From a virus (Duplodnaviria > Caudoviricetes), in IMG/VR virus record IMGVR_UViG_3300020048_000077, positions 1 to 64,000 of that record: a stretch of DNA of 64,000 nucleotides. One strand, 5' to 3'. Numbering within the stretch: position 1 is the stretch's first letter; the number at the start of each line of letters is the position of its first letter. Below are positions 1 to 64,000 of the stretch, one piece after another. The position numbers and the translations under genes are program-made. The notes beneath the pieces were generated by a model that saw only the letters and a program-made list of their open reading frames with translations, ran no database searches and was not told the origin of the DNA.

Positions 1-1
1 A

Positions 2-3000
2 TGGGAGGCCAACGGTAGGATCAAATCCACCTTGGACAATTCCCACATCTATCTGAACGCTGAAGGAAAGATCACTTTCGATCCTTCAATGATGTCCAAA
101 TTCACTCAGGGATCTTCTACTGTACAGGCCTCATTGAAGGATATCAGAGCAAAGCTTGAAGGATCCTCATTGAGGTATAAGATCGATGCTCTTGCACACC
201 TGGGATTTGAGTTCTCAGACCCTGATAAGGTACTTGAAATGGTAGAGGACAGGGAAAGGGTGGATGATGAGCTGTTCTCTGATGCTATAACAGAAGCTGC
301 TATCTACTTGTACGAGGATATCATAAAAGGTAATTTGAAGACCTTCAATCCATTCGACAGAGAGGAGAGCATGTCTGTTACACGGTTCAACAGGCTTGCC
401 AAGATCGAACTACGAACTTTTGAGCAGAACGTTGAGTTTCAATCAGATGGCCCTGATGGTAAGGTGACCTACGGTATCACATTGAACACTTATATGAGTA
501 CCATAGCAAATACTGATATAGAAGACCTCGATCAATACTTTGATCCTGTAAAGAACCCCTATGTAGCCGGTTCTCTTACACTTGCAGCGTTGAGAAAGAG
601 CAGGAACAACAAGATCAAGGTGCACAACGTGGGAGGCCTTGGAGTTGAAGGCGCCTCTGTACGTGGAGAGAAGATGTCTAAACTCGGAGCCACTGATATT
701 GCGGCCGTACAGATCCACATTCTGATGAACGGACTGATGCCGATGATCAGAACTGCGGATCAGACTACTGAATTCGCACTTGAATTCCCCATAAAGTATC
801 CGAACAACCTGGATGCCGCCATGGAAACGATCTTCGATTACCTGAAGGATGAGATGATCTCTTCTTTCAAAGGAAGAGTGGACGGACAGCACATCAAGGA
901 CTATGCAGATAGAATTCAGAATCTGAGAATGTTCTCATACCTCAATGAAGAGGTGCCGGCAGTTAAGACATTCATGGCCAGCGAAGCATCTACTGAAGAT
1001 GTCGTCAAGTTCATAGATGAGAACAGAGATGCAATAGATGAAGCTATAAGAAAGCAGTTCAAAGCGGACATGATCGAGATCCAGAAGTATCTGGAGGAAT
1101 ACGGTCTTGTGGATGAAGTGAATGATAAGGACAAACGATTCCTACGTGGAATCTCACGAGAGCTTTTCAAATCAGCTGAAGGTTCAATGTCCGATACGGT
1201 TGATGAGCATAAGTTCCAAGGATTCCTTGAGCGTCTCGCAGTGAGACACTTCGTAGGAAAGACGGAGATCTTCAAATCAATACTCGGAGATCCTGCACTG
1301 TACAAGGCCCTCTACAAACGAACAAAGGGAGCTTCAGGTACCAAGAAAATCTTCATCGCTGATGAGCAATTGGATAACTGGCTCAATACCTACTCGATTC
1401 CTACAGAATCGGGAGAGAACCTTTCAATTGCAAGGGAACAGTTCGATGGAAAGGTATCTGATGGTACTGAGAAAATTGTAGTGATTCAGGAACCTACTAA
1501 GGTGGCCCAGTACATTGAAGAGTACAATAGAATGCTTGAAGAAGGCAAATGGAGTGCACGTACCGTAATTCCGTACATAGACCCTGCGGACATGGGAGAC
1601 GGCACCATGATCGTGTCTCTTCCTGCGTACAGGGAAATGGGAATACGCGCTCAGGAATGGTCTCCGGAACAGGAGATAGCATATCTGATGGAAATGTTCC
1701 CTGAGAAATATCCAAGAAAAGCTATTGAAGGAGGAGCTTTTCCACCGGCCAAGTTCCAGTATTTCGGCCAGAGACGTTCCTTTGGAACAGATATGTCTCC
1801 ACATACGTATCTCAAGATGTCTGTTGTTCCGATATATCCAAGCCTTGCAATGAAGGATGGAAAGGTGCACTTTCCAGAGATCATGGAGATGTACGGGTAC
1901 ATGATGGACAATTCCATGGGAGGCCTTGTACTTCCATCTGCAGTTAAGATCGGTGGACCTGCGGAAGGACAGCTTGAGGATGGGACGGATCTACGTGTTC
2001 CTGCCTATGTGAACACTCTCGATGCCAACGGAAAGAAGATACAATTGCTCCAACTTCCAAAGACAGCTCCTCAACAGGTATCAATACTTGATCTGGATTA
2101 CAGATTCATGGGATCACAGCTTGATGTGAGTTCCAAGTTCAAAGGAAAGGCTCCTATAGCCACCCAGGCCCGGGTACAGGTACTTGCAGACCTTTACGCA
2201 GGAGGAACATTGAGGTTCCCAGAACTGGAAGGTGATATTGAAGTGTACCATGAGGCATACAATACACTGATGAAGCGTGAATTCAAATCACTGCTGGACA
2301 CTTTCGGACTTGAAGTGAGTTCCAAGGAAGGTGAGGAAATGAACTTCAAATTGAAGGAAGGTGGAAATTACAAGGCCTTCCTTGATGCCATTGAAAAAGA
2401 AGCAGTTGCAAGAGAGCTTCCAAAGGCTCTTCTTGATTCGATCGATTACATGCGGACAAGAGATGCTGAGAACCATCCTGTCCTCTTCGATATGATCGTG
2501 AATAAGGGACGTATGGAAGGAGTTCTATGGTCGCTGGCAGGTAAGCGTGTGATCAAGCAGAAGTTCAAGGGCGACCAGTATGTGCAGATGAGTTCCATCG
2601 GATTCGGAGTACGTGCACAGGAAGGTACAGGAAATGTGATCGAGGACAGACTTGGATTCTACACGAATGAGAAGGGGAACTTCGAAATGGAGGTATATCT
2701 GCCGCATCATTTCAAGGAACTCATAGGTACTGACGTATCCATAAACAAGAAGGGTCAGATCGTAGACAGTGAGAACAAGGTCATAGGTGAAAAAGGACTT
2801 CTCGATCTTATTGGCATACGTATTCCTACGGACGGACCCCACTCAGTGGAGGTAATAAGAGTGAAAGGATTCCTACCTCTTAAGGCCGGACCTACAGTTG
2901 TTGTTCCCTCAGAGCTTATTACCAAAGCAGGATCGGATTTTGACATCGACAAATTGGTACTGTATTTCCCCTCATACAAAATGAAGGGAGGAAAGCTGGT

Positions 3001-5332
3001 GCGTGAAGAAATGGAGATGAGCATGCAGGCCTGGTTTGAGGAAAGAAAAAGAGTTGCGACTGAAAAGTATCTGGCGATACGTGAGATCATAGGTGCAGAC
3101 AAGAAGGAGGAGACGGATGCAATGCTTGACAGACTCATGGCGAACATTTTTGGAACAGAGATGCTTTCAGAACTTGCAGAGGAGTCTGAGATCGATCTGT
3201 CAAACCTTGTAGAGGCCAAACAGATCACTCCTGAGCAGGCAGAGAAGATATATACACGGGCAATTGATACCTACAACAGATTCAATGTGGACTTCGAACA
3301 GTGGCAGAGATCCAATCCTGACACATCGATCTATACAGTAGCTTCAAAAGGAGCGCTTCAGAACAAGGTGATGGAGAGCATGAAGAAGTTCCTCACCTAT
3401 GAGTCTCAGAAGGATTCATTCATGCGACCTGTATCAACAGATGACATGAACGATCTATCAGATCGTATACTTTCACTGTACAAGGACAATTCAAACGGAT
3501 CTCTGAAGGATCTGAGTTCTGTAAGTGATTACCATACTGAAACATCTATGCCACACATGCTGCGTGCAACAGAGGCCTTCTGGAAAGGTAAGGCACTTGT
3601 AGGTATAGCTGCACTTGCATCCACTCACCATGTGAAAAGTCAGATCGCAGGACTTGAAATGGTACTGGAGAACAATGAGAATGAAAAATCAAAGTTCAGA
3701 ACGGTGGACAATAGGAATCTGAACTTCGGAATACGTATGCAGGGATTTGATCCTGAGGCATACACACTTGACCTTGGAAGAGAATGGGATGTAAGATCAG
3801 ATAGAAAAGTGACGGATGTCATTTCTCAGATCGTGAACGCATCAGTTGACGTTGTGAACAATCCTATCCTGCACATACTGAATCTGAGCCCGGACAATGC
3901 CCCTGCCTGGCTTATTCTTGTACGGGCCGGAGTACCTTTGAATACGACCGGATTCTTTATGAATCAGCCTGTGGTCAAGGACTACATGAAGGCCATGGAG
4001 ATAAACAGGTCACGTGTGTTCAGAGGACTGCAGGAATCAGAACTTCCAGAGAAGGCTCTAAAGGATGTTCAGAAGAAATATGGAACTACAAGATCCGAGA
4101 ATGTGGAACTGTTCTCAGAGGAGCAGTTGGAAGGTATGGTTGGACGTGAGGCCGGACAATTGTCAGACCTTGAGAAGTCATATCAATTGCAGATCCTGGA
4201 TGACTTCATGACCTATTCTGAGATGGGAGATCTTCTTGGAAATGCTGTGCAGGCACAGTCCTTTGATACGAAGATCCCTAAGAACAGGCATCATTTGAAA
4301 GCGATTCAGGTCAAGTACAACAGACTTGTGGAATCCGGTATATTGAAGAATGTGCAAAGCATCACTGAAGGAAACACCTTCATGCGGGAGATGACAGCAT
4401 ACAACTTCAACATGAGTAACATGTTCAGGGATCTGTTCCTTACAGAGCAGGCAGGTGCCGTATATGACAGGATGTATGACAGGATGGTGTCCATGTATAC
4501 CGATCAAAGGGTAAGGATGTCAAATGAGGATGTTGCAAAGGTTCTTTCCAAGTTCGAAGAGGACTTCGTAACGTTCCTTCTGCAGACCATGGCGGATTCC
4601 TCAGGCGCCACTATGGGGAATAAGATCGAGGCAATGATGTTCGGAGAGAACTCCATGGCCATGAGGCTTGCTCGTATCCAACAGGATCCATCACATCCGT
4701 TGCATTCCAATACGTTCATTCAATCTCTTGTACCTGTAATGAGTACGAACAGGACCGGTGCAGATAGAACGAATGACTACATTCTACCTGTAAGTAGGAC
4801 CATGACCACATTCGAGTACAATACGATCTTTGATGGATTCAGAGAGATCGAGGAACAGGCTCCTAACATAGCCAAGGATCTTGTACATACAGCATTCTTT
4901 CAAGCTGGTACAGGGCAGTCCCCATACTCATTCCTTGAGACAATTCCTGGAAGCTCATTCATGAGACTTGGGGAGCAGATCCTCGGATCCTTCCTGAAGA
5001 ATCCTGCGGAGATAGATGTGCAGAAGTTCTACACTCTCTTCTTCCAGAACAATCTGGACAACACTTTGATCGTACCCAAGGGAACGAAGAAGACAAATGC
5101 CATATTCCCGGTCACCTTCAAATACAAGGGAGGAAAGGTGTTCAAAGTGAACAAGGCACTTGATGGTGAACTGGCCCTGTCATCATCTGTTGCACAGGTA
5201 GGCATCAATAGAAAAGGATCGGTAACTTTGAAGAATTACACGAGCCGATACTTTATTCCAAAAAATCAGGTATCCACAGATCTTTCCATAGAGGAGATCG
5301 ATTCTGAGGATACTGAACAGGACAGATGCTGA
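2..5332 (+). CDS. Virion RNA polymerase, crAss-like (5'-truncated; catalytic beta'-like part)
   Basis: GSDFDIDKL motif (GAT TTT GAC ATC GAC at 2936-2950) preceded by GIRIPT. DFDID is the crAss-type variant of the DxDGD catalytic loop. The frame is open from base 2, so the TTG at 32 is not the real start. Confidence 0.93.
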   Translation, partial: WEANGRIKSTLDNSHIYLNAEGKITFDPSMMSKFTQGSSTVQASLKDIRAKLEGSSLRYKIDALAHLGFEFSDPDKVLEMVEDRERVDDELFSDAITEAAIYLYEDIIKGNLKTFNPFDREESMSVTRFNRLAKIELRTFEQNVEFQSDGPDGKVTYGITLNTYMSTIANTDIEDLDQYFDPVKNPYVAGSLTLAALRKSRNNKIKVHNVGGLGVEGASVRGEKMSKLGATDIAAVQIHILMNGLMPMIRTADQTTEFALEFPIKYPNNLDAAMETIFDYLKDEMISSFKGRVDGQHIKDYADRIQNLRMFSYLNEEVPAVKTFMASEASTEDVVKFIDENRDAIDEAIRKQFKADMIEIQKYLEEYGLVDEVNDKDKRFLRGISRELFKSAEGSMSDTVDEHKFQGFLERLAVRHFVGKTEIFKSILGDPALYKALYKRTKGASGTKKIFIADEQLDNWLNTYSIPTESGENLSIAREQFDGKVSDGTEKIVVIQEPTKVAQYIEEYNRMLEEGKWSARTVIPYIDPADMGDGTMIVSLPAYREMGIRAQEWSPEQEIAYLMEMFPEKYPRKAIEGGAFPPAKFQYFGQRRSFGTDMSPHTYLKMSVVPIYPSLAMKDGKVHFPEIMEMYGYMMDNSMGGLVLPSAVKIGGPAEGQLEDGTDLRVPAYVNTLDANGKKIQLLQLPKTAPQQVSILDLDYRFMGSQLDVSSKFKGKAPIATQARVQVLADLYAGGTLRFPELEGDIEVYHEAYNTLMKREFKSLLDTFGLEVSSKEGEEMNFKLKEGGNYKAFLDAIEKEAVARELPKALLDSIDYMRTRDAENHPVLFDMIVNKGRMEGVLWSLAGKRVIKQKFKGDQYVQMSSIGFGVRAQEGTGNVIEDRLGFYTNEKGNFEMEVYLPHHFKELIGTDVSINKKGQIVDSENKVIGEKGLLDLIGIRIPTDGPHSVEVIRVKGFLPLKAGPTVVVPSELITKAGSDFDIDKLVLYFPSYKMKGGKLVREEMEMSMQAWFEERKRVATEKYLAIREIIGADKKEETDAMLDRLMANIFGTEMLSELAEESEIDLSNLVEAKQITPEQAEKIYTRAIDTYNRFNVDFEQWQRSNPDTSIYTVASKGALQNKVMESMKKFLTYESQKDSFMRPVSTDDMNDLSDRILSLYKDNSNGSLKDLSSVSDYHTETSMPHMLRATEAFWKGKALVGIAALASTHHVKSQIAGLEMVLENNENEKSKFRTVDNRNLNFGIRMQGFDPEAYTLDLGREWDVRSDRKVTDVISQIVNASVDVVNNPILHILNLSPDNAPAWLILVRAGVPLNTTGFFMNQPVVKDYMKAMEINRSRVFRGLQESELPEKALKDVQKKYGTTRSENVELFSEEQLEGMVGREAGQLSDLEKSYQLQILDDFMTYSEMGDLLGNAVQAQSFDTKIPKNRHHLKAIQVKYNRLVESGILKNVQSITEGNTFMREMTAYNFNMSNMFRDLFLTEQAGAVYDRMYDRMVSMYTDQRVRMSNEDVAKVLSKFEEDFVTFLLQTMADSSGATMGNKIEAMMFGENSMAMRLARIQQDPSHPLHSNTFIQSLVPVMSTNRTGADRTNDYILPVSRTMTTFEYNTIFDGFREIEEQAPNIAKDLVHTAFFQAGTGQSPYSFLETIPGSSFMRLGEQILGSFLKNPAEIDVQKFYTLFFQNNLDNTLIVPKGTKKTNAIFPVTFKYKGGKVFKVNKALDGELALSSSVAQVGINRKGSVTLKNYTSRYFIPKNQVSTDLSIEEIDSEDTEQDRC

Positions 5333-5336
5333 TACC

Positions 5337-8300
5337 ATGAAATGTAACATAAGATCTGCTGCAAAAGCACACATCGTAGAAAAGAAACTGGCTGCAACCG
5401 ATCCTTTCAATGGATTGCTGTATCTTATTGATTCAGAGTCAAATATGATGTCTGAACTTCAACGGATGCGTAACAGGTATGCGTTCCGATATGGTATGGA
5501 GCCATCAGATCTTCCAGGCCTTCCATTCATAGTACGAGAACCTTCTCAGGCCCGGGATATGAGAAACCCTTCCAGAATATCAGGAAAGCAATGGGTGACT
5601 GAGAATGGAGCATTCTTTGACCTTGTACAGAAGAGGGAGGATCAAAGAGAGAGTGAACCTGAATCCAAATCTGCACAGGTGGATCTTGCCAAAGATGAAC
5701 TCATCTCCTCAATGAAGAGCTTTGCTGAGGACCTTGGAATCTCTATAGAGAAAGTATTAGAGCTTAGAGGGCACAACGATGAAGTACTTGCGGGAGAAGC
5801 GCTTACAGACTTTGTGAACAGCTCCATTCAGTACCTTCAAGGCAAGGACAAATATATTCCGGAAGAACTCACACACTTCTGGACCATGGTTCTCAAGGAG
5901 ACCAAAGATCCGCTCTACACGTCAATGTACGAACGCATCTCGGAACAGCCTGAGTATGCACAGGTTGTGGAAGAGTATGGTGAAGTAGAAGGATATACTG
6001 AAGATCGATTGAAGGATGAGGCGATTGCTCATGTCATGCTTAATAGGATGAAAGATGAGAAGCTTCAGGACAGGAACACACGCTGGTGGAACAGAGCATT
6101 GTTGAAACTCAAGCAGATCTTCGAATTTGATCCCTATACAAAGGCATCTTATAGGTTGTTCACAGACAATCTGAAGAAGTACAGGACAGTTGTATCTGAA
6201 GCCTCAGATCCATTCATGTTCAGGGCCATAGGAGATTCAAGTAGGAATGCTATCAGAGACAAGATCGTAAAGGAACATGGAAACTTGAAGCTCGTAGAGT
6301 TCAAACGTGAGTTCCTTGAAGGTAAGGTGCAGAATCTGGACATACTTGAGAACACGGAAGGTATCATTGCAAGGTACGTACATGTTGACAACCCTGATGT
6401 TCCTATAGAATTCAGAGCAACAGATAATTCAACTATTGAATTCGTACGATCCCTTGGAGGAGTGGAGAAGATGCAGAAGCTTAGAGCTTCGAAACGTGTG
6501 AAGATGGCCAGTGAGACCGGTTCAACTCTTCACACTGTAGGGCAGACCCTGCTACAGAAGCTTGGAAATGGAAATTCAAGGATCGATGTGATAGACCTTC
6601 ATGGAATAGACACTTCGAAGTCCTATGAGGCCTATGCAGCTGATTCCCCATTGACACTCCCGATGTACAACGAGTTCAAGAAGGAAATGTCAGACCTTCT
6701 ATCCTATGTTGTATCAGTACAGGATGAGATCGATGCTGAGAGAAATGACGGTGTCAAGAGTAAAGTGGAGCTTTTGACGGAAGTACGGGTATCCGACAAA
6801 AAAACGAAGACCGCAGGTACTATAGACATCATGTTCGTATTCTCCGATGGATCCGTAGGTGTATACGATTTCAAGTTCATAAGTCCTAAGGACAGTGATC
6901 TTGTAAAGAAAGTGGGAAGTAACAAGCAGATCATATCCAATCCGTTCATAGGATCAAGAATGCCGAGCTTTGAATCTCAACTCTCATTCTACGCCAAAGC
7001 TCTACGCCAGGAATACGGTGTGAGAAATGTAAGGCTTACACGTATCATCCCGGGTCACATCGATTTCAAATGGGACAAGGGTGAACCTGTAGGAGTGAAC
7101 GTATTCAACATGGGAAGTGATAGCAATGCCTTTCTTGCTCACATTCCTGTGGCACACGAACTCACGGATCTGAATGAGGTGAACATCAAGCTGCAGAGCA
7201 TGTATGATCGATTGATCGAACTCAAGAGCAAGCAACAGAATGCGAAGATCCTGAAGGAGACTGAGATGATCAATAAGGCCATATCAGCGATCCTGTTGAA
7301 CACTGACCTTACAAACCTACTTGAGAGCATTGAAAGCAGTATAAAGCTGATCAATAAGGGACTTGCAATAACTGATCCGGAACATGCGGATTTCATTGAG
7401 TATGATGATCTGTTCCACCACCTACAGGTGATGCTTCTTTTCAAGGATCTTGAAAGTACTACCTTGAAGAATCTTCTGAAACTGGCCAAGACCGATCCTA
7501 AGAAGGCGGAAGTGGCTAAGAAGAATCTGGATGCAATGTCAACCATGGTGAACCTTGTGATCACATCGCTTACAGACAAGCTCAAAAGCATAGCACAGCA
7601 GGAGAGTGGATATTCTCTGATGGCAGCAGCTCCAAGTCCCGGGTTCCTGGATAAGTTCATTCCTATGGATGAGATAGACAATCCTATCTTCAAGGAGGTA
7701 AAGGATCTGATGAACATGGCCAATTCCAACTGGAGGAAGAAACTGGAGGAGACATCTCAGAAGTGGGAGACTCTTGATACGGCACTCATGGAATGGGCTC
7801 GTACAAACGGAAAGAGTCCTAATGATGCTTACAACATGTTCATAAAAGATGATGGCAAGAAATTGAGACTCATACAGATGTACAGTCCGGATTTCTGGAA
7901 GGAGATCGAGGCCCGTACAGGCACTGAAGAGGAAAATAAGGATGAGATCCTTAAAAACATACTGTGGATGAAGGAGAACTTCCAGATAAAGGAAGGGGTA
8001 CGTGAAGAATACGATGAGAACAAGAAACACGCTGTTGCACGATTGAAACTACGTTTCAGTGACAACGAGGAAGCTTACAAAGCATCTGTTACGAACTGGG
8101 TCAAGAAGAACAACGTGTGGGGTGAGAATTCCGCTTGGGTATCTGATCGGTACTGGCAATACCTTGAACTGAAACCTGAGAAGGCAAAGGAGAAATGGAG
8201 CAGCGAATACGCCACATTCAATCAGGTAGGAAATGAAGCTCTCTTGAACTACTACACAGGTTGGAGAACACAGATAAAGGAGTTCAATAAGCTTCTTGAT

Positions 8301-10229
8301 AACGTACATCTGAGCCCTGATATGATCGGAAGTGTACGATCAGGTATCGTGGAGAACTTCATCAATGGGAACAGAGGACTGGATCCTATAATGGAGATAC
8401 TTTACGAGCAGTTTGAAGTGATGTCCGAGGAAGATGACACCTCGGGAGGGAATCCGACAAAAAAGGTTCCTTTGCCGTTCGTGAATCCTTTACGGAACAA
8501 GCAAGGGGAGTATGATTCAAGCCTTACGTCACGGAACCTGACACGTTCCATGTATCTGCTCGCAGGAAGCATCTACAATTACAGTGAAAAGTCAGAGATA
8601 GAATCCAGGGTATTGTTCCTGAGACATGCTCTTACAACTCCGGAACTTGCAGGAAGGGAACGTGTAAAGGATAGGAAGTCAGGTCAGATCAATACTGTTG
8701 ACATATCTCCTGATACGATCTCATTGTTCGATGCCCTTATGAACCATGGTATGTACGGACACTCCTACTCCGAGAAGGACTTCGAGGTATTCGGACACAG
8801 TGGTCAGAAGATGATATCCGCACTACGAAAGTATTACACCTTCAGTAAGCTGTCCTTTCCTATAAGGATCGCAATACCTACAGCGATAGCTGCAGGCATC
8901 TTCACCCGAGTATCCGGAATGGGAGGTGTACAATACAACAACGATCACCTATACGAAGCTGAGAAGCTGTGGGCGAACGATCATGAAAGATACATGGCAA
9001 TTGCTGAGTTCTTTCAGGTATATGCTGAAGGAAACAACAGTCTTAAGGCCCGTAGAATGTACGGGAACAAGGCATCTGTCATACTTGATAGTTCCAATCT
9101 TATGGAACCGTTGGGAATGGCAGATAGAATGATCCATCGTAAGATCGCTGTGGCCATGGCATACAATCATGGTCTTGATAAGGATGGAAACATAAAGCGT
9201 ATGTCACAGCTTCCAGAAGGCTCAAAGAATCTCATTGACTCTTTGGAGGTAAAAGATGGAAAGGTGGCGTCAGAAATAAGTAACGTTGCCTTCAACGACT
9301 TCCGTCACCGATCAAAGAAGATGGCCAAGGATATCGTTGGTGAATCCAATGAGGAGAATCCAATAGCTGTGAACACAACAGTTGCAGGTAGACTTCTAAT
9401 GGTCTTCAAATCATGGTTGCCTGGAGCAACATCTGTAAGATGGGGAGCCCGCAGGTATGATACGATCCTCGATGAGGTAAGGGAAGGAAGATTCATGGGA
9501 ATGATCCGTTCCATGGGCCTTAAAGGCTCATTAGATGCCATGGAGGAGAAGAACTGGTGGGAATTCACCACACTTTCATTGAAAATGATCGGAAGCGCTA
9601 TGACCCATTTTACAATGCTTCAGAACTACAGGATATCAAAAGCATCCATGGACAAACTTGAGGCCAAAGGAAAGCTTACACCTGAAAGAAAGGCTGATTT
9701 CGAACGTAGAAGGGCAGCTGTGGAAGCTGAATACAACGATTTCATCAACGGTCATTACGACAAGGACAGGATCAAAGAGAAGATCAATGTCGAGGATTAC
9801 ATCACAATGCGGGAAAATTCACACCGTAGAACAATGGCAGAGGCACGTACGAATCTCGTACTGGTACTTCTGGCCATGCTATTCGGAATGAAAGGTGATG
9901 ATGACAAACGTCTGTACACTAAGAACTATGCTACAAGAAGATTGATGGACATATTCTCCAAGATCATACTTGAGACCACGTTCTTCATGAATCCTCTGGA
10001 GGCCGCAAAGCTCAACCGGTCCGCAATTCCACTCATAGGACTTGTGACAGATGCTCAAAAGCTTGTCCTGAGTGTACTTGAGGCAAGCGGAGAGACCATG
10101 GGAGTCCTGAAAGAGGATCCTAAGAACGATGATGAAGCATTCTATCGTGCTGCCACCTTCGTACCCGGAGGAACACAGCTTCGAAAAGTATTCGAAATTG
10201 CTCCTCAGGATAAGAAGGTAAACTTCTAA
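5337..10229 (+). CDS. Large virion cargo/ejection protein with zincin-like and PD-(D/E)xK nuclease-like motifs
   Basis: 1630 aa directly after the vRNAP. EELTHF...DEAIAH is zincin-like and AGTIDIMFVFSDGSVGVYDFKF is PD-(D/E)xK-like. Confidence 0.7.
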   Translation: MKCNIRSAAKAHIVEKKLAATDPFNGLLYLIDSESNMMSELQRMRNRYAFRYGMEPSDLPGLPFIVREPSQARDMRNPSRISGKQWVTENGAFFDLVQKREDQRESEPESKSAQVDLAKDELISSMKSFAEDLGISIEKVLELRGHNDEVLAGEALTDFVNSSIQYLQGKDKYIPEELTHFWTMVLKETKDPLYTSMYERISEQPEYAQVVEEYGEVEGYTEDRLKDEAIAHVMLNRMKDEKLQDRNTRWWNRALLKLKQIFEFDPYTKASYRLFTDNLKKYRTVVSEASDPFMFRAIGDSSRNAIRDKIVKEHGNLKLVEFKREFLEGKVQNLDILENTEGIIARYVHVDNPDVPIEFRATDNSTIEFVRSLGGVEKMQKLRASKRVKMASETGSTLHTVGQTLLQKLGNGNSRIDVIDLHGIDTSKSYEAYAADSPLTLPMYNEFKKEMSDLLSYVVSVQDEIDAERNDGVKSKVELLTEVRVSDKKTKTAGTIDIMFVFSDGSVGVYDFKFISPKDSDLVKKVGSNKQIISNPFIGSRMPSFESQLSFYAKALRQEYGVRNVRLTRIIPGHIDFKWDKGEPVGVNVFNMGSDSNAFLAHIPVAHELTDLNEVNIKLQSMYDRLIELKSKQQNAKILKETEMINKAISAILLNTDLTNLLESIESSIKLINKGLAITDPEHADFIEYDDLFHHLQVMLLFKDLESTTLKNLLKLAKTDPKKAEVAKKNLDAMSTMVNLVITSLTDKLKSIAQQESGYSLMAAAPSPGFLDKFIPMDEIDNPIFKEVKDLMNMANSNWRKKLEETSQKWETLDTALMEWARTNGKSPNDAYNMFIKDDGKKLRLIQMYSPDFWKEIEARTGTEEENKDEILKNILWMKENFQIKEGVREEYDENKKHAVARLKLRFSDNEEAYKASVTNWVKKNNVWGENSAWVSDRYWQYLELKPEKAKEKWSSEYATFNQVGNEALLNYYTGWRTQIKEFNKLLDNVHLSPDMIGSVRSGIVENFINGNRGLDPIMEILYEQFEVMSEEDDTSGGNPTKKVPLPFVNPLRNKQGEYDSSLTSRNLTRSMYLLAGSIYNYSEKSEIESRVLFLRHALTTPELAGRERVKDRKSGQINTVDISPDTISLFDALMNHGMYGHSYSEKDFEVFGHSGQKMISALRKYYTFSKLSFPIRIAIPTAIAAGIFTRVSGMGGVQYNNDHLYEAEKLWANDHERYMAIAEFFQVYAEGNNSLKARRMYGNKASVILDSSNLMEPLGMADRMIHRKIAVAMAYNHGLDKDGNIKRMSQLPEGSKNLIDSLEVKDGKVASEISNVAFNDFRHRSKKMAKDIVGESNEENPIAVNTTVAGRLLMVFKSWLPGATSVRWGARRYDTILDEVREGRFMGMIRSMGLKGSLDAMEEKNWWEFTTLSLKMIGSAMTHFTMLQNYRISKASMDKLEAKGKLTPERKADFERRRAAVEAEYNDFINGHYDKDRIKEKINVEDYITMRENSHRRTMAEARTNLVLVLLAMLFGMKGDDDKRLYTKNYATRRLMDIFSKIILETTFFMNPLEAAKLNRSAIPLIGLVTDAQKLVLSVLEASGETMGVLKEDPKNDDEAFYRAATFVPGGTQLRKVFEIAPQDKKVNF

Positions 10230-10576
10230 GCATCAAAAATATACTCTCCAGATACCCAACGGAATAAAGTGCCCCTCGAAATTCCAGGATGCATGACATG
10301 AGGTGTTCTTTGAAAATGCCTGAATACTTCTTTTATCTTATCCGGGACATTTGCTGCAACACATTTGTATACAGGTACAGTACTTGATATGAGTTTTACA
10401 CCTCTGCACGTATATTGATAATCTGGAAACTTCTTGTACTTGCCAAAAAACTTGAACTGAAGTAAATGCAGATTTTTTTCATTACCACCTACAACCATGC
10501 AGATTCTGCATGTATCATATATAGGTCTCACAACAAAATCTCCAATCATCAGTGGGGTTCCAATAGAATCTGTCAT
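10226..10576 (-). CDS. Hypothetical protein
   Basis: Start moved to MTDSIGTPLMIGDFV, which gives an ATGA overlap with the upstream gene's stop. Confidence 0.6.
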   Translation of the reverse strand: MTDSIGTPLMIGDFVVRPIYDTCRICMVVGGNEKNLHLLQFKFFGKYKKFPDYQYTCRGVKLISSTVPVYKCVAANVPDKIKEVFRHFQRTPHVMHPGISRGTLFRWVSGEYIFDA

Positions 10577-10932
10577 AGGAACAGAGATGTAGCGATCACA
10601 GCTATCAAAGCTCCGGAAATAGCCGAAATGCCTGATATGATGATCACATCGATGTTTGAGAATCCTGGCTTCACAGGAGTGGGACATGGAGATACTGAGA
10701 ACAGCTCAGGAACTCTTGCATTCATCACCTTGTCCATGTGATGCTTTCTCAATGCAGGGGGAAGCTTGATAAATGCCTCTGCACAATAACTTCTCTGCGC
10801 TTTTAGAAGAAGTTCAAGGTTTGATTTGATCACAGAAGGATCATTGGGAATAGTGGTACTCATTTTAAAGAAAGTGTTTGAGGGTGAATAAAGAAAGAAC
10901 TCCAACGCCTTGCTGGAGGTAATAGGTATCAA
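10573..10932 (-). CDS. Hypothetical protein
   Basis: 119-aa ORF in a chain of ATGA-coupled genes. Confidence 0.6.
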   Translation of the reverse strand: MIPITSSKALEFFLYSPSNTFFKMSTTIPNDPSVIKSNLELLLKAQRSYCAEAFIKLPPALRKHHMDKVMNARVPELFSVSPCPTPVKPGFSNIDVIIISGISAISGALIAVIATSLFL

Positions 10933-11150
10933 TTATAATGTTCCAACACCTCTTCCTCAAATTCAAGAAGAAGGCCGAAGTTGGATATCAAAGATGTCAC
11001 ATCGACACCCTTGTATTCTATGGATGTTATTTCCACAGAATTAGGAGTTCCTGGATAACCAAGACCGTTTTTATCATACGCTTTTTGAGGTTCCCCACGC
11101 ATGAAGTCGTATTCAACTATGAAAGTTTCATCGTGTAGTGTCAATGTCAT
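10929..11150 (-). CDS. Hypothetical acidic protein
   Basis: ATGA overlap with the upstream stop at 11147-11150. Confidence 0.65.
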   Translation of the reverse strand: MTLTLHDETFIVEYDFMRGEPQKAYDKNGLGYPGTPNSVEITSIEYKGVDVTSLISNFGLLLEFEEEVLEHYN

Positions 11151-11479
11151 TGCCATTTATCTGTTTTTAGTTGCCCAAAGAAATTGCCCTGAGCCGTGTC
11201 ACCTGCATTGAACCTATCAGCTTCGGCCTTGAAGTGAACTAGGTGAGAGTGTCGGCAAGTGTCCAGTAGGACAGCGTCATAGATAGCTGAATCTCCGTCC
11301 GTGTCTACCTGAATGATTCGGCAGTTGTGGAAGTCACCGCATGGGGTCGGTTGGGGTGTTGGGTCTGTCGACTTGAATGCTTGGTATGCGGCAAACACCA
11401 TTAACGCAACGATGACCAATCGGTTTATCCAGTTCCTGAACGGATCTGATGGCGGTATGTCAAGACTTAGCTTATTCAT
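11147..11479 (-). CDS. Membrane-anchored hypothetical protein
   Basis: One hydrophobic helix (LVIVALMVFAAY) and coupled start/stop overlaps. Confidence 0.6.
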   Translation of the reverse strand: MNKLSLDIPPSDPFRNWINRLVIVALMVFAAYQAFKSTDPTPQPTPCGDFHNCRIIQVDTDGDSAIYDAVLLDTCRHSHLVHFKAEADRFNAGDTAQGNFFGQLKTDKWQ

Positions 11480-11880
11480 TTATCGTTGATTTGGTGGTTA
11501 TTTCCATTTCCTGTCACGCCTCTTGAATATGGCTTTTCGAACCAACTTAGTTCCTCTATCATGGTCGTATGTGTCCTTGTCCACAATAGGGATTGGAAGG
11601 TTGCGTTTGGTAAGTTCATCTGCGAATCGACCATGCCACATCTTCTTCGGCCATTGTTTGTAGCGTCTGACCCCGTTGAAAAATCTACTGGACTTGAAAC
11701 CTCAGAAGCAAGAGATTGCTCTGACCAGTTAGTTGTCATCCAATTGTCTCCGAATAATTTCTCTTGCATTCGGATATAACAGTTCTTTAGATATTCATTG
11801 GACATTATAGGTAGCGGGACGCTGACAACCTTTCCTTCCCGAAATGTTTTCCAAATGAATGTTGGTGTCGCTTCTTTCAT
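11476..11880 (-). CDS. Hypothetical protein
   Basis: 134-aa ORF coupled to neighbours on both sides. Confidence 0.5.
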   Translation of the reverse strand: MKEATPTFIWKTFREGKVVSVPLPIMSNEYLKNCYIRMQEKLFGDNWMTTNWSEQSLASEVSSPVDFSTGSDATNNGRRRCGMVDSQMNLPNATFQSLLWTRTHTTMIEELSWFEKPYSRGVTGNGNNHQINDK

Positions 11881-12254
11881 TGCTTTGTTTTTGGTGGTTC
11901 GTCATTAGTCAAACTCAACGTCCTACCCATGTTCATTGCTGATTCAGTTTGGACTACGTTGTCTTGCTTTGGTTTTTGGTCTGGATCGTTATCTAACTTC
12001 ATCTGCTGGTGTATCAAGAAGTCTATTATTTGTTTAGCGAACATTTCTTCGTTGATAGCGGTGCCTCTATATCGATTAACTATCGCTATTAAATCGGATT
12101 TATTGTAACTGACGCAGTTATCCTGCTCTTGGCACATTAGGTAGCCTTCGATGAAGGCATCGCGTTTTATTTGCTCGCGATGCTCTTTAAAAAAGTCGGC
12201 TTTTCTTGGATACCTCTCCAAAGCAATCTGTTGTATCTGTTCGCGTGTTTTCAT
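11877..12254 (-). CDS. Hypothetical protein
   Basis: Start MKTREQIQQIALERYP overlaps the upstream TGA (ATGA). Confidence 0.6.
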   Translation of the reverse strand: MKTREQIQQIALERYPRKADFFKEHREQIKRDAFIEGYLMCQEQDNCVSYNKSDLIAIVNRYRGTAINEEMFAKQIIDFLIHQQMKLDNDPDQKPKQDNVVQTESAMNMGRTLSLTNDEPPKTKQ

Positions 12255-12706
12255 CCTATCAGTTCTATAAGCGTTAATAGTTTGGTGTAGGTTTTTACTT
12301 TTGGAATGGGTTCTCCATCGAGCAAAATACGAATGTCTCCATCGTGCTGAAATAGAATGTGAATGAACCACTTTCGAGGCGTGTCTTTTTCTTCGTTTGC
12401 TGGACGGGCATAGGTATAATACCCCTCAATGAACACATCATCCTTAATGAACCCATCTTCAATAAGCCTCCACCCAACGATTGAATCATTGAGTAGGTCT
12501 TGGAAGTGTTGGACGGGGATTTCGGTATGATCTTCTGGAATAAAATGAGCCACATAACCTTTGTCATTATGAATGAAGTAAGCCACCTCGTCTTTTTGAT
12601 GGCAAGTGCGGTATCCAATTGTGCGTAGTGTGGAAAGTTGTTTCCACTCATCCTCCGTTGTCGGCCTACAATAGACCTCGGCCAGTCTTTGTGCTGTTGT
12701 TTTCAT
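12251..12706 (-). CDS. Hypothetical protein
   Basis: 151-aa ORF with coupled overlaps. Confidence 0.65.
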   Translation of the reverse strand: MKTTAQRLAEVYCRPTTEDEWKQLSTLRTIGYRTCHQKDEVAYFIHNDKGYVAHFIPEDHTEIPVQHFQDLLNDSIVGWRLIEDGFIKDDVFIEGYYTYARPANEEKDTPRKWFIHILFQHDGDIRILLDGEPIPKVKTYTKLLTLIELIG

Positions 12707-12840
12707 AGTTCGTTAATTTGGGTTTGGTCAACGTGGCCTGAACGATAAATCTTACATCGTTTGCAGTATTTGCCGTTATCACTCCCCTGTGAGAAGTGTT
12801 TCCAGTCGTGTATTCCGAAAAAGCATAGTATTCTTTTCAT
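12703..12840 (-). CDS. Small Cys/His protein (45 aa, MKRILCFFGIHDWKHF...YCKRCK), DUF1660-like; not in ORF track
   Basis: Translated by hand. ATGA overlaps at both ends and the C-x-x-x-G-x-H-x-W...CxxC pattern is typical of small phage proteins. Confidence 0.65.
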   Translation of the reverse strand: MKRILCFFGIHDWKHFSQGSDNGKYCKRCKIYRSGHVDQTQINEL

Positions 12841-13178
12841 TGCGTTGTGTTTTCAAATTTAAGAGCAGCAGATATCAGCTTCGCTTTGGCCTCTGCGTAC
12901 TGTTTCTTTTCGTTGTGCAGTTTCATCATCTCGTCCTCATAATTCTTCATCTTGGAGGCAAGAGGAAAAATCAACACAAGCGCACTCAAGAGTGACATAA
13001 GCCCGCAGAGGCATAGAATGGAAAGTACGGATACAAGCGTATAGATCTCACCTGTGCCGAACCTGGACAGAACTCGTCCGTCACCCATCAAATGATCGAA
13101 TCCGAATAGTGTATAGATGAGTGAAGCGAAGAATGTTGGTAGTGCCAGAATTTAGCACATTATGATTACTTTTTTCAT
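12837..13178 (-). pseudogene. Membrane protein gene with an in-frame TAA at codon 9
   Basis: ATG at 13178 is in frame with the 12837-13091 ORF and reads MKKVIIMC*ILALPTFFASLIYTLFGFDHLMGDG. The TAA is at 13152-13154. Confidence 0.55.
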
Positions 13179-13304
13179 GGTCTCTGTTAATTTAAAAGTA
13201 TCGAAGACCCTCTCATTTCCTAACCATCTGCCGACTCATGGGGATCGTAGAAAGAAAAGTACTCTGAGAGAAGTCTTCGAATATTGTTGTTAGTGAATAA
13301 GTTG

Positions 13305-14063
13305 TTATGTAAGGTCGTAGATCTTCGGATCATACGTTTCGTGTTCAAGTTCTGGTGAGGATTGGAGTTCCTCATGCGGTAGAAGTTGTTCTCCTACCAT
13401 CTCTTCGATATGCCTTCTCCTTTCCTGTGCGATTTTCTCATCCTTGTACAGGATCTGTCCGTAGACATTCTTCTTATCGACATTGTGGAATTCAAGAATA
13501 CGTTTCTTGTACTCATTGCTCATCTTGGAGTACCTACCGGCAATGAAATGCTTATAGTCCTCTTCCCATTTTTCAGGTACTTTGAAGACATACAATGTGG
13601 TAGGTCCAAGATCCTCCATCCTTTGGAAGATCGTAAGTTTCTTAAGTGCAGCTTCAAACTCAACAAAGCTCTTTATACCTGAGTATCTGTACAGTACAGC
13701 TATTACATTGTCCTCTTCAGGAGTGGCTATGAAACTGTTCATGAAGAACTGATGAAAGAAGTATGCGTGTTTTGGGCCTGGTAGCATGGGAAGTACATAC
13801 ACTGATGCCTTCGTCCTATGCGCAATTCTAAGATCGTAGATGGAATGGCCAATCCCGGGTCTACTTGTTATGCTATTGATCCTGTAGACCTGTTTGGGAT
13901 TTCCCACGGTCACCTTCTTTCCAAGGGTGACCACTGCCTTATCAGGTATCTCAAGCGAAACTATCCTATTCCCCTCATCTCGTATCACTGACACATCCTG
14001 TGTGTTGTGCACGCTCAAGGTGAGCGGATCCTTGATCTCTATTTCAACCGGTCTTAATGCCAT
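13305..14063 (-). CDS. Hypothetical protein (replication module)
   Basis: 252 aa, native codon usage, overlaps the exonuclease stop. Confidence 0.75.
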   Translation of the reverse strand: MALRPVEIEIKDPLTLSVHNTQDVSVIRDEGNRIVSLEIPDKAVVTLGKKVTVGNPKQVYRINSITSRPGIGHSIYDLRIAHRTKASVYVLPMLPGPKHAYFFHQFFMNSFIATPEEDNVIAVLYRYSGIKSFVEFEAALKKLTIFQRMEDLGPTTLYVFKVPEKWEEDYKHFIAGRYSKMSNEYKKRILEFHNVDKKNVYGQILYKDEKIAQERRRHIEEMVGEQLLPHEELQSSPELEHETYDPKIYDLT

Positions 14064-14856
14064 CCGTATAGATCTCTCTTACGTCAAAGGTTTTCAACGG
14101 AGGTAAAGTTATGCCATATCTTTCAAGATCGACATGCTCCTTGAGAACGTACACAAGATCCAAGGTCTCCTTGAATCTGTCAATGCTCTCCTTGATCTTA
14201 CAACCGCTGTTATCAATGTACATCTGAAGTATTCTCAAAGGATAGTCCTCCTGAGTAACCTCGTCCAAGGATTTGTTCGTACGTACCTCTCCTATTCCTG
14301 GAAGTCCTGGAACATTGTCCACACTGTCTCCAGCTGCACATTGCATCCAAAGGAATCTCCAAGCTTCTGCACGGGATGTTTCCACCCATACGTTCTTGAA
14401 GTAATCATAGTGCTTTCCAGGCACCTGTTTTATGACGTCCTTGTCCGGACTGCATATAATGGTGTTCGTACTCCTGTACAATGAAACACAATCATCTGCT
14501 TCAAGATCAGGTACTGCGTAGAATCCCCATTCCTGTTCCGCATAGGCCTTAAGTCCGTAGTAGGCCGGAGGAGTATTCTTACCGCTCCTATTACCTTTGT
14601 ACGGTTTTGTGAACCCTACACCATGCCTGAATGTGGTATAGGGTGTAATGAATGCGGCATACCTCGGTGTACCACATTTTGAAAGAAGGCTGAACATGAA
14701 TCTGTCAAGCTTCACCTTGGCATCCTCGAATGTTGCTTCCCCCATACAGTAATACAGGGCACTGTCAGCATCAATAAGTGCCACCTGCCCTGAATCTGTT
14801 GCGAAAGGTGAGAGATCAATCTCTCCCATCAATCCTAATCTGACTATATCCAACAT
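14044..14856 (-). CDS. 5'-3' exonuclease / flap endonuclease (T7 gp6-like PIN fold)
   Basis: Motifs LIDADS, LEADDCV, SPDKDV and GDSVDNVPGLPGIGE. Confidence 0.9.
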   Translation of the reverse strand: MLDIVRLGLMGEIDLSPFATDSGQVALIDADSALYYCMGEATFEDAKVKLDRFMFSLLSKCGTPRYAAFITPYTTFRHGVGFTKPYKGNRSGKNTPPAYYGLKAYAEQEWGFYAVPDLEADDCVSLYRSTNTIICSPDKDVIKQVPGKHYDYFKNVWVETSRAEAWRFLWMQCAAGDSVDNVPGLPGIGEVRTNKSLDEVTQEDYPLRILQMYIDNSGCKIKESIDRFKETLDLVYVLKEHVDLERYGITLPPLKTFDVREIYTDGIKTG

Positions 14857-14884
14857 CTCTGTTCGTTCAATGAATTTGTAAATG

Positions 14885-14920
14885 AAAAAGAGGCCGGAAA
14901 GAACCCTTCTCTCCGACCTC
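14885..14920 (-). terminator. Rho-independent terminator after rIIB
   Basis: GAGGTCGGAGAGAA-GGG-TTCTTTCCGGCCTC followed by TTTTT. Confidence 0.8.
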
Positions 14921-14943
14921 CTTGAAAATATGTGAAAGTGATC

Positions 14944-16116
14944 TTACACTTCCAAAGCTCCCAATCTTGCAGCTTCCGCATCCAGCTCCTTCTGCTTGTC
15001 CAGGCGTACCTGTACAGCTTCAGCAAGCATCGCCTGCCACTGAGCATCTGTCTGCTTGGCATACGTTGAGGAATGGTAGATGCTTCCATTCACTCCTGAG
15101 AGTGATGAATGCACGAAATACTCCTTGCAACGGATGGCACCAGTATTGTCATCTGGCACAGCTCCTACGTTCATAGGATCCACGAAAACGTTGTGGATGT
15201 GTCCAGAATACTGATTGATGTACATCAATCCGCCCATGTGAAGTCCTTTCACACAACTGACATCGTCATTGGTATCAACCTGATCCCAACTATCAAGTGA
15301 ATGAGTGCATCCAACCTTGATGAAATGGCCCGGCTTTTCAAATCCGTTCGCTCCTGAACATGAGAATGCATCTCCACTCATACCCATTACGGCAGGTATG
15401 AAGATACGGTCCTCAACTGTTTCAGGAAGTCCATCTCCTGTGATCTCACCGGTGTTGATGTCAAACGTTTTCAGATACCTTGGTTTCTGGATCGGTTTTC
15501 CATTCTCATCGGCCTCGTACTTCACAGTGTGCTCTGCAGATACCTTGTATCCGTTCAGAAGACCCTCATTGGTGATCTTCATCTGGTACATGGTGGCTCT
15601 TTCAGTTGCAACTGCCTCAGAGAAACCCTGTTTGATGAGGTCGGCCTTCACCTTTGGATGAACATACAGCATGTTCACAAAGTTGAAGAATTTCTTAGCG
15701 AATTTCGCACCCTTCCCTTTCTTGGAGAGGTTCGGATTACGCAGGAATCTCACCCACATCCGAATAAGCGGCATGTAATCGATACCCTTGTCCTGAGAAG
15801 CAAGGATACGGTCCACAAGCGCCTGTGGCATGGCAATGTTCGAAAGAACACCATTGTGCTGCAGATAGAACTTTCCATCCTTTTCATCGATCTTGATGTT
15901 CTCACATGCAGATTCGATGATTGTTGAAATGTCTTGCTTTACAAGCTCCAATGCTTTCGCAGCAATGACGTTGTACTCGGCCATTGTCTTCGCCTCAGCC
16001 GCTTCTGCAGCAAGTGAATCCAATGTGTCATTCAACCCCTTGCTGAATTTTATAGAGAAGTGTTCTTCTCCAATGGAGCCAGCTATCTGGTCTCCGATCA
16101 CTGAAAATGTTATCAT
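14944..16116 (-). CDS. rIIB: rIIB-like protein
   Basis: C-terminal DDVSCVKGLH...VFVDPMNVGAVPDD...RCKEY motif; lies downstream of rIIA. Confidence 0.85.
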   Translation of the reverse strand: MITFSVIGDQIAGSIGEEHFSIKFSKGLNDTLDSLAAEAAEAKTMAEYNVIAAKALELVKQDISTIIESACENIKIDEKDGKFYLQHNGVLSNIAMPQALVDRILASQDKGIDYMPLIRMWVRFLRNPNLSKKGKGAKFAKKFFNFVNMLYVHPKVKADLIKQGFSEAVATERATMYQMKITNEGLLNGYKVSAEHTVKYEADENGKPIQKPRYLKTFDINTGEITGDGLPETVEDRIFIPAVMGMSGDAFSCSGANGFEKPGHFIKVGCTHSLDSWDQVDTNDDVSCVKGLHMGGLMYINQYSGHIHNVFVDPMNVGAVPDDNTGAIRCKEYFVHSSLSGVNGSIYHSSTYAKQTDAQWQAMLAEAVQVRLDKQKELDAEAARLGALEV

Positions 16117-16147
16117 TTTATATTTTGTTTTTACTTGTTAAAAATAC

Positions 16148-18372
16148 TCATTCTTTTGGAGTCCAGCTCCAATTATCCCTATCTCTGGCTCTCAGATACT
16201 TCTGAATCTCAATACTTCCAGAAGAATCGGTGAAACAGGAATCTGAAAGCATGTTAAGAAGATCTCCTACTCCTTCATTGTACTCGGAAAGTTCTCGGTG
16301 CAAATTAAGAATGTCCACATGGACAGCCTTTGCATCAGTTATATCTCCGAAAATGAAAAGTTCAAAGCTCTTCTGCGCAACTTCTTCCTCAGTCCTATCT
16401 TCCATACAGAAGGTCTGCATTTCAAAGAGCCTGTTGGCATGGTTTAGAATTTCACCTGTATCATGACGGAAGATGTTTCTTTCATACCCATCACGAAGAT
16501 ACTTCGACATGAATGACTTCAATTTCATGTACTTTGAATAGATATCAATGTCAATGTTATTGAAATACTGCATGTAACTGAACTTGTCCCATTCAGCTCC
16601 GAGTTTCAGAGCCGTATATGTATCCACAAGATCAGGATGCATGGTAAGAACAGTGTCATCCACTCTCCTATCATACAGCTCTCTCAACGGTCGTAGACCA
16701 CAGTCCTCAGGTATCTGTTTGATGAGATCTGTACTGAGTTGGATCAACTGAGGTTGAGTAAAACCTGGAATTTCAAATACACTCTTTGAATTAAAATATC
16801 TTGAAGAAGGTGAGGTCCAGTAGTAACAGGCACAATATCCCATCTCACCTGACCAATTTGAATACAGATCTCTTACTTTTGGAGAGGATCCTTCAAGGAA
16901 TAGTGCCGCCTCTTTCAAAAGATCTGAATCTGCAGATGCTGTGTAATACATGTCCTTTGCAGCGAATAGATCCTTTCTCTTAGGCTCAACCTTGTCCAGT
17001 ATGAACTGAGGAGACTGATAAGCAGCATTCTCATACCTCAATGTATACCCGACCTCCTTCTCCTCCAGTTTTCTAAGCTCTGAAGGACTCAGAGTATCCA
17101 ATGTTTCCTTTTTGGCAATCTCTTCAATAGAAGCTTCAATTTCCTTAGGAACCTCAACTTCACTGTAAAGTGCCATATCTGGACTCTCCTCAATGAGTTT
17201 CCAGACTATTTCAGCCCTGCTCTCATACTTTCGTATAAGATCATCCGCTGTTTCCGGACTCTTCATTCTCAATTTCACCTTCTCCTCTTCAGACATATAG
17301 GCCTTCTGGAAGGTCAGAAACGAATTTCTTCCAAGATGCTTACAGATGTAGAGGTCTCTGGCAGGTGAGTACTTCTCATCCTTGATGAACAGATGTCCCT
17401 TTTCAAGTGATGAGGTCTGATCCCACCTTTCTACAATTTCTCTCTTTGCCTTACCCGTGTACTCAATGGATACCTTTTCAACGATCACACCTGCGAACAT
17501 TGAACTGATAGGCCCATACTTCAATCTCCTGTCCAATGGGAACTTCGGAGAGAGTTTTTCCTTGTCAACTATGTTGGACAATCTTCCGAGTACGGAATTG
17601 TTGTCCATCTTGCCAAAGGTGGATCTGCACCTGCGTATCCATTCGAAGAATTCTCCTGAATCCACAAGGCTTTCCTCTACAAGATTCTCCGCCTCCTGTG
17701 TGGCCCTGTCTATGACAGTATGGATATATTGCTTCGTAGCATCATTCCATATCACCTTCTCCCTGCTGGGAGTCACTGCAATTCCATCCTGAAGGATTAT
17801 TTCTTCACCGGTATCCTCGTCCCTGTACGACTGTCGTATAGGACATTTGAATCCGATGCTTCCATAGATCTGCTGCATCTCAAGTTCCTTGAAATCAACA
17901 AATCCATAGTTTATACCTGCCGCATCCTTTGGCGACTTCACAATTACAATGTGAGGTTGATTGAATACAGTTCCTTCACTCAGTATTATTGACTCGGAGT
18001 TGTACAGCACCTGAGCCTTTGTACCTGTGGTATTGATTTGCGGACTATCTCTCTCATTGTCCACTTCTACGAATTTGATCCCGTCAACGTATACAAGCTG
18101 TTCCTTGACAGCATCCTTGAATGCTCCACGGTTATGCTTCTTCACACCCATTGATATGATCGTACGGTTCAACTCATCTGTTTCCTCGTAGTACACCCTA
18201 TCTCCTGTTGAGAACGTTATGTATGGATTCTCTTTTTCAGTTACAAGATTGAACTTTCCAGTGACAAACTTGGTCTTGTACGGGTAACAATGGCATACGA
18301 AGTGCATACCGTTGTAAATGGTATCAATTGTGTAAAAGGGCACGTTGGTACTCAATGCAACCTTGGCTCCTA
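16148..18372 (-). CDS. rIIA: rIIA-like protein, exon 2
   Basis: Splicing to exon 1 restores GFGAFG-L-GAKVALS, the GHKL ATP-lid motif. The spliced CDS is 2700 nt (899 aa). Confidence 0.85.
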
Positions 18373-18498
18373 CATATAATTCCCATGTTTCCATGGGTAC
18401 GGACTATATCATCACCTATACGCAATAGGTGCAGAACGCTTTTTCATCGGGACATTACTCTCCGACTACTTCCTGTTATTAAGATGCTTCGCAGCAAC

Positions 18499-19242
18499 TC
18501 AGGTAGTCTCTAAACCTTCCTCATCTGAGGCTTGGCTTTTGATTGTCATATTGAATTTTGAAAATTTTCTTTCAAGGTAGAAAGTAGAACCCTTGTATAG
18601 GTACTCATACAACTTTAAAACATCGTGTTGATGTTCAATGTTGTACACCCAACAATTCCTCTGCTTGCATTTTTGCACTTTGCCCTCCAATTTTGGAAGG
18701 TGTTCAAAAATAGCATCAAGAAAATCAGAATCTGTAGAGCAGAAATATGCTCTCTTACGAAGCTTCTCTTGAAAAGGATTTGGTATGTAGTAAGAGGTCT
18801 TTCGAGTATATCGATTTTTAACCTCATTTACAGTGATACCGCCATCTCCATCAAAAAATCCACGTATAAAATGTGGAGTAAGAGATCCTAAGCTTGGAAA
18901 TACCAATCCTTCTACAGTCTTACGATGCCTAACTCCCAATTTCTTAAGGTCTCCTACGAGCTTGTCCGACACGATTTTCCACCGGGCCTGCGCAGAGTGT
19001 CCATTTTTCCTCATAGAGGGTGCATGCACAACAGACACGGATCCGTCTGAAGATATCTCTGATACCAATTTATCGAGTATCTCTCTATCATCAATATGGA
19101 TTCCTATGGACATAAAATCCTGTCTATTTCCCTTACCTTCAAGAATGCACCCATCAGCTACTATGAAACCCAGCATGTAAGCTTTGATCTCTGTGTCGAT
19201 GCATTCAAAATAATCTTCATTTACTTTGTACAGACGTCCCAT
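18499..19242 (-). CDS. Intron-encoded LAGLIDADG homing endonuclease
   Basis: Two motifs, YMLGFIVADG and FIRGFFDGDG. The stop codon overlaps the intron R element. Confidence 0.92.
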   Translation of the reverse strand: MGRLYKVNEDYFECIDTEIKAYMLGFIVADGCILEGKGNRQDFMSIGIHIDDREILDKLVSEISSDGSVSVVHAPSMRKNGHSAQARWKIVSDKLVGDLKKLGVRHRKTVEGLVFPSLGSLTPHFIRGFFDGDGGITVNEVKNRYTRKTSYYIPNPFQEKLRKRAYFCSTDSDFLDAIFEHLPKLEGKVQKCKQRNCWVYNIEHQHDVLKLYEYLYKGSTFYLERKFSKFNMTIKSQASDEEGLETT

Positions 19243-19263
19243 TTAGAGAGTTTATGTTCGGTA

Positions 19264-19294
19264 CAAAAGTATTAAATTCAACTTAGATTTCCAA
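19264..19294 (-). promoter_or_regulatory. Bacteroidota sigma70-type promoter inside the intron, driving the endonuclease
   Basis: TTG (19294-19292), a 20-nt spacer, then TACTTTTG (19271-19264); about 20 nt upstream of the ATG. Confidence 0.7.
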
Positions 19295-19347
19295 AAATTC
19301 ATTCTGTTTAATCGAGGAGATTTCTCTCCAAGTGGGCTAGTATGTCA

Positions 19348-19822
19348 ACCCAAATGCTCCAAATCCTTCACTGGTATTTCGCTTTGTTGAGAATCCAAGT
19401 GCCAAAACACCTTCCAACCTTCTACCTCCAAGTCCAACACCGTTGTCGATGACCTCAAAGAGATCACAGAAACCGGCACCATCATTCCTCGTGTATCTGA
19501 GGATGACATCATTTTCAGTTGAAAGTCTACTTATATCGTAATATGCAGGGTCAAAATTGCTGTCCCTGTACTGTTCTCCATCCCTTCGGATGTAGTAATC
19601 ATCCACGGTCTTCTTTCTGGTCAGTATCTCAATTGCTATTTCCTTCTCACGCTGGGAATCCCAGGCATTGGTGGCAAGCTCCCTCACAGTGGATGCAATG
19701 GGAGTAGAATACTGGGTGGACTGCAATACGTCATACATGAGCTTATGTGCTCCTGCATCGATCTTCTTTGCAATTCCTACACCATCATCCAGAGACGACT
19801 GATCGATGGTCTTTATGCTCAT
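19348..19822 (-). CDS. rIIA: rIIA-like protein, exon 1 (GHKL/Hsp90-type ATPase domain)
   Basis: VRELATNAWDS, IDNGVGL and GFSTKRNT...GFGAFG motifs. Confidence 0.88.
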
Positions 19823-20273
19823 CGTCTATCGATTTTAAAATTTCTTTGATCGCCTCATCAACTTCCTTGAAAGATGTAGGCATGAACAGGAGGGGGCTTT
19901 CCCCTCTTGTATGAAGATACCTGAGAAACAACTTCCATCGGAACTTGAATCCTTCTGATTGGTACCCTTTTGTCTCTATCACCCAACTGTCTTCGTCACA
20001 TACGAAGTCCGGAGTATAAGTGATAGGTCGGACAGGCGTCTGCCTCTCCTTGAATGCTCCCCTGGAGAATGACCATACTCTCAATTTTGGTTTGAAACCA
20101 TCAATGAGAACATACGATCTTTTCTCGTAGGTAAAGGCCAGACCATGCTTTACAAGCTCCTTGTAGCAATAAAGTTCAAGTCTTGACTTGAATTCAATGC
20201 CTTCATGTGAGGATGCAATTGCTGTGGAATGCCTCTTACCCTTCTTCTTCTTTGTTTTTTTGAATCCTGTCAT
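19785..20273 (-). CDS. PD-(D/E)xK endonuclease, T7 endonuclease I / Holliday junction resolvase-like
   Basis: FKSRLE, YTPDF and IETKG motifs. Confidence 0.8.
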   Translation of the reverse strand: MTGFKKTKKKKGKRHSTAIASSHEGIEFKSRLELYCYKELVKHGLAFTYEKRSYVLIDGFKPKLRVWSFSRGAFKERQTPVRPITYTPDFVCDEDSWVIETKGYQSEGFKFRWKLFLRYLHTRGESPLLFMPTSFKEVDEAIKEILKSIDDEHKDHRSVVSG

Positions 20274-21247
20274 TGCCTTATCAATTTGAAAAGTGGGATC
20301 GGGCCATGGGCGAACATCAGATCCGAAGGATCCTTTGCTTCATACAATGAAGGAATGCAGATATTTTCAAGTCCGTACTCTTCACATATTCTGAGTGCCA
20401 CACGTTGACCCGGGTTATCCTTGTTGGTGTAATCGTTGTCGTATAGGACACGTATTCTATTGAACCTCTTTGAAAGAAGCTCTATGAGCTCTTTCTTTGG
20501 CATCACTCCTTCATTCTGAAGTGCAATTGCCGGTATTCCAAGTTCAAAGAGGCACATCACATCCTTCAATGAGGAAACAAGAAGTACCTCTTCTCCCATT
20601 GAAGGAAGCATTTCGAAACCTTGAATGTCCCCTTCTCCAACATTGCCTTGCCATTTATAGGCCAGCGCCAAGGGAGAGTAGATCTTATACTTTCCATTCA
20701 GATGAACATAGGCATAGCACACTTTGGATGCTTGAAACCTTATATCATTGATCCAGTAGTGTGTTATAGCAATAACATTGAATCTTTTGAGAGTCTGTAC
20801 AGATATCTGAAACTGTTCCCAGAACACCCTGTCCAGAAAATTGAGATCCCTTGATCTTACACGTATCACTGAGGGTATTTTTGGACGAACGTCCGCTTCC
20901 ACATACGGACGTGGGGAGAAAGTTGCCTTTCCTGTACCAAGCCCGAGACCAAGATCGACATCGATCCTGTTAAGCGCCTCAATGAATGTGAGTGAGTACT
21001 TGTACATGACATACCCGATACTATCGAATGAATGTTCAGGATACCCGAAATCCATGTACTTGAACTTACCCTTCCAAAAGGATATGACTGCACTTGGAAC
21101 AGGATCCTCCCTGAATTCAGAGGAAAACTTTACTCCGATCTTTTGCATTGATTGACAGTAATACCTGAATATTTCAAGATCTGATACTCTTGACCTTATC
21201 TCATCAACTGATAGCACTGCATCACTGTTCCTAATGTCTACGGCCAT
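20270..21247 (-). CDS. DNA primase (TOPRIM)
   Basis: N-terminal FREDPVPSA zinc-finger-like region, SSLKDV and YDND TOPRIM motifs, and AKDPSD. Confidence 0.85.
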   Translation of the reverse strand: MAVDIRNSDAVLSVDEIRSRVSDLEIFRYYCQSMQKIGVKFSSEFREDPVPSAVISFWKGKFKYMDFGYPEHSFDSIGYVMYKYSLTFIEALNRIDVDLGLGLGTGKATFSPRPYVEADVRPKIPSVIRVRSRDLNFLDRVFWEQFQISVQTLKRFNVIAITHYWINDIRFQASKVCYAYVHLNGKYKIYSPLALAYKWQGNVGEGDIQGFEMLPSMGEEVLLVSSLKDVMCLFELGIPAIALQNEGVMPKKELIELLSKRFNRIRVLYDNDYTNKDNPGQRVALRICEEYGLENICIPSLYEAKDPSDLMFAHGPIPLFKLIRQ

Positions 21248-21261
21248 CTTATATGGAATTT

Positions 21262-21302
21262 AAAAAGAAAGGGCAGGAAGATATACTTTCCAGCCCTTTC
21301 TC
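21262..21302 (-). terminator. Rho-independent terminator
   Basis: GAAAGGGC...GCCCTTTC stem followed by TTTTT. Confidence 0.75.
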
Positions 21303-21325
21303 TTTTGAGTTACTTCTTTGTTTTC

Positions 21326-22144
21326 TCAGAATGGAAGATCGTCATCCAATCCTTCCAGCTCAATATCCTCATCAGGTCCTACAGATACATTCTGAGGAAG
21401 TGGATCCGGAGTCACAACACCTGGAGTGTATTGTCTCCAATCAATGGTGTAGTCACCTTTGATGGCACCATACTCCTTGTTCAATGCTGCTACGAACAGA
21501 TCATCTCTCTGAGGTTTCATCCTTCCGAAATGACGTGTGTAAACAGCCTGATACTTACCATCTCTCACGTACACGAGTACGCGGAGTACATTCTTATCAA
21601 GAACCTTCAACAGCTCTTTCAATTCCTTCACGTTTCCTTTGGCAACAGCTCCTGGATTCTCAAGATACACCTTTCCACCTGAGGCAACATTCGCCCAGGC
21701 CTTGATGAACTCGATGAGCGTGTCCATTCCTCTGTGACAAGGATACCCTGTTTCAGGATTCTTGTACCACTGTGGAAGATCCGTTGGATCCATTTTTCCA
21801 TTCTCAAGTTGTACGGCCCATGTTTCCTGACCAAGATTGTTCAGGAATTTGGTCTTTGTACCATCCTTGCTCACCCATGGAGATGGGTTGATGAGTATCT
21901 CCACTGGAACATGCACTGCTGCTCCGCCTTCTACCTTGGTCATAAGCCAGAATACCACCTTCTGAAGAGCACCATCTCCGAAATCAGCCACATAACTGGG
22001 CTCCTTCTGATACATGACACCCATGGCGTGCAACTCTGCAAGAGTCGGATTCACTGCCACTACTTTCACAGGAACTATGCCTGTATACAACACCCCGCCC
22101 GAGCCGGCAACCGCCTCTTCGGAACTATTCGATTCTATAGCCAT
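21326..22144 (-). CDS. Putative single-stranded DNA-binding protein
   Basis: Acidic C-terminus ending DDDLPF, position in the replication module, and a following terminator consistent with high expression. Confidence 0.6.
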   Translation of the reverse strand: MAIESNSSEEAVAGSGGVLYTGIVPVKVVAVNPTLAELHAMGVMYQKEPSYVADFGDGALQKVVFWLMTKVEGGAAVHVPVEILINPSPWVSKDGTKTKFLNNLGQETWAVQLENGKMDPTDLPQWYKNPETGYPCHRGMDTLIEFIKAWANVASGGKVYLENPGAVAKGNVKELKELLKVLDKNVLRVLVYVRDGKYQAVYTRHFGRMKPQRDDLFVAALNKEYGAIKGDYTIDWRQYTPGVVTPDPLPQNVSVGPDEDIELEGLDDDLPF

Positions 22145-22216
22145 TTTACTTGCTTCTTAGTTGATTTATCAATTTTCAATTCTTTCCTTTTCCTGGTACT
22201 CAGAAGATACCGAGGA

Positions 22217-22693
22217 TCAAAGATCCAAGGTATCGTCAGTTTCTTCTTCCTCGTCTTCAAGGATCTCAGGAGACTCCTCGAAATCATCTTCCTCTGTTTC
22301 CATAGGATCTGTTCCAAGACCTTCAGGTTCTGTAGGAACATCGGTAACCGCCTGTGGTACTTCCGTAGGTGGAAGTGGCTGTGTTGGAAGAACAGGCTCC
22401 GTAGGAACTTCAGCTGATGCCACGAATTCGAATGGAAGTCTCTTCACTTTTGCAGGCTTTTTACCTACGAGCAATGGATCTTGGAACATCTTGTCCACCA
22501 TCCACTTCTCGAGTTCACATCTTTCCTTCTTTTCATCCAGATAGGCATATCGGAGACGGATCTCTTCTCTGCTTCTACCGGCCTTCAGATCTTCAAGGAG
22601 CATCTGAGGTGTGATCTTGTCGATCATGATGCAGTTGCTCAGATCTCTTATTTCTCCTTCTAATGTAGGAGTTGCATTTACTTCAATAGACAT
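22217..22693 (-). CDS. Hypothetical protein with a Pro/Thr/Glu-rich acidic tail
   Basis: PTEP/PTQP repeats in the tail. Confidence 0.7.
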   Translation of the reverse strand: MSIEVNATPTLEGEIRDLSNCIMIDKITPQMLLEDLKAGRSREEIRLRYAYLDEKKERCELEKWMVDKMFQDPLLVGKKPAKVKRLPFEFVASAEVPTEPVLPTQPLPPTEVPQAVTDVPTEPEGLGTDPMETEEDDFEESPEILEDEEEETDDTLDL

Positions 22694-22713
22694 TGTTTTA
22701 TGATTTTGAATTG

Positions 22714-23406
22714 TTAATTACTTGGTACTGGAATTTCTTCCTTGTCGTAGGCTTCTACGAGTTCAACAACTTCTTTAAGGTCGTTAGGAATGTACATTTC
22801 TGAGAACATTCCCATTGGGGATTTTGCTTCCCGCATGTGATCCTGCTGTGTCTGAAAGACAAACCGATCATCTCCCTTTCTATCAGGAAGGATTGTGGTA
22901 TGCAGTACGATCCGAACATAACTCACAGGATCAAGGTTGTCTCCGAGAAGCTTTCCGAAGATCTTGAACTTTGCGAACTGATCATCTGATTTGTCCACAT
23001 GGTGAAGTACAACGATCTTCACATCGGCCGGCCATACTGGTGCCTTAAGGAAAAGCGCCTTCATGACATCCTTTGCAAAGTGTTTCCATCTCTCAAAGGT
23101 TGCTGAACCTGTGGACTTGGCCATGAATTCATCACTCAATATGCGAGCGTTGAAGTAATGTGAAAAATCCTCTATCACCACGAGTTTGATCCCTTTCTTT
23201 ATCAGAGAATCGATCTTGGGTGTGATGTCGTTCATCTCTGCTACGAGCATTTTTCTGTTTCCCCATACTGCATCTCCCTTCCTAAAAGGTAGAGGCTTTG
23301 CATTAGGGGTCAATATGACGGCCTTCATGGCCACCGGGTCAATATTTCTCAATGAAGTACTCTTTCCTGTTCCGGAAGGGCCTTCAACTATGATTATTTC
23401 TGCCAT
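22714..23406 (-). CDS. AAA-family ATPase (Sak4-like phage recombination NTPase)
   Basis: Walker A GPSGTGKS and Walker B VVIED. Confidence 0.75.
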   Translation of the reverse strand: MAEIIIVEGPSGTGKSTSLRNIDPVAMKAVILTPNAKPLPFRKGDAVWGNRKMLVAEMNDITPKIDSLIKKGIKLVVIEDFSHYFNARILSDEFMAKSTGSATFERWKHFAKDVMKALFLKAPVWPADVKIVVLHHVDKSDDQFAKFKIFGKLLGDNLDPVSYVRIVLHTTILPDRKGDDRFVFQTQQDHMREAKSPMGMFSEMYIPNDLKEVVELVEAYDKEEIPVPSN

Positions 23407-23416
23407 TTTTCTTATT

Positions 23417-24385
23417 TCACTTGGATTTGAATTTACGTTCCGTTATAGTGAATGTACTACCATCAAAATCGTACGGTATCATTCCCAGATAACCATCCCT
23501 GTTCTTCTCAAGGTGTACTGCCAGCAGTCCCTTTGGATCTTCACCGCAGTAGGTTGCCGTTATACCATAAAGGTCGAACGGTCTTTGTATCATCATCACC
23601 ACATGTGCATCCTGACCTATGGAGTCTCCTCCGAACAGATCTGACAACATCGGTTGATACTGATTTTTTGCTCTGTGTTCTTTCTCGATCTCCCTGTTCA
23701 ACTGTGAAAGGAGGATCGTTATGCTACTCATGTTTCCCTGCATTCTCATGCAGGTCTTTGAAAGAGTGTTCAATCTCTGCAACTCCTGCTCTTCCTGACC
23801 TGGTACAAGCCTGGAGTGATCGATCATGTTCAAAATGTACGTATCAGGATGCCTTTTATGGTAGGCCTCACATGTCGCTTCGATCTCTTTGGCCGTCTTC
23901 GCCCTGTTCTGAAAATACACGGGATATGGCATGTACTTGCTTACACTCTGAATGAATGATTTAAAATCATTCTCAGAAAGTTTAGCATCTACAGAGTACA
24001 GTTCTGCCATTCCTTTACCCGTATCCTTTGATGCACTTCTAAGAAGCTGTTGATACCCAGGCATCTCAAATGACCAATAGAATACCACCACCTTCATCTT
24101 CAACAACTTGGCATTGTCAAGAATGTCAAAGAGAAGTTGATTACTGAAAGCACTCTTACCAGTTCCAGGCCTACCGCCTATAACATACATCTTACCTGGC
24201 TGTAAACCTCCAAGAAGCTGCCTGTTAAGTCGTGCAAACTTCGTAACAAGAAGCTTACGTTCTCCCTCTCTTGCAGAATTTACAACTGCAATGCTGGCCC
24301 TTGCGGCCGTTCGGATATGCTGAAGTCCAAGCGTTTTGATGAACGCATCATCGTCCTCCTTAGAGTACTCTATTGATTCGGCCAT
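23417..24385 (-). CDS. dnaB: DnaB-like SF4 replicative helicase (C-terminal domain)
   Basis: GRPGTGKS, FEM, IDH and LSQLNR...PMLSDL motifs. Confidence 0.9.
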   Translation of the reverse strand: MAESIEYSKEDDDAFIKTLGLQHIRTAARASIAVVNSAREGERKLLVTKFARLNRQLLGGLQPGKMYVIGGRPGTGKSAFSNQLLFDILDNAKLLKMKVVVFYWSFEMPGYQQLLRSASKDTGKGMAELYSVDAKLSENDFKSFIQSVSKYMPYPVYFQNRAKTAKEIEATCEAYHKRHPDTYILNMIDHSRLVPGQEEQELQRLNTLSKTCMRMQGNMSSITILLSQLNREIEKEHRAKNQYQPMLSDLFGGDSIGQDAHVVMMIQRPFDLYGITATYCGEDPKGLLAVHLEKNRDGYLGMIPYDFDGSTFTITERKFKSK

Positions 24386-24899
24386 CGTCTTCCTCCTTTT
24401 CCTCTACATCCATCCATTTCTCCCACCCGTGGGAATTCACCCACACCTCAAGCATTTGAAGGTATTTCAGATTGCCCCGTTGATGTGTGAGCATTGCATT
24501 GAGGGCCTTCATGACCTTCTTATGCTTACCCACATCATCACCTATGGCCCTCTTGTATCGTTTTCTTGCAATATCATTGGCCTTTGCGGAAGGATCTGCA
24601 GCATGAAGCACCCTATACCCACCCGGTTCTCCCACTTTCATAGGATAAGTGGAACACAGCTCTGCGAACATCCTGTCAAAATCTCCTTCCACAAGGTCAA
24701 TGAATTCCTGCCTTACTATTACCTCAGTACCTGTATTCTTAACAAGTCCAAGAGCTTCAAGCTTCTTGAGATCAGGTCTTACCTTCAACTTGCCTTCAAA
24801 GCTCCATTTACGGTGCTTTAAAAGCATGAAGATGTATTCATCCGGACTGAGGTTCTGCTCCGCGAGCCAATCCAGATCCATCTGCACCATTTTCTCCAT
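24360..24899 (-). CDS. Hypothetical protein, possible replication initiator/helicase loader
   Basis: F...YP...WV pattern; directly upstream of dnaB. Confidence 0.6.
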   Translation of the reverse strand: MEKMVQMDLDWLAEQNLSPDEYIFMLLKHRKWSFEGKLKVRPDLKKLEALGLVKNTGTEVIVRQEFIDLVEGDFDRMFAELCSTYPMKVGEPGGYRVLHAADPSAKANDIARKRYKRAIGDDVGKHKKVMKALNAMLTHQRGNLKYLQMLEVWVNSHGWEKWMDVEEKEEDDGRINRVL

Positions 24900-25089
24900 G
24901 TATCAGAATTTGTTCGTAACCTGCAATGTCGTTGTGCCTTTCCTCGACAAAGCGGTATTCGTGATCATTACTTCTTGACATCTCCTTGGCACGTTCGAGG
25001 AGAGTACTTAAAGATACGTGTTTCTCCGTTAACGGAGGCATCATATCCATACGGAATTCCGTCTTTTTACTTCTTTTTTCTACTCCCAT
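24838..25089 (-). CDS. Hypothetical protein
   Basis: Start overlaps the helicase stop; fills the gap between genes. Confidence 0.4.
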   Translation of the reverse strand: MGVEKRSKKTEFRMDMMPPLTEKHVSLSTLLERAKEMSRSNDHEYRFVEERHNDIAGYEQILIHGENGADGSGLARGAEPQSG

Positions 25090-26288
25090 GATATTCTACT
25101 TGGATCTGTACTTTTCAATGCATTCCTCAACCATTTCTCCTCCTGTGAATCTTTTACATACACGATGGTGATAAATCCTGTCTTATCAGGATCTGTCGCA
25201 TCTATACGTACGAATCTTCCAAGCCTCTGGATCATTGTGAGAACCTTACTTGTAAGGCCGCATACGATACCGTGGGCAGCATTAGGAACATCCAGGCCCT
25301 GATTCAGAGCTTTTACACTCACAAGACGCTTGCATACTCCGCTTTTGAATTCGGAAAGCGCCTTTCTGTTGTTCTTCACACCGTTCTTCGAATGATACAT
25401 CTGACTTTGAGGTATCGCTTTTGCCAGTTTTTCCACAAAGGCCACATTGCCACCGAATACAAGTGCACGTCCATCGACATCCTCTAACAGTGAAACTGTC
25501 TTAGATATCTTGTTATGTGCCATATCAATGAGTTCTTTGCGTTGCCTTATGGCTCTGTAAAAACCTACTGCGGCAACCATGTCCTCCTTAGGATATGCTT
25601 TAGGATGTTTCATGATTCCTTGGGCCATGTTGAAAGCATCGAAACCGAGCTTGTTCTTCCAATGTCCGAAGTTCCTGTTCACAGTACCGTACAATGCACT
25701 TTCCTCAGGTGTGAGATCCACAGCTATGCATCTTATCCTGTATGGGGCCACGAATTCCCGCTCAACACATTCGTCAAGTGAGATCGAGTAGACCACCGGT
25801 GCAAGTTGATGCAGCCTGTTCCTGTAGATAGGATCCTCAGGCTCTGTTGCTGTACAGAACATCAGTGGGCCCTTTACCTTGCTGAAGAAGACATGGCACA
25901 TGTCAGTCATTCCGAACTGTGCCTCATCTCCTACAACTACGCTGTATCCTTCTGGATCCAATTTTGAAATGGACGCATAGCAATGTGCTTCAACATGTTC
26001 ATTCCAGAATGCATCCCGTCTTTCCTCCTTATCCGTAAAGGACATGAGTTCATCTTTGAACCTGTCCTTCAAGTGATCAAAAGGTACGAGTATGAGGATC
26101 TTCTTTCGTTCATCTCCTTTCCATGTTCTCCAGGCCTTCAATGCTGCTTTCCACATGACCCTGGTCTTTCCAAAGCCTGTACCGGCAAGAACAGAACCTC
26201 TGAAATTCGCCTTCTCAAGAAGGTTTGCTACAAGTGCCTGTTCAATGTCTCTTTTTGATCTTCCCTTCAGTAATATTCCGTTCGACAT
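25080..26288 (-). CDS. Superfamily 2 DNA helicase
   Basis: GTGFGKT, VGDEAQ, TAT, GLDVP and QRLGRFVR motifs. Confidence 0.9.
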   Translation of the reverse strand: MSNGILLKGRSKRDIEQALVANLLEKANFRGSVLAGTGFGKTRVMWKAALKAWRTWKGDERKKILILVPFDHLKDRFKDELMSFTDKEERRDAFWNEHVEAHCYASISKLDPEGYSVVVGDEAQFGMTDMCHVFFSKVKGPLMFCTATEPEDPIYRNRLHQLAPVVYSISLDECVEREFVAPYRIRCIAVDLTPEESALYGTVNRNFGHWKNKLGFDAFNMAQGIMKHPKAYPKEDMVAAVGFYRAIRQRKELIDMAHNKISKTVSLLEDVDGRALVFGGNVAFVEKLAKAIPQSQMYHSKNGVKNNRKALSEFKSGVCKRLVSVKALNQGLDVPNAAHGIVCGLTSKVLTMIQRLGRFVRIDATDPDKTGFITIVYVKDSQEEKWLRNALKSTDPSRISWE

Positions 26289-26424
26289 GATTTTCGTTGT
26301 TTATGATTGAACTGCAAACAGAGCAGATATACATTCCTCCGAGAGGTTTGAAATGTCTGAGAGGTTTATTATCCTCAATTTCCTCCTGATTATTGCAGTC
26401 AGGACACTTGATTGTTATTTTCAT
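26242..26424 (-). CDS. Small zinc-ribbon protein
   Basis: CPDC...CSVC; ATGA overlap with the polA stop. Confidence 0.55.
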   Translation of the reverse strand: MKITIKCPDCNNQEEIEDNKPLRHFKPLGGMYICSVCSSIINNENHVERNITEGKIKKRH

Positions 26425-28313
26425 TTCTGCCAACATTTTGAGATCGTTGTATCTGCCTTAAGAAGACCATTGGGAATAACAACAAGAGCTGCGTCTTCCA
26501 TCAATTTCGTCAATTCCACTTTCCAGGTTTCAGCAAAGTCCTCCTTTGCTATCGTATCCACCTGATCATGGACGGTGAGCAATAGCTTCACCGGTAATTT
26601 ATGCGTATTTATGAATTTTCTGATCTTAACGAGTGCGTATTTGGTCATGTCCGCAGATGAGCCTTGTATAGGACTGTTCTTTGAGGCACGTTCAATAGTG
26701 GAAAGAAATTCTCTAACACTATCAGTTTCCACATACCTCAACTTAGGATTCCAACCAGGGAATTCCCTACGTCTTTTGAATGGAGCATACGTTTCCGCAT
26801 ATCCATTGTCAACTCCGAACTGTCCGAGCTTCTGAAGGAACCCCTTTATTGATGGGAACTCCTTGAAGTACTCCTGAATGAGCGCTTTGGCCTCAGGTAA
26901 AGGTATTTCCACAAGTTCTGACAGCTTTCCGGCTCCACCTCCATAGGCAAGCATGAAGTTTATCGATTTGACCTGTGTCCTTTGCTTCTTATGGGCCTTA
27001 CACTCACATTTCTCCTTCTTCATTGTGTAAAGGCAATCCTCTTCCGCAGCATCTGTCCACTTCTTCTTGAAGATGAGTTCAGCGCATACAGAGTGCAGAT
27101 CATGTCCGTTCTTCAATGCTTCCAACCATACAGGATCCTGAGAACCATAGGCTATCACATTCAATTCCTGACTTGAAAAGTCTGAACTGACGAATACCTC
27201 TCCCTCAGATGCTGTAAAACAGTTTCTGAAAATGTTGTCTGCCGGCACCTGCTGCATGTTCGGGTTTGCACTGGAAACACGTCCAGTGTTCAGTATCTGT
27301 TTGAAATCAGTATGGATTTTTCCATCTGCCCGCAGATTCTTAAGGAATGCCTCACCGTAGGATGATACGACCTTTGCCTGCTCCTTGTATTTCACGTAGA
27401 GGGCTATCAATGGATGTTTGCTCCTATGTAGGTATAGATCCTTCCCATTCACTGACTCAAGTGTAGGAACAACCTTTTTGAAGAGCTTCAATGTCTGTGT
27501 AGGTGATGACCATTGTATCGCAACCTTGCGTACAGGATCTCCGAACAGATCTCCTTGTACATACGCAGGTACGAATGCTGAGAACAGCTGGTCATTTGCC
27601 ACGATCTCATCCATTCTTTTCTCGGATGCCTTCATGTCCACTTCTACTCCCTGTCCCACTTTTCTCCAAGCTTCAGAGTTGATGTCCATACCCTCAAATT
27701 CCATGTCTGCAAAAGCAAGTACAACTGCATTCTCAAGTGAGACCACGTTGCCAAGCCTTCTCTGCTTTATGAGGGGGATCTGTTTTTCTCTGATGTCCAG
27801 AAGGTATTCAATATCTTTTGCACCATAAACTATCTGGGCATCGGTGTACGGTCGTCCATCAAGTCTGATGAACTGGTTACGTACGTCCTTTTTGAGTTCA
27901 ATTCCGAGGTGTCGGTCGCATAGTGCACCAAGCCCGAATCGAATATCGTTCCTACCACAGTGGTAGACCTGTTCAACAAGCATTGTGTCCCAGACACGTT
28001 CGAGTACAATCCCTTCGTTCCGTATAAATTTGTAATCGAATTTTGCATTGTGAAGTATCTTTAATATGTTCTCACTCTCAAGTATCTGTTTCAAGGGTTT
28101 CAAAGATTGTACACGTGCGTCTATGACGAACTGCCTTTCCTTGTCACCTATTTGGAGCATGACCACCTTGTTTCCAATGTGATCAAGTCCTGTGGTTTCA
28201 GTGTCGAGTCCAAGTATGGACCTACTACTGCAATATTCCACACACTCTTCAATGCCACACTCCTGTATGTCACTGAAATTCCTTTTTTCTCCTATGAACC
28301 TTATCGTGTCCAT
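26421..28313 (-). CDS. polA: DNA polymerase family A with 3'-5' exonuclease
   Basis: Exo DTET; motif A DFSSQEL; motif B KSINFMLAYG; motif C VHDQ. Confidence 0.95.
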   Translation of the reverse strand: MDTIRFIGEKRNFSDIQECGIEECVEYCSSRSILGLDTETTGLDHIGNKVVMLQIGDKERQFVIDARVQSLKPLKQILESENILKILHNAKFDYKFIRNEGIVLERVWDTMLVEQVYHCGRNDIRFGLGALCDRHLGIELKKDVRNQFIRLDGRPYTDAQIVYGAKDIEYLLDIREKQIPLIKQRRLGNVVSLENAVVLAFADMEFEGMDINSEAWRKVGQGVEVDMKASEKRMDEIVANDQLFSAFVPAYVQGDLFGDPVRKVAIQWSSPTQTLKLFKKVVPTLESVNGKDLYLHRSKHPLIALYVKYKEQAKVVSSYGEAFLKNLRADGKIHTDFKQILNTGRVSSANPNMQQVPADNIFRNCFTASEGEVFVSSDFSSQELNVIAYGSQDPVWLEALKNGHDLHSVCAELIFKKKWTDAAEEDCLYTMKKEKCECKAHKKQRTQVKSINFMLAYGGGAGKLSELVEIPLPEAKALIQEYFKEFPSIKGFLQKLGQFGVDNGYAETYAPFKRRREFPGWNPKLRYVETDSVREFLSTIERASKNSPIQGSSADMTKYALVKIRKFINTHKLPVKLLLTVHDQVDTIAKEDFAETWKVELTKLMEDAALVVIPNGLLKADTTISKCWQK

Positions 28314-28317
28314 AGCG

Positions 28318-29370
28318 TCAATCGTTTCTGAATCCTACACACACTGGAAAACGTGGCAGTCCTTCATCAGTTTCTTGGAAGTATCTTATTTCAGCCTTTT
28401 GACCGATGTACTTCTGCTTGTTCTTGAGAATCCATTCTCTTTCCTCAAAACTGAATTTGAGAGAGGCTTTGAATCCACCTTTGCATACGATTATTCCCTG
28501 TTCAGGACGTCTGTCTGAGGGAATGACATCTACGACCTCTACGGTCATATCCTTAAAATCCTTGAACTTCAATAGATTGGAACTTCTTCCGTTGATCTTG
28601 TAAGACTCCTTTCCATGTCTTATTATGGTTCCTTCATATCCCTGTACAAGGAATTGCCGGTGCCATTCAATGATGTCCTCTTCACTCTCCACCTTCCATG
28701 TTGGAACGGGTTCAATAAGTGTGAACAATGCTTCACTGAATACTCTCCTAAGCTTCAGGAAACGTTCATGAAAAGGTTCATCTGATACCACATCGTAGAC
28801 GTGCATCTTGATCTGTTCTGTTTTTCCCTGTCGATACTTCTTGATAAGGCTCATGTTCTCCTGGAAGGAAAGTCCATGTGCGTACAACTCACCATCTGGT
28901 ACAGCTCCGAGAGCCTGTCTGATGTACTTCAACTGATTATGAAGATGTCCTACATTGTCAATCTCCTTACCTGCACGAGATAGAAGAACATCGTCCTCTA
29001 TCCCGAGACTTCTCATGCCATCCAACTTAGGCTGGACATAGACCGGGTAGGTCCAATCGATCTTGTGCTTCTCCTTGTTGAACTCCTTTGCAAGCATTGG
29101 TAGAAGTACAGCCTCTTCCTCTGCTTCTTCACGGGTTCTGAAGTAACCCTCATCGATCTTCTGATTGATCTTTGATGTACACTCAGATACTGCCTGCTCC
29201 TCTGCGGAGGTAGCATTGCTCCTTCCTACATTCTTGGGATGGCACTGAGTCACATTTGTGACCTTCTTACTGGTTCCAATAAGGCCTGATATCTGTACTA
29301 CAGTATCATGCTGTGGAAATATTTCGAGGAAACGTATCTTTCCCTTTGTGTCTTTTTTATAGAGTATCAT
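28318..29370 (-). CDS. lig: ATP-dependent DNA ligase
   Basis: QPKLDG, DGELY, EGTIIR, LLKFK and RFP motifs. Confidence 0.93.
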   Translation of the reverse strand: MILYKKDTKGKIRFLEIFPQHDTVVQISGLIGTSKKVTNVTQCHPKNVGRSNATSAEEQAVSECTSKINQKIDEGYFRTREEAEEEAVLLPMLAKEFNKEKHKIDWTYPVYVQPKLDGMRSLGIEDDVLLSRAGKEIDNVGHLHNQLKYIRQALGAVPDGELYAHGLSFQENMSLIKKYRQGKTEQIKMHVYDVVSDEPFHERFLKLRRVFSEALFTLIEPVPTWKVESEEDIIEWHRQFLVQGYEGTIIRHGKESYKINGRSSNLLKFKDFKDMTVEVVDVIPSDRRPEQGIIVCKGGFKASLKFSFEEREWILKNKQKYIGQKAEIRYFQETDEGLPRFPVCVGFRND

Positions 29371-29373
29371 GAC

Positions 29374-29676
29374 TCATCTGTTTGAAAGTGAAAGCCATCT
29401 TATCGGCCATACTGGGGAAAGATGACTGATCCTGGGAACTGTCCTCAGGACGAATTTTGAAGAACCATAGGGCTCTCCATGCGGTGAAACGTAATACAGT
29501 CTGAAACTATCAGGTGTGAGCATCAAACGATGCTGTACTCCTTCGATCCTGATGTCCATATCCAATCCACCTACTACCTCAGTGATGCAAAGAATGTCTG
29601 ATATTTCTACTACAACATCTCTTTTTCGATCCTGAGATCTTCTACGCTCTGCTACTACTGGAATCTCCTTTTTCAT
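29374..29676 (-). CDS. Hypothetical protein
   Basis: Start moved to MKKEIP, downstream of the terminator. Confidence 0.5.
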   Translation of the reverse strand: MKKEIPVVAERRRSQDRKRDVVVEISDILCITEVVGGLDMDIRIEGVQHRLMLTPDSFRLYYVSPHGEPYGSSKFVLRTVPRISHLSPVWPIRWLSLSNR

Positions 29677-29699
29677 GATCTGGAGTAAGTGAAGATAAA

Positions 29700-29741
29700 G
29701 AAAAAAGAGGAGCACCACATACAAGATGTAGCGCTCCCCTG
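29700..29741 (-). terminator. Rho-independent terminator
   Basis: AGGGGAGCGCTACAT-CTTGT-ATGTGGTGCTCCTCT followed by a T run. Confidence 0.8.
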
Positions 29742-29758
29742 TAAAAATGGTCTGGTGA

Positions 29759-30202
29759 TTACTCTCCGGAGAAAGTGACCAACCGGGCCTTCAGAACTTT
29801 GATCTTCTCCTCGTAAGACTTAACGGTCTCTTTCTGAAACTCATTCGCCTTCTCGATCTGAGATTTCACGTCCTGAACCTTTCTTTCAGCCGATCCTACC
29901 TGGTTAAGGTATTGAGCGATGTAAGCCTTCTGATCGGCATTCGTCTTGATACGGGTCGTATCAACACTTTCGTACGCCTCTTTCACTGCGGCCTCCGCAT
30001 CCTTCAGATCGTCATTCAGAGAATCCAATTTCTGCGTGTGCTGAAATGCGACCGATTTCAGGTTGGTTTCCAATGAGACCAGATCTCTCTCAGTTGCTTT
30101 ACGGACATGTCCGAAGAATGAGAGAACCTGACCGTCTTCTCCAAGGTTCAAAAATGCGATCACTCGCTGTTCAATTGTCAATGGTGCTCCTACTTTACTC
30201 AT
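29759..30202 (-). CDS. Coiled-coil hypothetical protein
   Basis: 147 aa with a heptad pattern. Confidence 0.75.
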   Translation of the reverse strand: MSKVGAPLTIEQRVIAFLNLGEDGQVLSFFGHVRKATERDLVSLETNLKSVAFQHTQKLDSLNDDLKDAEAAVKEAYESVDTTRIKTNADQKAYIAQYLNQVGSAERKVQDVKSQIEKANEFQKETVKSYEEKIKVLKARLVTFSGE

Positions 30203-30262
30203 GATACTTGTTTTTAATTGTTTATTAATTTGTTTTTGAGTTACATTTTAGCAGTACGACCT

Positions 30263-32863
30263 TTAAATTGTTGTGGTCTTCAACACTATCAACTCAATTG
30301 CAGGCTCACTCTGAATCACTCTTCCGAGCCGATCCTCCACCATTCCAAAACGACTGATATCCGCACCGTCATGGATCAAGCTGTTCAATCGCTCCCAATA
30401 CGCATGCCCTTCAGAAGTATCTTTCCATTTAAACCCATAGGATAGATAATGACATGGTATCAGGGGCTCGACTTCAACAGTGAAAGTGGCATCGAAGTAA
30501 GAACTTGCAGCACTCGCAATATGAGGCGGTAGATTCTTCTGATACCAATCAATGAATTTACATCTCCGTATCTCCAAAGGATCTTCTACAGGAGTTGATA
30601 TGATCTCTGCCCATTTACCACCATCATAAATTCCCGTACTCAATACTTTATCTTCAAGCCTGCCACAAGTAGCGATTTTGAATTCCCCGCAGGAAGTATC
30701 AGCATGTCTACTATTATTTCTTGAAGTAGGAATGTATTGGGTTCCTTTAGGGTATCTTCTACGTGCTTCTTCAAGTATCTCTTCCATGCCAATTGTCCTT
30801 ACAGGTTCAGGTGCAGGTATCTCATGAGGCAGAGCCCTTCTGCAAACAATAATGCCTCTACCTATATGAACTGGAATATTTTCGAAGGAATCCCATTCAT
30901 CAGATTTTACTGGATTCAAGAGATTTCCAGAAATGGAAGGAACAGAAATATCTCCATAACTTTTACCCAAAGGACGTACACCTACACTTTTGATGATTCC
31001 AATACATCCGTTATTGGCATGTTTGTAGCCCCATCCACCGGCATCCACCATCACCGCATACTCTCCTACCTTAGGCTCCCACTTTTCTTCTACCGATTTC
31101 TCAACAGGTGGAACGAATCCCACAGGCATGAGTTCAAAAGCAGGACTCTTATGGACATCTTTTCCATGATATCTTGGGTTTTCAGTACCATCAGAAATAC
31201 CGAATTTATTACATGCTCCCCAATACTCATAGGAATTCTTGGAAGATACGAATTTCAGATAATCTCCTTTATGACAAGGGTAATGCCCTTTAGCATGGTC
31301 ATCTAGACACTTTATATACCTTCCAGTAAGATCTTCTTCTACTTTCATGGTCTTCTTCTTTTCCTGGTCATCGTAGGCTTCCTTAGTTGATGGTTTGAAA
31401 TGATCTTCTACACCTTGAGTTGATTGACCGCTTCCTTCACTATATAAGATTCTATAAGAATATTTAGAAGTATCTGTTTTATAAACACCTCCGACTTTAG
31501 TGTAATTACCCCAACCCTCCGGTAACTTGATGCACTCCACATACTCAGGAACAACACTTTCAGTCACCTTCTTAGAATCTTCCAATGACACGAATTTATT
31601 AACTTTGATGCAGGCTTCTAACCAGTGTTTCTCTTCTTCAGTTGCTTTGGTCATGTAAGTTGCAGATGAAAACCTACCCGGATTCCAATAATCTGAAGAG
31701 TTACCTCGGATTGCAATAGCAGAAGAAGATTTGTTTTCAGTACACTTTCCTATAACAGGATCTCTATCGTTCTCACTATAATTATACCTATAAACCTCTC
31801 CCTCAACAAGATCAACAAACTTCAGTCTAACAGGTGCTTTCTCCTCAGCAGACTCTTTCAACACCCACTTTTTGAATTGATCAAAGGTAATCTCTGTGTA
31901 TCCTACCTTAATCTCATTCCAATAATCAATGATTTTCTCCCCATCATAATGGTAGTATGAATCTGAATTTCCAGTTAGATTTCGGGGATTACCACTCCAT
32001 AATCTGAAACGAGACTGTTTGAGCTTTTCACCTCCTCTGATACACCATTTCTCAGGCAATTCTGTAAGTTCTTTCATAGTAGGTGTTTTATCGACATGAC
32101 CTTCAGGTAAGTATTGTTGAATTCCTGATAGATCTGAAAGTAATTCAAATCTGCAACTTAAACGTGCAAAATTTTTACTAATTCTGAATTTGTATCCATC
32201 ACCAAAATCATAAATTTCTTCTGAATAATGCCACTCTGAACCTTGTAATTTTAAGAATTTCTTCCATCCATTAGAAGAAAGAGATGCATACCACTTTCCA
32301 ACTTCAAACTGAGGTTCAGTCTTTACGGGTGCTGGAATGTCCTCTTCGAACTCTACAGGTTTAGCAACTATTTTTGCCCAAGTACCCCTATGATAAACAT
32401 TTGGAATCCACTTCAATTCTGAACTTCCCTTAACACATTTACCTTCAAATCCCACATTTTCAATCTGATCAGTAGGATAATAAGGAGTATGTGAAACAAT
32501 CTCATACACCTCCGGAACAGAAGACACACGGACAGGTGTGAACCATGTACCGATGGGATACCTCTCCTTAGCTTCCCTTAGAAGTTTCTCTCCGGGTGAT
32601 TCCTCAGGCTTTGAACTTATCTCAGCCCATTTTCCATCCCAATACAGATATCTGTTAAAACTTGTCAGTCCGTATTTTGGATCTTTGTCTATATTCCAAA
32701 GATGGTCCTCAATTTTACTGACAATGTCGTCAGCACTAAATGTAAAATCTGTGTCCACAACTATACACCCTACGTCCTTTTTACTTACATGAGGTGGATG
32801 AAACACAGTACCTACAGGATAGTCTTTCTTTGCCTTTTCAAGCAGTTCTTCTTTTGTTGTCAT
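30263..32863 (-). CDS. Modular repeat protein (866 aa)
   Basis: Three copies of L-x-x-A-x-x-x-YP-x-GT...G-x-WA-x-I plus other small modules; AT-rich codon usage. Confidence 0.8.
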   Translation of the reverse strand: MTTKEELLEKAKKDYPVGTVFHPPHVSKKDVGCIVVDTDFTFSADDIVSKIEDHLWNIDKDPKYGLTSFNRYLYWDGKWAEISSKPEESPGEKLLREAKERYPIGTWFTPVRVSSVPEVYEIVSHTPYYPTDQIENVGFEGKCVKGSSELKWIPNVYHRGTWAKIVAKPVEFEEDIPAPVKTEPQFEVGKWYASLSSNGWKKFLKLQGSEWHYSEEIYDFGDGYKFRISKNFARLSCRFELLSDLSGIQQYLPEGHVDKTPTMKELTELPEKWCIRGGEKLKQSRFRLWSGNPRNLTGNSDSYYHYDGEKIIDYWNEIKVGYTEITFDQFKKWVLKESAEEKAPVRLKFVDLVEGEVYRYNYSENDRDPVIGKCTENKSSSAIAIRGNSSDYWNPGRFSSATYMTKATEEEKHWLEACIKVNKFVSLEDSKKVTESVVPEYVECIKLPEGWGNYTKVGGVYKTDTSKYSYRILYSEGSGQSTQGVEDHFKPSTKEAYDDQEKKKTMKVEEDLTGRYIKCLDDHAKGHYPCHKGDYLKFVSSKNSYEYWGACNKFGISDGTENPRYHGKDVHKSPAFELMPVGFVPPVEKSVEEKWEPKVGEYAVMVDAGGWGYKHANNGCIGIIKSVGVRPLGKSYGDISVPSISGNLLNPVKSDEWDSFENIPVHIGRGIIVCRRALPHEIPAPEPVRTIGMEEILEEARRRYPKGTQYIPTSRNNSRHADTSCGEFKIATCGRLEDKVLSTGIYDGGKWAEIISTPVEDPLEIRRCKFIDWYQKNLPPHIASAASSYFDATFTVEVEPLIPCHYLSYGFKWKDTSEGHAYWERLNSLIHDGADISRFGMVEDRLGRVIQSEPAIELIVLKTTTI

Positions 32864-32867
32864 CTGT

Positions 32868-33125
32868 TTAAGTTTTAGGGTATGCCTTCAAGGCATGTAC
32901 TTTACCATCACCGAAAGGATGAGGCAGTTCTCTGGCAAGAAGTGATGGAAGGTTATCAATAACCTCAAGTTCTCCTTCTTTCCACCAGGCATTCTTCTCC
33001 TTGCCCGGGTTGAGATCTCCAATGAATGTAATAGAGGCCTGTATCTTGCCTCCATCATATTCACCGATCTCTTTTATCAGCGCAAAACCTCCCTTAGGGG
33101 TCTTTACAAAATCCAATGATTTCAT
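32868..33125 (-). CDS. Hypothetical protein
   Basis: 85-aa ORF. Confidence 0.65.
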   Translation of the reverse strand: MKSLDFVKTPKGGFALIKEIGEYDGGKIQASITFIGDLNPGKEKNAWWKEGELEVIDNLPSLLARELPHPFGDGKVHALKAYPKT

Positions 33126-33154
33126 GATATTAAATGTGTTTGTAAAATGTTGAG

Positions 33155-33297
33155 TGAGGGATCCAGGACTTGAACCTGGAGAGCGTACTTAGAGTCAGAT
33201 TTCATATCGAGGATATCTGTATTCCCTGTTCTGCTTGTAGTTTCCTACGAAGGACAATATCAATAATTGTTGCGTCTACCAATTCCGCCAATCCCCC
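33155..33297 (-). tRNA. tRNA-like RNA (Leu-type D arm, A73) with a 74-nt variable region and non-canonical anticodon loop
   Basis: Acceptor GGGGGAT/ATCCCTC, D arm GCGGAATTGGTAGACGC, T arm CCAGG-TTCAAGT-CCTGG, anticodon arm ACAAT-TATTGAT-ATTGT. Confidence 0.7.
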
Positions 33298-33324
33298 TTG
33301 TGCCAGTCTTTCCTGGCAGTCTTT

Positions 33325-34431
33325 TCAATAAGCCAGACTCAAAGAGCTAAGAGTCTTTCTGGCCTCTATGGTTCTTTCCACACGAAGGAAGAGTCCTTTG
33401 AAAGGCTCTTTCTCCAACTTAGAGTTTAACAGTTTCTTTCCTGTATCAGCATCATGCACATGAAGATCTTCCAATGGAATATCCACGAATGAACTATGTG
33501 CAAGAAGAATGCCTATAGTCTTAGGATTGGCAAGCCGGAACCGATACTCCTTCCTGCCTTTATACCAATCGTAGTGTGGATGATCGTGAGCATTATGCGA
33601 AACTTTGAATGAAACTGCAGTAGTACCCTTTTCATCCTGTTGCATGAGATTGGAGTTGTAGGTAACTATACCTACCTCAATATTCATGTGTGGAAGTACC
33701 TGATCGAATGTATCCGGATACATGTCCACCACATAGGCGATCTTATCACAGATGTCATAGGACAGATCCGATACCTTCTCAAGAAAGGCTTTGAGACGTT
33801 CAGGGTCATTGACAGTGGTCTGCTCTTTGATGAAATCCAATGCCACATCCACTGTCAATGGATCGAATTTGAAATCGAAGAGTATGCGACCAGGTCTGTT
33901 GAAAAGGAACTTGGAAAGATTCCTACGTTCATTCACGGTCATCACATTGAATACCTTCACAGCAGTTGTAAGACCGTCAAAGAAAGTAAGCAAATCTGCG
34001 GATGGATCTCCAGCCTTAGTATCAGCCGATGAATAGTTCTTCTCAAATTCATCGAAAAGAAGCATTACAGGCCCTCCTACACATTCAAGGACGGCCATAA
34101 TGATATGCATAGGCTGTCCATTTACAAGAAGAATGGGAAGATCCGTGGCCTTGGCCACATTGAGCGCTGTCTGCGTTTTTCCATTCCCTGAAGTGCCTGT
34201 GAGCATCACTGATGGATTCTTACTGGTGGAACTGTTCCACAATGTGATCATCGTGTCCATTGCCTCCTTCGCAGTACCTGTAAGATTGGGCACTGTATGT
34301 GGATCAGCAAGCTTCTCCAGATGTATTCCGGCCATTGTCTCCACGATCTGATAAAAACCGAAAGGAAGTTTTGGAAGTAATTTTCCTGAATTGCCGATGA
34401 GATTGAACGTTGTTCCTTTTTGATAAAGCAT
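33325..34431 (-). CDS. AAA+ ATPase
   Basis: GTSGNGKT, LLFDEFEK and NRPGRI motifs. Confidence 0.88.
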   Translation of the reverse strand: MLYQKGTTFNLIGNSGKLLPKLPFGFYQIVETMAGIHLEKLADPHTVPNLTGTAKEAMDTMITLWNSSTSKNPSVMLTGTSGNGKTQTALNVAKATDLPILLVNGQPMHIIMAVLECVGGPVMLLFDEFEKNYSSADTKAGDPSADLLTFFDGLTTAVKVFNVMTVNERRNLSKFLFNRPGRILFDFKFDPLTVDVALDFIKEQTTVNDPERLKAFLEKVSDLSYDICDKIAYVVDMYPDTFDQVLPHMNIEVGIVTYNSNLMQQDEKGTTAVSFKVSHNAHDHPHYDWYKGRKEYRFRLANPKTIGILLAHSSFVDIPLEDLHVHDADTGKKLLNSKLEKEPFKGLFLRVERTIEARKTLSSLSLAY

Positions 34432-34493
34432 GATTACTGTTGTTTTAGATTGTTTTTATTACTGGTTTTTAAGCTTCAATCCCAACTGTATAT

Positions 34494-35198
34494 CTACTTC
34501 ATTTTCTGAGTATATCCTACGTTGAACAAGAAGAGTACGTAAATGGCAAGAATGAAGATCACTTCTAATATCCAAAATCTGGTAGATTCCAACAGAATTT
34601 CAGCTGTCACATTCGGAATGACCTGTCCGAACATGTGGGCATACAGGAATGCACATGCAACTGTTGTGAATGGGAAGGAAAAGAGTGAAAGAATAAGCGC
34701 TGTTCCGAAGGAAATAAACCTGTCCTTTACAACTTCTTTTCTCTTGTAAGGTCCTCTCGATCTGACTACCTTTTCTTTCAGTACCTCTTTAAGAATTGCA
34801 GGTTCATCCACTTTGTTCTCCACGGTCGGAGTAGCAGTATAAGTGGAAGCCGTTGTTTCTACCGGATCAGAAGACTTTGAAGAAATTCTACCGGCTGCCT
34901 GCGTCTCCTTATACTGATGGATACGTGAAATGATCTCTCTTACCATTTCCGCATTCGGAGCAGTGGGAGATTTCCATACTATACGTCCATCCTTATTACC
35001 GATGATGCCTCCATTTGTAAGAATAACATATAGCATTCCAGCATCTAAGGAGAGTCCCTTCTCCTTACGCAGATATACAGTGAGATCGTCACGTTTATAA
35101 AAAATAAGGGTAGGACTTTGAAGTGCAGCATGCATCTCCTTCATTACTTTGGTGTACTTGATTACCATTCTTGGAACGGTGTTTCTCTCTTGTGACAT
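34494..35198 (-). CDS. Hypothetical protein with two C-terminal transmembrane helices
   Basis: Start moved to MSQERNT because the track start lies inside the upstream tRNA. Confidence 0.7.
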   Translation of the reverse strand: MSQERNTVPRMVIKYTKVMKEMHAALQSPTLIFYKRDDLTVYLRKEKGLSLDAGMLYVILTNGGIIGNKDGRIVWKSPTAPNAEMVREIISRIHQYKETQAAGRISSKSSDPVETTASTYTATPTVENKVDEPAILKEVLKEKVVRSRGPYKRKEVVKDRFISFGTALILSLFSFPFTTVACAFLYAHMFGQVIPNVTAEILLESTRFWILEVIFILAIYVLFLFNVGYTQKMK

Positions 35199-35243
35199 GA
35201 AAAAAAGGTTTAAGATTAGTGTTTGAACGTGTTTAAAATTTAG

Positions 35244-35318
35244 TGGAGGATGCAGGACTCGAACCTGCGACCATACTGCAAGAAGCAGTTTCTCTCTAAC
35301 CATCTGAGCTAATCCTCC
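35244..35318 (-). tRNA. Degenerate tRNA, nominally Arg(TCT)
   Basis: Perfect acceptor GGAGGAT/ATCCTCC and T arm. The anticodon loop CT-TCT-TG has U37, and the D and anticodon stems have mismatches. Confidence 0.65.
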
Positions 35319-35391
35319 TACCACCGGTCTTTCCCGGTTGTCAATGGTACTGCACCCGCACCATCTGGGATCGTCTTACGACAATAAAATT

Positions 35392-35775
35392 AGCAGAGAG
35401 GTGTGCTGTTACGCTAAATGCTCAACGGAATCTACATCAGCCTTGCTCCTGTGGCCTTATTGCCTACCACATCCTCAGTGTTCACGACACCAGGTTAAGA
35501 GGTTAAGTCCCGGATCCTCTCGTACAAGGGAACCTTACTGATCATTGAGTTACTTACCTGAATACTACTCCAGCGGGCCTGAGGATCTACGAGTCTTTCA
35601 ACTTTAGAGGCAGGTTACTGTATAATAGATTTTCATGTTCACTCCTCCCGAGTTCTTCCGTTACGCGCCCTACAATTCAGGTTTCACGGTACTTGGATTC
35701 GCGTTTTACCAAGTATTCCCTCTTTGCAACTCCTTAGATGATGGCTGCTTCCAGGCCAACATTCCAGCTCTGCCT
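35392..35775 (-). ncRNA. Structured ncRNA mimicking the 23S rRNA GTPase-associated centre and sarcin-ricin loop
   Basis: H43-like GCUGGAAUGUUGGCCUGGAAGCAGCCAUCAUCUAAGGAGU (35768-35729), SRL core GUACGAGAGGA (35525-35515), H44-like GCGUAACAGCACAC (35414-35401), closing helix GGCAGAG/CUCUGCU. Confidence 0.85.
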
Positions 35776-36831
35776 TTACTTGTACCTGATCACATCAGAC
35801 CATGAAGGTCCATTACTGACAAATACCTTGTCGAACTTCACATTCAACGATGCAAGAAGACCATCGATGTCAATATGGAACTGGTCCATACATGTCACCA
35901 CAAGATTCTTCTTCCTTCCTACAGAATACGGAGAATCGCACTCCAGAGCGTAATTCAACAACTGTGGATTGAGATGTGCGATTCTGAACTCTCCTTGATG
36001 CTCATTGAAAATGTTTGTCTCGTTCTCATTGTTTCTGAGTTCAAGCTTGCATTCATCAGGAAAATACCCATTACCATGTCTTGTAGCATAGCTACGTGTG
36101 ACATAATAAGTTTCATCATTTTCTCCTCTCCACATGCTTGCATTCTTGCCAGTGGTGTTCGACCTTGTGACATTGGGAAAGAACCCATGATCCATATCAA
36201 GAAGAATGCCTTGAGCGCCCTCGTAGATAGGAGTTCCACCTATACTGAACAGATTTGGCACCACCGTAATGATCTCTTTCACTCTTTCCACAAACCCATT
36301 GAACAGGTCTATGGACACATGTAGTTCAGTTGAAGATGGACATTTCGAATACTTCTCTATGTTCTCCAGCTTTCCAGCAAGAACATCCGGATAGAACAGA
36401 TCTCGCACATGCAATTTGTAATGATGTTCCTGTCTTTGTATAGTGGTGCCAAAACCGGCCCCTACAGAACCATGATTCATGATCTTCTCACGTTCTCTGT
36501 TACGACAGATGTCGAACGGAGTAGTGATAATGGCCATGGGATTCACATAGATCTTAGGAGCTACAATCTTTCCAAGAAGAACATCATACTCTCTTACAAG
36601 CGCAGGAGGATAGAGAGTACAGTACTCACTCCAGTAAGTTGGAGCACCTTGAAGTGTTCCTGAACCGAAGGAGGAGAATACATGCCTCTGTCCCTTGTGT
36701 ACGACAGTATGCCCTGCCTGATGCCCACCGTTGAATCTTACAACGATGGGATCAGGAACAGTAGTGCATAGATATGAGGTGACAAGACCTTTGCCCTCAT
36801 CTCCAAACCCAAGTCCAAGAACAGTGCTCAT
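35776..36831 (-). CDS. purA: Adenylosuccinate synthetase-like protein (short, divergent PurA homolog)
   Basis: GFGDEGKG, RFNGGHQAGHTV and EGAQGILLD...PNVTRS motifs. Confidence 0.85.
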   Translation of the reverse strand: MSTVLGLGFGDEGKGLVTSYLCTTVPDPIVVRFNGGHQAGHTVVHKGQRHVFSSFGSGTLQGAPTYWSEYCTLYPPALVREYDVLLGKIVAPKIYVNPMAIITTPFDICRNREREKIMNHGSVGAGFGTTIQRQEHHYKLHVRDLFYPDVLAGKLENIEKYSKCPSSTELHVSIDLFNGFVERVKEIITVVPNLFSIGGTPIYEGAQGILLDMDHGFFPNVTRSNTTGKNASMWRGENDETYYVTRSYATRHGNGYFPDECKLELRNNENETNIFNEHQGEFRIAHLNPQLLNYALECDSPYSVGRKKNLVVTCMDQFHIDIDGLLASLNVKFDKVFVSNGPSWSDVIRYK

Positions 36832-37712
36832 AGCATGTCAACTTTCGGAGTTGGTGCTGTGCCTGCATCTTGTACAGGGGCATCTGAAGTAACTGATGCA
36901 GGACTCACTCTCAATGTCTTCAGGATGATATCTGATAAGACCATTGGAAGAGTGGTGTGATCAGTGATCACGATACAATTCTCTCCAAGGAGTTCCTTCC
37001 ATCGGGGATCCACATGTCTTCCACCATGATCCACATGGATGTGAAACACATGATTGGTCTCCTGAGCCTTTGTAAGGAGTTCTGCAGCCGTGAATGATGT
37101 ACCTTGGCCAGCAGCTGCAGTTCCCATAAGTCCTTTTACAGCGCTCATCGGAAGAGTTGTCAGATTAGGTTCATCACCTACGGTGAATACGAATCCTTTT
37201 GCTCTCCTTTTGGAGAAGGCATCCGTTTGGATGTGATTTGATGCAAAGTACCATGCAAGAAGATAACTCTCACCTGCATTTCCTCCACCTCCACCTTCAA
37301 GGAAGGTACGTGTCAACCACATGTCCAGTTCTGCATCTCCTGATTCGAACTGTCCGATTTGAAGAGGGAAACGGTCACACTCGTGATCACCGATGGCCCC
37401 GAACATCAAAGAGATGTCATTAAGACCCTTCTGGATGAGTCCTCCCATCAATTTGGGAAGACCTTCCTTGATCAGTTCATGTGGTATATGGCCCATACTA
37501 CCGGTCACATCCAAGTACAGCTGTACAGGAATGGAATGCGGGTGTAGCTCTGAATCCCGACTCTCTCTGAATGCCACTCCCGAAGGGTTCATGGCAGCAT
37601 GTATCTGCCTGGATTCAGATTGAGTGAAGATCTTAGTGACAGGTGCAGTTGCATACTTCATCGTAGTTGCCCGTTCTAAACGAGCATCTACGGAATAACT
37701 TGAATTTCCCAT
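36828..37712 (-). CDS. vWA-domain protein
   Basis: MIDAS-like DVTGSMG, IGDHECD, GGGGGNAGESY and GDEP; N-terminal MG. Confidence 0.75.
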   Translation of the reverse strand: MGNSSYSVDARLERATTMKYATAPVTKIFTQSESRQIHAAMNPSGVAFRESRDSELHPHSIPVQLYLDVTGSMGHIPHELIKEGLPKLMGGLIQKGLNDISLMFGAIGDHECDRFPLQIGQFESGDAELDMWLTRTFLEGGGGGNAGESYLLAWYFASNHIQTDAFSKRRAKGFVFTVGDEPNLTTLPMSAVKGLMGTAAAGQGTSFTAAELLTKAQETNHVFHIHVDHGGRHVDPRWKELLGENCIVITDHTTLPMVLSDIILKTLRVSPASVTSDAPVQDAGTAPTPKVDML

Positions 37713-37715
37713 GGC

Positions 37716-38075
37716 TCAATTGTCTTGGAACAGGTGTTTGTAACGTGTCTTTGCAATGTCAAGCTTGATCTCAAGGTTCCTGATGGTGATACCGAGTTCA
37801 ATATCCTTCTCTACGAAGGCCTTGGCATCGAAATCTGCAGCCAGTACAAGACTGATGGCATCAGTAGGTGACATGTCAAGCATTCCTTCGCGTTCACGCT
37901 TGATCTGCTTCAACTGTACCTCAAGATCCTCCACCTGTCGTTTGTAGAGCATATCTGCTGCCTCAGCAATGGCCACGGCACGATCAGCTCTGATCTTCTT
38001 GTTGTTTCTCAATAAAGATGCTCCGAAAGCTCCTTTCATTTCTCCCAGTCCTTCTGGTGTTACGTCTTCTGACAT
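37716..38075 (-). CDS. Hypothetical helical protein (paralog of 42111-42452)
   Basis: Shares the AF-x-x-x-L-x-R-x-N-x-K-x-x-x-DRAV motif with 42111-42452. Confidence 0.75.
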   Translation of the reverse strand: MSEDVTPEGLGEMKGAFGASLLRNNKKIRADRAVAIAEAADMLYKRQVEDLEVQLKQIKREREGMLDMSPTDAISLVLAADFDAKAFVEKDIELGITIRNLEIKLDIAKTRYKHLFQDN

Positions 38076-38098
38076 GATTATTTGGTTTTTAAAATTGA

Positions 38099-38386
38099 TT
38101 ACTTTACTTGAATGTCGATATCCATCAGAATCTTTCCGAGGAGTGTGAATGTGGCCCTTGCAGATTCTCTTGTAAGAGTGAACTTGGAAATGTTCATACC
38201 ATCCTTACATTCCAACCCTCCAAAAGGGGGATGATCCATCTCTTCAGGAAACTTAGGACGTTCATACTTGAAATGTATCAGTTGACCTTCTTCTGAAGAT
38301 CCTACCCATACCGTTCTGTCATCTCCAAGGTCTACTTGAAGACCATCTACTGTGATAGGAGGCTTTTCTTGTTTTTTCTTTGCCAT
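38099..38386 (-). CDS. Hypothetical protein
   Basis: 95-aa ORF with an A-rich leader. Confidence 0.7.
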   Translation of the reverse strand: MAKKKQEKPPITVDGLQVDLGDDRTVWVGSSEEGQLIHFKYERPKFPEEMDHPPFGGLECKDGMNISKFTLTRESARATFTLLGKILMDIDIQVK

Positions 38387-38399
38387 TGCATTGATGTTA

Positions 38400-38940
38400 C
38401 TTGATTTTCAATTTAGCACCCTCTTTCTTATATCTTGGTCTAGTCGCCAAAGCTTAAAGAGTAGGGTCACATAGATATTAAGGCAATGCAGGCAACAGAC
38501 CTACTTTAACCTGTTTAGCAGACAGGACCTTATAACTACTTGCTGAGAACTCATTTGTATTGTGTGCTGGATACGGCTATATTTTCAAGTTAGCACAATA
38601 TATGTTTCACCCATTTCCTTTCTCAAGGGAACAATACATCTAGGATTACTCCGTAGGTAGTGGCAATTTAACCTCTCTGATCTCTTAGTCCCAGTGAACT
38701 TATTCCACACTATTAAGCAGTCTGCTACTGCCCCTCTACTGTCAATTCAGTATCTAATATCTTTCCGCTAGTCCGCTTACGCAGAACACGAGAGGTTCAA
38801 TGTTTAGCCTTTTTCTTCAATAATTAGGACAACCGCATCTTCCAGAGTCTTGGGCCTGACGGACGGTACGGTGTGTAGGCATTCCTACTTCGATGCAGAC
38901 TTCGATGGTCTCAACTCCACGTCCGCACTTAGTCCATATC
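38400..38940 (-). ncRNA. Candidate structured ncRNA with 16S rRNA-like motifs
   Basis: ORF-free 540-nt gap with many helices. Contains TACACACCG (38877-38869), ATTAGATAC (38758-38750), GAATTGAC (38748-38741) and CCTACGG (38657-38651). Confidence 0.65.
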
Positions 38941-39417
38941 TTAGGAATTCAATAGTTCTTCAACCTTTTTCAATGCACTTATGAACCGACTTTCCTCATT
39001 CATGAATGGAAGAAGTTCTTCTTTGATAGCTGTTAATCGGTTGATTTCAGTTAGATGAGTGAGATAGACTATCCTTAATTCAAGGTCATGGACTATCGAT
39101 TGAATCTGAATGCCCTGTACATTCATAAGAAGCGGAACTTCTATGCCAGCATCTTTACAGAATTGCTTGTCGTAATGGAGCATATTCTTGTAGTGGGCCA
39201 GTACTCTTCGTAACCAACCGAGTTCAGAACATACACTGATGTTCACAGTGTTCTGAGATGCCTCAGGATTTGTTATAGATACTGATATATGATATTTCAT
39301 ATCTGCAACTCCAAGATCTTTGAGTCTTGCATCAATTTCATTGATCTTATTTTCCAGAGCAAGTTGTCTTCCTTTTTTACTTGAAAGACCTGAGCTTCTT
39401 TTTGCTAAAGCGGTCAT
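38941..39417 (-). CDS. Hypothetical protein
   Basis: 158-aa ORF. Confidence 0.7.
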   Translation of the reverse strand: MTALAKRSSGLSSKKGRQLALENKINEIDARLKDLGVADMKYHISVSITNPEASQNTVNISVCSELGWLRRVLAHYKNMLHYDKQFCKDAGIEVPLLMNVQGIQIQSIVHDLELRIVYLTHLTEINRLTAIKEELLPFMNEESRFISALKKVEELLNS

Positions 39418-39442
39418 TTTTCTACGTTTTTAATTGTTTGAT

Positions 39443-39517
39443 TGGTTGTGGCTGGGGGAATCGAACCACCGACCTCCTGCGTATAAGACAGGCGCTCTAC
39501 CACTGAGCTGTACCACA
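39443..39517 (-). tRNA. tRNA-Ile(TAT) with encoded CCA
   Basis: Anticodon arm CCTGT-CT-TAT-AC-GCAGG, D arm GCTC/GAGC, TTCGATT loop and 3' ACCA. Confidence 0.85.
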
Positions 39518-39564
39518 ATGGCGCCCACTCTCTTTCAATGTCCTTCGTGGAGAGTGGGCTGTTT

Positions 39565-39715
39565 GTTCACATGATATTCAAAAGTCTTAAGCTAACGCTT
39601 TAGATCTAATGCTCTAACCAGCTGAGCTACAGGGCTTTGTTTCTCTTTAAAGAAGCCCTGATGGGATTCGAACCCATGACCCTCAGATATTGAAGATACT
39701 TCTGATCACATGAAC
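39565..39715 (-). ncRNA. Circularly permuted tRNA mimic, YrlA/Y-RNA-like
   Basis: Order is T arm (39677-39661), loop-closed acceptor CAGGGCT/AGCCCTG, then D arm (39627-39611). The ends pair as GTTCATGTGAT/ATCATGTGAAC and CAGAAGT/ACTTTTG. Confidence 0.8.
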
Positions 39716-39812
39716 GGATGAACCTCAGTCTCAAGCTTTGACCCAACACTAATTCTAAGTTACCTCGAATATATGATGTTGATGCTAATGCTCAGGCTTT
39801 GGTCAATTTCTA

Positions 39813-40616
39813 CTATTTCCCGTTGAAGAGGTATCCGAAGATCCTCTGGGATGTCAATTCCGATTGATGCACTTCTACCTCATTGCACTGCTTCAGAGCA
39901 ATGACAACTGCTGTAAGCAACGTTGTACGTCTCTTCAACATGCCGGCACGTTCTCTTTGAGAAGCTTCTCCAGAGAACTCCTGTACAGTGTAGTCTCCCA
40001 CATCAAGGACAGTTGTTCTGTTGGCCACCTGAGGAACATATCCTTTGATGTCCTCCTTACCTGTGAGGTTTGGATCCTGAAGGATGTACTGCTCCTTCTC
40101 CGTGGTCTTGATCGTACCTTCCAGTATAGGAAGCTGATAGATTCCTGCTCTATCCTTGTACAGGTCTGAAGTGGCCTCACTCCATTGTTTCGAATCGCTT
40201 CTTACTGGAATGCTCTCAAGCATGATGGTAAGATCACTGTTCTCAATGATGCTCTTCAATCTGAGGAGTTCAAGAGAAGTGTATACTCCCCAATCTTCAC
40301 CCTCTACCACCAAAGAAGCAGTAGCTGTACCGGAGGCATTGGTCTTCTCCTGTGCGAACAGGGCATCAATGTACTCTCCTGCATTGTCAAGGAACCAGGC
40401 CAGCTTCTCACCTACAGTGGTCTGAACGATTATGGTTCCTCTCTTAGTGGGATCATCGGCCATGCCGTCCTTCACTGCAAATGTTTTCTGATACCCTTGA
40501 AAGGCACCTTGTTTTCCTGAGAAGAACTTCGCAAAGTCCTTCAACATGTTCTTGAACGGCACTGCAAGACTGTCAGTCTTTGCAAGTAGTACGTTGAGTT
40601 TCAATTCTTTAGACAT
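39813..40616 (-). CDS. Conserved hypothetical protein upstream of the Y-like RNA
   Basis: Resembles an uncharacterised KLN...VG-x-x-T-x-x-x-FSG family (DUF7873-like) that I recall beside Ro60/TROVE loci; not verified. Confidence 0.7.
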   Translation of the reverse strand: MSKELKLNVLLAKTDSLAVPFKNMLKDFAKFFSGKQGAFQGYQKTFAVKDGMADDPTKRGTIIVQTTVGEKLAWFLDNAGEYIDALFAQEKTNASGTATASLVVEGEDWGVYTSLELLRLKSIIENSDLTIMLESIPVRSDSKQWSEATSDLYKDRAGIYQLPILEGTIKTTEKEQYILQDPNLTGKEDIKGYVPQVANRTTVLDVGDYTVQEFSGEASQRERAGMLKRRTTLLTAVVIALKQCNEVEVHQSELTSQRIFGYLFNGK

Positions 40617-40646
40617 TTTAGTCTTGAGTTTTAAGGGTTAAGTGTT

Positions 40647-40685
40647 AAAAATGAAGGAAGGAGAGATCACTGTCTCCCCTTCCTT
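40647..40685 (-). terminator. Rho-independent terminator
   Basis: 13-bp stem with a 6-nt loop and a T tract on the minus strand. Confidence 0.7.
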
Positions 40686-40705
40686 TTAACATGATCTTGA
40701 TGACC

Positions 40706-41305
40706 TTACAGCGTAGCTGATTGTGTCTCATCAACAATGCCAGCACTTACAGGTGCAGCATCAGCGACAAGGATCACATGCTCCGGAGCAGCATCACCCT
40801 TCATGGCCACAACTTCAGTGTTGCTGAAGATGTACTGACCCTTGTGAGTGATGAAAGTTCCCTCAGAACCTCTTCGCTTTGCTGAAGATTCCAAGTTCTC
40901 CTTCTGATAGTCTGTAGGGACAACGGTCTCAGCGATCTTTACACGGAGTCTGTACTCTCCGAGCTTCTGATTCTTACGACCCAATGGAAGAACTTCTTTT
41001 CCAAGTTCCTTATCCATTTCCCAATCCGCATCATCACCACAGTTGATGTCCAATTGCTTGGCAACATCATTGATCTCTGCGGTCATCCATGCTCTTCGTG
41101 CCCCATTGCTGAAGCGAGCATCTGATGCGTTCAACAGGCCCAACAGGGCGCCTGAATTCCCTTCAATACTGGTCATTCTCTCAGCAAATTCAAGCTGAAC
41201 TTTTGACGAGTTTGTGGTTTTGATGGCTCTCACCAAGAGAGTTTCACCAGCTTGAAGTGAATCAAGCATCGCAGCTACTTCTGCGCTTTTCTTAGACTTT
41301 GACAT
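40706..41305 (-). CDS. Hypothetical protein
   Basis: 199 aa, native codon usage, followed by a terminator. Confidence 0.8.
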   Translation of the reverse strand: MSKSKKSAEVAAMLDSLQAGETLLVRAIKTTNSSKVQLEFAERMTSIEGNSGALLGLLNASDARFSNGARRAWMTAEINDVAKQLDINCGDDADWEMDKELGKEVLPLGRKNQKLGEYRLRVKIAETVVPTDYQKENLESSAKRRGSEGTFITHKGQYIFSNTEVVAMKGDAAPEHVILVADAAPVSAGIVDETQSATL

Positions 41306-41473
41306 GATTTGAATTGTTTACTATGATTAATTTGGAACAGTGTTAAAGGCCTGTCCCCTACCTTACAATTGTTTTCTCGACCTATACGACCAGATGCGCT
41401 TGAGTGATATTCTCTGTGGCAATCAATGGATTCCTTCGTGTCTTCTACATTATTGATTTCTTTACATTCTTTT

Positions 41474-42106
41474 CTACCTTAATAGGAGAAGCAGCTTCCT
41501 GTTCGGAACATCTTCAGCATTCGCAGGTACGCTTACACTTTGAGCCTGAACACTTGTACCAAGAGACATGAAATGTTCCAATTCAGGTACAGGCATGAGA
41601 TCTGAATCAATGTTAAGCCTCCGCAGAAAACTATGCACATCTTCAAGTGAATTTATAACTGCGTTTGAAAAACCGTGCTTAATACAGTCAGCTAATTCAG
41701 GAAAGATTGAAATTTCAGCGTATCTATCATCCCAATGCGATGAATCCACAACATCAACTTCTTCAGGAGCAACTGATTGAACAAAAACACTGTCAGTGCA
41801 TGAATCCCGTGCAAAAACAATGACCGGTACATCTGCAGCAAAAGCTTGAAGAATCTCTTCATGACATCCTTTGGCTATGTTGATACTGAATTTATCCATT
41901 ACAGCATCAACATTGGATCCTACGATAACCAGGTCACACGACCTGATCAGTTCATACATGGTAGATTGAGAATATATAGTCCCCCTTACATGCAGCTTCA
42001 CATCATGATCTGAAAGCTTCCCCGGAAGAGCTTTTACGAACTCTTCTATATGGGGAAGCATCTGAGAATCATTGACGTGGGCGGACCTTGAGTAATAGAT
42101 CCTCAT
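41474..42106 (-). CDS. Nucleoside 2'-deoxyribosyltransferase-like (NDT/TIR-like fold) protein
   Basis: IYYS...IRSCDLVIV...KGCHEEILQAF-x-x-x-VPVIVF pattern. Confidence 0.6.
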   Translation of the reverse strand: MRIYYSRSAHVNDSQMLPHIEEFVKALPGKLSDHDVKLHVRGTIYSQSTMYELIRSCDLVIVGSNVDAVMDKFSINIAKGCHEEILQAFAADVPVIVFARDSCTDSVFVQSVAPEEVDVVDSSHWDDRYAEISIFPELADCIKHGFSNAVINSLEDVHSFLRRLNIDSDLMPVPELEHFMSLGTSVQAQSVSVPANAEDVPNRKLLLLLR

Positions 42107-42110
42107 GGTC

Positions 42111-42452
42111 TTACTTTGAAGTGAACCACTCAGCCATCACTTCACGGGCAATGGTCAGTTCCTGATTCTTCAGAATCAGATTGACCTTCGTGTTGTGCAT
42201 TGTCTGTACGAACTCTGAAGGATTGAAGGATTTGGAGATCACATTCAACGTGGTTGAAACGTTGTCAGTGCTCACATCCGTCATCTCATCGAGTTTGTCT
42301 TCGAGTTTACGAACCTCACTTTCAAGCTTGTAGATCAGCATCTGCTGTTCTGCGGCAATACCATCACTGATACGCACTGCACGGTCTTCCTTGACCTTTC
42401 CATTCTCCCTTGCAAGCTTTGCTGCAAAGGCACTCTTTTGTTTTACTGCCAT
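42111..42452 (-). CDS. Hypothetical helical protein (paralog of 37716-38075)
   Basis: SAFAAKLARENGKVKEDRAVRI motif. Confidence 0.75.
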   Translation of the reverse strand: MAVKQKSAFAAKLARENGKVKEDRAVRISDGIAAEQQMLIYKLESEVRKLEDKLDEMTDVSTDNVSTTLNVISKSFNPSEFVQTMHNTKVNLILKNQELTIAREVMAEWFTSK

Positions 42453-42741
42453 GACATTTATTGTTAAAGATTTGATTGTTTACAAATGAAAGGAGCCTGA
42501 ACAATCTTTCGAATGCACAGGCTCCAGAAGGTCCGGTCTTTTGCCGATGTATGGGGATAGACTCAGGACGTATTAAATTCCACCATACATTTCTACTCTT
42601 TGGTCGGATCAGGCCTCTGTCCAACGGTAGCGGAAACTGAGTAGGAACCACCGTTAAGCACCCTTTCAGTGCTCGTGTAGACATAACGAGTATTGATATA
42701 CTCGGTTGCTATGAGATATTACAAAAAAAGATATTTGCCTC

Positions 42742-42987
42742 TTAATTCAACTTTATAATAGCATTTGTAATGGCTATCTGGGAAATACAAAGCTGTCTAA
42801 AGGCTATTGCAGGCATCTGTGGGAATAAGTACTCTTTAAACACTTTCTCATTGATGCTAAGTTCCTCCTTATGAAGAACTTCAGGTTTCAAACACATTTT
42901 TTTCAGAGTTTGCTTGTGCAACTCATTGAGTTTCACACCTCGTTTTATATTACTGATACACATCTCCGAACAGATTTTGAAAAACAA
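42742..42987 (-). CDS. Hypothetical protein
   Basis: 81-aa ORF. Confidence 0.5.
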   Translation of the reverse strand: MFFKICSEMCISNIKRGVKLNELHKQTLKKMCLKPEVLHKEELSINEKVFKEYLFPQMPAIAFRQLCISQIAITNAIIKLN

Positions 42988-43144
42988 TGTCCGGTGAATA
43001 GTGGTTCATGGCCATTTCATAAGCCAGTAGTACACCTTCATCTTCAGCATGATGTACAACATCTTCAATAATGTTCGAAGGTTGATCAAGCTTTCCGCAG
43101 ATGGATGCTGTAAGTAAGAGGTTGAGAATTATTAGTTTTTTCAT
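42950..43144 (-). CDS. Small secreted/lipoprotein-like protein
   Basis: MKKLIILNLLLTASIC signal-like N-terminus. Confidence 0.5.
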   Translation of the reverse strand: MKKLIILNLLLTASICGKLDQPSNIIEDVVHHAEDEGVLLAYEMAMNHYSPDIVFQNLFGDVYQ

Positions 43145-43178
43145 GATGTAGTGCTTTACAGAGATAAAAAATGCTTTA

Positions 43179-43406
43179 TTAATTGCGGTTGATTGCCTTT
43201 GCAATGATATTGACTGTAAGAAACAGTCCAATCCATGATAACAAGGTGAGTCCAAGTATATACCATATATCGCGGAATACGAATTTTACCGGTCTCCAGA
43301 ATATGGCGGCCAGTGTTACAGATATGAATGACAGAATCACTCCACATAAGTAGAGTGATCCTATCACCAGAACGATGGGATTACAGAGAATCTCCATTAT
43401 TACCAA
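43179..43406 (-). CDS. Small membrane protein
   Basis: Two hydrophobic helices. Confidence 0.6.
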   Translation of the reverse strand: MVIMEILCNPIVLVIGSLYLCGVILSFISVTLAAIFWRPVKFVFRDIWYILGLTLLSWIGLFLTVNIIAKAINRN

Positions 43407-43594
43407 CGTTTATGTGCCCCAGGCTTCGTCATGCCCTCTCCATCTTTGTAGCCTGATTCAGCCACATTGAGACGGAATATTGCTCTACGTGTAGAACGTG
43501 AGGCAATAGGTTGGAAATTACGTGCTTTCCTCTTAGCATATCTCTTGCTGTTAGGATCTTGCTTCTTAAGCTCTTTTGGTTCTTTGGTTTCCAT
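43400..43594 (-). CDS. Small basic protein
   Basis: 64 aa, K/R-rich. Confidence 0.55.
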   Translation of the reverse strand: METKEPKELKKQDPNSKRYAKRKARNFQPIASRSTRRAIFRLNVAESGYKDGEGMTKPGAHKRW

Positions 43595-43644
43595 GATGTT
43601 ATTGATTGAGTTTGATTGTTTTTTAAAGTTAATACCGCCTTTCT

Positions 43645-44289
43645 CTATTTTCCAAGCCTACGTATGAGGTCTTCCAATGGATTTTTCGATTTCTTAGAAA
43701 GCGCCCTCGAAGCTTGTATGGCTGACATGATCATACGAACATTAAACTCGCCTTTTCCTTGCAATAGGTCTTCAAGTTCTGTTCGAGATACATTATTCAA
43801 GGATGAACTGGCACCAATGACATCGTACTCAAGATCCAATGTAATGAACGGGTATTCTTCCCATCTATCAGGATTCATTCCTATCAAGTATCCATAGTGT
43901 CGGAAAAGATCAAAGATCTCGTCAAGTTCTTCACGGGATGCAATATGTACAGTGGTTCCAGGCATTAATTTGCTCTTTGAGAACCTCGATGCTTTGGCTT
44001 CTAATTCAGATAGATCCAAAGCGCTTACACCACAAAGCAGATCAATGAAGTCTGTAAATGGAATAGAAGCCGTGTTTTCTTTAAAACCTTCATTATAAGA
44101 AATCGATCGAAAGCTTTCACACTCTGCATCTAAGCATACAAATTCAGTTTCATCTCTGAAGAGAAATGCTGCCATGTTGAATTTGTAAGTGGGAAATTTC
44201 AGCTTCTTAAGATGAGATGCAAATTCATGCTTCTGCTCAGTGTTCATGATAGTGAACACTCCTGGGTACAATTGATTGAACTTTTTCAT
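43645..44289 (-). CDS. Hypothetical protein
   Basis: 214-aa ORF with two similar internal halves. Confidence 0.7.
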   Translation of the reverse strand: MKKFNQLYPGVFTIMNTEQKHEFASHLKKLKFPTYKFNMAAFLFRDETEFVCLDAECESFRSISYNEGFKENTASIPFTDFIDLLCGVSALDLSELEAKASRFSKSKLMPGTTVHIASREELDEIFDLFRHYGYLIGMNPDRWEEYPFITLDLEYDVIGASSSLNNVSRTELEDLLQGKGEFNVRMIMSAIQASRALSKKSKNPLEDLIRRLGK

Positions 44290-44756
44290 TGATGATCGTG
44301 GTTAGTTTAGGAATGTTAGTTTTGAATACCTTAATCAACAGCATGAGCTGGTCACATTTGGATTTGACTTCAGTGACTTAATGACCCAACCGGAAAGAAT
44401 GGCCCGCAATGCGTGCACCACTCGATCCGGAATTGCCTGCATTGGTTCAGCAGGTGTAGCTAATCCACGCTCAAGAGGTTTCCACACCTATGATGAACAT
44501 GATTTCTCGACTGACTACGGACATCTTCCTCTTTATTAGCATCAAGAGGAGATGGTTGTACTATTGAGGAATGTGCTGAGTTCTGCTCAGGTCACATTCC
44601 TTATACTCCGGTAACATGTACGACAGTATCACTGGACATGGTGGGAGGAGTGAGATATAGAGGGTGACAGGTACTTTCAACTGACCTTGATAAGCTGGTC
44701 AAATCTTATATTCTACTGCCCTTAGTTTGTTGCCTGGATCCTTGGCCCCTCTAATA

Positions 44757-45008
44757 TTAAAACCATTCAAGATTACTTGAGCGATGAATAACAAGGTAAT
44801 GTTGAGCTTCCTTCTCCACTGTAAGACTCATGGACAAGTTATTTGATTGAGGATCTCTACCCATTACAGTCATTGCAGGAACACATCTATGTTCCAGAAT
44901 GATATTGGTGCTTTCTTGAAACAATACCTCTGACTCTTCAGGTATGTTGTTATCATTTATGAAGTCAAGCACAGCCTTCACACTAAGTTTGTCCAAATAT
45001 TTCAACAT
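44757..45008 (-). CDS. Hypothetical protein
   Basis: Start moved to MLKYLDK. Confidence 0.55.
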   Translation of the reverse strand: MLKYLDKLSVKAVLDFINDNNIPEESEVLFQESTNIILEHRCVPAMTVMGRDPQSNNLSMSLTVEKEAQHYLVIHRSSNLEWF

Positions 45009-45450
45009 TGAAGAGTAATTAAAGTGAATGGTAAAAGAACCTGTGATCCGTAGACTCTCGCATTGCAAACCAATCTGACTTTCTGTTGGATTTCAGTGCA
45101 TTATGAAGTTTTCTGCATTGCAACATTTCCAAGTTGATGCTGTACTCCCAAGTCTTGCGTAGTCCCCAGGACCACAGATATGTGAAAAGTGCTTTATTCA
45201 TACATTGTGAGATGAAATCAAAGATTTCAAATAGAGAGGAAATTGGGTGTGATATGCCTACAACCCTCATAATCAATCACTTACGTCTCAAAATTGACCT
45301 CAAAAAGAGAGGAAATTGACTCAGTAAAATCAATTTCACACTCATTTGTGAACGTTGTTAAAGGCCGTATTTCACAACAGATCGATGAGAGGTGCGGAAT
45401 ACAGGCAGTATCAACTGGTTCGTATTGATTGTTACACACACAAGAAGTAG

Positions 45451-45480
45451 AAAAAAGGGGAGAAAACTATCTCCCCTTTT
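45451..45480. terminator. Bidirectional terminator-like hairpin
   Basis: AAAAAGGGGAGA-AAACTA-TCTCCCCTTTT directly after the 45482 stop. Confidence 0.75.
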
Positions 45481-45481
45481 G

Positions 45482-45739
45482 TTACCTGCGATTCCAAGGT
45501 GATACGGAGTACCAGTCCTTGGAATAAAGAAGCAACAACTCCTTAGTGTTGTTGTTTTCGGGCATTGGCTCACCCGAGACAAGACCGAACCCCGTAGGGG
45601 CCTTGGCCTTAGCTATGCTATGTGCCATTGGTAGGACAATCTCCAAGGTTATGCCTGGGAGAGTGGACGGTTTGCTTAAGGTAAGGTATTCCTTACCTGA
45701 AGCTGATGTGTTAAGTTGAACAAGAATGTTTTTTTCCAT
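45482..45739 (-). CDS. First leftward gene, hypothetical protein
   Basis: 85 aa with an A-rich leader, followed by a terminator. Confidence 0.7.
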   Translation of the reverse strand: MEKNILVQLNTSASGKEYLTLSKPSTLPGITLEIVLPMAHSIAKAKAPTGFGLVSGEPMPENNNTKELLLLYSKDWYSVSPWNRR

Positions 45740-45779
45740 GATTTGTGAGATTTTAAATGATTTATAATTGTTTGACGGG

Positions 45780-46000
45780 GACGTTCAAAAACCCCAATTA
45801 TGCACCGTGGTGTTCTTGAGTAGGTAAGAGTGCGCGCGAATTTTTTTTGAATTTGATATGGGCAGTATACAACAATGCGTAGGTAAGAATATGCACGACC
45901 TCAAAATTTTTTTTCAGGGGGGTAGCCGGTAACCACACGCGTCTCTGAAAAAATTTTTTGGGAGTTCTTTGAAGAGCCCGGTCAAAAAATTTTTTTAGTA
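45780..46000. other. A/T-tract-rich divergence region (candidate origin, packaging site or genome end)
   Basis: Four A(n)T(n) tracts near 45838, 45903, 45948 and 45984, plus GGGGGGTAGCCGG, at the strand switch. Confidence 0.45.
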
Positions 46001-46433
46001 GGTTATCAACAGGTCTAACAGAGTGTATCAAGTACAAGATCAAGAAGTCCTGTTCATAACCTGGTAAAAGCCATCATGCTGCATATTGAATTCCTTTACA
46101 TACATTTGCCCCGTTCCTTTATCACCCACGAGGAGTCCAAAGATGCGGTAGTGGGTCAAACCGGATTGTAAGTTGCAAGCATATTAAAATAGCAGCGGAG
46201 TGTACTGGTTGGAACGAAAGAGTGAGTATAAAGCGCGAGTTGGGTGGAAGCAACATGCAACACAGAGGTAAGTGTAAGGGGAACTGACCCCATTTGTCCA
46301 TCCTTGACCAAGAGCACTGCTCGATGCTGAAGTCTCACTTGAAAGCATGAAAATGCAACGGTGAAGAAATTCGAAGAGGATTTCGCCAAGGGATTTTTTA
46401 TGTAGTTTTACCAACATAAGCAAAAAGAATCAC

Positions 46434-46724
46434 ATGACCACATCAGAACAACTTCTAAAGGTACTCACGGAGAATCTGGCTGCTGCCAGAGGACTTGGAG
46501 GAAGTAAGATCATAACAGGAGGAGCAACACCTGGATCAGCCACAGGAAGGATCATAGCCATTGAATCCATTGGTTCCACATACGAACTTGGAACTGTTAC
46601 AGGAAACTGCGAGAATCTATCAGGAAGAACATTCGATGCACCGTTTATTGTACTTGGGCAGTTCAGTCTTGTAACGGCCGGTCCGAACGCTACGGATATA
46701 TTCATAGTTTACTACGCTGTCTGA
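46434..46724 (+). CDS. Small structural-type protein
   Basis: 96 aa, beta-rich, first rightward gene. Confidence 0.7.
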   Translation: MTTSEQLLKVLTENLAAARGLGGSKIITGGATPGSATGRIIAIESIGSTYELGTVTGNCENLSGRTFDAPFIVLGQFSLVTAGPNATDIFIVYYAV

Positions 46725-47803
46725 TGCTGTTCATAGGAGGAAAGAGCGCAGGATCTGCAGGAGGTACCGCACCATCCGTAGCGGTGGGGGTAAGTGATTC
46801 CACACCGAACTTCGGTGATGCTGTTACTATTACTGCAACACCCAGTAATATAACTCCAACGAGTTACACTTTCCAATTGCCCAACAGGAATGGTGATCTT
46901 GTTAATGTCACACAAGCTTCAAACATATATGTTTGGACAGTAACCAACATCGGTACGGATACAGTTATTGTTACAGCTACCAACGGTGTGAGTAGTGTAT
47001 ACACTTCCATCTCAATAACGACCACCGTTGAAGCTCCATTAACATCTGCTAAGGCGGTATTCGACACATTTAAGACGGTGACCGCCTACGCGGGGCAATG
47101 CTTCAATGTTAGACGAACAGACACCTCGGCAAGTTCGGATATTGCATTTACTGCAGGGAAGTTCGATGAAGCAGCTTTCGATACTTTCAGAGGTATATCA
47201 GCGGCAACAGTGGCAACGATGTATAATCAGGTAAGCAATGGTGATCTTGTCCAAGCAACGGCAGGGGCGCAGCCACCACTATGCGTGAACGGGGATAGCG
47301 TTTATTTGCAAGGTTTCACCAATGCGCTCTACCGCCTTGCAATGACATTTGTTTCGGGCCTGGCACTTAACGAAACGGCTACCGAGTACTTTGTCATCAA
47401 AGTAATATCAAATGTCACGAGCAGTGCCGTTATCGCTAACGATCTGGTGGCTGGCCGAAACATTGGACTGGGGTTCTATTTGACGAACGGAGCATATATT
47501 TCGGACGGAGTGAACGCGGTGAGGACAGGGCAGAATGACTACTCAAAGAAGATGCTGCTCACGCTTCAGTTTAAAAATGCCACACCCGTTGTGGCAATCA
47601 ACGGAGTGGTGCAAGGGTTGACTGACACGGCTGGATCTACTGCCGCCTTCACAGCCCGCGCAATGACTACCCGCTATCTTATGGGCAATCTTGCTGGGGC
47701 GTTTCAAGTCAATAATAACGAGATCTACGCTTACTACATGGATGCTGCCGACAGAAGCACAAGCCTTGAAACATTCTTAATGAAACTACATGGCATCAGT
47801 TAA
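46724..47803 (+). CDS. Putative receptor-binding/fibre protein (Ig/PKD-like plus ConA-like lectin domain)
   Basis: Thr-rich Ig-like N-terminus; Y-x-G-x-x-F-x-VRR...DIAF...MYNQ...Q-x-T-x-x-x-QP motif. Confidence 0.7.
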   Translation: MLFIGGKSAGSAGGTAPSVAVGVSDSTPNFGDAVTITATPSNITPTSYTFQLPNRNGDLVNVTQASNIYVWTVTNIGTDTVIVTATNGVSSVYTSISITTTVEAPLTSAKAVFDTFKTVTAYAGQCFNVRRTDTSASSDIAFTAGKFDEAAFDTFRGISAATVATMYNQVSNGDLVQATAGAQPPLCVNGDSVYLQGFTNALYRLAMTFVSGLALNETATEYFVIKVISNVTSSAVIANDLVAGRNIGLGFYLTNGAYISDGVNAVRTGQNDYSKKMLLTLQFKNATPVVAINGVVQGLTDTAGSTAAFTARAMTTRYLMGNLAGAFQVNNNEIYAYYMDAADRSTSLETFLMKLHGIS

Positions 47804-47948
47804 GGAGTATTACGCCACAGAGGATGAGTGCAAAATAGCCTCATCAGATAGGATGAAGCTAGAGATAGGCTACGACCCTGATGCGCCCACTCAATATTAT
47901 TGGGATTGGGGGCTGGATGAAAATGGATGGTATGTTATTATGACCTAA
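47790..47948 (+). CDS. 52-aa protein (MASVKEYYATEDECK...), possible fibre chaperone; not in ORF track
   Basis: Translated by hand; overlaps the fibre gene stop. Confidence 0.6.
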   Translation: MASVKEYYATEDECKIASSDRMKLEIGYDPDAPTQYYWDWGLDENGWYVIMT

Positions 47949-48021
47949 AGGTTTAAATGATCTACGTTACAGAAACGATGAAAATAACCCGTTGGCAGGA
48001 TTGGAGCACTGAACCAGCATT

Positions 48022-48330
48022 ATGAACATGAGAACAGAAATGGAAGCAAATGATGCAGCAGCTTGGGCAGGTATACTTTCAGCCATCGGAGGTATAAGTA
48101 CCGGAATATTCAGCGGCATCAAGATCGGTAGGAGCAAGCAGGTCGAAGAGATCAAAGAACTCATTACACAGTACAAGGATGCCAACGAGTTCACTAAGAA
48201 TGAGGTTCTCAATGTTAAGGCCGTACTACATGAGACAAGACAGATGCACAAAGAATGTGAAGAGGGAAGGATGGTACTGGAAAAACGTGTGGACGAACTT
48301 GATGAACAAGTAAAAAAACTGACTCCATGA
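48022..48330 (+). CDS. Holin/antiholin-like protein (TM plus coiled coil)
   Basis: N-terminal TM helix; position in the lysis cassette. Confidence 0.6.
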   Translation: MNMRTEMEANDAAAWAGILSAIGGISTGIFSGIKIGRSKQVEEIKELITQYKDANEFTKNEVLNVKAVLHETRQMHKECEEGRMVLEKRVDELDEQVKKLTP

Positions 48331-48539
48331 ATCCACATTTGAAGGAAATGTTCAGTGGTGACGGTGCTCTTTCTCTTATGAGAGGAATGGCCGCACTGGT
48401 CGTTATGACGGGATGCTATGCCATCATACATCAATTATGGTTGTTTCAAACAGTGGATTATTTTGGACCTACAGGAGTAATACTGGCTGGACTTGGAGGT
48501 AAGGCCATTCAGAAACAGATAGAGAAGAGTCGAAATTAA
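48327..48539 (+). CDS. Holin-like protein (2 TM)
   Basis: Two TM helices and a basic C-terminus, upstream of the endolysin. Confidence 0.7.
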   Translation: MNPHLKEMFSGDGALSLMRGMAALVVMTGCYAIIHQLWLFQTVDYFGPTGVILAGLGGKAIQKQIEKSRN

Positions 48540-48551
48540 TACATCGAACCA

Positions 48552-49163
48552 ATGAGTTTAAAGTTACTACAGGAGCAGGCAGGAGTGAAGCCGGATGGAA
48601 TATTCGGACCGGGAACATTCGCAGCCGCATCAAAATATCTGGCGCTTCCAGGAGATGAAGCAGCAGTTCACTTCTTTGCACAGACAGGACATGAGACAGG
48701 GAATTTCAGAACATTTGAAGAGAATCTCAACTATTCTAAAGAAGGACTCCTTAAGGTATTTGGAAAGTATTTCACCGAAGAAACAGCCGCAAAGTACGCG
48801 CACTCACCAGAGCGGATCGCTAACCGTGTTTACGCGAACAGAATGGGAAACGGGGATGAAGCGTCAGGGGACGGATGGAAGTTCAGAGGACGAGGAGCGG
48901 TTCAGTTGACAGGAAGATTCAACTATCAGAAGTTCGCAGAGTATATGCACGATCTCATGATCGTAAAAGACCCTGATCGTGTGGCCAATGAACTGAGCTT
49001 TAAAGCAGCAGCGTGGTTCTTTGATGTCAATGGAATATTCAACATGTCCACAGATTACGATGACGAGACCATCAAGAAGATAACCAAGAAGGTCAATGGT
49101 GGATACAACGGTCTCGAGCATAGGATTCAATTGACAAGACTTTATAAGACGTACCTGAGATGA
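48552..49163 (+). CDS. Endolysin, glycoside hydrolase family 19
   Basis: HFFAQTGHET, YANRMGNG and DGWKFRGRGAVQLTG motifs. Confidence 0.93.
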   Translation: MSLKLLQEQAGVKPDGIFGPGTFAAASKYLALPGDEAAVHFFAQTGHETGNFRTFEENLNYSKEGLLKVFGKYFTEETAAKYAHSPERIANRVYANRMGNGDEASGDGWKFRGRGAVQLTGRFNYQKFAEYMHDLMIVKDPDRVANELSFKAAAWFFDVNGIFNMSTDYDDETIKKITKKVNGGYNGLEHRIQLTRLYKTYLR

Positions 49164-49951
49164 TGATAGCCCTTACGATCGCTGGAATCCTTAACAAGAT
49201 GGGCGACATACTTGGATTCTTTAAGAAGTACCCGAAGGAGATGATCATTCTTCTCTTGTCCGGGTACATAGTATTCTGTCAGTTGACACATAACGGACCA
49301 CTAACTGCAGGAGGAAAATGTCCTGAAGCAGGAAATGGAGACACGCTTTCTGACATTACTACGGAAACATTTATATTTGACTCCAGCAAAGTAGTCCTAG
49401 ATGTTTCAAAGCCAGATCCGATATCAACAGTTTCAGGAACCAAAAGAACCTGGAAGCGTCCCGTGTTGGTTGTGGATCCTACTGGCGATTGCCGTGACTC
49501 TATTGCTGGGCTCGTGTCATCCCTTGGTTGGTATGACTTCTCTCTCGGTGAATGTGAAGAAAGACTTCAGGAACTTTCAGCGGTCAGGACTTACAAGGAC
49601 AGCGCCAGTAACGACTCCATGGTCGTTGGATACGGATTCAGTGTCAGAGGAGAACTCATCGGAACACCCGAACTCTGGTACAAGAGGACCGCTCCGTATG
49701 TCACCACTACACGCACCATTACAACGGTTGAAGTTCGTGGGCCGTATAAGAAGATCGGGATCGGTGTTGGCGTTTCTTACATCAATCAAGGAAATAAAGC
49801 AGATCCAGGTGGTCTCGAAACTTCGCTTCAAGCATCGTACATGGACAAGAAGAACAACCAGTTCGTAGTTAAAGGTGGATATCTGTTTCAACAACAGGAG
49901 GGATGGATCGTAGGTATAGGGTACATGAAGAATTTTGATATAAAATTGTAG
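49160..49951 (+). CDS. Spanin-like membrane protein
   Basis: N-terminal TM, coiled segment and C-terminal amphipathic beta-strands; follows the endolysin. Confidence 0.55.
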   Translation: MMIALTIAGILNKMGDILGFFKKYPKEMIILLLSGYIVFCQLTHNGPLTAGGKCPEAGNGDTLSDITTETFIFDSSKVVLDVSKPDPISTVSGTKRTWKRPVLVVDPTGDCRDSIAGLVSSLGWYDFSLGECEERLQELSAVRTYKDSASNDSMVVGYGFSVRGELIGTPELWYKRTAPYVTTTRTITTVEVRGPYKKIGIGVGVSYINQGNKADPGGLETSLQASYMDKKNNQFVVKGGYLFQQQEGWIVGIGYMKNFDIKL

Positions 49952-49978
49952 GTGATACCAGAAATTTGTTTAACTTTG
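49946..49978 (+). promoter_or_regulatory. Bacteroidota sigma70-type promoter
   Basis: TTG (49946-49948), a 22-nt spacer, then TAACTTTG (49971-49978). Confidence 0.55.
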
Positions 49979-50106
49979 AAGCCTCAATGAGCATAAAAAG
50001 ACATATAGAGCAACCGATTATCAATGATCGCGCCATGAACGCGGACAACGGGACTTCTATGTAAAAGCGAGTAAAGGACATAGAAAAACATTTAAGAGCA
50101 TCAAAG

Positions 50107-50136
50107 GCCCTTCTCGCAATCCGAGAGGGGCTTTTT
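50107..50136 (+). terminator. Rho-independent terminator
   Basis: GCCCTTCTCG-CAATC-CGAGAGGGGC followed by TTTTT. Confidence 0.8.
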
Positions 50137-50141
50137 AATTC

Positions 50142-50215
50142 ATAGGAATAGCCAAGTCAGGTATGACGCTACGTTTGGGACGTAGAGATCGTAGGTTCGA
50201 ATCCTGCTTCCTATA
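50142..50215 (+). tRNA. tRNA-Pro(TGG)
   Basis: Acceptor ATAGGAA/TTCCTAT, anticodon arm CTACG-TT-TGG-GA-CGTAG and T loop TTCGAAT. Confidence 0.88.
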
Positions 50216-50305
50216 CAACATTGCGGGATAGAGCAGTTCAAGTCTCCTTTATCCAACTGTAATAACATTTATGTATATTTGTCCGATAACAAAATCAGAC
50301 ATAAA

Positions 50306-50596
50306 ATGGAGCAGTGGGAAATAGACCGTAGAAAGGAGCTGGAAGCTTCTACACCGAATACATCCTACGTTTTTTCTGCAGGGACTTATACAATAGGCAC
50401 TGGAAAAGGTGGAGCTATCGATCTGCAAATAGCCATCGAGAAAGAGGTTCGAAAGATGCAGGCTGAAACAATATCTTCCGCAGAGGCTGAACCTAAGTAC
50501 TGGTTCGAACGACCTGATATTCTATACGAAGAGCTTACTGAAGAAAAACTACGGGAGGTCCTAACAGCTCTCCTAGACTTAAAATCAAACTTATAG
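50306..50596 (+). CDS. Hypothetical protein
   Basis: ATG at 50306, downstream of TATATTTG (50274-50281). Confidence 0.6.
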   Translation: MEQWEIDRRKELEASTPNTSYVFSAGTYTIGTGKGGAIDLQIAIEKEVRKMQAETISSAEAEPKYWFERPDILYEELTEEKLREVLTALLDLKSNL

Positions 50597-50599
50597 ACA

Positions 50600-50899
50600 A
50601 TGAAAGCATCAAACATGTGGGTCGCACTTGAAGACCCAAGGGAAAAAGTAGCAGAAAGAATAAAGCACGTGATACTTTCTGAAGAACAACATCAGAAACT
50701 GGCCGAAGATGAGGCACTTGGAACAAATGTTCTTACTGTGCACAGCGCAGGAGCAGATGTGAAGGACAAACGTATACGTCCGGGAGCAACAGTAGTTGTT
50801 GATCCAAGAGTTCCAACTATAATCGTAAAACCTGATCCTTCAAAACCGGATGAGTTCCTACTTATAGTAGCTGAGAGTCAAATTCTCATGGTGGAATGA
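50600..50899 (+). CDS. groES: GroES/Cpn10-like co-chaperonin
   Basis: Mobile-loop VIL, V-x-S-x-G-x-x-V, G-x-x-V-x-V and LIV-x-ESQI pattern. Confidence 0.6.
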   Translation: MKASNMWVALEDPREKVAERIKHVILSEEQHQKLAEDEALGTNVLTVHSAGADVKDKRIRPGATVVVDPRVPTIIVKPDPSKPDEFLLIVAESQILMVE

Positions 50900-51132
50900 A
50901 CGGAACGGTCACCATAGAACTGAATGATTTCAAGAAACTTGAACAATCTTCAATAGAAGGAAAGAAGGCCATTGAGCTTGTGGAGGAACTTGACACTGAG
51001 ATGTTCGAGTTCCTCCAATATCTGAGCAGAACCAATGACATGAATCTCATAGCGGAGAAATACAACCTGCAGGGAAGACCCCGTACACTGAAAATAGCAA
51101 GAGGAGGATGGAGACTGGCCAGAAAAGACTGA
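50896..51132 (+). CDS. Hypothetical protein
   Basis: ATGA-coupled 78-aa ORF. Confidence 0.65.
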   Translation: MNGTVTIELNDFKKLEQSSIEGKKAIELVEELDTEMFEFLQYLSRTNDMNLIAEKYNLQGRPRTLKIARGGWRLARKD

Positions 51133-51434
51133 AGATACGTGCGAAGTTGAACAGTACTGCAAAGTACATCAAGTTCTTCAACGGCCCCTATAACCTTACG
51201 GACAGGGAGATCGTAATACTTGCAGGTATCATTGATTCAGGAAGCATCATAGGAAGCCCTGAAGATAGGGTGAAGGCCTCAAAGGAACTCAATGTATCAG
51301 GAATGGTACTGAACACCTACATAAAGAGACTGAAGGATAAAAAAGCGCTTGTCATCAACGATGGAAAATACGAACTTGCCAAGATCTTCGAAAGATATTC
51401 AGAAGTGGAGATCCTTATCAATGGGGAACCCTGA
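51108..51434 (+). CDS. Winged-helix DNA-binding protein
   Basis: LTDREIVILA...LNTYIKRLKDKKAL pattern. Confidence 0.6.
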   Translation: METGQKRLKIRAKLNSTAKYIKFFNGPYNLTDREIVILAGIIDSGSIIGSPEDRVKASKELNVSGMVLNTYIKRLKDKKALVINDGKYELAKIFERYSEVEILINGEP

Positions 51435-51539
51435 TGGTAGGGACATTCCTGGAAGAGTATCCACCATCTTTGAAAACAACATGATAAGTGTACTCATAGT
51501 GTATGATGAAAAAGGAAGATTGAAACAAATATTCACACA

Positions 51540-51851
51540 ATGAAGGAGATCTTTGATCTTGTATGGCAATTCGCCAAGGAAGTTACAGCACATGCCAAGA
51601 ACGGATTCAGACCGGTAACACCGGCCGAGTACATGAAAAGGCTTAAAGAATGTCACGCATGTGAGAACTTCATGCGAAATGATGCAAGATGCTCACAATG
51701 TGGATGCAACATGCATGTAAAAGCGAAATGGCAGACGTCATCGTGTCCACTGTTAGAACCTAAATGGAAGTCAAATGTTAAAAAAGAAGGGAAAGGCCGA
51801 ACTGATACAGATACTGGCAACAGAGCACAGCCTACCGTTGGAGGAAATTGA
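51540..51851 (+). CDS. Cys-rich zinc-binding protein (DUF6171-like)
   Basis: RL-x-x-C-x-x-C...C-x-x-CGC...K...CP...KW. Confidence 0.7.
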   Translation: MKEIFDLVWQFAKEVTAHAKNGFRPVTPAEYMKRLKECHACENFMRNDARCSQCGCNMHVKAKWQTSSCPLLEPKWKSNVKKEGKGRTDTDTGNRAQPTVGGN

Positions 51852-52023
51852 GAAGATGGTATCTTCACAGTTCAAACTTGTGAGGGACACCATGAAAGAA
51901 GGAAAGTTTGAAGCTGTGAGGCTTCCATTCTTCGGGGTCTTCAAAGCAAAACCGGGAAGGATAGCAAGCGTGCAGGGAAGAAAACTAAGATATGCTACGA
52001 GAAAGACTGCTGACAAAGGATGA
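51775..52023 (+). CDS. HU/IHF-like DNA-binding protein
   Basis: KAELI...VRLPFFGVF motif. Confidence 0.75.
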   Translation: MLKKKGKAELIQILATEHSLPLEEIEKMVSSQFKLVRDTMKEGKFEAVRLPFFGVFKAKPGRIASVQGRKLRYATRKTADKG

Positions 52024-52513
52024 GGAGAGCAACATGGTTGTTCCTTCTGAGTATGCATTGATGCTTGAACCTTTCAAGGCCGTCATTGCAAAACATGGAA
52101 AGAAGTCTCAATCGATGCTGGCATACATCTACTTCATGCGGGATCCAAGATCCATTTACACAGGTACCAGTGAAAAGGAAAGGCATGTGCTTGTGACAAC
52201 AGCACTGTTTCCAGGAGAGAACTTCAAACCTGACAAAACTGTCAATGATGCTCTTGACTTCTATGTGAGCAATGAGACATCGGTTATGAAACTTCTCAGA
52301 TCGGCAAGAGAGAGCATGGACAAGTTGCAGAAATGGATGCAGGATATTGATGTCACAGATGAGGATTATGATCCGGTAAAACATATAAAAGTACTTGAGA
52401 GTATGGGAAAGACCGTAGACTCGATCAAGAAACTTGAAGAAGCAGCTCAGAAGGAATCTGAAGAGAGTACCACCTATGGTGGAGTTGAGTTGAACCAATG
52501 GAGTCGGGACTGA
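51992..52513 (+). CDS. Conserved protein upstream of terL (possible terminase small subunit)
   Basis: Position and helical character. Confidence 0.55.
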   Translation: MLRERLLTKDEESNMVVPSEYALMLEPFKAVIAKHGKKSQSMLAYIYFMRDPRSIYTGTSEKERHVLVTTALFPGENFKPDKTVNDALDFYVSNETSVMKLLRSARESMDKLQKWMQDIDVTDEDYDPVKHIKVLESMGKTVDSIKKLEEAAQKESEESTTYGGVELNQWSRD

Positions 52514-54552
52514 GATTCACGAATACAAAGAGGGTTTCACCTGCGGCCGAACATTTCGACAAGCATGGGACATATACTTTGCATCCAAAAGGAACTCAGC
52601 CGTACATAGACTTCTGGACACAGGAGACATCAAGATGCCTTAACGGATATACAACACCCGAAGGAGATATCACAGTTACCGGATTCCATTACTTCTATCT
52701 GAACTACTGTAGAATGCAAAGGGTCATCGACAGAACTCTTCCCAACGGTGAAGAAGTGTCGGAACGATTTGAAAGCTTTCCAAGGTTCTACGATGAGGAT
52801 CATTACTACTTCCACAAGTTGGAAGAAGCAAGGAACACAGGTAAGCACATGGTCGTACTCAAGGCCAGACGTAAGGGATTCTCTTACAAGGCAGCAGCAA
52901 TGCTGTGCAGAAACTACTTCCTGAGAAAGAAATCAAAGAACTTCGTATACGCAGGCCTTAAGGAACACCTTGAGGGAGAGGATGCCATCCTTACAAAGAC
53001 ATGGCTCATCATGAACTTCGTGGATGTCCACACCGCATGGACCCAGCCGAGGTTGAAGAATGGCGCCATGGCCAAGATCTCAGGATACAAGGAAAGAGTG
53101 AAGGGAACATTCGTGGACAGAGGAACTCTGAACTCCATATCAGGAATATCCCTCAAGGATGATCCTGATAAGGTAAGGGGAAAGGGAGCTGAACTTGCCT
53201 TCTACGAAGAAGCAGGGGACTTCAAGGAACTTCTTGCAGCATGGAACATGGCCGGTCCTTCCTTCAAACAAGGAAACAGAACCTTAGGACTTATGGTGGC
53301 CTTCGGAACCGGTGGTACGGAAGGTGAAGGATTTGAAGGTCTCAATGAACTCTTTTACAATCCTGAAGCATACGACCTTCTCGAATTCGAAAACACATGG
53401 AGTGAATCCTCCTTCGGAACGAAATGTGGATACTTCTGTCCTATTTACAAGATCCTTGAAGGGTTCATTGATGAGGACGGAAATTCACTTGAAGAAGAGG
53501 CAAAGGAATTCGAACTCGGAGAACGTGAGAAGAAACGGAAGGGAGCTGATCCCAAATCGTATGACTCATATCTTGCGGAGAATCCGTGGACACCTGAGGA
53601 GGCCACCCTTCAAGTATCAGGGAACCTGTTCAACCTTGCAATGATCAAGGCTCAGAAGGATAGGGTCAAGGTTCACAATCTGGAAAGACTTGGAACAGCA
53701 GGAGACCTTGTAAAGATGCCTGACGGATCTGTCAAATTCGAACTTAACGGAGACAATCTTCCCATCAACAGATTCCCGCACAAGGCAAAGGACAACATCA
53801 AAGGAACGGTGGTCATATACGAAGCACCGTTCAGAACTGCAGGAAGAGTTCCTGACTTTCTTTACTTCCTATGCCATGACCCTTATGCTCATGACAAGTC
53901 CAGCTCCAACTCATTGGGAGCATGCTATGTGATAAAGCGTCCGAACAACGTATCTCAACCTGATGATATGATCGTAGCATCCTACGTGGGTAGACCGAAT
54001 ACACAGGATGACTTCAACTCCAACATGTTCCTTCTTGCGGAATACTACAACGCCAAGATCGGATTTGAGAATGACCGAGGGGACGTCATAGGATATGCTA
54101 AGAGGTACCGGAAGCTTCACATGCTTCAAGAGGAGTTCCAGATGCTTGAGAAGAAGGAACTTCAAAGCAAGACCGTCAACAGGAACTTCGGTATGCACAT
54201 GACGGATGCGCGTAAACGTCAAGGTGAGATATACATCAGGGACTGGCTGGAAACTCCAAGAGGAAAAGGAACTGACGGTGAATACGTTCTCAATGTTCAC
54301 AGAATATACGACATGGCCCTCTTGGATGAACTTCTAAAGTTCAATCAAACAGGTAACTTTGACCGCGTCATGGCACTGATGGTCGGCATGTACCACACAA
54401 AGGAACTTTTCAATGCAGAAGTATCTGACAGATACAATGACAGATCATCAGATTCATGGTTCGACAACCAGTATGCGGGAAAGAGTGGATATCCTGATCT
54501 TGAGAACTTCAGAGAACTGGACATGTACGAAGAAGGAATTGCAAAGGTTTAA
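52498..54552 (+). CDS. terL: Terminase large subunit
   Basis: LKARRKGFSY Walker A, YEEAG Walker B, GTGG, HDP nuclease motif and FDRVMA. Confidence 0.95.
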   Translation: MESGLRFTNTKRVSPAAEHFDKHGTYTLHPKGTQPYIDFWTQETSRCLNGYTTPEGDITVTGFHYFYLNYCRMQRVIDRTLPNGEEVSERFESFPRFYDEDHYYFHKLEEARNTGKHMVVLKARRKGFSYKAAAMLCRNYFLRKKSKNFVYAGLKEHLEGEDAILTKTWLIMNFVDVHTAWTQPRLKNGAMAKISGYKERVKGTFVDRGTLNSISGISLKDDPDKVRGKGAELAFYEEAGDFKELLAAWNMAGPSFKQGNRTLGLMVAFGTGGTEGEGFEGLNELFYNPEAYDLLEFENTWSESSFGTKCGYFCPIYKILEGFIDEDGNSLEEEAKEFELGEREKKRKGADPKSYDSYLAENPWTPEEATLQVSGNLFNLAMIKAQKDRVKVHNLERLGTAGDLVKMPDGSVKFELNGDNLPINRFPHKAKDNIKGTVVIYEAPFRTAGRVPDFLYFLCHDPYAHDKSSSNSLGACYVIKRPNNVSQPDDMIVASYVGRPNTQDDFNSNMFLLAEYYNAKIGFENDRGDVIGYAKRYRKLHMLQEEFQMLEKKELQSKTVNRNFGMHMTDARKRQGEIYIRDWLETPRGKGTDGEYVLNVHRIYDMALLDELLKFNQTGNFDRVMALMVGMYHTKELFNAEVSDRYNDRSSDSWFDNQYAGKSGYPDLENFRELDMYEEGIAKV

Positions 54553-54615
54553 TGCTTTATTCTAATGCGAAGTACCAAATACAATATCATACTCTTAGCT
54601 CGGCCGATACACAGG

Positions 54616-54623
54616 TAAATTTG
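54616..54623 (+). promoter_or_regulatory. TAnnTTTG -7 element just upstream of the portal ATG
   Basis: TAAATTTG 4 nt before the ATG. The same octamer occurs at 58084-58091 before the scaffold gene. Confidence 0.5.
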
Positions 54624-54627
54624 TAAG

Positions 54628-56907
54628 ATGTACAGCACGATCCCAAATCAGAGAATACCGTTTTCCAAGAAGACGAAGGAGTGGCAGAAAGAGACTGTTG
54701 ACGCCTACCTCAATCTTACGGATGATGGCAGGATGGGTAGAAAGGAGGAACTCAGGATCCTATACGATTACTACAACGGAGTGATCAGGGACAGCGACTA
54801 CTCATACGTGGTAAAACCTTACGGCAAAGCACGTACGAACTTCCCATCCAAGATGCGGAACTACCCTTTGATAAAGCCTACCATAGACCTTCTACTGGGA
54901 GAGAAAGCTAAAAGACCATTCAACTATTCCGTCACTGTTGTGAACTCAGATTCTGTGGACCGCAGAGAGGAACAGAAGCAGGAAGCCGTATTGAGCAACA
55001 TGAAGCAGCGGTTCGTGAACGATCTAAACAAGATGGGATTCGACACGGGTGTGGATACGGAAGAGGTTCCACTACCTAAAAACCTTGCTGAGATGTTCGA
55101 TAGAACATACATTGACAACCGTGCACTCCTCGGGCAAAAGGCCATGAACTACATCGTTCAACAGGAGGAGGTACATGAGAAACTTCAGAAGGCATGGTTC
55201 CATTTCCTTGTATCAGGAGAATGTTACACACATAGAGGTGTAAGGAACAATGAAGTATTCTTCGATATCCTGAACCCTCTTGATATTGATTACGATCTTG
55301 ACCCGGACCTGGATTATGTAGAAGATGCTGATTGGGTAGTGGTCACAAAATACATGAATCCTTCAACAATAGTTGAACAATATGGTGAACATCTTACACC
55401 TGACCAGATAAGTGAGGTCATGGTGATGGCCGGACAGGGAGGTGACTACTTTTCCAACTACTCTACGACATCAGCAGGTAAGAGCCGGTTCAATAACAGA
55501 CTCATACGTGTAAGGATACTTTACTGGCAATCTCTTCAAGAAGTTGGATTCCTCACCTATCCTGACCCTACTACTGGAAGCATGGAAACCATGCAAGTGG
55601 AATCAGGACACAGAATATCCCATGAGGAAAAGGCCCTTGGGTACAAACTTGAATGGAAATGGCATAATAGACCTTGGCAGGCAGTTGTGATCGGAAATGA
55701 CATGCATATCGATGTACGACCTGTAAAGGACGAACGTGTCTCCATAGAGAACCCTTCAAAGAACAAACTTCCGATCAACGGACGTAGGTACTCTGATATC
55801 AATTCCGCGAACATCTCACTTGTGATGCTCGGGATACCATATCAACTGAACTACAATGTGTTCAAGTACAGGATGGAACTTTCCATTGCACGTTCGAAGG
55901 ACGTAATTGCACAGCTTGATATCAACCTCATTCCTAAAAAGTGGGACATGGACAAGTTCATGTACTATGTTGAAGGTACAGGCATTGCATGGGTGGATTA
56001 CAACAAGGAAGGAGTGAAGCTGAACCCGGGGCACCAATCGATCCTGGACATGTCCATGAAGACCATTGACATGTACGTAAGTCTACTTCAACACATCGAT
56101 CAGGAATGGGAGAAGGTATCTGGAGTGAACCGCCAAAGACGTGGAGAAGTATCTGAGTATCAGGGAAAGGCCATGGGTCAACAGGCAATCATACAGAGCG
56201 CTCATACCACAGAGGATCTTTACAGGAAATTCGCAGGAATGGAACGAAGGGATCTTCAAGCACTCCTGGATTATTCCAAGCATGCTTGGGTGAACGGTAA
56301 GAAGACCATGTTCGTAATGCCTGATGGTACGAAGGAATTCCTTGAGATCGATCCCATATCATGGATGGAAAGTGATCTTGGAATATTCATATCCGATGCC
56401 ACAAAGGAACAGGAGAAGTTCCAACAGGCAAGGGAACTCGGGCAGGCCATGCTTCAAAATGAGGCAAGACCGAGCATGGTACTTGATATGATCGACAGCG
56501 AGAGCTTCCTTGAACTCAAGGATAGGATCAAAAAGGCTGAGAAGGAACTTGAAGCCTCACGTCAGGCCGTAGCTCAGGAGGAAAGACGACTTGAAGAGGC
56601 AAGACTTCAGCAAGAGGCAAAGATCCATAATGAGAACATTGCAGAACTTGAGAAGGATCGTCAGCATGAGGCCACACAGAAGGAACTTGACCGTCAGAAC
56701 AAGATAGATGTTGCGAACATCTCCCAGTACCCGAAACTTGAACTTGAACAGCAGGAGATTCCTGAACCTAAGGAGGACAAGGGCCCAGAACTCGCATTGA
56801 AGAGTAAAGAGGTCAAGGTGAAGCAGGATGCTCAAAAGGAAACTGAGAGACATAACAAGGCAACTGAGGGCATTGCAAGAAGCAAGCCCAAGACACCTGG
56901 AAAATGA
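54628..56907 (+). CDS. Portal protein
   Basis: crAss-type N-terminus (PNQRIPFSKKTKEW), position after terL and a coiled-coil C-terminus. Confidence 0.9.
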   Translation: MYSTIPNQRIPFSKKTKEWQKETVDAYLNLTDDGRMGRKEELRILYDYYNGVIRDSDYSYVVKPYGKARTNFPSKMRNYPLIKPTIDLLLGEKAKRPFNYSVTVVNSDSVDRREEQKQEAVLSNMKQRFVNDLNKMGFDTGVDTEEVPLPKNLAEMFDRTYIDNRALLGQKAMNYIVQQEEVHEKLQKAWFHFLVSGECYTHRGVRNNEVFFDILNPLDIDYDLDPDLDYVEDADWVVVTKYMNPSTIVEQYGEHLTPDQISEVMVMAGQGGDYFSNYSTTSAGKSRFNNRLIRVRILYWQSLQEVGFLTYPDPTTGSMETMQVESGHRISHEEKALGYKLEWKWHNRPWQAVVIGNDMHIDVRPVKDERVSIENPSKNKLPINGRRYSDINSANISLVMLGIPYQLNYNVFKYRMELSIARSKDVIAQLDINLIPKKWDMDKFMYYVEGTGIAWVDYNKEGVKLNPGHQSILDMSMKTIDMYVSLLQHIDQEWEKVSGVNRQRRGEVSEYQGKAMGQQAIIQSAHTTEDLYRKFAGMERRDLQALLDYSKHAWVNGKKTMFVMPDGTKEFLEIDPISWMESDLGIFISDATKEQEKFQQARELGQAMLQNEARPSMVLDMIDSESFLELKDRIKKAEKELEASRQAVAQEERRLEEARLQQEAKIHNENIAELEKDRQHEATQKELDRQNKIDVANISQYPKLELEQQEIPEPKEDKGPELALKSKEVKVKQDAQKETERHNKATEGIARSKPKTPGK

Positions 56908-57608
56908 GCAGCGCAAAGAAGATTGTAGAGAAGTACAGAACTGGAGGGGATCCTACACCCAAAAAGAAACTTGAGTCTTCTACAAAGACGGATTCTTTGG
57001 CATTGTTCAATTATTATGAACTTCAGAAACGGCTCGAAAAAGAAGGTTTAGGATATGAAGAAGCATCCTTCAAAGAAAAACTCCTCACGGGAAAAACTTT
57101 GAAACAAACAGATCAAAGTATAGCAGATCAGAAGGTGTTGACTTCCGCAGCTTTAAAGATATTGAAGGAAAATCCAAATATGAGAACCGGACTACATCCT
57201 TCTACAGGCTATCCGACAGGACCAAAAAGTGAGTACGAAAAGCATGGAAGTTACGACATTCATCATCCAAGTATAAAGCCTAAAGGAACCTGGATGGGAC
57301 TGGCAAATAATAATGACTACTCCAATGTAAAACCTGTCGAAGAACAAATTGTCAAAAGAGATCTTCCTTCAAGGAAGAAACCTGTACAACCAATAAAATT
57401 GCAAGATCTTACCTCTATACAGCCCAAAAGACCCCTTCTAAAGAAAGGTACAGAGAAAGAACAAACTCTTCAACCGGTACCTGTAAAGAATGTTATCACA
57501 TTTCCAAAGGACGCCAGAAGATTTACAGCAGGTGATTACCTTGAGTCTCAGAACAGAGCAAGTGGGTATGTGAATTATGGAGATAACAAGGGAAGAAGAT
57601 CGAACTGA
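56904..57608 (+). CDS. Hypothetical protein (AT-richer insertion, possible virion protein)
   Basis: 234 aa; N-terminal KYRTGG motif. Confidence 0.65.
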   Translation: MSSAKKIVEKYRTGGDPTPKKKLESSTKTDSLALFNYYELQKRLEKEGLGYEEASFKEKLLTGKTLKQTDQSIADQKVLTSAALKILKENPNMRTGLHPSTGYPTGPKSEYEKHGSYDIHHPSIKPKGTWMGLANNNDYSNVKPVEEQIVKRDLPSRKKPVQPIKLQDLTSIQPKRPLLKKGTEKEQTLQPVPVKNVITFPKDARRFTAGDYLESQNRASGYVNYGDNKGRRSN

Positions 57609-57609
57609 C

Positions 57610-58014
57610 ATGGAAGCAATTGACGTAATGAAGCAGGCATACGCTTCAAACTATACAGGAAGTATCACAGCTCTCATAGAAGAGAATGAGGCCAAGAAGC
57701 AGGCAGAGATGCTTGTAGCTGCAACTCCCGAGCAACAGAGTGAAGGTCTGAGGAATCAACCTACAGGTACATCCATGGCATTTCCAAATGTGAATGGAAA
57801 GAGTTTCAATACCAATGGCATGAAGGAACCCATAGACATCCAAGGATATGATAACAATGGCGGTCTTGTACAGTCTTATAAGGCTGTGCCTCCGGGTATC
57901 AATGATATCCCGATGGGTCCAAAGGTCGCCACGGTCATTGAGAATCCTACGCAGTATGCGACTGGTGGGTACGAAAGATCCTTCGCAGAAAAAGTAGCAT
58001 CCAGAAGAAAATAA
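57610..58014 (+). CDS. Hypothetical protein (possible virion protein)
   Basis: Start MEAIDV; C-terminal QYATGG motif. Confidence 0.7.
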   Translation: MEAIDVMKQAYASNYTGSITALIEENEAKKQAEMLVAATPEQQSEGLRNQPTGTSMAFPNVNGKSFNTNGMKEPIDIQGYDNNGGLVQSYKAVPPGINDIPMGPKVATVIENPTQYATGGYERSFAEKVASRRK

Positions 58015-58098
58015 CTTAAAATGCTATATTCTAATGTAACATCCAAAAAATATCCGCAAGAGGATAAACTCACAATTCAAACATAAATTTGTAAACCA

Positions 58099-59163
58099 AT
58101 GAGCAAGCCAGAAGACATAGACAGCATCGACATCGATTTCGAGGTAGCCATCTCGGAAGAGAAGACTGCAGCTGCACCTGCACCAGTAGAGAAGACCCCG
58201 GTTCTTCCTGTTGATGATATCATTGAGACCGTAGAGAAACCGAAACCATTGGAAGTAAAGCCTCTTGAGGTCATCGCTCCAGTGGAAACATCGATAGAAG
58301 AGACTCCTTCAGTAGTATCAGAAGTGCTTGAAGCACTCGGATATGTGGAGGACTTCAAAGATGAGGAGTTCGAGGATTCCACAGCAGGAATCGTAAAGCT
58401 TACCAAAGCAGCCGGAGACAGGATCGCAACTGAGACCCTTGATAGGATCTTTGAATCCCATCCTACAGTAAAGGCACACCTTGACTATGTGATGAACGGA
58501 GGAGATCCGAACAAGTTCATGTCAACCTATACTCCTGAGAAGGATTATGCACAGATCAAGATCGAAGGAGACACAGCTGAGAGCAAGGCACTTGCGAAGA
58601 GCGTCCTTACAGATTACTTCAAGGCAAAGGGAAATGACCCCGACTTCATCAACGATATGATCGAGGCCTATGAGGACAAGGGAGAGATCGTAGCAAAGGG
58701 TAACGCAGCAGCTGTTGCTCTTGCGAAGGTACAGGCCTCTGAAAGAGAGAATCTTGTAGCTGAACAACGCAGAGAGGCTCAGGCAAGGCAAGTAGAGAAC
58801 GAAAAAGTATGGAAACAGGTGACTGAGATCGTCACCAAGGCTCCTGAGATCGGAGGTATTCCGATCGCTGAAAAGGAACGTGCCAAGTTCCATGATTACA
58901 TTTCAAAACCTGTGGATGCACACGGTCGCACACAACGTGACATCGATGTTGCAAGCGCCACACTTGAGCAGCAACTTGCCATTGACTTCCTAATGTACAA
59001 GAAATTGGACATGGGAACCATCATTGCCAAGAAGGCTCAAACAACAGCAGCCGTGAACCTGAGAGACAGGTTGAAGGCAGTAGAATCAAAAACAAAGGGT
59101 GCACGCGGTCTTACAGGGTCTACCAATGAGGTCCTGGATACAGTGGATCTGGATACCATTTAA
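58099..59163 (+). CDS. Scaffold-like acidic protein upstream of the capsid gene
   Basis: Acidic disordered N-terminus, helical core and conserved position. Confidence 0.7.
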   Translation: MSKPEDIDSIDIDFEVAISEEKTAAAPAPVEKTPVLPVDDIIETVEKPKPLEVKPLEVIAPVETSIEETPSVVSEVLEALGYVEDFKDEEFEDSTAGIVKLTKAAGDRIATETLDRIFESHPTVKAHLDYVMNGGDPNKFMSTYTPEKDYAQIKIEGDTAESKALAKSVLTDYFKAKGNDPDFINDMIEAYEDKGEIVAKGNAAAVALAKVQASERENLVAEQRREAQARQVENEKVWKQVTEIVTKAPEIGGIPIAEKERAKFHDYISKPVDAHGRTQRDIDVASATLEQQLAIDFLMYKKLDMGTIIAKKAQTTAAVNLRDRLKAVESKTKGARGLTGSTNEVLDTVDLDTI

Positions 59164-59209
59164 ACCTAAAGGGAGACGAACAAACCCTTATAAACAACAA
59201 TAACTCAAA

Positions 59210-60661
59210 ATGCTTACTGCACCTATAGGAGGACAAAACATCGGAGTCGTAAGGACGATCTTCAACGACACTCAGATGACGGACATTAACTCCCTGTCCA
59301 ATGCTTTGAATTCAAAGGCCGCTGAACTTACACCGGTGATCACTCACCTTGCAGGTAAGGATGAAATGAGGTTCCCTCTATCATTCCTATCAGAAGGCAT
59401 GAAGAACGTTGAAGGCATCGATCGCCTTGAATACGAATACCGTATCAGTACCCGCAAATTGATGACACGACCTGTCGCTGTCACCAACGCAGGTACGAGC
59501 CTTGGTCAGGGAGGTTCAACATTTGAACTTCAGTTCCCAGACAAATGGTTCATCAACCAATATGTCCTTGTGAACAGTGCAGGAGAGCAGGCACGTGTAA
59601 TGAAGGAGCCTGTATTGCAAACTGGAGGATCCGCTTGGATCTATACCTTGCAACTGGTGAATCCTGACAGTGCGGCCGTACTTAGTGCAGGCTTCAATGC
59701 AGGAGATCTTTGGGCACAGCTCTTCGCCCCTGTGGGAACTGACTTCTCACGTGGAAATGCCAGCAACTGGCAGGCTCCTGGAATGGTACGTAACAAACTT
59801 ACTACCATCAGAAAGTCATACCACATGTCAGGCAATGCCAAGGACTACGTTGCTGAGTTCACACTTCCTACAAAAGGAGGCGGAACCACAAAGTTGTGGA
59901 TGGATTACGAAGAGTACCAGCACATGCTTTCCTTCAAGGAGGAGTGTGAGATGTACTACTGGTACGGACAGAAGACCTACGGTTCCGATGGTATCGTGAA
60001 CATGAAGGACGAGAATGGCCAGCCTGTTGTCATCGGCCCTGGACTCCTTGAGCAGATCATCAATCAGGAGACCTACTCAGTGCTTACTGAGAACAGTTTG
60101 AAGAACATCATCGGTGACCTTTTCTACGGTATGACCGATGCGAGCAAGAAGAAAGTGACCCTCTACACAGGTACCGGTGGTATGCGTGAATTCGATGAGG
60201 CACTGAAGAACCACTTCGCTTCAAACGCATGGCAGGTATCAGGTGAGAACCGTTTCATCACAGGTTCTGGACGAAGCCTTGGTCTTACAGGATACTTCAA
60301 ATCCTACGACCACGTTGACGGACACTCAGTGACCGTTGTGAAGATGCCATTGTTCGATCATGGTCCAGTTGCAGAGGCCGCAGGTCTACATCCGGTGACA
60401 GGATACTCTCTTGAAAGTTACAGGATGGTATTCGTTGACCAGTCTACCTACGATGGTGTGAACAACGTAAGGATGATCACCAAGAAAGGACGTGAGCACC
60501 TGAGATGGTGTGTGGCAGGTTCTGTAGTCCCACGTGGATTCGATGCGAACACAAGCCGTGCATCAGATGTTGACGGTGCCTCAGTGCACATGTTGAAGAC
60601 AGGTGCTATATGCCTTGGTCGATTCGACACAAGCCTTGACCTCAAGTGCATCGCAGCTTAA
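59210..60661 (+). CDS. Major capsid protein (crAss-type)
   Basis: 483 aa, RNKLTTIRKSYHMSG segment, strong codon bias and a downstream terminator. Confidence 0.9.
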   Translation: MLTAPIGGQNIGVVRTIFNDTQMTDINSLSNALNSKAAELTPVITHLAGKDEMRFPLSFLSEGMKNVEGIDRLEYEYRISTRKLMTRPVAVTNAGTSLGQGGSTFELQFPDKWFINQYVLVNSAGEQARVMKEPVLQTGGSAWIYTLQLVNPDSAAVLSAGFNAGDLWAQLFAPVGTDFSRGNASNWQAPGMVRNKLTTIRKSYHMSGNAKDYVAEFTLPTKGGGTTKLWMDYEEYQHMLSFKEECEMYYWYGQKTYGSDGIVNMKDENGQPVVIGPGLLEQIINQETYSVLTENSLKNIIGDLFYGMTDASKKKVTLYTGTGGMREFDEALKNHFASNAWQVSGENRFITGSGRSLGLTGYFKSYDHVDGHSVTVVKMPLFDHGPVAEAAGLHPVTGYSLESYRMVFVDQSTYDGVNNVRMITKKGREHLRWCVAGSVVPRGFDANTSRASDVDGASVHMLKTGAICLGRFDTSLDLKCIAA

Positions 60662-60672
60662 AACAACCTTGA

Positions 60673-60705
60673 AGAAGGAGGGAGAGAGATCTTCCTCCTT
60701 CTTTT
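60673..60705 (+). terminator. Rho-independent terminator after the capsid gene
   Basis: AGAAGGAGGGAG-AGAGAT-CTTCCTCCTTCT followed by TTT. Confidence 0.8.
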
Positions 60706-60777
60706 AATATCTCTTCCGGAGATTTATTCTTTCAACCGGAAAACAAATCAATGAACACTTAAAAGAACCCAAATACA

Positions 60778-61653
60778 ATGGAAACAAAAGTAGCAGAGGA
60801 GACTGTAACAACTCCAAAGTCTCTCATCAGAGAGACGACCTTCGGAAGTAAGAAGGTATACCTTAGAGCAAAGCCTCTACAGAATCACCTCCCAAAAATA
60901 GTAAGGGCAGAATCCGTACAGAAACTCTCTTCGATCTTTGTAGATCGTCAACCCCTTCGAGGTCTGAATCCGGAAGAGGAGAAGAAGTATCTTGGAACTC
61001 TCCTTGATGTCGGTCCGGAGGACAAGGAATGGGGACGGCACACACGTAGATTCTGGGCAGAACTAAGAATCCCTGTAGGATTTGCAGGCATGGAACTTGA
61101 GATCGGAATGGATGAGAAAGGAGAGCCCATCAAGTTGATGGACTACATCAAGTACCGTTTCGCAAAGGCACACGCTCTTGTGGCAGATTCAGAGGAGGAG
61201 ATGATGAGAAGCGCACGTAAGTCCTTCTACATTATGAATCCAACAGCTGAGAGTGCACGTAAGAACGCCAACATTCAGGTTTCAAAACAGGCGGACAGGG
61301 CATTCATCAAAGCATGTGATGACCATCAACGTATGAAGAATCTTCTACGTGTGTTGAGCACCGTCAAGGTTGATTCTTTGACTCCTCAGACAGTAGAGAA
61401 TCTGTTGTATGACATCAAACAGGGGAATCCAGGAAAGTTCCTGAAGGCCGCTACCGATGAGAACCTTGATATGAAGGCGGAGATCGCATCATTCGTTGAG
61501 GCAGGAATACTGCAGAAGATCGGAAATGCCTACATTCACATTGACGAGACCCTCGGTGAGAATGAAGATGAGACCATCATCTATCTGAAGAATCCGAAAC
61601 GTTCAGGTCTTCTGAACATACTTAGGACAAAACTACTTGAGACCAAGGTCTAA
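60778..61653 (+). CDS. Conserved crAss-like structural/morphogenesis protein
   Basis: Position directly after the capsid gene; 291 aa. Confidence 0.65.
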   Translation: METKVAEETVTTPKSLIRETTFGSKKVYLRAKPLQNHLPKIVRAESVQKLSSIFVDRQPLRGLNPEEEKKYLGTLLDVGPEDKEWGRHTRRFWAELRIPVGFAGMELEIGMDEKGEPIKLMDYIKYRFAKAHALVADSEEEMMRSARKSFYIMNPTAESARKNANIQVSKQADRAFIKACDDHQRMKNLLRVLSTVKVDSLTPQTVENLLYDIKQGNPGKFLKAATDENLDMKAEIASFVEAGILQKIGNAYIHIDETLGENEDETIIYLKNPKRSGLLNILRTKLLETKV

Positions 61654-62805
61654 ATGAACGTACTGAACATGCACATAGCTCTGGATCAGGAGCTTGACAA
61701 AAGACACTCTCAGAAGGCGGATCAGATCCTACCTGAGGAGAAGGATCTTGCTCTGAACAGGGCTATGTGGCAGTTCATTTCTCAACGGTATGGGCAGAAC
61801 AACATCTATGGCAAAGGACTTGAGGAAAGTCAGAAACGAATAGACGACCTGAGAACACTCCTTACAGAACATGAGGACAATGTCTTCTTCAAAGAGGAAC
61901 TGCGACCGAACAGGATATGGGTGGACAGTTTCAGACTCCCATCCAATTACATGTTTCTTGTCAATCAACGTGGAAAGGTGTGGATCGACAGATGTCGTCC
62001 AATGTCCTTCAATCTTGTTGACCAACAGAGCAGTCTTTACTTCTTCACCTTCGCATTCAATGACCTCATGGTGAACGGCACGTCCTTCATCTCTGAACTC
62101 AGAATGCAGGACACCGCTTTCGGAACTGCTCCAACAGTTCAAGCGCCTGTATGGATTCCATCTCCCAATCTGGTGGCCTCAGGATACACACCGGCATCAT
62201 ACCCGCAGTACATAACAGAGGTCATAAACGATCTTCTTACAAATCCTCAGGCAGGATTTCAGATCTTCTACGAGAGCTACGGATCCCTGAACTTTCAGAA
62301 CCGGTTCATAGTCATTGTGGATGTGGATGCTCATCCATGGTTCACATGGGATGCCTCCAATGGAACTCCTACACCTCTGGTAGCAACAGATGCTGCGAAC
62401 AACCAGGTAAGCTTTGAACCTCCTCAGAATGTGACCGATGTAATGGTACAGGTAAGGACTCCGACAGGAACACCTACGAGCGATCAGGTCATAAACAGAT
62501 TTTCACAGCAGGATGACATTTTCAGACTTCTTGACGATCCTTTCAACACTACGAGACATGATGAGCCCCTTACAACGATCAGGCAGGAGTTCATCGATGT
62601 GTATACTAATGCTTTATTCATAGTGCAAAACCTAAAAATCACATACATACGCAAACCATTGCCCATATCTCTATCTTTGGGATATGATTGTGAGTTGCCG
62701 GAACACACTCATCAGGAGATAGTAGGCATGGCTGCCAGCTCAATGCTTGAAGAGATAGGTGATCCAAGGTATAAGACACATAAAGTTGAATCAATACGGG
62801 AATGA
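61654..62805 (+). CDS. Head-tail adaptor/ring protein
   Basis: E-x-D-x-x-LN-x-A N-terminus and YIRKP...CELPEHTHQEIV C-terminus. Confidence 0.7.
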   Translation: MNVLNMHIALDQELDKRHSQKADQILPEEKDLALNRAMWQFISQRYGQNNIYGKGLEESQKRIDDLRTLLTEHEDNVFFKEELRPNRIWVDSFRLPSNYMFLVNQRGKVWIDRCRPMSFNLVDQQSSLYFFTFAFNDLMVNGTSFISELRMQDTAFGTAPTVQAPVWIPSPNLVASGYTPASYPQYITEVINDLLTNPQAGFQIFYESYGSLNFQNRFIVIVDVDAHPWFTWDASNGTPTPLVATDAANNQVSFEPPQNVTDVMVQVRTPTGTPTSDQVINRFSQQDDIFRLLDDPFNTTRHDEPLTTIRQEFIDVYTNALFIVQNLKITYIRKPLPISLSLGYDCELPEHTHQEIVGMAASSMLEEIGDPRYKTHKVESIRE

Positions 62806-62853
62806 ATCCCACAAACAATAAGTTCAATCAATAACAAAAACCAAATCTAAGTC

Positions 62854-63810
62854 ATGAGACAGTTGATAGTAAGTGACGGAACAGCAGTATCTTATTCAGG
62901 TAACGTACTGGCTGCCGGTGCCGTGGACATTGTAAAACTCTCTGCGGACGGCCACACTCCGCTACTTCCTGGAGAGACCATCACTGATTCTGATTCCATC
63001 AGGATCATACAGGGAACCGCTGAAGGTGTGAACATCTTCACTCCGTGGATCCCGGGAGCAGACATCGTAAGCTGGAAGGGTACAAGCTACACTGCTCAGA
63101 CACGGAATTCATTCACGGCCACAGTAACAACTGTTCCTACGGCTGCAGGTGAAGTTACCATCAAGGTGACTGACCGTAGTTCAAGTGCACAGGTGTTCCC
63201 CCGTAAGAGCTTCACCCTACCTGTAACAGCAGGTTTGGCAGTTGCAACCATCGGAGCACGTCTTGTAGCAGGACTGACAGGTGAGACAGCTGCAACCATC
63301 CTTGCCAACCAAGGTACATTCTATCCGATCCTCGGATCTGTACAGGGAGAAGTTCAGAATACTGGTGCTGCCATTGGATTCAGAGGAAATCTGTTCTCCA
63401 TTGCATCTGAGACCGAACTTGGAAACCTGACACTCTCATCTGAAGGAATGGATGGAAGCAACGGAACAACTCTTCCTATCACTTCGATCATATACCCAAG
63501 TTTGGGAGCCGGTGATGGAAACATCATCATTGAGTACGAAAAGAGCCTGAAAGGAGACCGTTCATTCTACAACCGTATCTTCCTTCCGAACACGCCTCCT
63601 ACCTACGCTGTAGCGGCCTCTACCTACGATGTCTACACTCTTGCCTTCAAGAACTCTGTTCCTGGAAGTATCAATGGTGTTGACAATCTCCGTGAGATCT
63701 CGATCGCACGAGTATCAGGTGCCGCAGCTGCTGTCATTTCAGCATTCGAAGGCGCCATCAATCCTTATGCGGCTTCATGCCCAGGAGGTTTTGCACCAGT
63801 GAATCTGTAA
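62854..63810 (+). CDS. Structural protein (auxiliary capsid/fibre-like)
   Basis: Thr/Ala/Gly-rich beta protein in the late operon. Confidence 0.6.
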   Translation: MRQLIVSDGTAVSYSGNVLAAGAVDIVKLSADGHTPLLPGETITDSDSIRIIQGTAEGVNIFTPWIPGADIVSWKGTSYTAQTRNSFTATVTTVPTAAGEVTIKVTDRSSSAQVFPRKSFTLPVTAGLAVATIGARLVAGLTGETAATILANQGTFYPILGSVQGEVQNTGAAIGFRGNLFSIASETELGNLTLSSEGMDGSNGTTLPITSIIYPSLGAGDGNIIIEYEKSLKGDRSFYNRIFLPNTPPTYAVAASTYDVYTLAFKNSVPGSINGVDNLREISIARVSGAAAAVISAFEGAINPYAASCPGGFAPVNL

Positions 63811-63842
63811 TCTGATCATCCACTACAAAAAACTAAACTGAA

Positions 63843-64000
63843 ATGTCAAAGAATCAATCAGCAAACAAGAAGGTCATCAAAGCTACGTGGGATGCGTCAG
63901 CAGGTCTGGCTATTGGATCGCACTCTCCTAATTCAGGTGCGATCGTACTTCCAGAAGGGGCACTGGTAACAGATGTGTACTTCAGAGTACCTACAACTTT
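63843..64000 (+). CDS. Structural protein, 3'-truncated
   Basis: MSKNQSANKKVIKATWD...LPEGALVTDVYF, open to the window end. Confidence 0.6.
   Translation, partial: MSKNQSANKKVIKATWDASAGLAIGSHSPNSGAIVLPEGALVTDVYFRVPTT

Follow-up and report, generated by a model that had tools for sequence, protein, structure and literature searches.

The window analyzed here is a 64,000-nt stretch (positions 1 to 64,000) of IMG/VR record IMGVR_UViG_3300020048_000077, a phage genome of 89 kb that is 100% complete by CheckV and whose terminase is approximately 40% identical to those of crAss-like phages. Within 6.6 kb, it carries two tRNAs, two tRNA look-alikes, and two large folded noncoding RNAs (ncRNAs), here called RNA-B and RNA-C, interleaved with protein genes.

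Genes and RNAs of the island

33153..33297, minus strand: tRNA-shaped RNA; the sequence shows an acceptor stem of 7 bp together with a D arm of the Leu type and a T arm
33325..34431, minus strand: AAA ATPase (PF00004, 7.9e-7; phrog_2376, 3e-45)
34494..35198, minus strand: unknown protein whose C-terminus is hydrophobic; four libraries gave no family match
35243..35318, minus strand: tRNA-Arg(UCU) (ARAGORN and Rfam, 47.5 bits)
35392..35774, minus strand: RNA-B, structured ncRNA with closing helix GGCAGAG/CUCUGCU
35776..36831, minus strand: PurA-like enzyme (PF00709, 2.2e-41; phrog_1211, 1.4e-55)
36828..37712, minus strand: predicted vWA-fold protein with a MIDAS-like DVTGS motif (AF2 and Foldseek)
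37716..38075, minus strand: 119-aa protein that accompanies the PurA-like and vWA genes in 6 loci
38099..38386, minus strand: 95-aa unknown protein; no family match
38410..38815, minus strand: RNA-C, structured ncRNA of a crAss-like phage family; conserved blocks within the 38387-38940 gap
38941..39417, minus strand: 158-aa unknown protein; a homolog in the close relative G001 is 70% identical in amino acids
39443..39517, minus strand: tRNA-Ile(UAU) (ARAGORN and Rfam, 50.8 bits)
39576..39722, minus strand: Y-like permuted tRNA-like RNA; T arm, 7-bp acceptor-like stem, D arm, and a longer stem
39813..40616, minus strand: DUF7873 protein (PF25283, 4e-34)

A sequence-only reading of this DNA had described six RNAs interleaved with an AAA ATPase, a PurA-like enzyme, and a vWA protein as one suite of translation-apparatus mimics. 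The six RNAs are all present on the minus strand, as are the named proteins, whose three assignments were confirmed, but the 16S label given to RNA-C was lost. The PurA-like enzyme belongs to PF00709 at the family level only; NCBIfam equivalog scores of 121 bits (cut-off, 402) and 41 bits (cut-off, 300) led us to reject PurA and PurZ, respectively. The vWA protein had no Pfam HMM match. With its AF2 model (pLDDT 87) as query, Foldseek gave a probability of 1.0 for matches to VWF A, integrin beta-I, and NorD, and the modeled Rossmann-like fold, together with the MIDAS motif, places it among the vWA-domain proteins.

We defined tRNAs as cloverleaves above the RF00005 gathering score of 29 with a 7-nt anticodon loop. 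Both tRNA-Arg(UCU) and tRNA-Ile(UAU) belong to this family, and ARAGORN agrees. The former, previously described as degenerate, is slightly atypical (U37 and a G10/A25 mismatch) but nevertheless passes as a tRNA. The two are ordinary tRNAs that match heavy use of AGA (41% of the Arg codons in the phage) and AUA (ATA; 35% of the Ile codons), and they would supply these favored codons.

RNA-B and the 23S factor-binding center

RNA-B had been proposed to mimic 23S rRNA, a claim that was borne out. Its 5' part (35769-35731) copies 23S 1050-1088 (H43 and the junction), its 3' part (35415-35401) copies H44, and the two ends together rebuild 23S H43/H44, the uL11/GTPase-associated center (GAC). An insert of approximately 300 nt carries a sarcin-ricin (SRL) hairpin (35532-35499), with GUACGAGAGGA at 35525-35515. 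As reference sites, we took the tip of H42, H43, and H44 (E. coli 1051-1108) for the GAC and H95 (2646-2674) for the SRL. RNA-B has 28 of 32 bases as in E. coli 23S 1057-1088, with a local alignment score of 44, whereas 150 shuffles reached no more than 36, and the H44 block AGCGUAACAGCAC was found with GUAACA, a loop that also occurs naturally in 23S. The SRL 11-mer matches exactly, and the surrounding 45 nt are invariant in three phages. In the alignment of RNA-B with its relatives, 93% of cells are paired, and double-sided pair changes number 28, compared to 11.4 +/- 2.6 in shuffles (0/500) and 2-6 in slid controls. Such double changes affect six of the seven pairs of the terminal helix.

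These data bear on an alternative in which the resemblance to rRNA is accidental or is left over from captured host rRNA that no longer functions. Such a reading does hold for the 16S motifs of RNA-C (see below) and for an H23/H24 segment proposed in RNA-B, which we rejected as unconserved and at chance level; other local matches of RNA-B to the large-subunit (LSU) model were at shuffle level as well. However, no shuffle scored as high as the GAC and SRL blocks. In distantly related phages, these blocks either stay unchanged or covary, and cultured phages show the same design. For these blocks, conservation and covariation refute the reading, to which we give next to no credence. RNA-B is also not an LSU rRNA gene (RF02541): its match to the Rfam model is a local one of only 58 nt (positions 1093-1148) whose 12.8 bits fall short of the gathering score of 50.

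The GAC and the SRL are two collaborating domains of the 23S factor-binding center (PMC2330231). Compared to that center, RNA-B keeps 33-34 of the 43 bases of 1047-1089, an H44 hairpin with the natural loop, and, of the SRL, the core G2655-A2665 including the GAGA tetraloop. The 1082/1086 pair is retained by a double change (C-G in the window, U-A in relatives); RNA-B varies at 1061, a position that is variable in rRNAs too, and A1067 in the H43 loop is not always retained. Unlike the ribosomal center, RNA-B is phage-encoded, approximately 385 nt long, self-closed, and located outside an rRNA gene. Its GAC is split by the 300-nt insert within which the SRL lies, and its SRL stem has one extra C.

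We define here a family of GAC-mimic RNAs, stand-alone genes with a terminal closing helix, an H43 copy, an insert, and an H44 copy. All of these features are found in the window, in L068, L069, and L034, and in the cultured phages XacN1 and pf16, whose versions lack the SRL. Relatives of RNA-B occur in five other IMG/VR records, and nucleotide identity of the RNA stays at 75-80% even where the proteins that the phages have in common show an identity of only 20-31%. Several members lie in or adjoin tRNA arrays (pf16, G002, G003, and L034), the pf16 copy being placed between tRNA-Asn and tRNA-Pro; in the window, RNA-B adjoins tRNA-Arg. Those of L034, L035, and L052 lie within tRNA/tmRNA arrays, and the L034 array includes a tmRNA. 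RNA-B is an independent RNA gene and belongs to a broad family in phages, of which we found no description.

Because RNA-B copies both the GAC and the SRL, a decoy or imitation role would be reasonable, judged from its sequence. The two ends rebuild the GAC, closed by the RNA's own terminal helix, and in this subgroup the insert displays the SRL. Off the ribosome and with host components, we infer, RNA-B would imitate the factor-docking site. It could be a sponge for a protein that attacks or recognizes this site, for example, an SRL-cutting toxin; alternatively, it may bind uL11 or a translational GTPase. Ribosomal protein leaders are comparable in that these RNAs mimic rRNA binding sites (e.g., PMC7247131), and RNA-B likewise imitates a protein-binding site of rRNA outside the ribosome. 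However, the leaders are short, cis-acting mRNA leaders of cellular ribosomal protein operons, whereas RNA-B is a stand-alone phage gene that has no ribosomal protein gene nearby and unites two distant rRNA sites.

RNA-C and the two tRNA look-alikes

RNA-C is also a real ncRNA family, though not the 16S-motif RNA that it had been called. It is carried by nine IMG/VR records (including that of the window) and by Cellulophaga phage phi14:2, where the homolog occupies an intergenic region (KC821624, about 2917-3375). The shared core of this phi14:2-type crAss-phage intergenic RNA consists of a GNRA hairpin, a 7-bp helix enclosing a GAGA hairpin, the AAUGAGUUCUCAGCAAG block, and the 3' helix ACCCUACUCUU/AAGAGGGU. 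RNA-C has every core block and helix, with covarying GNRA hairpins and a compensatory change of GUAUUGU/ACAAUAC to or from GUGUUGU/ACAACAC. In both phages, which are crAss-like, the RNA is located in the early/accessory part of the genome; unlike its phi14:2 homolog, the window's copy has an extra 5' stretch, the 5' 125 nt of the 38387-38940 gap being unconserved. The best local score of RNA-C to 16S rRNA was 23, equaled in 32 of 150 shuffles, and approximately three exact 9-mers shared with 16S are expected by chance. The 16S motifs lie in unconserved parts or at covarying stem positions and are not kept by relatives. Consequently, we rejected RNA-C as a small-subunit rRNA mimic. The suggestion that the locus extends a counter-defense strategy to rRNA functional sites could find a basis in RNA-B, which copies the GAC and the SRL, but not in RNA-C.

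Neither RNA-B nor RNA-C matched an Rfam family at E<=10, GOLLD and ROOL included. T4 species 1 and 2 RNAs, GOLLD, and ROOL are stable ncRNAs found in or beside phage tRNA clusters, and RNA-B and RNA-C resemble them as large structured RNAs among or beside phage tRNA genes. To our knowledge, none of those RNAs copies an rRNA functional site.

RNA-B and RNA-C could instead be cis-acting parts of adjoining genes, such as a leader, a 3' UTR, or a scaffold for tRNA/mRNA processing. The arrangement in the window invites this explanation, as RNA-B begins directly after the stop codon of the PurA-like gene and ends 73 nt before tRNA-Arg, and hairpins with a GAAAGA loop lie upstream of both tRNA-Arg and the tRNA-shaped RNA. 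However, the neighbors differ in every phage that carries RNA-B or RNA-C, and the XacN1 copy of RNA-B is followed by its own terminator. The long intergenic regions of phi14:2 were reported as abundant, stable transcripts from early infection on, at the g004-g005 and g005-g006 junctions (bioRxiv 10.1101/2020.03.07.982082), while our homolog is placed by KC821624 coordinates and not by gene numbering. On balance, we consider a cis-acting role very improbable. RNA-C is a member of a different crAss-phage RNA family, with its phi14:2 homolog in a kind of intergenic stretch that was reported as abundantly transcribed.

The two tRNA look-alikes are singletons. In the tRNA-shaped RNA, approximately 100 nt replace the anticodon and variable region. 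ARAGORN gave no call in default mode and one only in the low-threshold -ps mode, with a forced 49-nt intron. The RNA had no Rfam match at E<=10, is not a member of RF00005, has a fold z-score of -0.64, and has no homologs in G001-G003. The Y-like RNA has a fold z-score of -2.6, and a homolog search found none. It is not a tandem-tRNA artifact, given that the upstream sequence lacks a matching 5' acceptor strand and the downstream sequence lacks a T arm. Its module at 39604-39685 shares the T arm, acceptor-like stem, and D arm of YrlA and bacterial Y RNAs (RF02553; PMC4201824), with 39.4 bits to the YrlA model (E 4.5e-6), but this is below the gathering score of 69 and covers model positions 23-88 only, leaving the Rsr-binding part unmatched. 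A Y RNA gene is expected within 4 kb of Rsr/Ro60 (TROVE), on the same strand, and with a GNCGAAN0-1G motif close to the Ro-binding helix (PMC4201824). We found no Rsr/TROVE gene in the complete 89-kb phage genome, in a search whose positive controls matched, and the motif is absent from the sequence of 39560-39730. The Y RNA identity was therefore rejected. Both look-alikes are probably lineage-specific tRNA derivatives, as far as their sequences tell.

Co-occurrence of the modules across phages

At the system level, the claim for this locus was that all six RNAs, along with the proteins encoded between them, are co-transcribed and make up a single system, in which the rRNA-like RNAs would assemble with each other or with neighboring proteins into a decoy particle or mini-ribosome-like RNP. 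All elements do lie on one strand within 6.6 kb, and a terminator scan found no strong intrinsic terminator between 40.65 kb and 33 kb; a strong terminator-like hairpin (40685-40654) is upstream of the DUF7873 gene. Promoter and terminator scans of the region were at chance level, and a single transcript may still span the island. However, the shared strand is a weak argument because the minus strand carries all genes over 36 kb, from approximately 10.2 to 46 kb. RNA-B and RNA-C also occur together in two distant phages (G000 and G002), but order and spacing differ in G002, and no protein neighbor is common to the phages that carry either RNA.

Across relatives, the elements occur independently, in a small sample in which several records are fragments. 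RNA-B is found without RNA-C in G003, a complete record of 128.8 kb, and RNA-C without RNA-B in phi14:2, G005 (complete), and G008 (98%). In the close relative G001, the syntenic stretch retains RNA-C, tRNA-Ile, and the AAA ATPase (62% amino acid identity, adjoining tRNAs and ORF158), with no RNA-B, PurA-like, vWA, or DUF7873 gene, Y-like RNA, or tRNA-shaped RNA. The PurA-like and vWA genes, which overlap by 4 nt in the window, are neighbors in 64 of 66 loci; 61 of these 64 are without RNA-B, and the AAA ATPase is absent from PurA-like loci. The distribution of the pair is unrelated to that of the RNAs, and the pair is a separate, widely spread gene cassette. As RNA-C is not rRNA-like, the proposed assembly of two rRNA mimics into a mini-ribosome lacks one of the two partners. 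The physical cluster is real, then, but independent occurrence defeats the system-level claim, which we regard as improbable.

Since the modules are inherited separately in other phages, they are best described as independent cargo and not as one machine. Our preferred reading, with a probability of about 0.7, is that this stretch represents an accessory island of RNA genes in a Crassvirales phage, a mosaic of independently inherited modules rather than a dedicated multi-part system.

Independent modules could still have a purpose in common. Each RNA might act alone to counter defenses that cut or modify tRNA or rRNA, the RNAs having gathered in tRNA islands through selection and recombination favoring that spot. 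Phage tRNAs are known to offset tRNA-cutting defenses, and the RNA-B family, as described above, recurs in or beside tRNA arrays, one of which holds a tmRNA too. VapC toxins that cut the SRL exist (PMC5175351). However, no protein of the region matches defense or anti-defense families, codon use alone explains the two tRNAs, and neither RNA-C nor the two look-alikes hint at a target. We consider this common purpose unlikely, albeit less so than the single system. The mosaic reading leaves room for a looser connection. In two separate lineages, those of the window and of the L034 group, only a few kb lie between RNA-B family members and the PurA-like/vWA cassette, and half of the phage copies of the cassette are inside tRNA arrays. 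Given this proximity and the cargo in tRNA arrays, a shared theme, whether translation takeover or anti-defense, may link the modules without obligate partnership. tRNA arrays repeatedly accumulate accessory cargo.

RNA-B and the ribosomal factor-binding centre

In the window, the 451-nt gap following the PurA-like gene contains RNA-B (35392-35774, minus strand), whose conserved, self-closed fold follows the GTPase-associated centre (GAC) of 23S rRNA in both sequence and pairing constraints and displays a sarcin-ricin loop (SRL). Its 5' end equals E. coli 23S positions 1057-1088 at 28 of 32 bases, with a score of 44 (150 shuffles reached at most 36), and the Rfam LSU model matches the RNA locally at H43/H44, the helices of the GAC and the site of uL11. 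The 3' end includes AGCGUAACAGCAC, which corresponds to the H44 hairpin, and its loop is of a kind common among natural 23S rRNAs; a search of these for the GUAACA loop found it widespread in bacteria and archaea, and such a natural variant is uninformative on the host. Between the H43 and H44 halves lies an insert of about 300 nt, which includes GGUUCCCUUGUACGAGAGGAUCCGGGAC, a sarcin-ricin hairpin with its core bases retained. When three sequences were aligned, 93% of cells were paired, and both-sided changes were seen in 28 of 98 pairs, compared with 11.4 +/- 2.6 in shuffles (0/500) and 2-6 in slid controls; these figures are inflated because the structure was inferred from the same three sequences, but the margin is still large. 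The terminal helix has both-sided changes in six of its seven pairs. The tertiary pair 1082/1086 is C-G in the window's RNA-B and U-A in its relatives, and position 1061 is U, G or A within the family.

Two other readings of the sequence were rejected. A second 23S segment (H23/H24) gave a local score of 11, far under the shuffle level, and is unconserved in two relatives of RNA-B (L068 and L069). RNA-B was also considered as a conserved ORF, given the Shine-Dalgarno-like GGGAGGAG that lies 6 nt ahead of an ATG (window 35655-35612, minus strand; counterpart at 10688-10924 in the related record G003). The frame opened there spans 10 codons in the window's copy and 79 codons in that of G003; a second relative, G002, has no start. 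The GGGAGGAG block itself never varies, and its predicted pairing partner, GAUCCUC, is invariant too.

Homologs of RNA-B in the IMG/VR records G002 and G003 have 75-80% nucleotide identity, and the proteins these records have in common with the window are merely 20-31% identical. A profile search of the retrieved loci added distant members in three PurA-like loci (L034, L035 and L052), which carry the SRL variant GUACGGGAGGA and are located within arrays of 9-10 tRNAs and a tmRNA. By BLAST against cultured phages, an SRL-less version of the closed H43-insert-H44 design was found in two of them, Xanthomonas phage XacN1 and Pseudomonas phage pf16, both copies being unannotated. The XacN1 copy (L214:1475-1780; AP018399 about 150300-150610) lies directly 3' of a gene annotated as a 2'-5' RNA ligase and ends at its own clear intrinsic terminator, and the pf16 copy is flanked by tRNA-Asn and tRNA-Pro. 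These cultured carriers make the function of the family open to genetics and biochemistry now. Stricter pattern searches found less. The gapped pattern GAAGCAGCCATC...GTACGAGAGGA had zero matches in IMG/VR, where the relatives deviate by one base in the first block; an SRL 20-mer had three matches in a metagenome scan, all chance occurrences in GC-rich coding DNA; and an SRL 21-mer had no match in contigs of cellular genomes, hence no sign of RNA-B there at that stringency. Literature searches found no published description of an RNA like RNA-B. In the arrays of L034 and L052, the tmRNA gene is at about 10343-10688, and L052 also has a tRNA with a CUA anticodon (L052:12293-12364), labelled Pyl by ARAGORN, which is possibly an amber suppressor.

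The GAC and the SRL jointly form the factor-binding centre of the ribosome (PMC2330231). SRL RNA in isolation binds IF2 and EF-G (PMC3496166), and the SRL is the cleavage target of VapC toxins (PMC5175351). RNA-B copies both halves of this centre and, taken singly, is remote from all described systems. It could be a small, independent replica of the 50S factor-docking site, in which the insert would hold GAC and SRL together, and during infection it may trap a host protein whose usual ligand is this site. Capture of uL11 or of a translational GTPase would reprogram either translation or the stringent response, and capture of an SRL-directed defence toxin would protect ribosomes. A host effector aimed at the SRL or the GAC seems to us a slightly likelier target than uL11 or a GTPase. 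To the reading as a whole, that RNA-B acts off the ribosome by imitating the factor-docking site, we would give a probability of roughly 40%. If true, RNA-B would be the first case of a virus encoding its own mimic of a functional centre of rRNA, and tRNA islands would be a general depot for imitations of the translation apparatus.

tRNAs and tRNA look-alikes

Genuine and tRNA-shaped RNAs of the region
35243-35318, minus strand: tRNA-Arg(UCU), on which ARAGORN and Rfam agree (47.5 bits)
39443-39517, minus strand: tRNA-Ile(UAU), on which ARAGORN and Rfam agree
33153-33297, minus strand: tRNA-shaped RNA in which an acceptor stem, a D arm of Leu type and a T arm can be recognised

The sequence-only reading had described tRNA-Arg(UCU) as degenerate. 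It does have U37 and a weak D-stem pair, yet it scores as a tRNA. Within the phage's long ORFs, AGA makes up 41% of Arg codons and ATA 35% of Ile codons; ordinary codon supply explains both tRNA-Arg and tRNA-Ile.

The tRNA-shaped RNA was called by neither ARAGORN nor Rfam at normal settings, folds no better than shuffles (z -0.64) and had no homolog in the three relatives searched. At 39576-39722 (minus strand) lies a permuted tRNA-like RNA that had been called Y-like. Against the YrlA model it matches in the tRNA-like module only (positions 23-88), at 39.4 bits versus a gathering score of 69, and it lacks the GNCGAA motif. Chen et al. demanded of YrlA a location no more than 4 kb from rsr (PMC4201824); no Rsr/TROVE gene is present in the phage's 88,996-bp genome, and the Y-like RNA accordingly has no such neighbour. 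The same authors warned of tandem tRNAs as an artefact (PMC4201824), an origin that we rejected for this match on reading the sequence, as the acceptor strands pair mutually and flanking tRNA halves are absent. Neither the three relatives nor a junction-pattern search yielded a homolog, which makes the Y-like RNA a singleton, as is the tRNA-shaped RNA. Both retain a tRNA elbow and acceptor, and they might serve as substrates of, or baits for, enzymes that recognise tRNA.

Several smaller features accompany these RNAs. Hairpins with a GAAAGA loop occur upstream of the tRNA-shaped RNA (UGCCAG-GAAAGA-CUGGCA, 33318-33301, minus strand) and of tRNA-Arg (CCGG-GAAAGA-CCGG, 35341-35326, minus strand), each spaced 4-6 nt from its RNA, and may be processing or punctuation signals; tRNA-Ile is preceded by a different hairpin. 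The hairpin upstream of the tRNA-shaped RNA was also tried as 16S h40, and its score of 27 (1/150 shuffles, in one of eight tests) was put down to chance. In the related record G001, ARAGORN called a tRNA with a four-base anticodon, gaaa (31777-31851; L067:772-846), possibly of frameshift-suppressor type or else a miscall. G001 also has two group I introns (L067:8686-8917 and L067:13629-13908; 101 and 85 bits with Rfam); the window yielded none.

RNA-C and the intergenic RNA of phage phi14:2

Five of the six RNA labels in the sequence-only reading hold. The exception is the 16S label given to RNA-C, an RNA in the gap at 38387-38940: its best local score, 23, is at shuffle level (matched by 32 of 150 shuffles), and a 550-nt sequence compared with a 1542-nt rRNA should share about three exact 9-mers with it by chance alone. 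The stretch resembling the decoding strand falls in the 5' 125 nt, which are missing from relatives, and the 790-loop 9-mer falls in a hairpin stem that covaries among them. RNA-C is a family of its own kind, found with a 21-base core pattern in eight other IMG/VR records. The core comprises a GNRA hairpin with covarying stems; a 7-bp helix (GUAUUGU/ACAAUAC) around a hairpin, CCUU-GAGA-AAGG, that never varies; the block AAUGAGUUCUCAGCAAG; and, on the 3' side, the helix ACCCUACUCUU/AAGAGGGU.

All RNA-C blocks are also present in a 685-nt intergenic region of Cellulophaga phage phi14:2 (KC821624 about 2917-3375), with compensatory changes. For example, the 7-bp helix there reads GUGUUGU/ACAACAC. 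The transcriptome study of phi14:2 reports two long intergenic regions near there whose transcription exceeds that of most genes, is already seen at the earliest time point and does not fall later (bioRxiv 10.1101/2020.03.07.982082). The RNA-C homolog is probably one of these two. RNA-C links an uncultured phage to an intergenic RNA region of phi14:2, whose RNA can now be assigned to a family with a conserved core and a consensus fold. GenBank annotates three tiny minus-strand ORFs, gp007-gp009, across the homolog (L216:1190-1515; KC821624 3106-3431). An RNA gene has probably been miscalled as coding there, and two or more of the three are gone from RefSeq (the match covers gp007-gp008).

Independent cargo in a phage RNA-gene island

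Among the proteins between the RNAs, the AAA ATPase (PF00004) and the PurA-like enzyme (PF00709) are as first described, the latter falling under both the PurA and the PurZ equivalog cut-offs. The proposed vWA protein, of 294 aa, has no Pfam match; its identity was confirmed by a DVTGS MIDAS-like motif and by a model (pLDDT 87, from an alignment of 27 homologs) that Foldseek matched to vWA domains at probability 1.0. An earlier AF2 model from the single sequence (pLDDT 34) was discarded in favour of this one. In 64 of 66 loci the PurA-like gene immediately follows the vWA gene, and in 31 of the 66 the pair lies within dense tRNA arrays (7-12 tRNAs per about 6 kb). This PurA-like/vWA cassette (35776-37712) is a separate module. 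A search of the region's proteins for defence and anti-defence families returned weak P-loop matches only.

The elements within 33155-39715 had been proposed to form one co-transcribed system, and a check of co-occurrence across relatives, among the records that could be retrieved, found them occurring independently, one of the outcomes named in advance as refuting the proposal. G001 is a close relative (proteins 40-78% aa-identical, syntenic with positions 22.7-69.4 kb) that carries RNA-C, the AAA ATPase, tRNA-Ile and ORF158, a 158-aa protein at 38941-39417 in the window, in a differing order; it is without RNA-B, the PurA-like/vWA pair, DUF7873, the Y-like RNA and the tRNA-shaped RNA. The complete 128.8-kb G003 has RNA-B and lacks the RNA-C core motif. 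Conversely, RNA-C is present, and RNA-B and the H43 block absent, in phi14:2, G005 (complete) and G008 (98%). G002 has both RNAs, in reversed order and 2.6 kb apart. No protein neighbour of RNA-B or of RNA-C is common to the carriers. Given this separate occurrence and the lack of a common protein neighbour, the elements are inherited separately; their common trait is the type of landing site, an accessory or tRNA-rich part of phage genomes. The minus strand holds every gene from about 10.2 to 46 kb, so the shared strand of the RNA elements carries little weight. Scans for promoter and terminator consensus gave counts at chance level, with no Bacteroides-type -7 motif on the region's minus strand; the exception was a strong terminator-like hairpin (40685-40654) upstream of the DUF7873 gene (39813-40616). 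Of the proposed mimicry of rRNA sites one genuine mimic, RNA-B, stands, while the suite, its assembly and a mini-ribosome are unsupported, and effort on a search for such a multi-RNA particle is spared. We would classify the locus as a phage RNA-gene island whose cargo is remarkable but independent. Phage tRNA/ncRNA islands are a known kind of region; the cargo here is unusual.

The placement of the phage in Crassvirales was borne out by its large terminase, which shares about 40% identity with the terminases of crAss-like Bacteroidota phages, and the virus record, whose first 64 kb form the window, has a CheckV completeness of 100%. Near the strand switch are two gene-free stretches, 44290-44756 (467 nt) and 43407-43644 (238 nt), neither of which has an Rfam family; the former matches G001 weakly over 68 nt (E 0.004). 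Between the tandem TAG TAG stops of the DUF7873 gene and the Y-like RNA, a hairpin-forming stretch (39812-39723, minus strand) contains two copies of CAAAGCYUGAG.

Follow-up and report, generated by a model that had tools for sequence, protein, structure and literature searches.

A phage-encoded structured RNA resembling the uL11-binding domain and the sarcin–ricin loop of 23S rRNA

What kind of gene occupies a stretch of phage DNA that encodes no protein, lies between a PurA-like open reading frame and a tRNA gene, and reads in places like 23S rRNA? The stretch belongs to a window of 64,000 nucleotides, the whole of the DNA analysed here, which is part of an 88,996-bp IMG/VR virus record rated complete by CheckV. 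The terminase of this record shows 39–40% identity to those of uncultured crAss-like phages, followed by those of Bacteroides, Flavobacterium and Cellulophaga phages, and so the source phage is crAss-like on these sequence matches, probably with a host among the Bacteroidota. A preliminary description had proposed that an ORF-free RNA begins immediately after the stop codon of the purA-like gene, is closed by the helix GGCAGAG/CUCUGCU and joins the GTPase-associated centre (GAC; the tip of H42, H43 and H44; E. coli 1051-1108; the 58-nt uL11/thiostrepton domain) to the sarcin–ricin loop (SRL; H95, E. coli 2646-2674) of 23S rRNA. The gene limits agree with this proposal: the TAA codon at 35778-35776 ends a 351-aa ORF that matches adenylosuccinate synthetase (Pfam E 2e-41), the RNA begins 2 nt downstream, no minus-strand ORF of 40 aa or more lies within 35774-35392, and the closing helix covaries in relatives (Table 1).

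BLAST comparison with E. coli rrlH has shown that the RNA gene holds three collinear pieces of 23S rRNA, namely 1057-1088 (28/32 identical, E 5e-7), 1090-1104 (13/15) and 2651-2669 of the sarcin–ricin loop (18/20, with the 11-mer GUACGAGAGGA exact). Positions 35762-35729 differ from the consensus of 23S 1057-1090 by two mismatches and are its single match in the window, and none of 100 shuffles of the window contains a match. Over the 40 positions for which 35 identities to T. maritima had been given, E. coli shares 31 bases with the phage RNA, and two bacterial 23S rRNAs with GAGU at 1087-1090 share 33. By such comparisons, only 1057-1090, 1091-1104 and the SRL core of the RNA gene are rRNA-like. 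The alignment to the Rfam LSU rRNA model that had been suggested as a check yields no match anywhere in the 88,996-bp record, ruling out a bacterial LSU rRNA gene (RF02541) or a contiguous fragment of it. Weaker echoes of H96, H91 and H97 had also been pointed out in the insert, and these are 7-8-mers at chance level: the H91 echo, GGCUGAUGUAG, forms the 3' half of the stem on which the SRL hairpin stands, the H97 echo, GUUGAGCAUUUA, supplies the 3' strand of the helices at the base of the insert, and the H96 echo sits in a variable hairpin that is not conserved in the closest relative discussed below (L391).

Table 1. Features of the RNA gene and its downstream neighbour (positions in the window; 23S numbering in brackets)
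Feature	Position	Strand	Remarks
Whole RNA gene	35392..35774	-	383 nt, from P1 5' strand to P1 3' strand; ends set by the covarying closing helix
P1 5' strand, GGCAGAG	35768..35774	-	Replaces H42; 5 compensatory changes versus L391
H43 mimic (1057-1081)	35738..35762	-	G at 1067; BLAST and consensus match
Junction (1082-1090), CUAAGGAGU	35729..35737	-	C1082-G1086 pair, G1087, A1088
314-nt insert between U1090 and G1091	35415..35728	-	Ends in UUUA
Pa helix of insert	35728-35726 with 35421-35419	-	Comparison of window and L391
Pb helix of insert	35722-35716 with 35430-35424	-	Comparison of window and L391
Long irregular hairpin domain	35547..35644	-	Predicted from window and L391; 2 compensatory pairs
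Stem carrying the SRL hairpin, AUCAGU with GCUGAU	35542-35537 with 35441-35436	-	Equivalent stem in relatives
Sarcin-ricin-type hairpin	35506..35534	-	GGUU-CC/GG-GACU stem, bulged-G core, GAGA loop
H44 mimic (1091-1104), GCGUAACAGCACAC	35401..35414	-	A at 1101
P1 3' strand, CUCUGCU	35392..35398	-	Pairs with GGCAGAG at 35774-35768
tRNA-Arg(UCU)	35243..35318	-	73 nt downstream of the RNA gene, same strand

At least 135 non-redundant relatives have been collected from viral and metagenome contigs. Scanning with the H43 motif gave 35 viral-contig loci, one of which is true 23S rRNA; in the other 34 the likeness to rRNA is limited to a GAC stretch of 32-37 nt. A further scan with a 5' motif gave 52 loci, and one with the family-specific 3' motif UUUR-GCGUARNAGCACAC gave more than 119, which is a lower bound. 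The members share one plan, in which a closing helix of free sequence (P1) is followed by R1056, H43, Y1082-UAA-R1086-GAGU, a 27-369-nt arm with a covarying stem at its base, UUUR, H44 with A1101 and the 3' strand of P1; in the smallest members the arm is a 27-nt hairpin, and some arms of 27-45 nt are plain hairpins. The window copy follows this plan throughout. P1 pairs 35774-35764 with 35401-35392, including the inner pairs of G1054 and G1055 (35765-35764) with C1104 and C1105 (35401-35400), and directly flanks R1056 and C1104; the H43-like hairpin leads into Y1082-UAA-R1086-GAGU; and the arm has a UGC...GCA basal stem followed by UUUA and GCGUAACAGCACAC, so that H44 does resume after an insert as had been proposed. 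In bacterial genome contigs, all 80 of the 80 matches examined are true 23S rRNA, since many bacteria have GAGU at 1087-1090.

In the 5' half of the 135 members, which was left free by the 3'-motif searches, U1060, G1071, C1072, A1084, A1085, G1087 and A1088 are invariant; the H44 motif was itself the search pattern, and its invariance is partly by construction. The pairs 1057:1081 and 1058:1080 covary perfectly over the 135 members. The tertiary pair 1082:1086 is C-G, U-A or A-U across the family, as against U/A in 120/121 true 23S sequences, confirming that U1082C and A1086G in the window copy are a compensatory swap. The window copy thus combines the conserved tertiary-contact nucleotides of the GAC with covarying H43 and H44 helices, and the preliminary view that selection acts on structure is borne out by the covariation and by the invariant contact bases of the 5' half. 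Position 1067 is A in 103 members and G in 29, the window copy being among the latter; we take G at this position to predict poor thiostrepton binding by the phage RNA.

The SRL core GUACGAGAGGA lies at 35525-35515, as originally placed, 100 nt before H44, and matches 23S 2655-2665 at every base. At the level of sequence the hairpin has a bulged-G S-turn with a closing C-G pair, a GNRA loop and a stem, and UUAA (35506-35503) follows. The UCCC/GGGA stem first assigned to this core is contained in part in the stem that the family supports, GGUU-CC/GG-GACU (35534-35506). The stem beneath it carries the SRL hairpin together with a variable hairpin. Taken alone the match is weak (11-mer E 0.2), and a looser 14-mer search gives 9 matches against 4.1 expected; it gains weight because the hairpin recurs in 33 relatives at the same position, its stems covarying. 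A second SRL-like 14-mer of the window, at 49677-49690, falls within a 263-aa ORF and is attributed to chance.

The long-arm members L082, L115, L282 and L298 carry the SRL core at the same relative place, and a metagenome scan for GUAC-NNN-AGGA 70-100 nt before the H44 motif gave 40 contigs. Members of the subfamily are defined by a GUAC-NNNA-GGA hairpin 70-100 nt before H44, followed by UUAA, and by an insert of about 280-370 nt. The window copy belongs to it, and the hairpin occurs in 34 of the 135 collected members, in 5/106 viral-contig members among the matches listed, and was found in no cultured phage. In an alignment of the 34 members, RNAalifold finds 43 pairs, which together with the tertiary pair 1082:1086 make 44 pairs in 11 helices. 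Standard pairs fill 92.6% of the cells, compared with 71.0% in shuffles and 34-46% when the partners are slid by 1-3 columns; none of 500 shuffles reaches the observed value. Changes on both sides are found in 34/44 pairs, compared with 26.3 in shuffles, including 9/10 pairs of P1 and 6/7 pairs of the SRL stem, and the pair 1082:1086 is C-G in 22 members, U-A in 8 and A-U in 2. Within the SRL hairpin, GUAC, GGA and the last loop A are invariant, and the first three loop bases are mostly GAG, although the tetraloops of relatives include AGAA, AAGA, GGGA, GAUA, CGAA and AAAA. The homologs whose collection had been called for thus conserve H43 and H44, keep the SRL in a subfamily, and show covarying helices.

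The only rRNA pieces that recur in the arms of the 135 members are the SRL and a stretch like 23S 2850-2887. The latter forms the loop of a hairpin upstream of the SRL and amounts to 9 bases (GUAC and 5 more), which in 22/34 members are the exact, covarying complement of the SRL 5' strand, suggesting that the SRL can be masked in these relatives. The 9-mer is absent from the window copy, where no complement is longer than a 7-mer that lies outside P1. Apart from the shared modules, the window arm can scarcely be aligned to most subfamily members (61% identity, compared with 58% for shuffles). L391, a copy on a 128.8-kb viral contig, is a clear relative of the window RNA (262/396 columns identical); the two have a common fold with 14 compensatory pairs, and L391 shows no synteny with the window, its neighbour genes being unrelated. 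The minimum free energy fold of the window sequence alone is no better than those of shuffles (z +0.9), and the structure of the RNA shows up by comparison only. The long irregular hairpin of the window and L391 is absent from other members of the SRL subfamily. From these data it is very likely that the gene encodes a structured RNA that mimics the GAC and the SRL in one molecule, and the original idea of a single RNA joining both is supported, both parts being held by selection on structure. The SRL arm is an add-on, with the core function in the GAC module, because the SRL is found in so few of the listed viral-contig members and the smallest members have only a short hairpin in its place.

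The genomic setting places the element in phage tRNA islands. Genes for tRNA or tmRNA lie within 2 kb of 85/135 members, all 401 of these 401 genes are on the strand of the element, and in 45 members such a gene is no more than 20 nt from P1. Protein clustering finds no neighbour family in more than 7/135 loci, and in the absence of a recurrent protein partner the element is a self-contained RNA gene of these islands, most likely released by processing of flanking tRNAs. In the window, no terminator-like site separates the RNA gene from tRNA-Arg(UCU), and the two are probably on one transcript; promoter and terminator signals from the PurA-like ORF to tRNA-Arg are at chance level in a scan that does not model Bacteroidota promoters, and the PurA-like ORF, the RNA gene and tRNA-Arg are probably co-transcribed. 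The element occurs in 0/66 viral-contig loci of the PurA-like neighbour, and the RNA is therefore unlinked to this gene. Occasional neighbours across the family are a CCA-adding enzyme, YqeY, TerD, AAA ATPases and a homing endonuclease.

This kind of element appears not to have been described before. A search of Rfam 15, at gathering thresholds and at E up to 10, matches only the neighbouring tRNA, with no such family and neither ROOL nor GOLLD, and full-text searches of the literature found no description of such an RNA in the papers covered, beyond which others could exist. Genes for tRNAs, tmRNA and a few ribosomal proteins are familiar in phages, and to our knowledge free copies of functional rRNA domains have not been found in them. 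Compared with the GAC of 23S rRNA, the phage RNA keeps both hairpins, the junction sequence and the tertiary-contact bases (U1060, A1088, G1071, C1072, 1082:1086, and R1056 with A1103), but it is free-standing and phage-encoded, has an arbitrary closing helix in place of H42, inserts the arm and an added UUUR between U1090 and G1091, and always has A at 1101, with G at 1067 in the window copy. Compared with the SRL, it has the identical core, with the bulged-G S-turn, closing C-G and GAGA loop in common and with a pyrimidine-rich flexible region and a Watson–Crick stem also present in the window hairpin; this hairpin differs in standing in a three-way junction inside the arm and in having a flexible region one pair longer, and its relatives tolerate non-GNRA loops, most of them carrying the masking strand. 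Synthetic 'ribosome-in-pieces' oligonucleotides are free copies of the SRL and thiostrepton domains that bind EF-G or IF2 off the ribosome (Munishkin and Wool 1997; Mitkevich et al. 2012, PMC3496166); those are separate laboratory molecules, whereas the phage RNA is a natural gene joining both. The leaders of r-protein operons (L10, L1, S15) likewise imitate the rRNA site of an r-protein, but they are cis-regulatory, loose mimics that precede an r-protein gene, whereas the phage RNA is a near-exact copy in tRNA arrays. A ribosomal-protein leader is ruled out for the window, where the downstream gene is a tRNA, no ribosomal-protein gene is near, no uL11 gene is found in the source phage genome and no leader family matches. 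ROOL and GOLLD (PMC12286853), ornately structured large RNAs of no known function, are encoded close to tRNA islands in phages and prophages; they are not rRNA-like, and the phage RNA has no sequence or Rfam match to them.

What the RNA may do can be considered step by step. The phage would make a stable non-coding RNA of about 383 nt, cut from a transcript shared with the upstream ORF and tRNA-Arg, the ends of which would fold into a compact uL11-binding tertiary domain (H43/H44 and the closing helix), and the arm emerging between U1090 and G1091 would display the sarcin–ricin-type hairpin. The isolated 58-nt GAC fragment reportedly binds L11 on its own, as found in the Draper and Ramakrishnan laboratories, and because the window RNA has the same fold it should bind uL11 as well, which we consider probable by analogy with this established biochemistry. 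An uL10 site is unlikely because the equivalent of H42 is a plain helix of free sequence. The RNA would take up host uL11 off the ribosome, and the loaded RNA would imitate the docking site of translational GTPases and ribosome-directed toxins and compete with ribosomes for a host protein. The earlier reading as a decoy or sponge is plausible, and an off-ribosome role of this kind towards some partner is slightly more likely than not. The first choice of partner is a host toxin of defence or competition directed at the GAC or SRL, a decoying that would parallel the way in which phage tRNA arrays answer tRNA-directed nucleases; as a specific claim this is a tentative hypothesis. It is ranked first because bacterial toxins target these elements and because the tRNA-island and RNA-repair setting, with a 2'-5' RNA ligase (in Xanthomonas phage XacN1), a CCA-adding enzyme and YqeY among the neighbours, fits counter-defence. 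Tre23 ADP-ribosylates H44 at 1095-1098 and VapC-mt20/26 cleave 23S rRNA (PMC8661411), and free SRL oligonucleotides bind EF-G and IF2 (PMC3496166, citing Munishkin and Wool 1997). Against a decoy, the SRL arm is rare in the family, and conservation is weaker at the tips that factors and toxins contact than in the core; the window RNA is an imperfect copy of the factor-contacting tips, since 1067 is G here and the SRL tetraloop in relatives is not always GAGA. A decoy for a catalytic toxin must also compete with tens of thousands of ribosomes, and we know of no rRNA-directed anti-phage defence that such a decoy would answer. The masking 9-mer suggests regulated display in 22/34 relatives over a simple decoy.

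A close second to the toxin decoy is the titration of a host component, itself an uncertain proposal, in which the uL11-bound RNA would sequester a low-copy factor (RelA, IF2, EF-G, RF3, BipA or HflX) or free uL11 and thereby blunt the stringent response or retune translation during infection. It shares the structural evidence of the toxin decoy; low-copy factors are easier to titrate than catalytic toxins, and activation of RelA needs uL11, as relC mutants show. The account that reports binding of free SRL RNA to EF-G and IF2 also gives an affinity of the isolated SRL for EF-G that is only micromolar (PMC3496166); moreover, the factor-contacting A1067 and GAGA loop are not strictly kept, ribosome-bound uL11 would stay on ribosomes, and the phage needs working translation. 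It is also conceivable, though improbable, that with uL11 and perhaps bL12 the RNA forms a miniature factor-binding centre of ribosome-like geometry that truly engages translational GTPases or RelA-type factors; such a virus-used natural 'ribosome-in-pieces' might, at the same low probability, trap or idly activate host factors, and the conditional display of its SRL in relatives with the masking strand is equally doubtful. Unlikely to the same degree is that the ribosomal ligands are irrelevant and the GAC fold is a stable, nuclease-resistant clamp tying the ends of a payload arm, with the function in the arm itself or in assemblies made of RNA only, like those of ROOL and GOLLD. The wide range of arm lengths and the many unrelated arm sequences fit such a chassis, as do the S-turn with GNRA loop, a common building block, and the precedent of ROOL and GOLLD as large phage RNAs near tRNA islands that form RNA-only cages (PMC12286853). 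However, the smallest members are little more than the GAC mimic and a hairpin, and the GAC is therefore the constant and probably functional part; a second module that copies the ribosomal partner of the GAC with 11-13 identical bases is hard to explain by a generic motif, and the SRL, its own complement aside, is the only rRNA piece that recurs in arms.

An action on the ribosome in trans, with the RNA docking on 50S or 70S particles, assembly intermediates or ribosomes damaged at the stalk base, seems quite improbable. The element is embedded among translation genes, but no conserved single-stranded region complementary to rRNA has been noticed, and we know of no mechanism by which a free domain replaces a covalent part of 23S rRNA. 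GOLLD is reported to pull down ribosomes, as cited in PMC12286853. Still less probable is that the insert is a group I-like self-splicing intron or a mobile insertion, leaving a 60-70-nt GAC mimic as the mature product: the upstream piece ends in U and the last insert base is G in 114/135 members, like group I splice sites, but A is the last base of the insert in the window copy and in 20 others, some inserts are plain hairpins of only 27-45 nt, Rfam gives no intron-family match at E up to 10, and the basal helix of the arm covaries as part of a four-way junction. For these reasons a group I intron is nearly excluded. A dead host rRNA fragment or an assembly chimera, the latter named beforehand as a possible refutation, is hardly credible. 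Genuine 23S fragments are present in some phage records (Pd_22F; L097), but this record has no other LSU rRNA sequence, compensatory changes are abundant, and the split plan with its family deviations (A1101, GU...UUUR) is common to over 130 contigs and to the finished genomes of some cultured phages, which refutes a chimera.

If the RNA works as proposed, a widespread phage family would reproduce the uL11 site, and one branch of it the sarcin–ricin loop also, which would be a new viral means of acting on the translation machinery or of warding off attacks on it and would give structural biologists a minimal version, made by nature, of the site where GTPases dock; if the target is a host toxin, the family would be a sign of still unrecognised anti-phage defences directed at rRNA. 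The family spans crAss-like, T4-like and jumbo phages, and its unannotated members in cultured phages (GAP32, CBB, XacN1 and pf16) open the idea to bench testing. A blastn search of cultured phages with the whole element gave nothing, and the copies were found with short queries. Sequence matches only, without a reading of the copy, are available for Pectobacterium phage CBB, Serratia phage BF, several Erwinia phages, Xanthomonas XaC1 and XbC2, Pseudomonas Astolliot and UNO-G1W1, and Aeromonas phage 4_4572. Copies were read in Xanthomonas phage XacN1, Pseudomonas phage pf16 and Cronobacter phage GAP32, whose records carry no annotation of the element region; the XacN1 copy adjoins the 2'-5' RNA ligase gene, and the pf16 copy sits between tRNA-Asn and tRNA-Pro.

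In 22 relatives of the element (L082, L115, L282, L298 and 18 other loci), the inserted arm has a hairpin loop of the AACCGUACUAAUGAA type at arm positions about 143–161, and this loop contains 9 nt that are exactly complementary to, and covary with, the 5′ strand of the sarcin-ricin loop (SRL)-type hairpin. This arrangement suggests that the SRL at these loci may be either masked or unmasked. The AACCGUACUAAUGAA-type loop also resembles 23S rRNA positions 2872–2887, with agreement at 15 of 16 positions. It may be a third rRNA-like piece, or the complementarity may have produced the likeness as a side effect. As for the window copy, the SRL 5′ strand is CUUGUAC, and its exact complement, GUACAAG, is found outside the closing helix P1. 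This match may have arisen by chance (about 2% expected), or GUACAAG may be a masking strand present only in the precursor.

The PurA-like ORF upstream of the element scores far under all NCBIfam PurA cut-offs, and the PurZ model matches it weakly (41 bits; cut-off, 300). Relatives of this ORF with 35–49% identity are present on 66 viral contigs, many of which derive from very large phages, and two truncated matches reach up to 56% identity.

Two phage records contain rRNA-like or true rRNA stretches. In the copy of the element carried by GAP32, a cultured jumbo phage (L392), a longer hairpin stands after UAUUAGUAC where the GAGA loop would be, with UUAAUAU next; its SRL arm therefore looks derived. 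The stretch in the deposited Pd_22F genome (L389) was either genuinely captured by the phage or is host sequence that entered the assembly.

Features of the window and of two phage records
Feature	Record	Position	Strand	Remark
ORF, 389 aa	window	14944–16113	−	C-terminal part weakly resembles RIIB lysis-inhibition proteins (PHROGs, E 1e-8)
Spacer, 73 nt, element to tRNA-Arg	window	35319–35391	−	hairpin ACCGG-GAAAGA-CCGGU
GUACAAG	window	35781–35787	−	within 3′ end of PurA-like ORF, just beyond P1
PurA-like ORF, 351 aa	window	35776–36831	−	adenylosuccinate synthetase homologue (Pfam, E 2e-41)
tRNA-Ile(UAU)	window	39443–39517	−	phage tRNA
tRNA-Pro(UGG)	window	50142–50216	+	phage tRNA
Copy of element (L392)	Cronobacter phage GAP32, JN882285.1	about 289,520–289,790		UAUUAGUAC present
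True 23S rRNA stretch, contiguous (L389)	Paenibacillus phage Pd_22F, MZ092003.1	about 84,010		near one genome end

At five loci (L071, L072, L076, L120 and L356), the element shares its arrays with genes for tRNAs with a CUA anticodon, which are amber suppressors labelled tRNA-Pyl by ARAGORN. The presence of these tRNAs in the arrays hints that TAG is read as sense in several carrier phages. The three tRNAs of the window, Ile(UAU), Pro(UGG) and Arg(UCU), all read A-ending codons, and tRNAs for such codons are common in AT-rich phages. The weak RIIB match in the window is unusual for a crAss-like phage.
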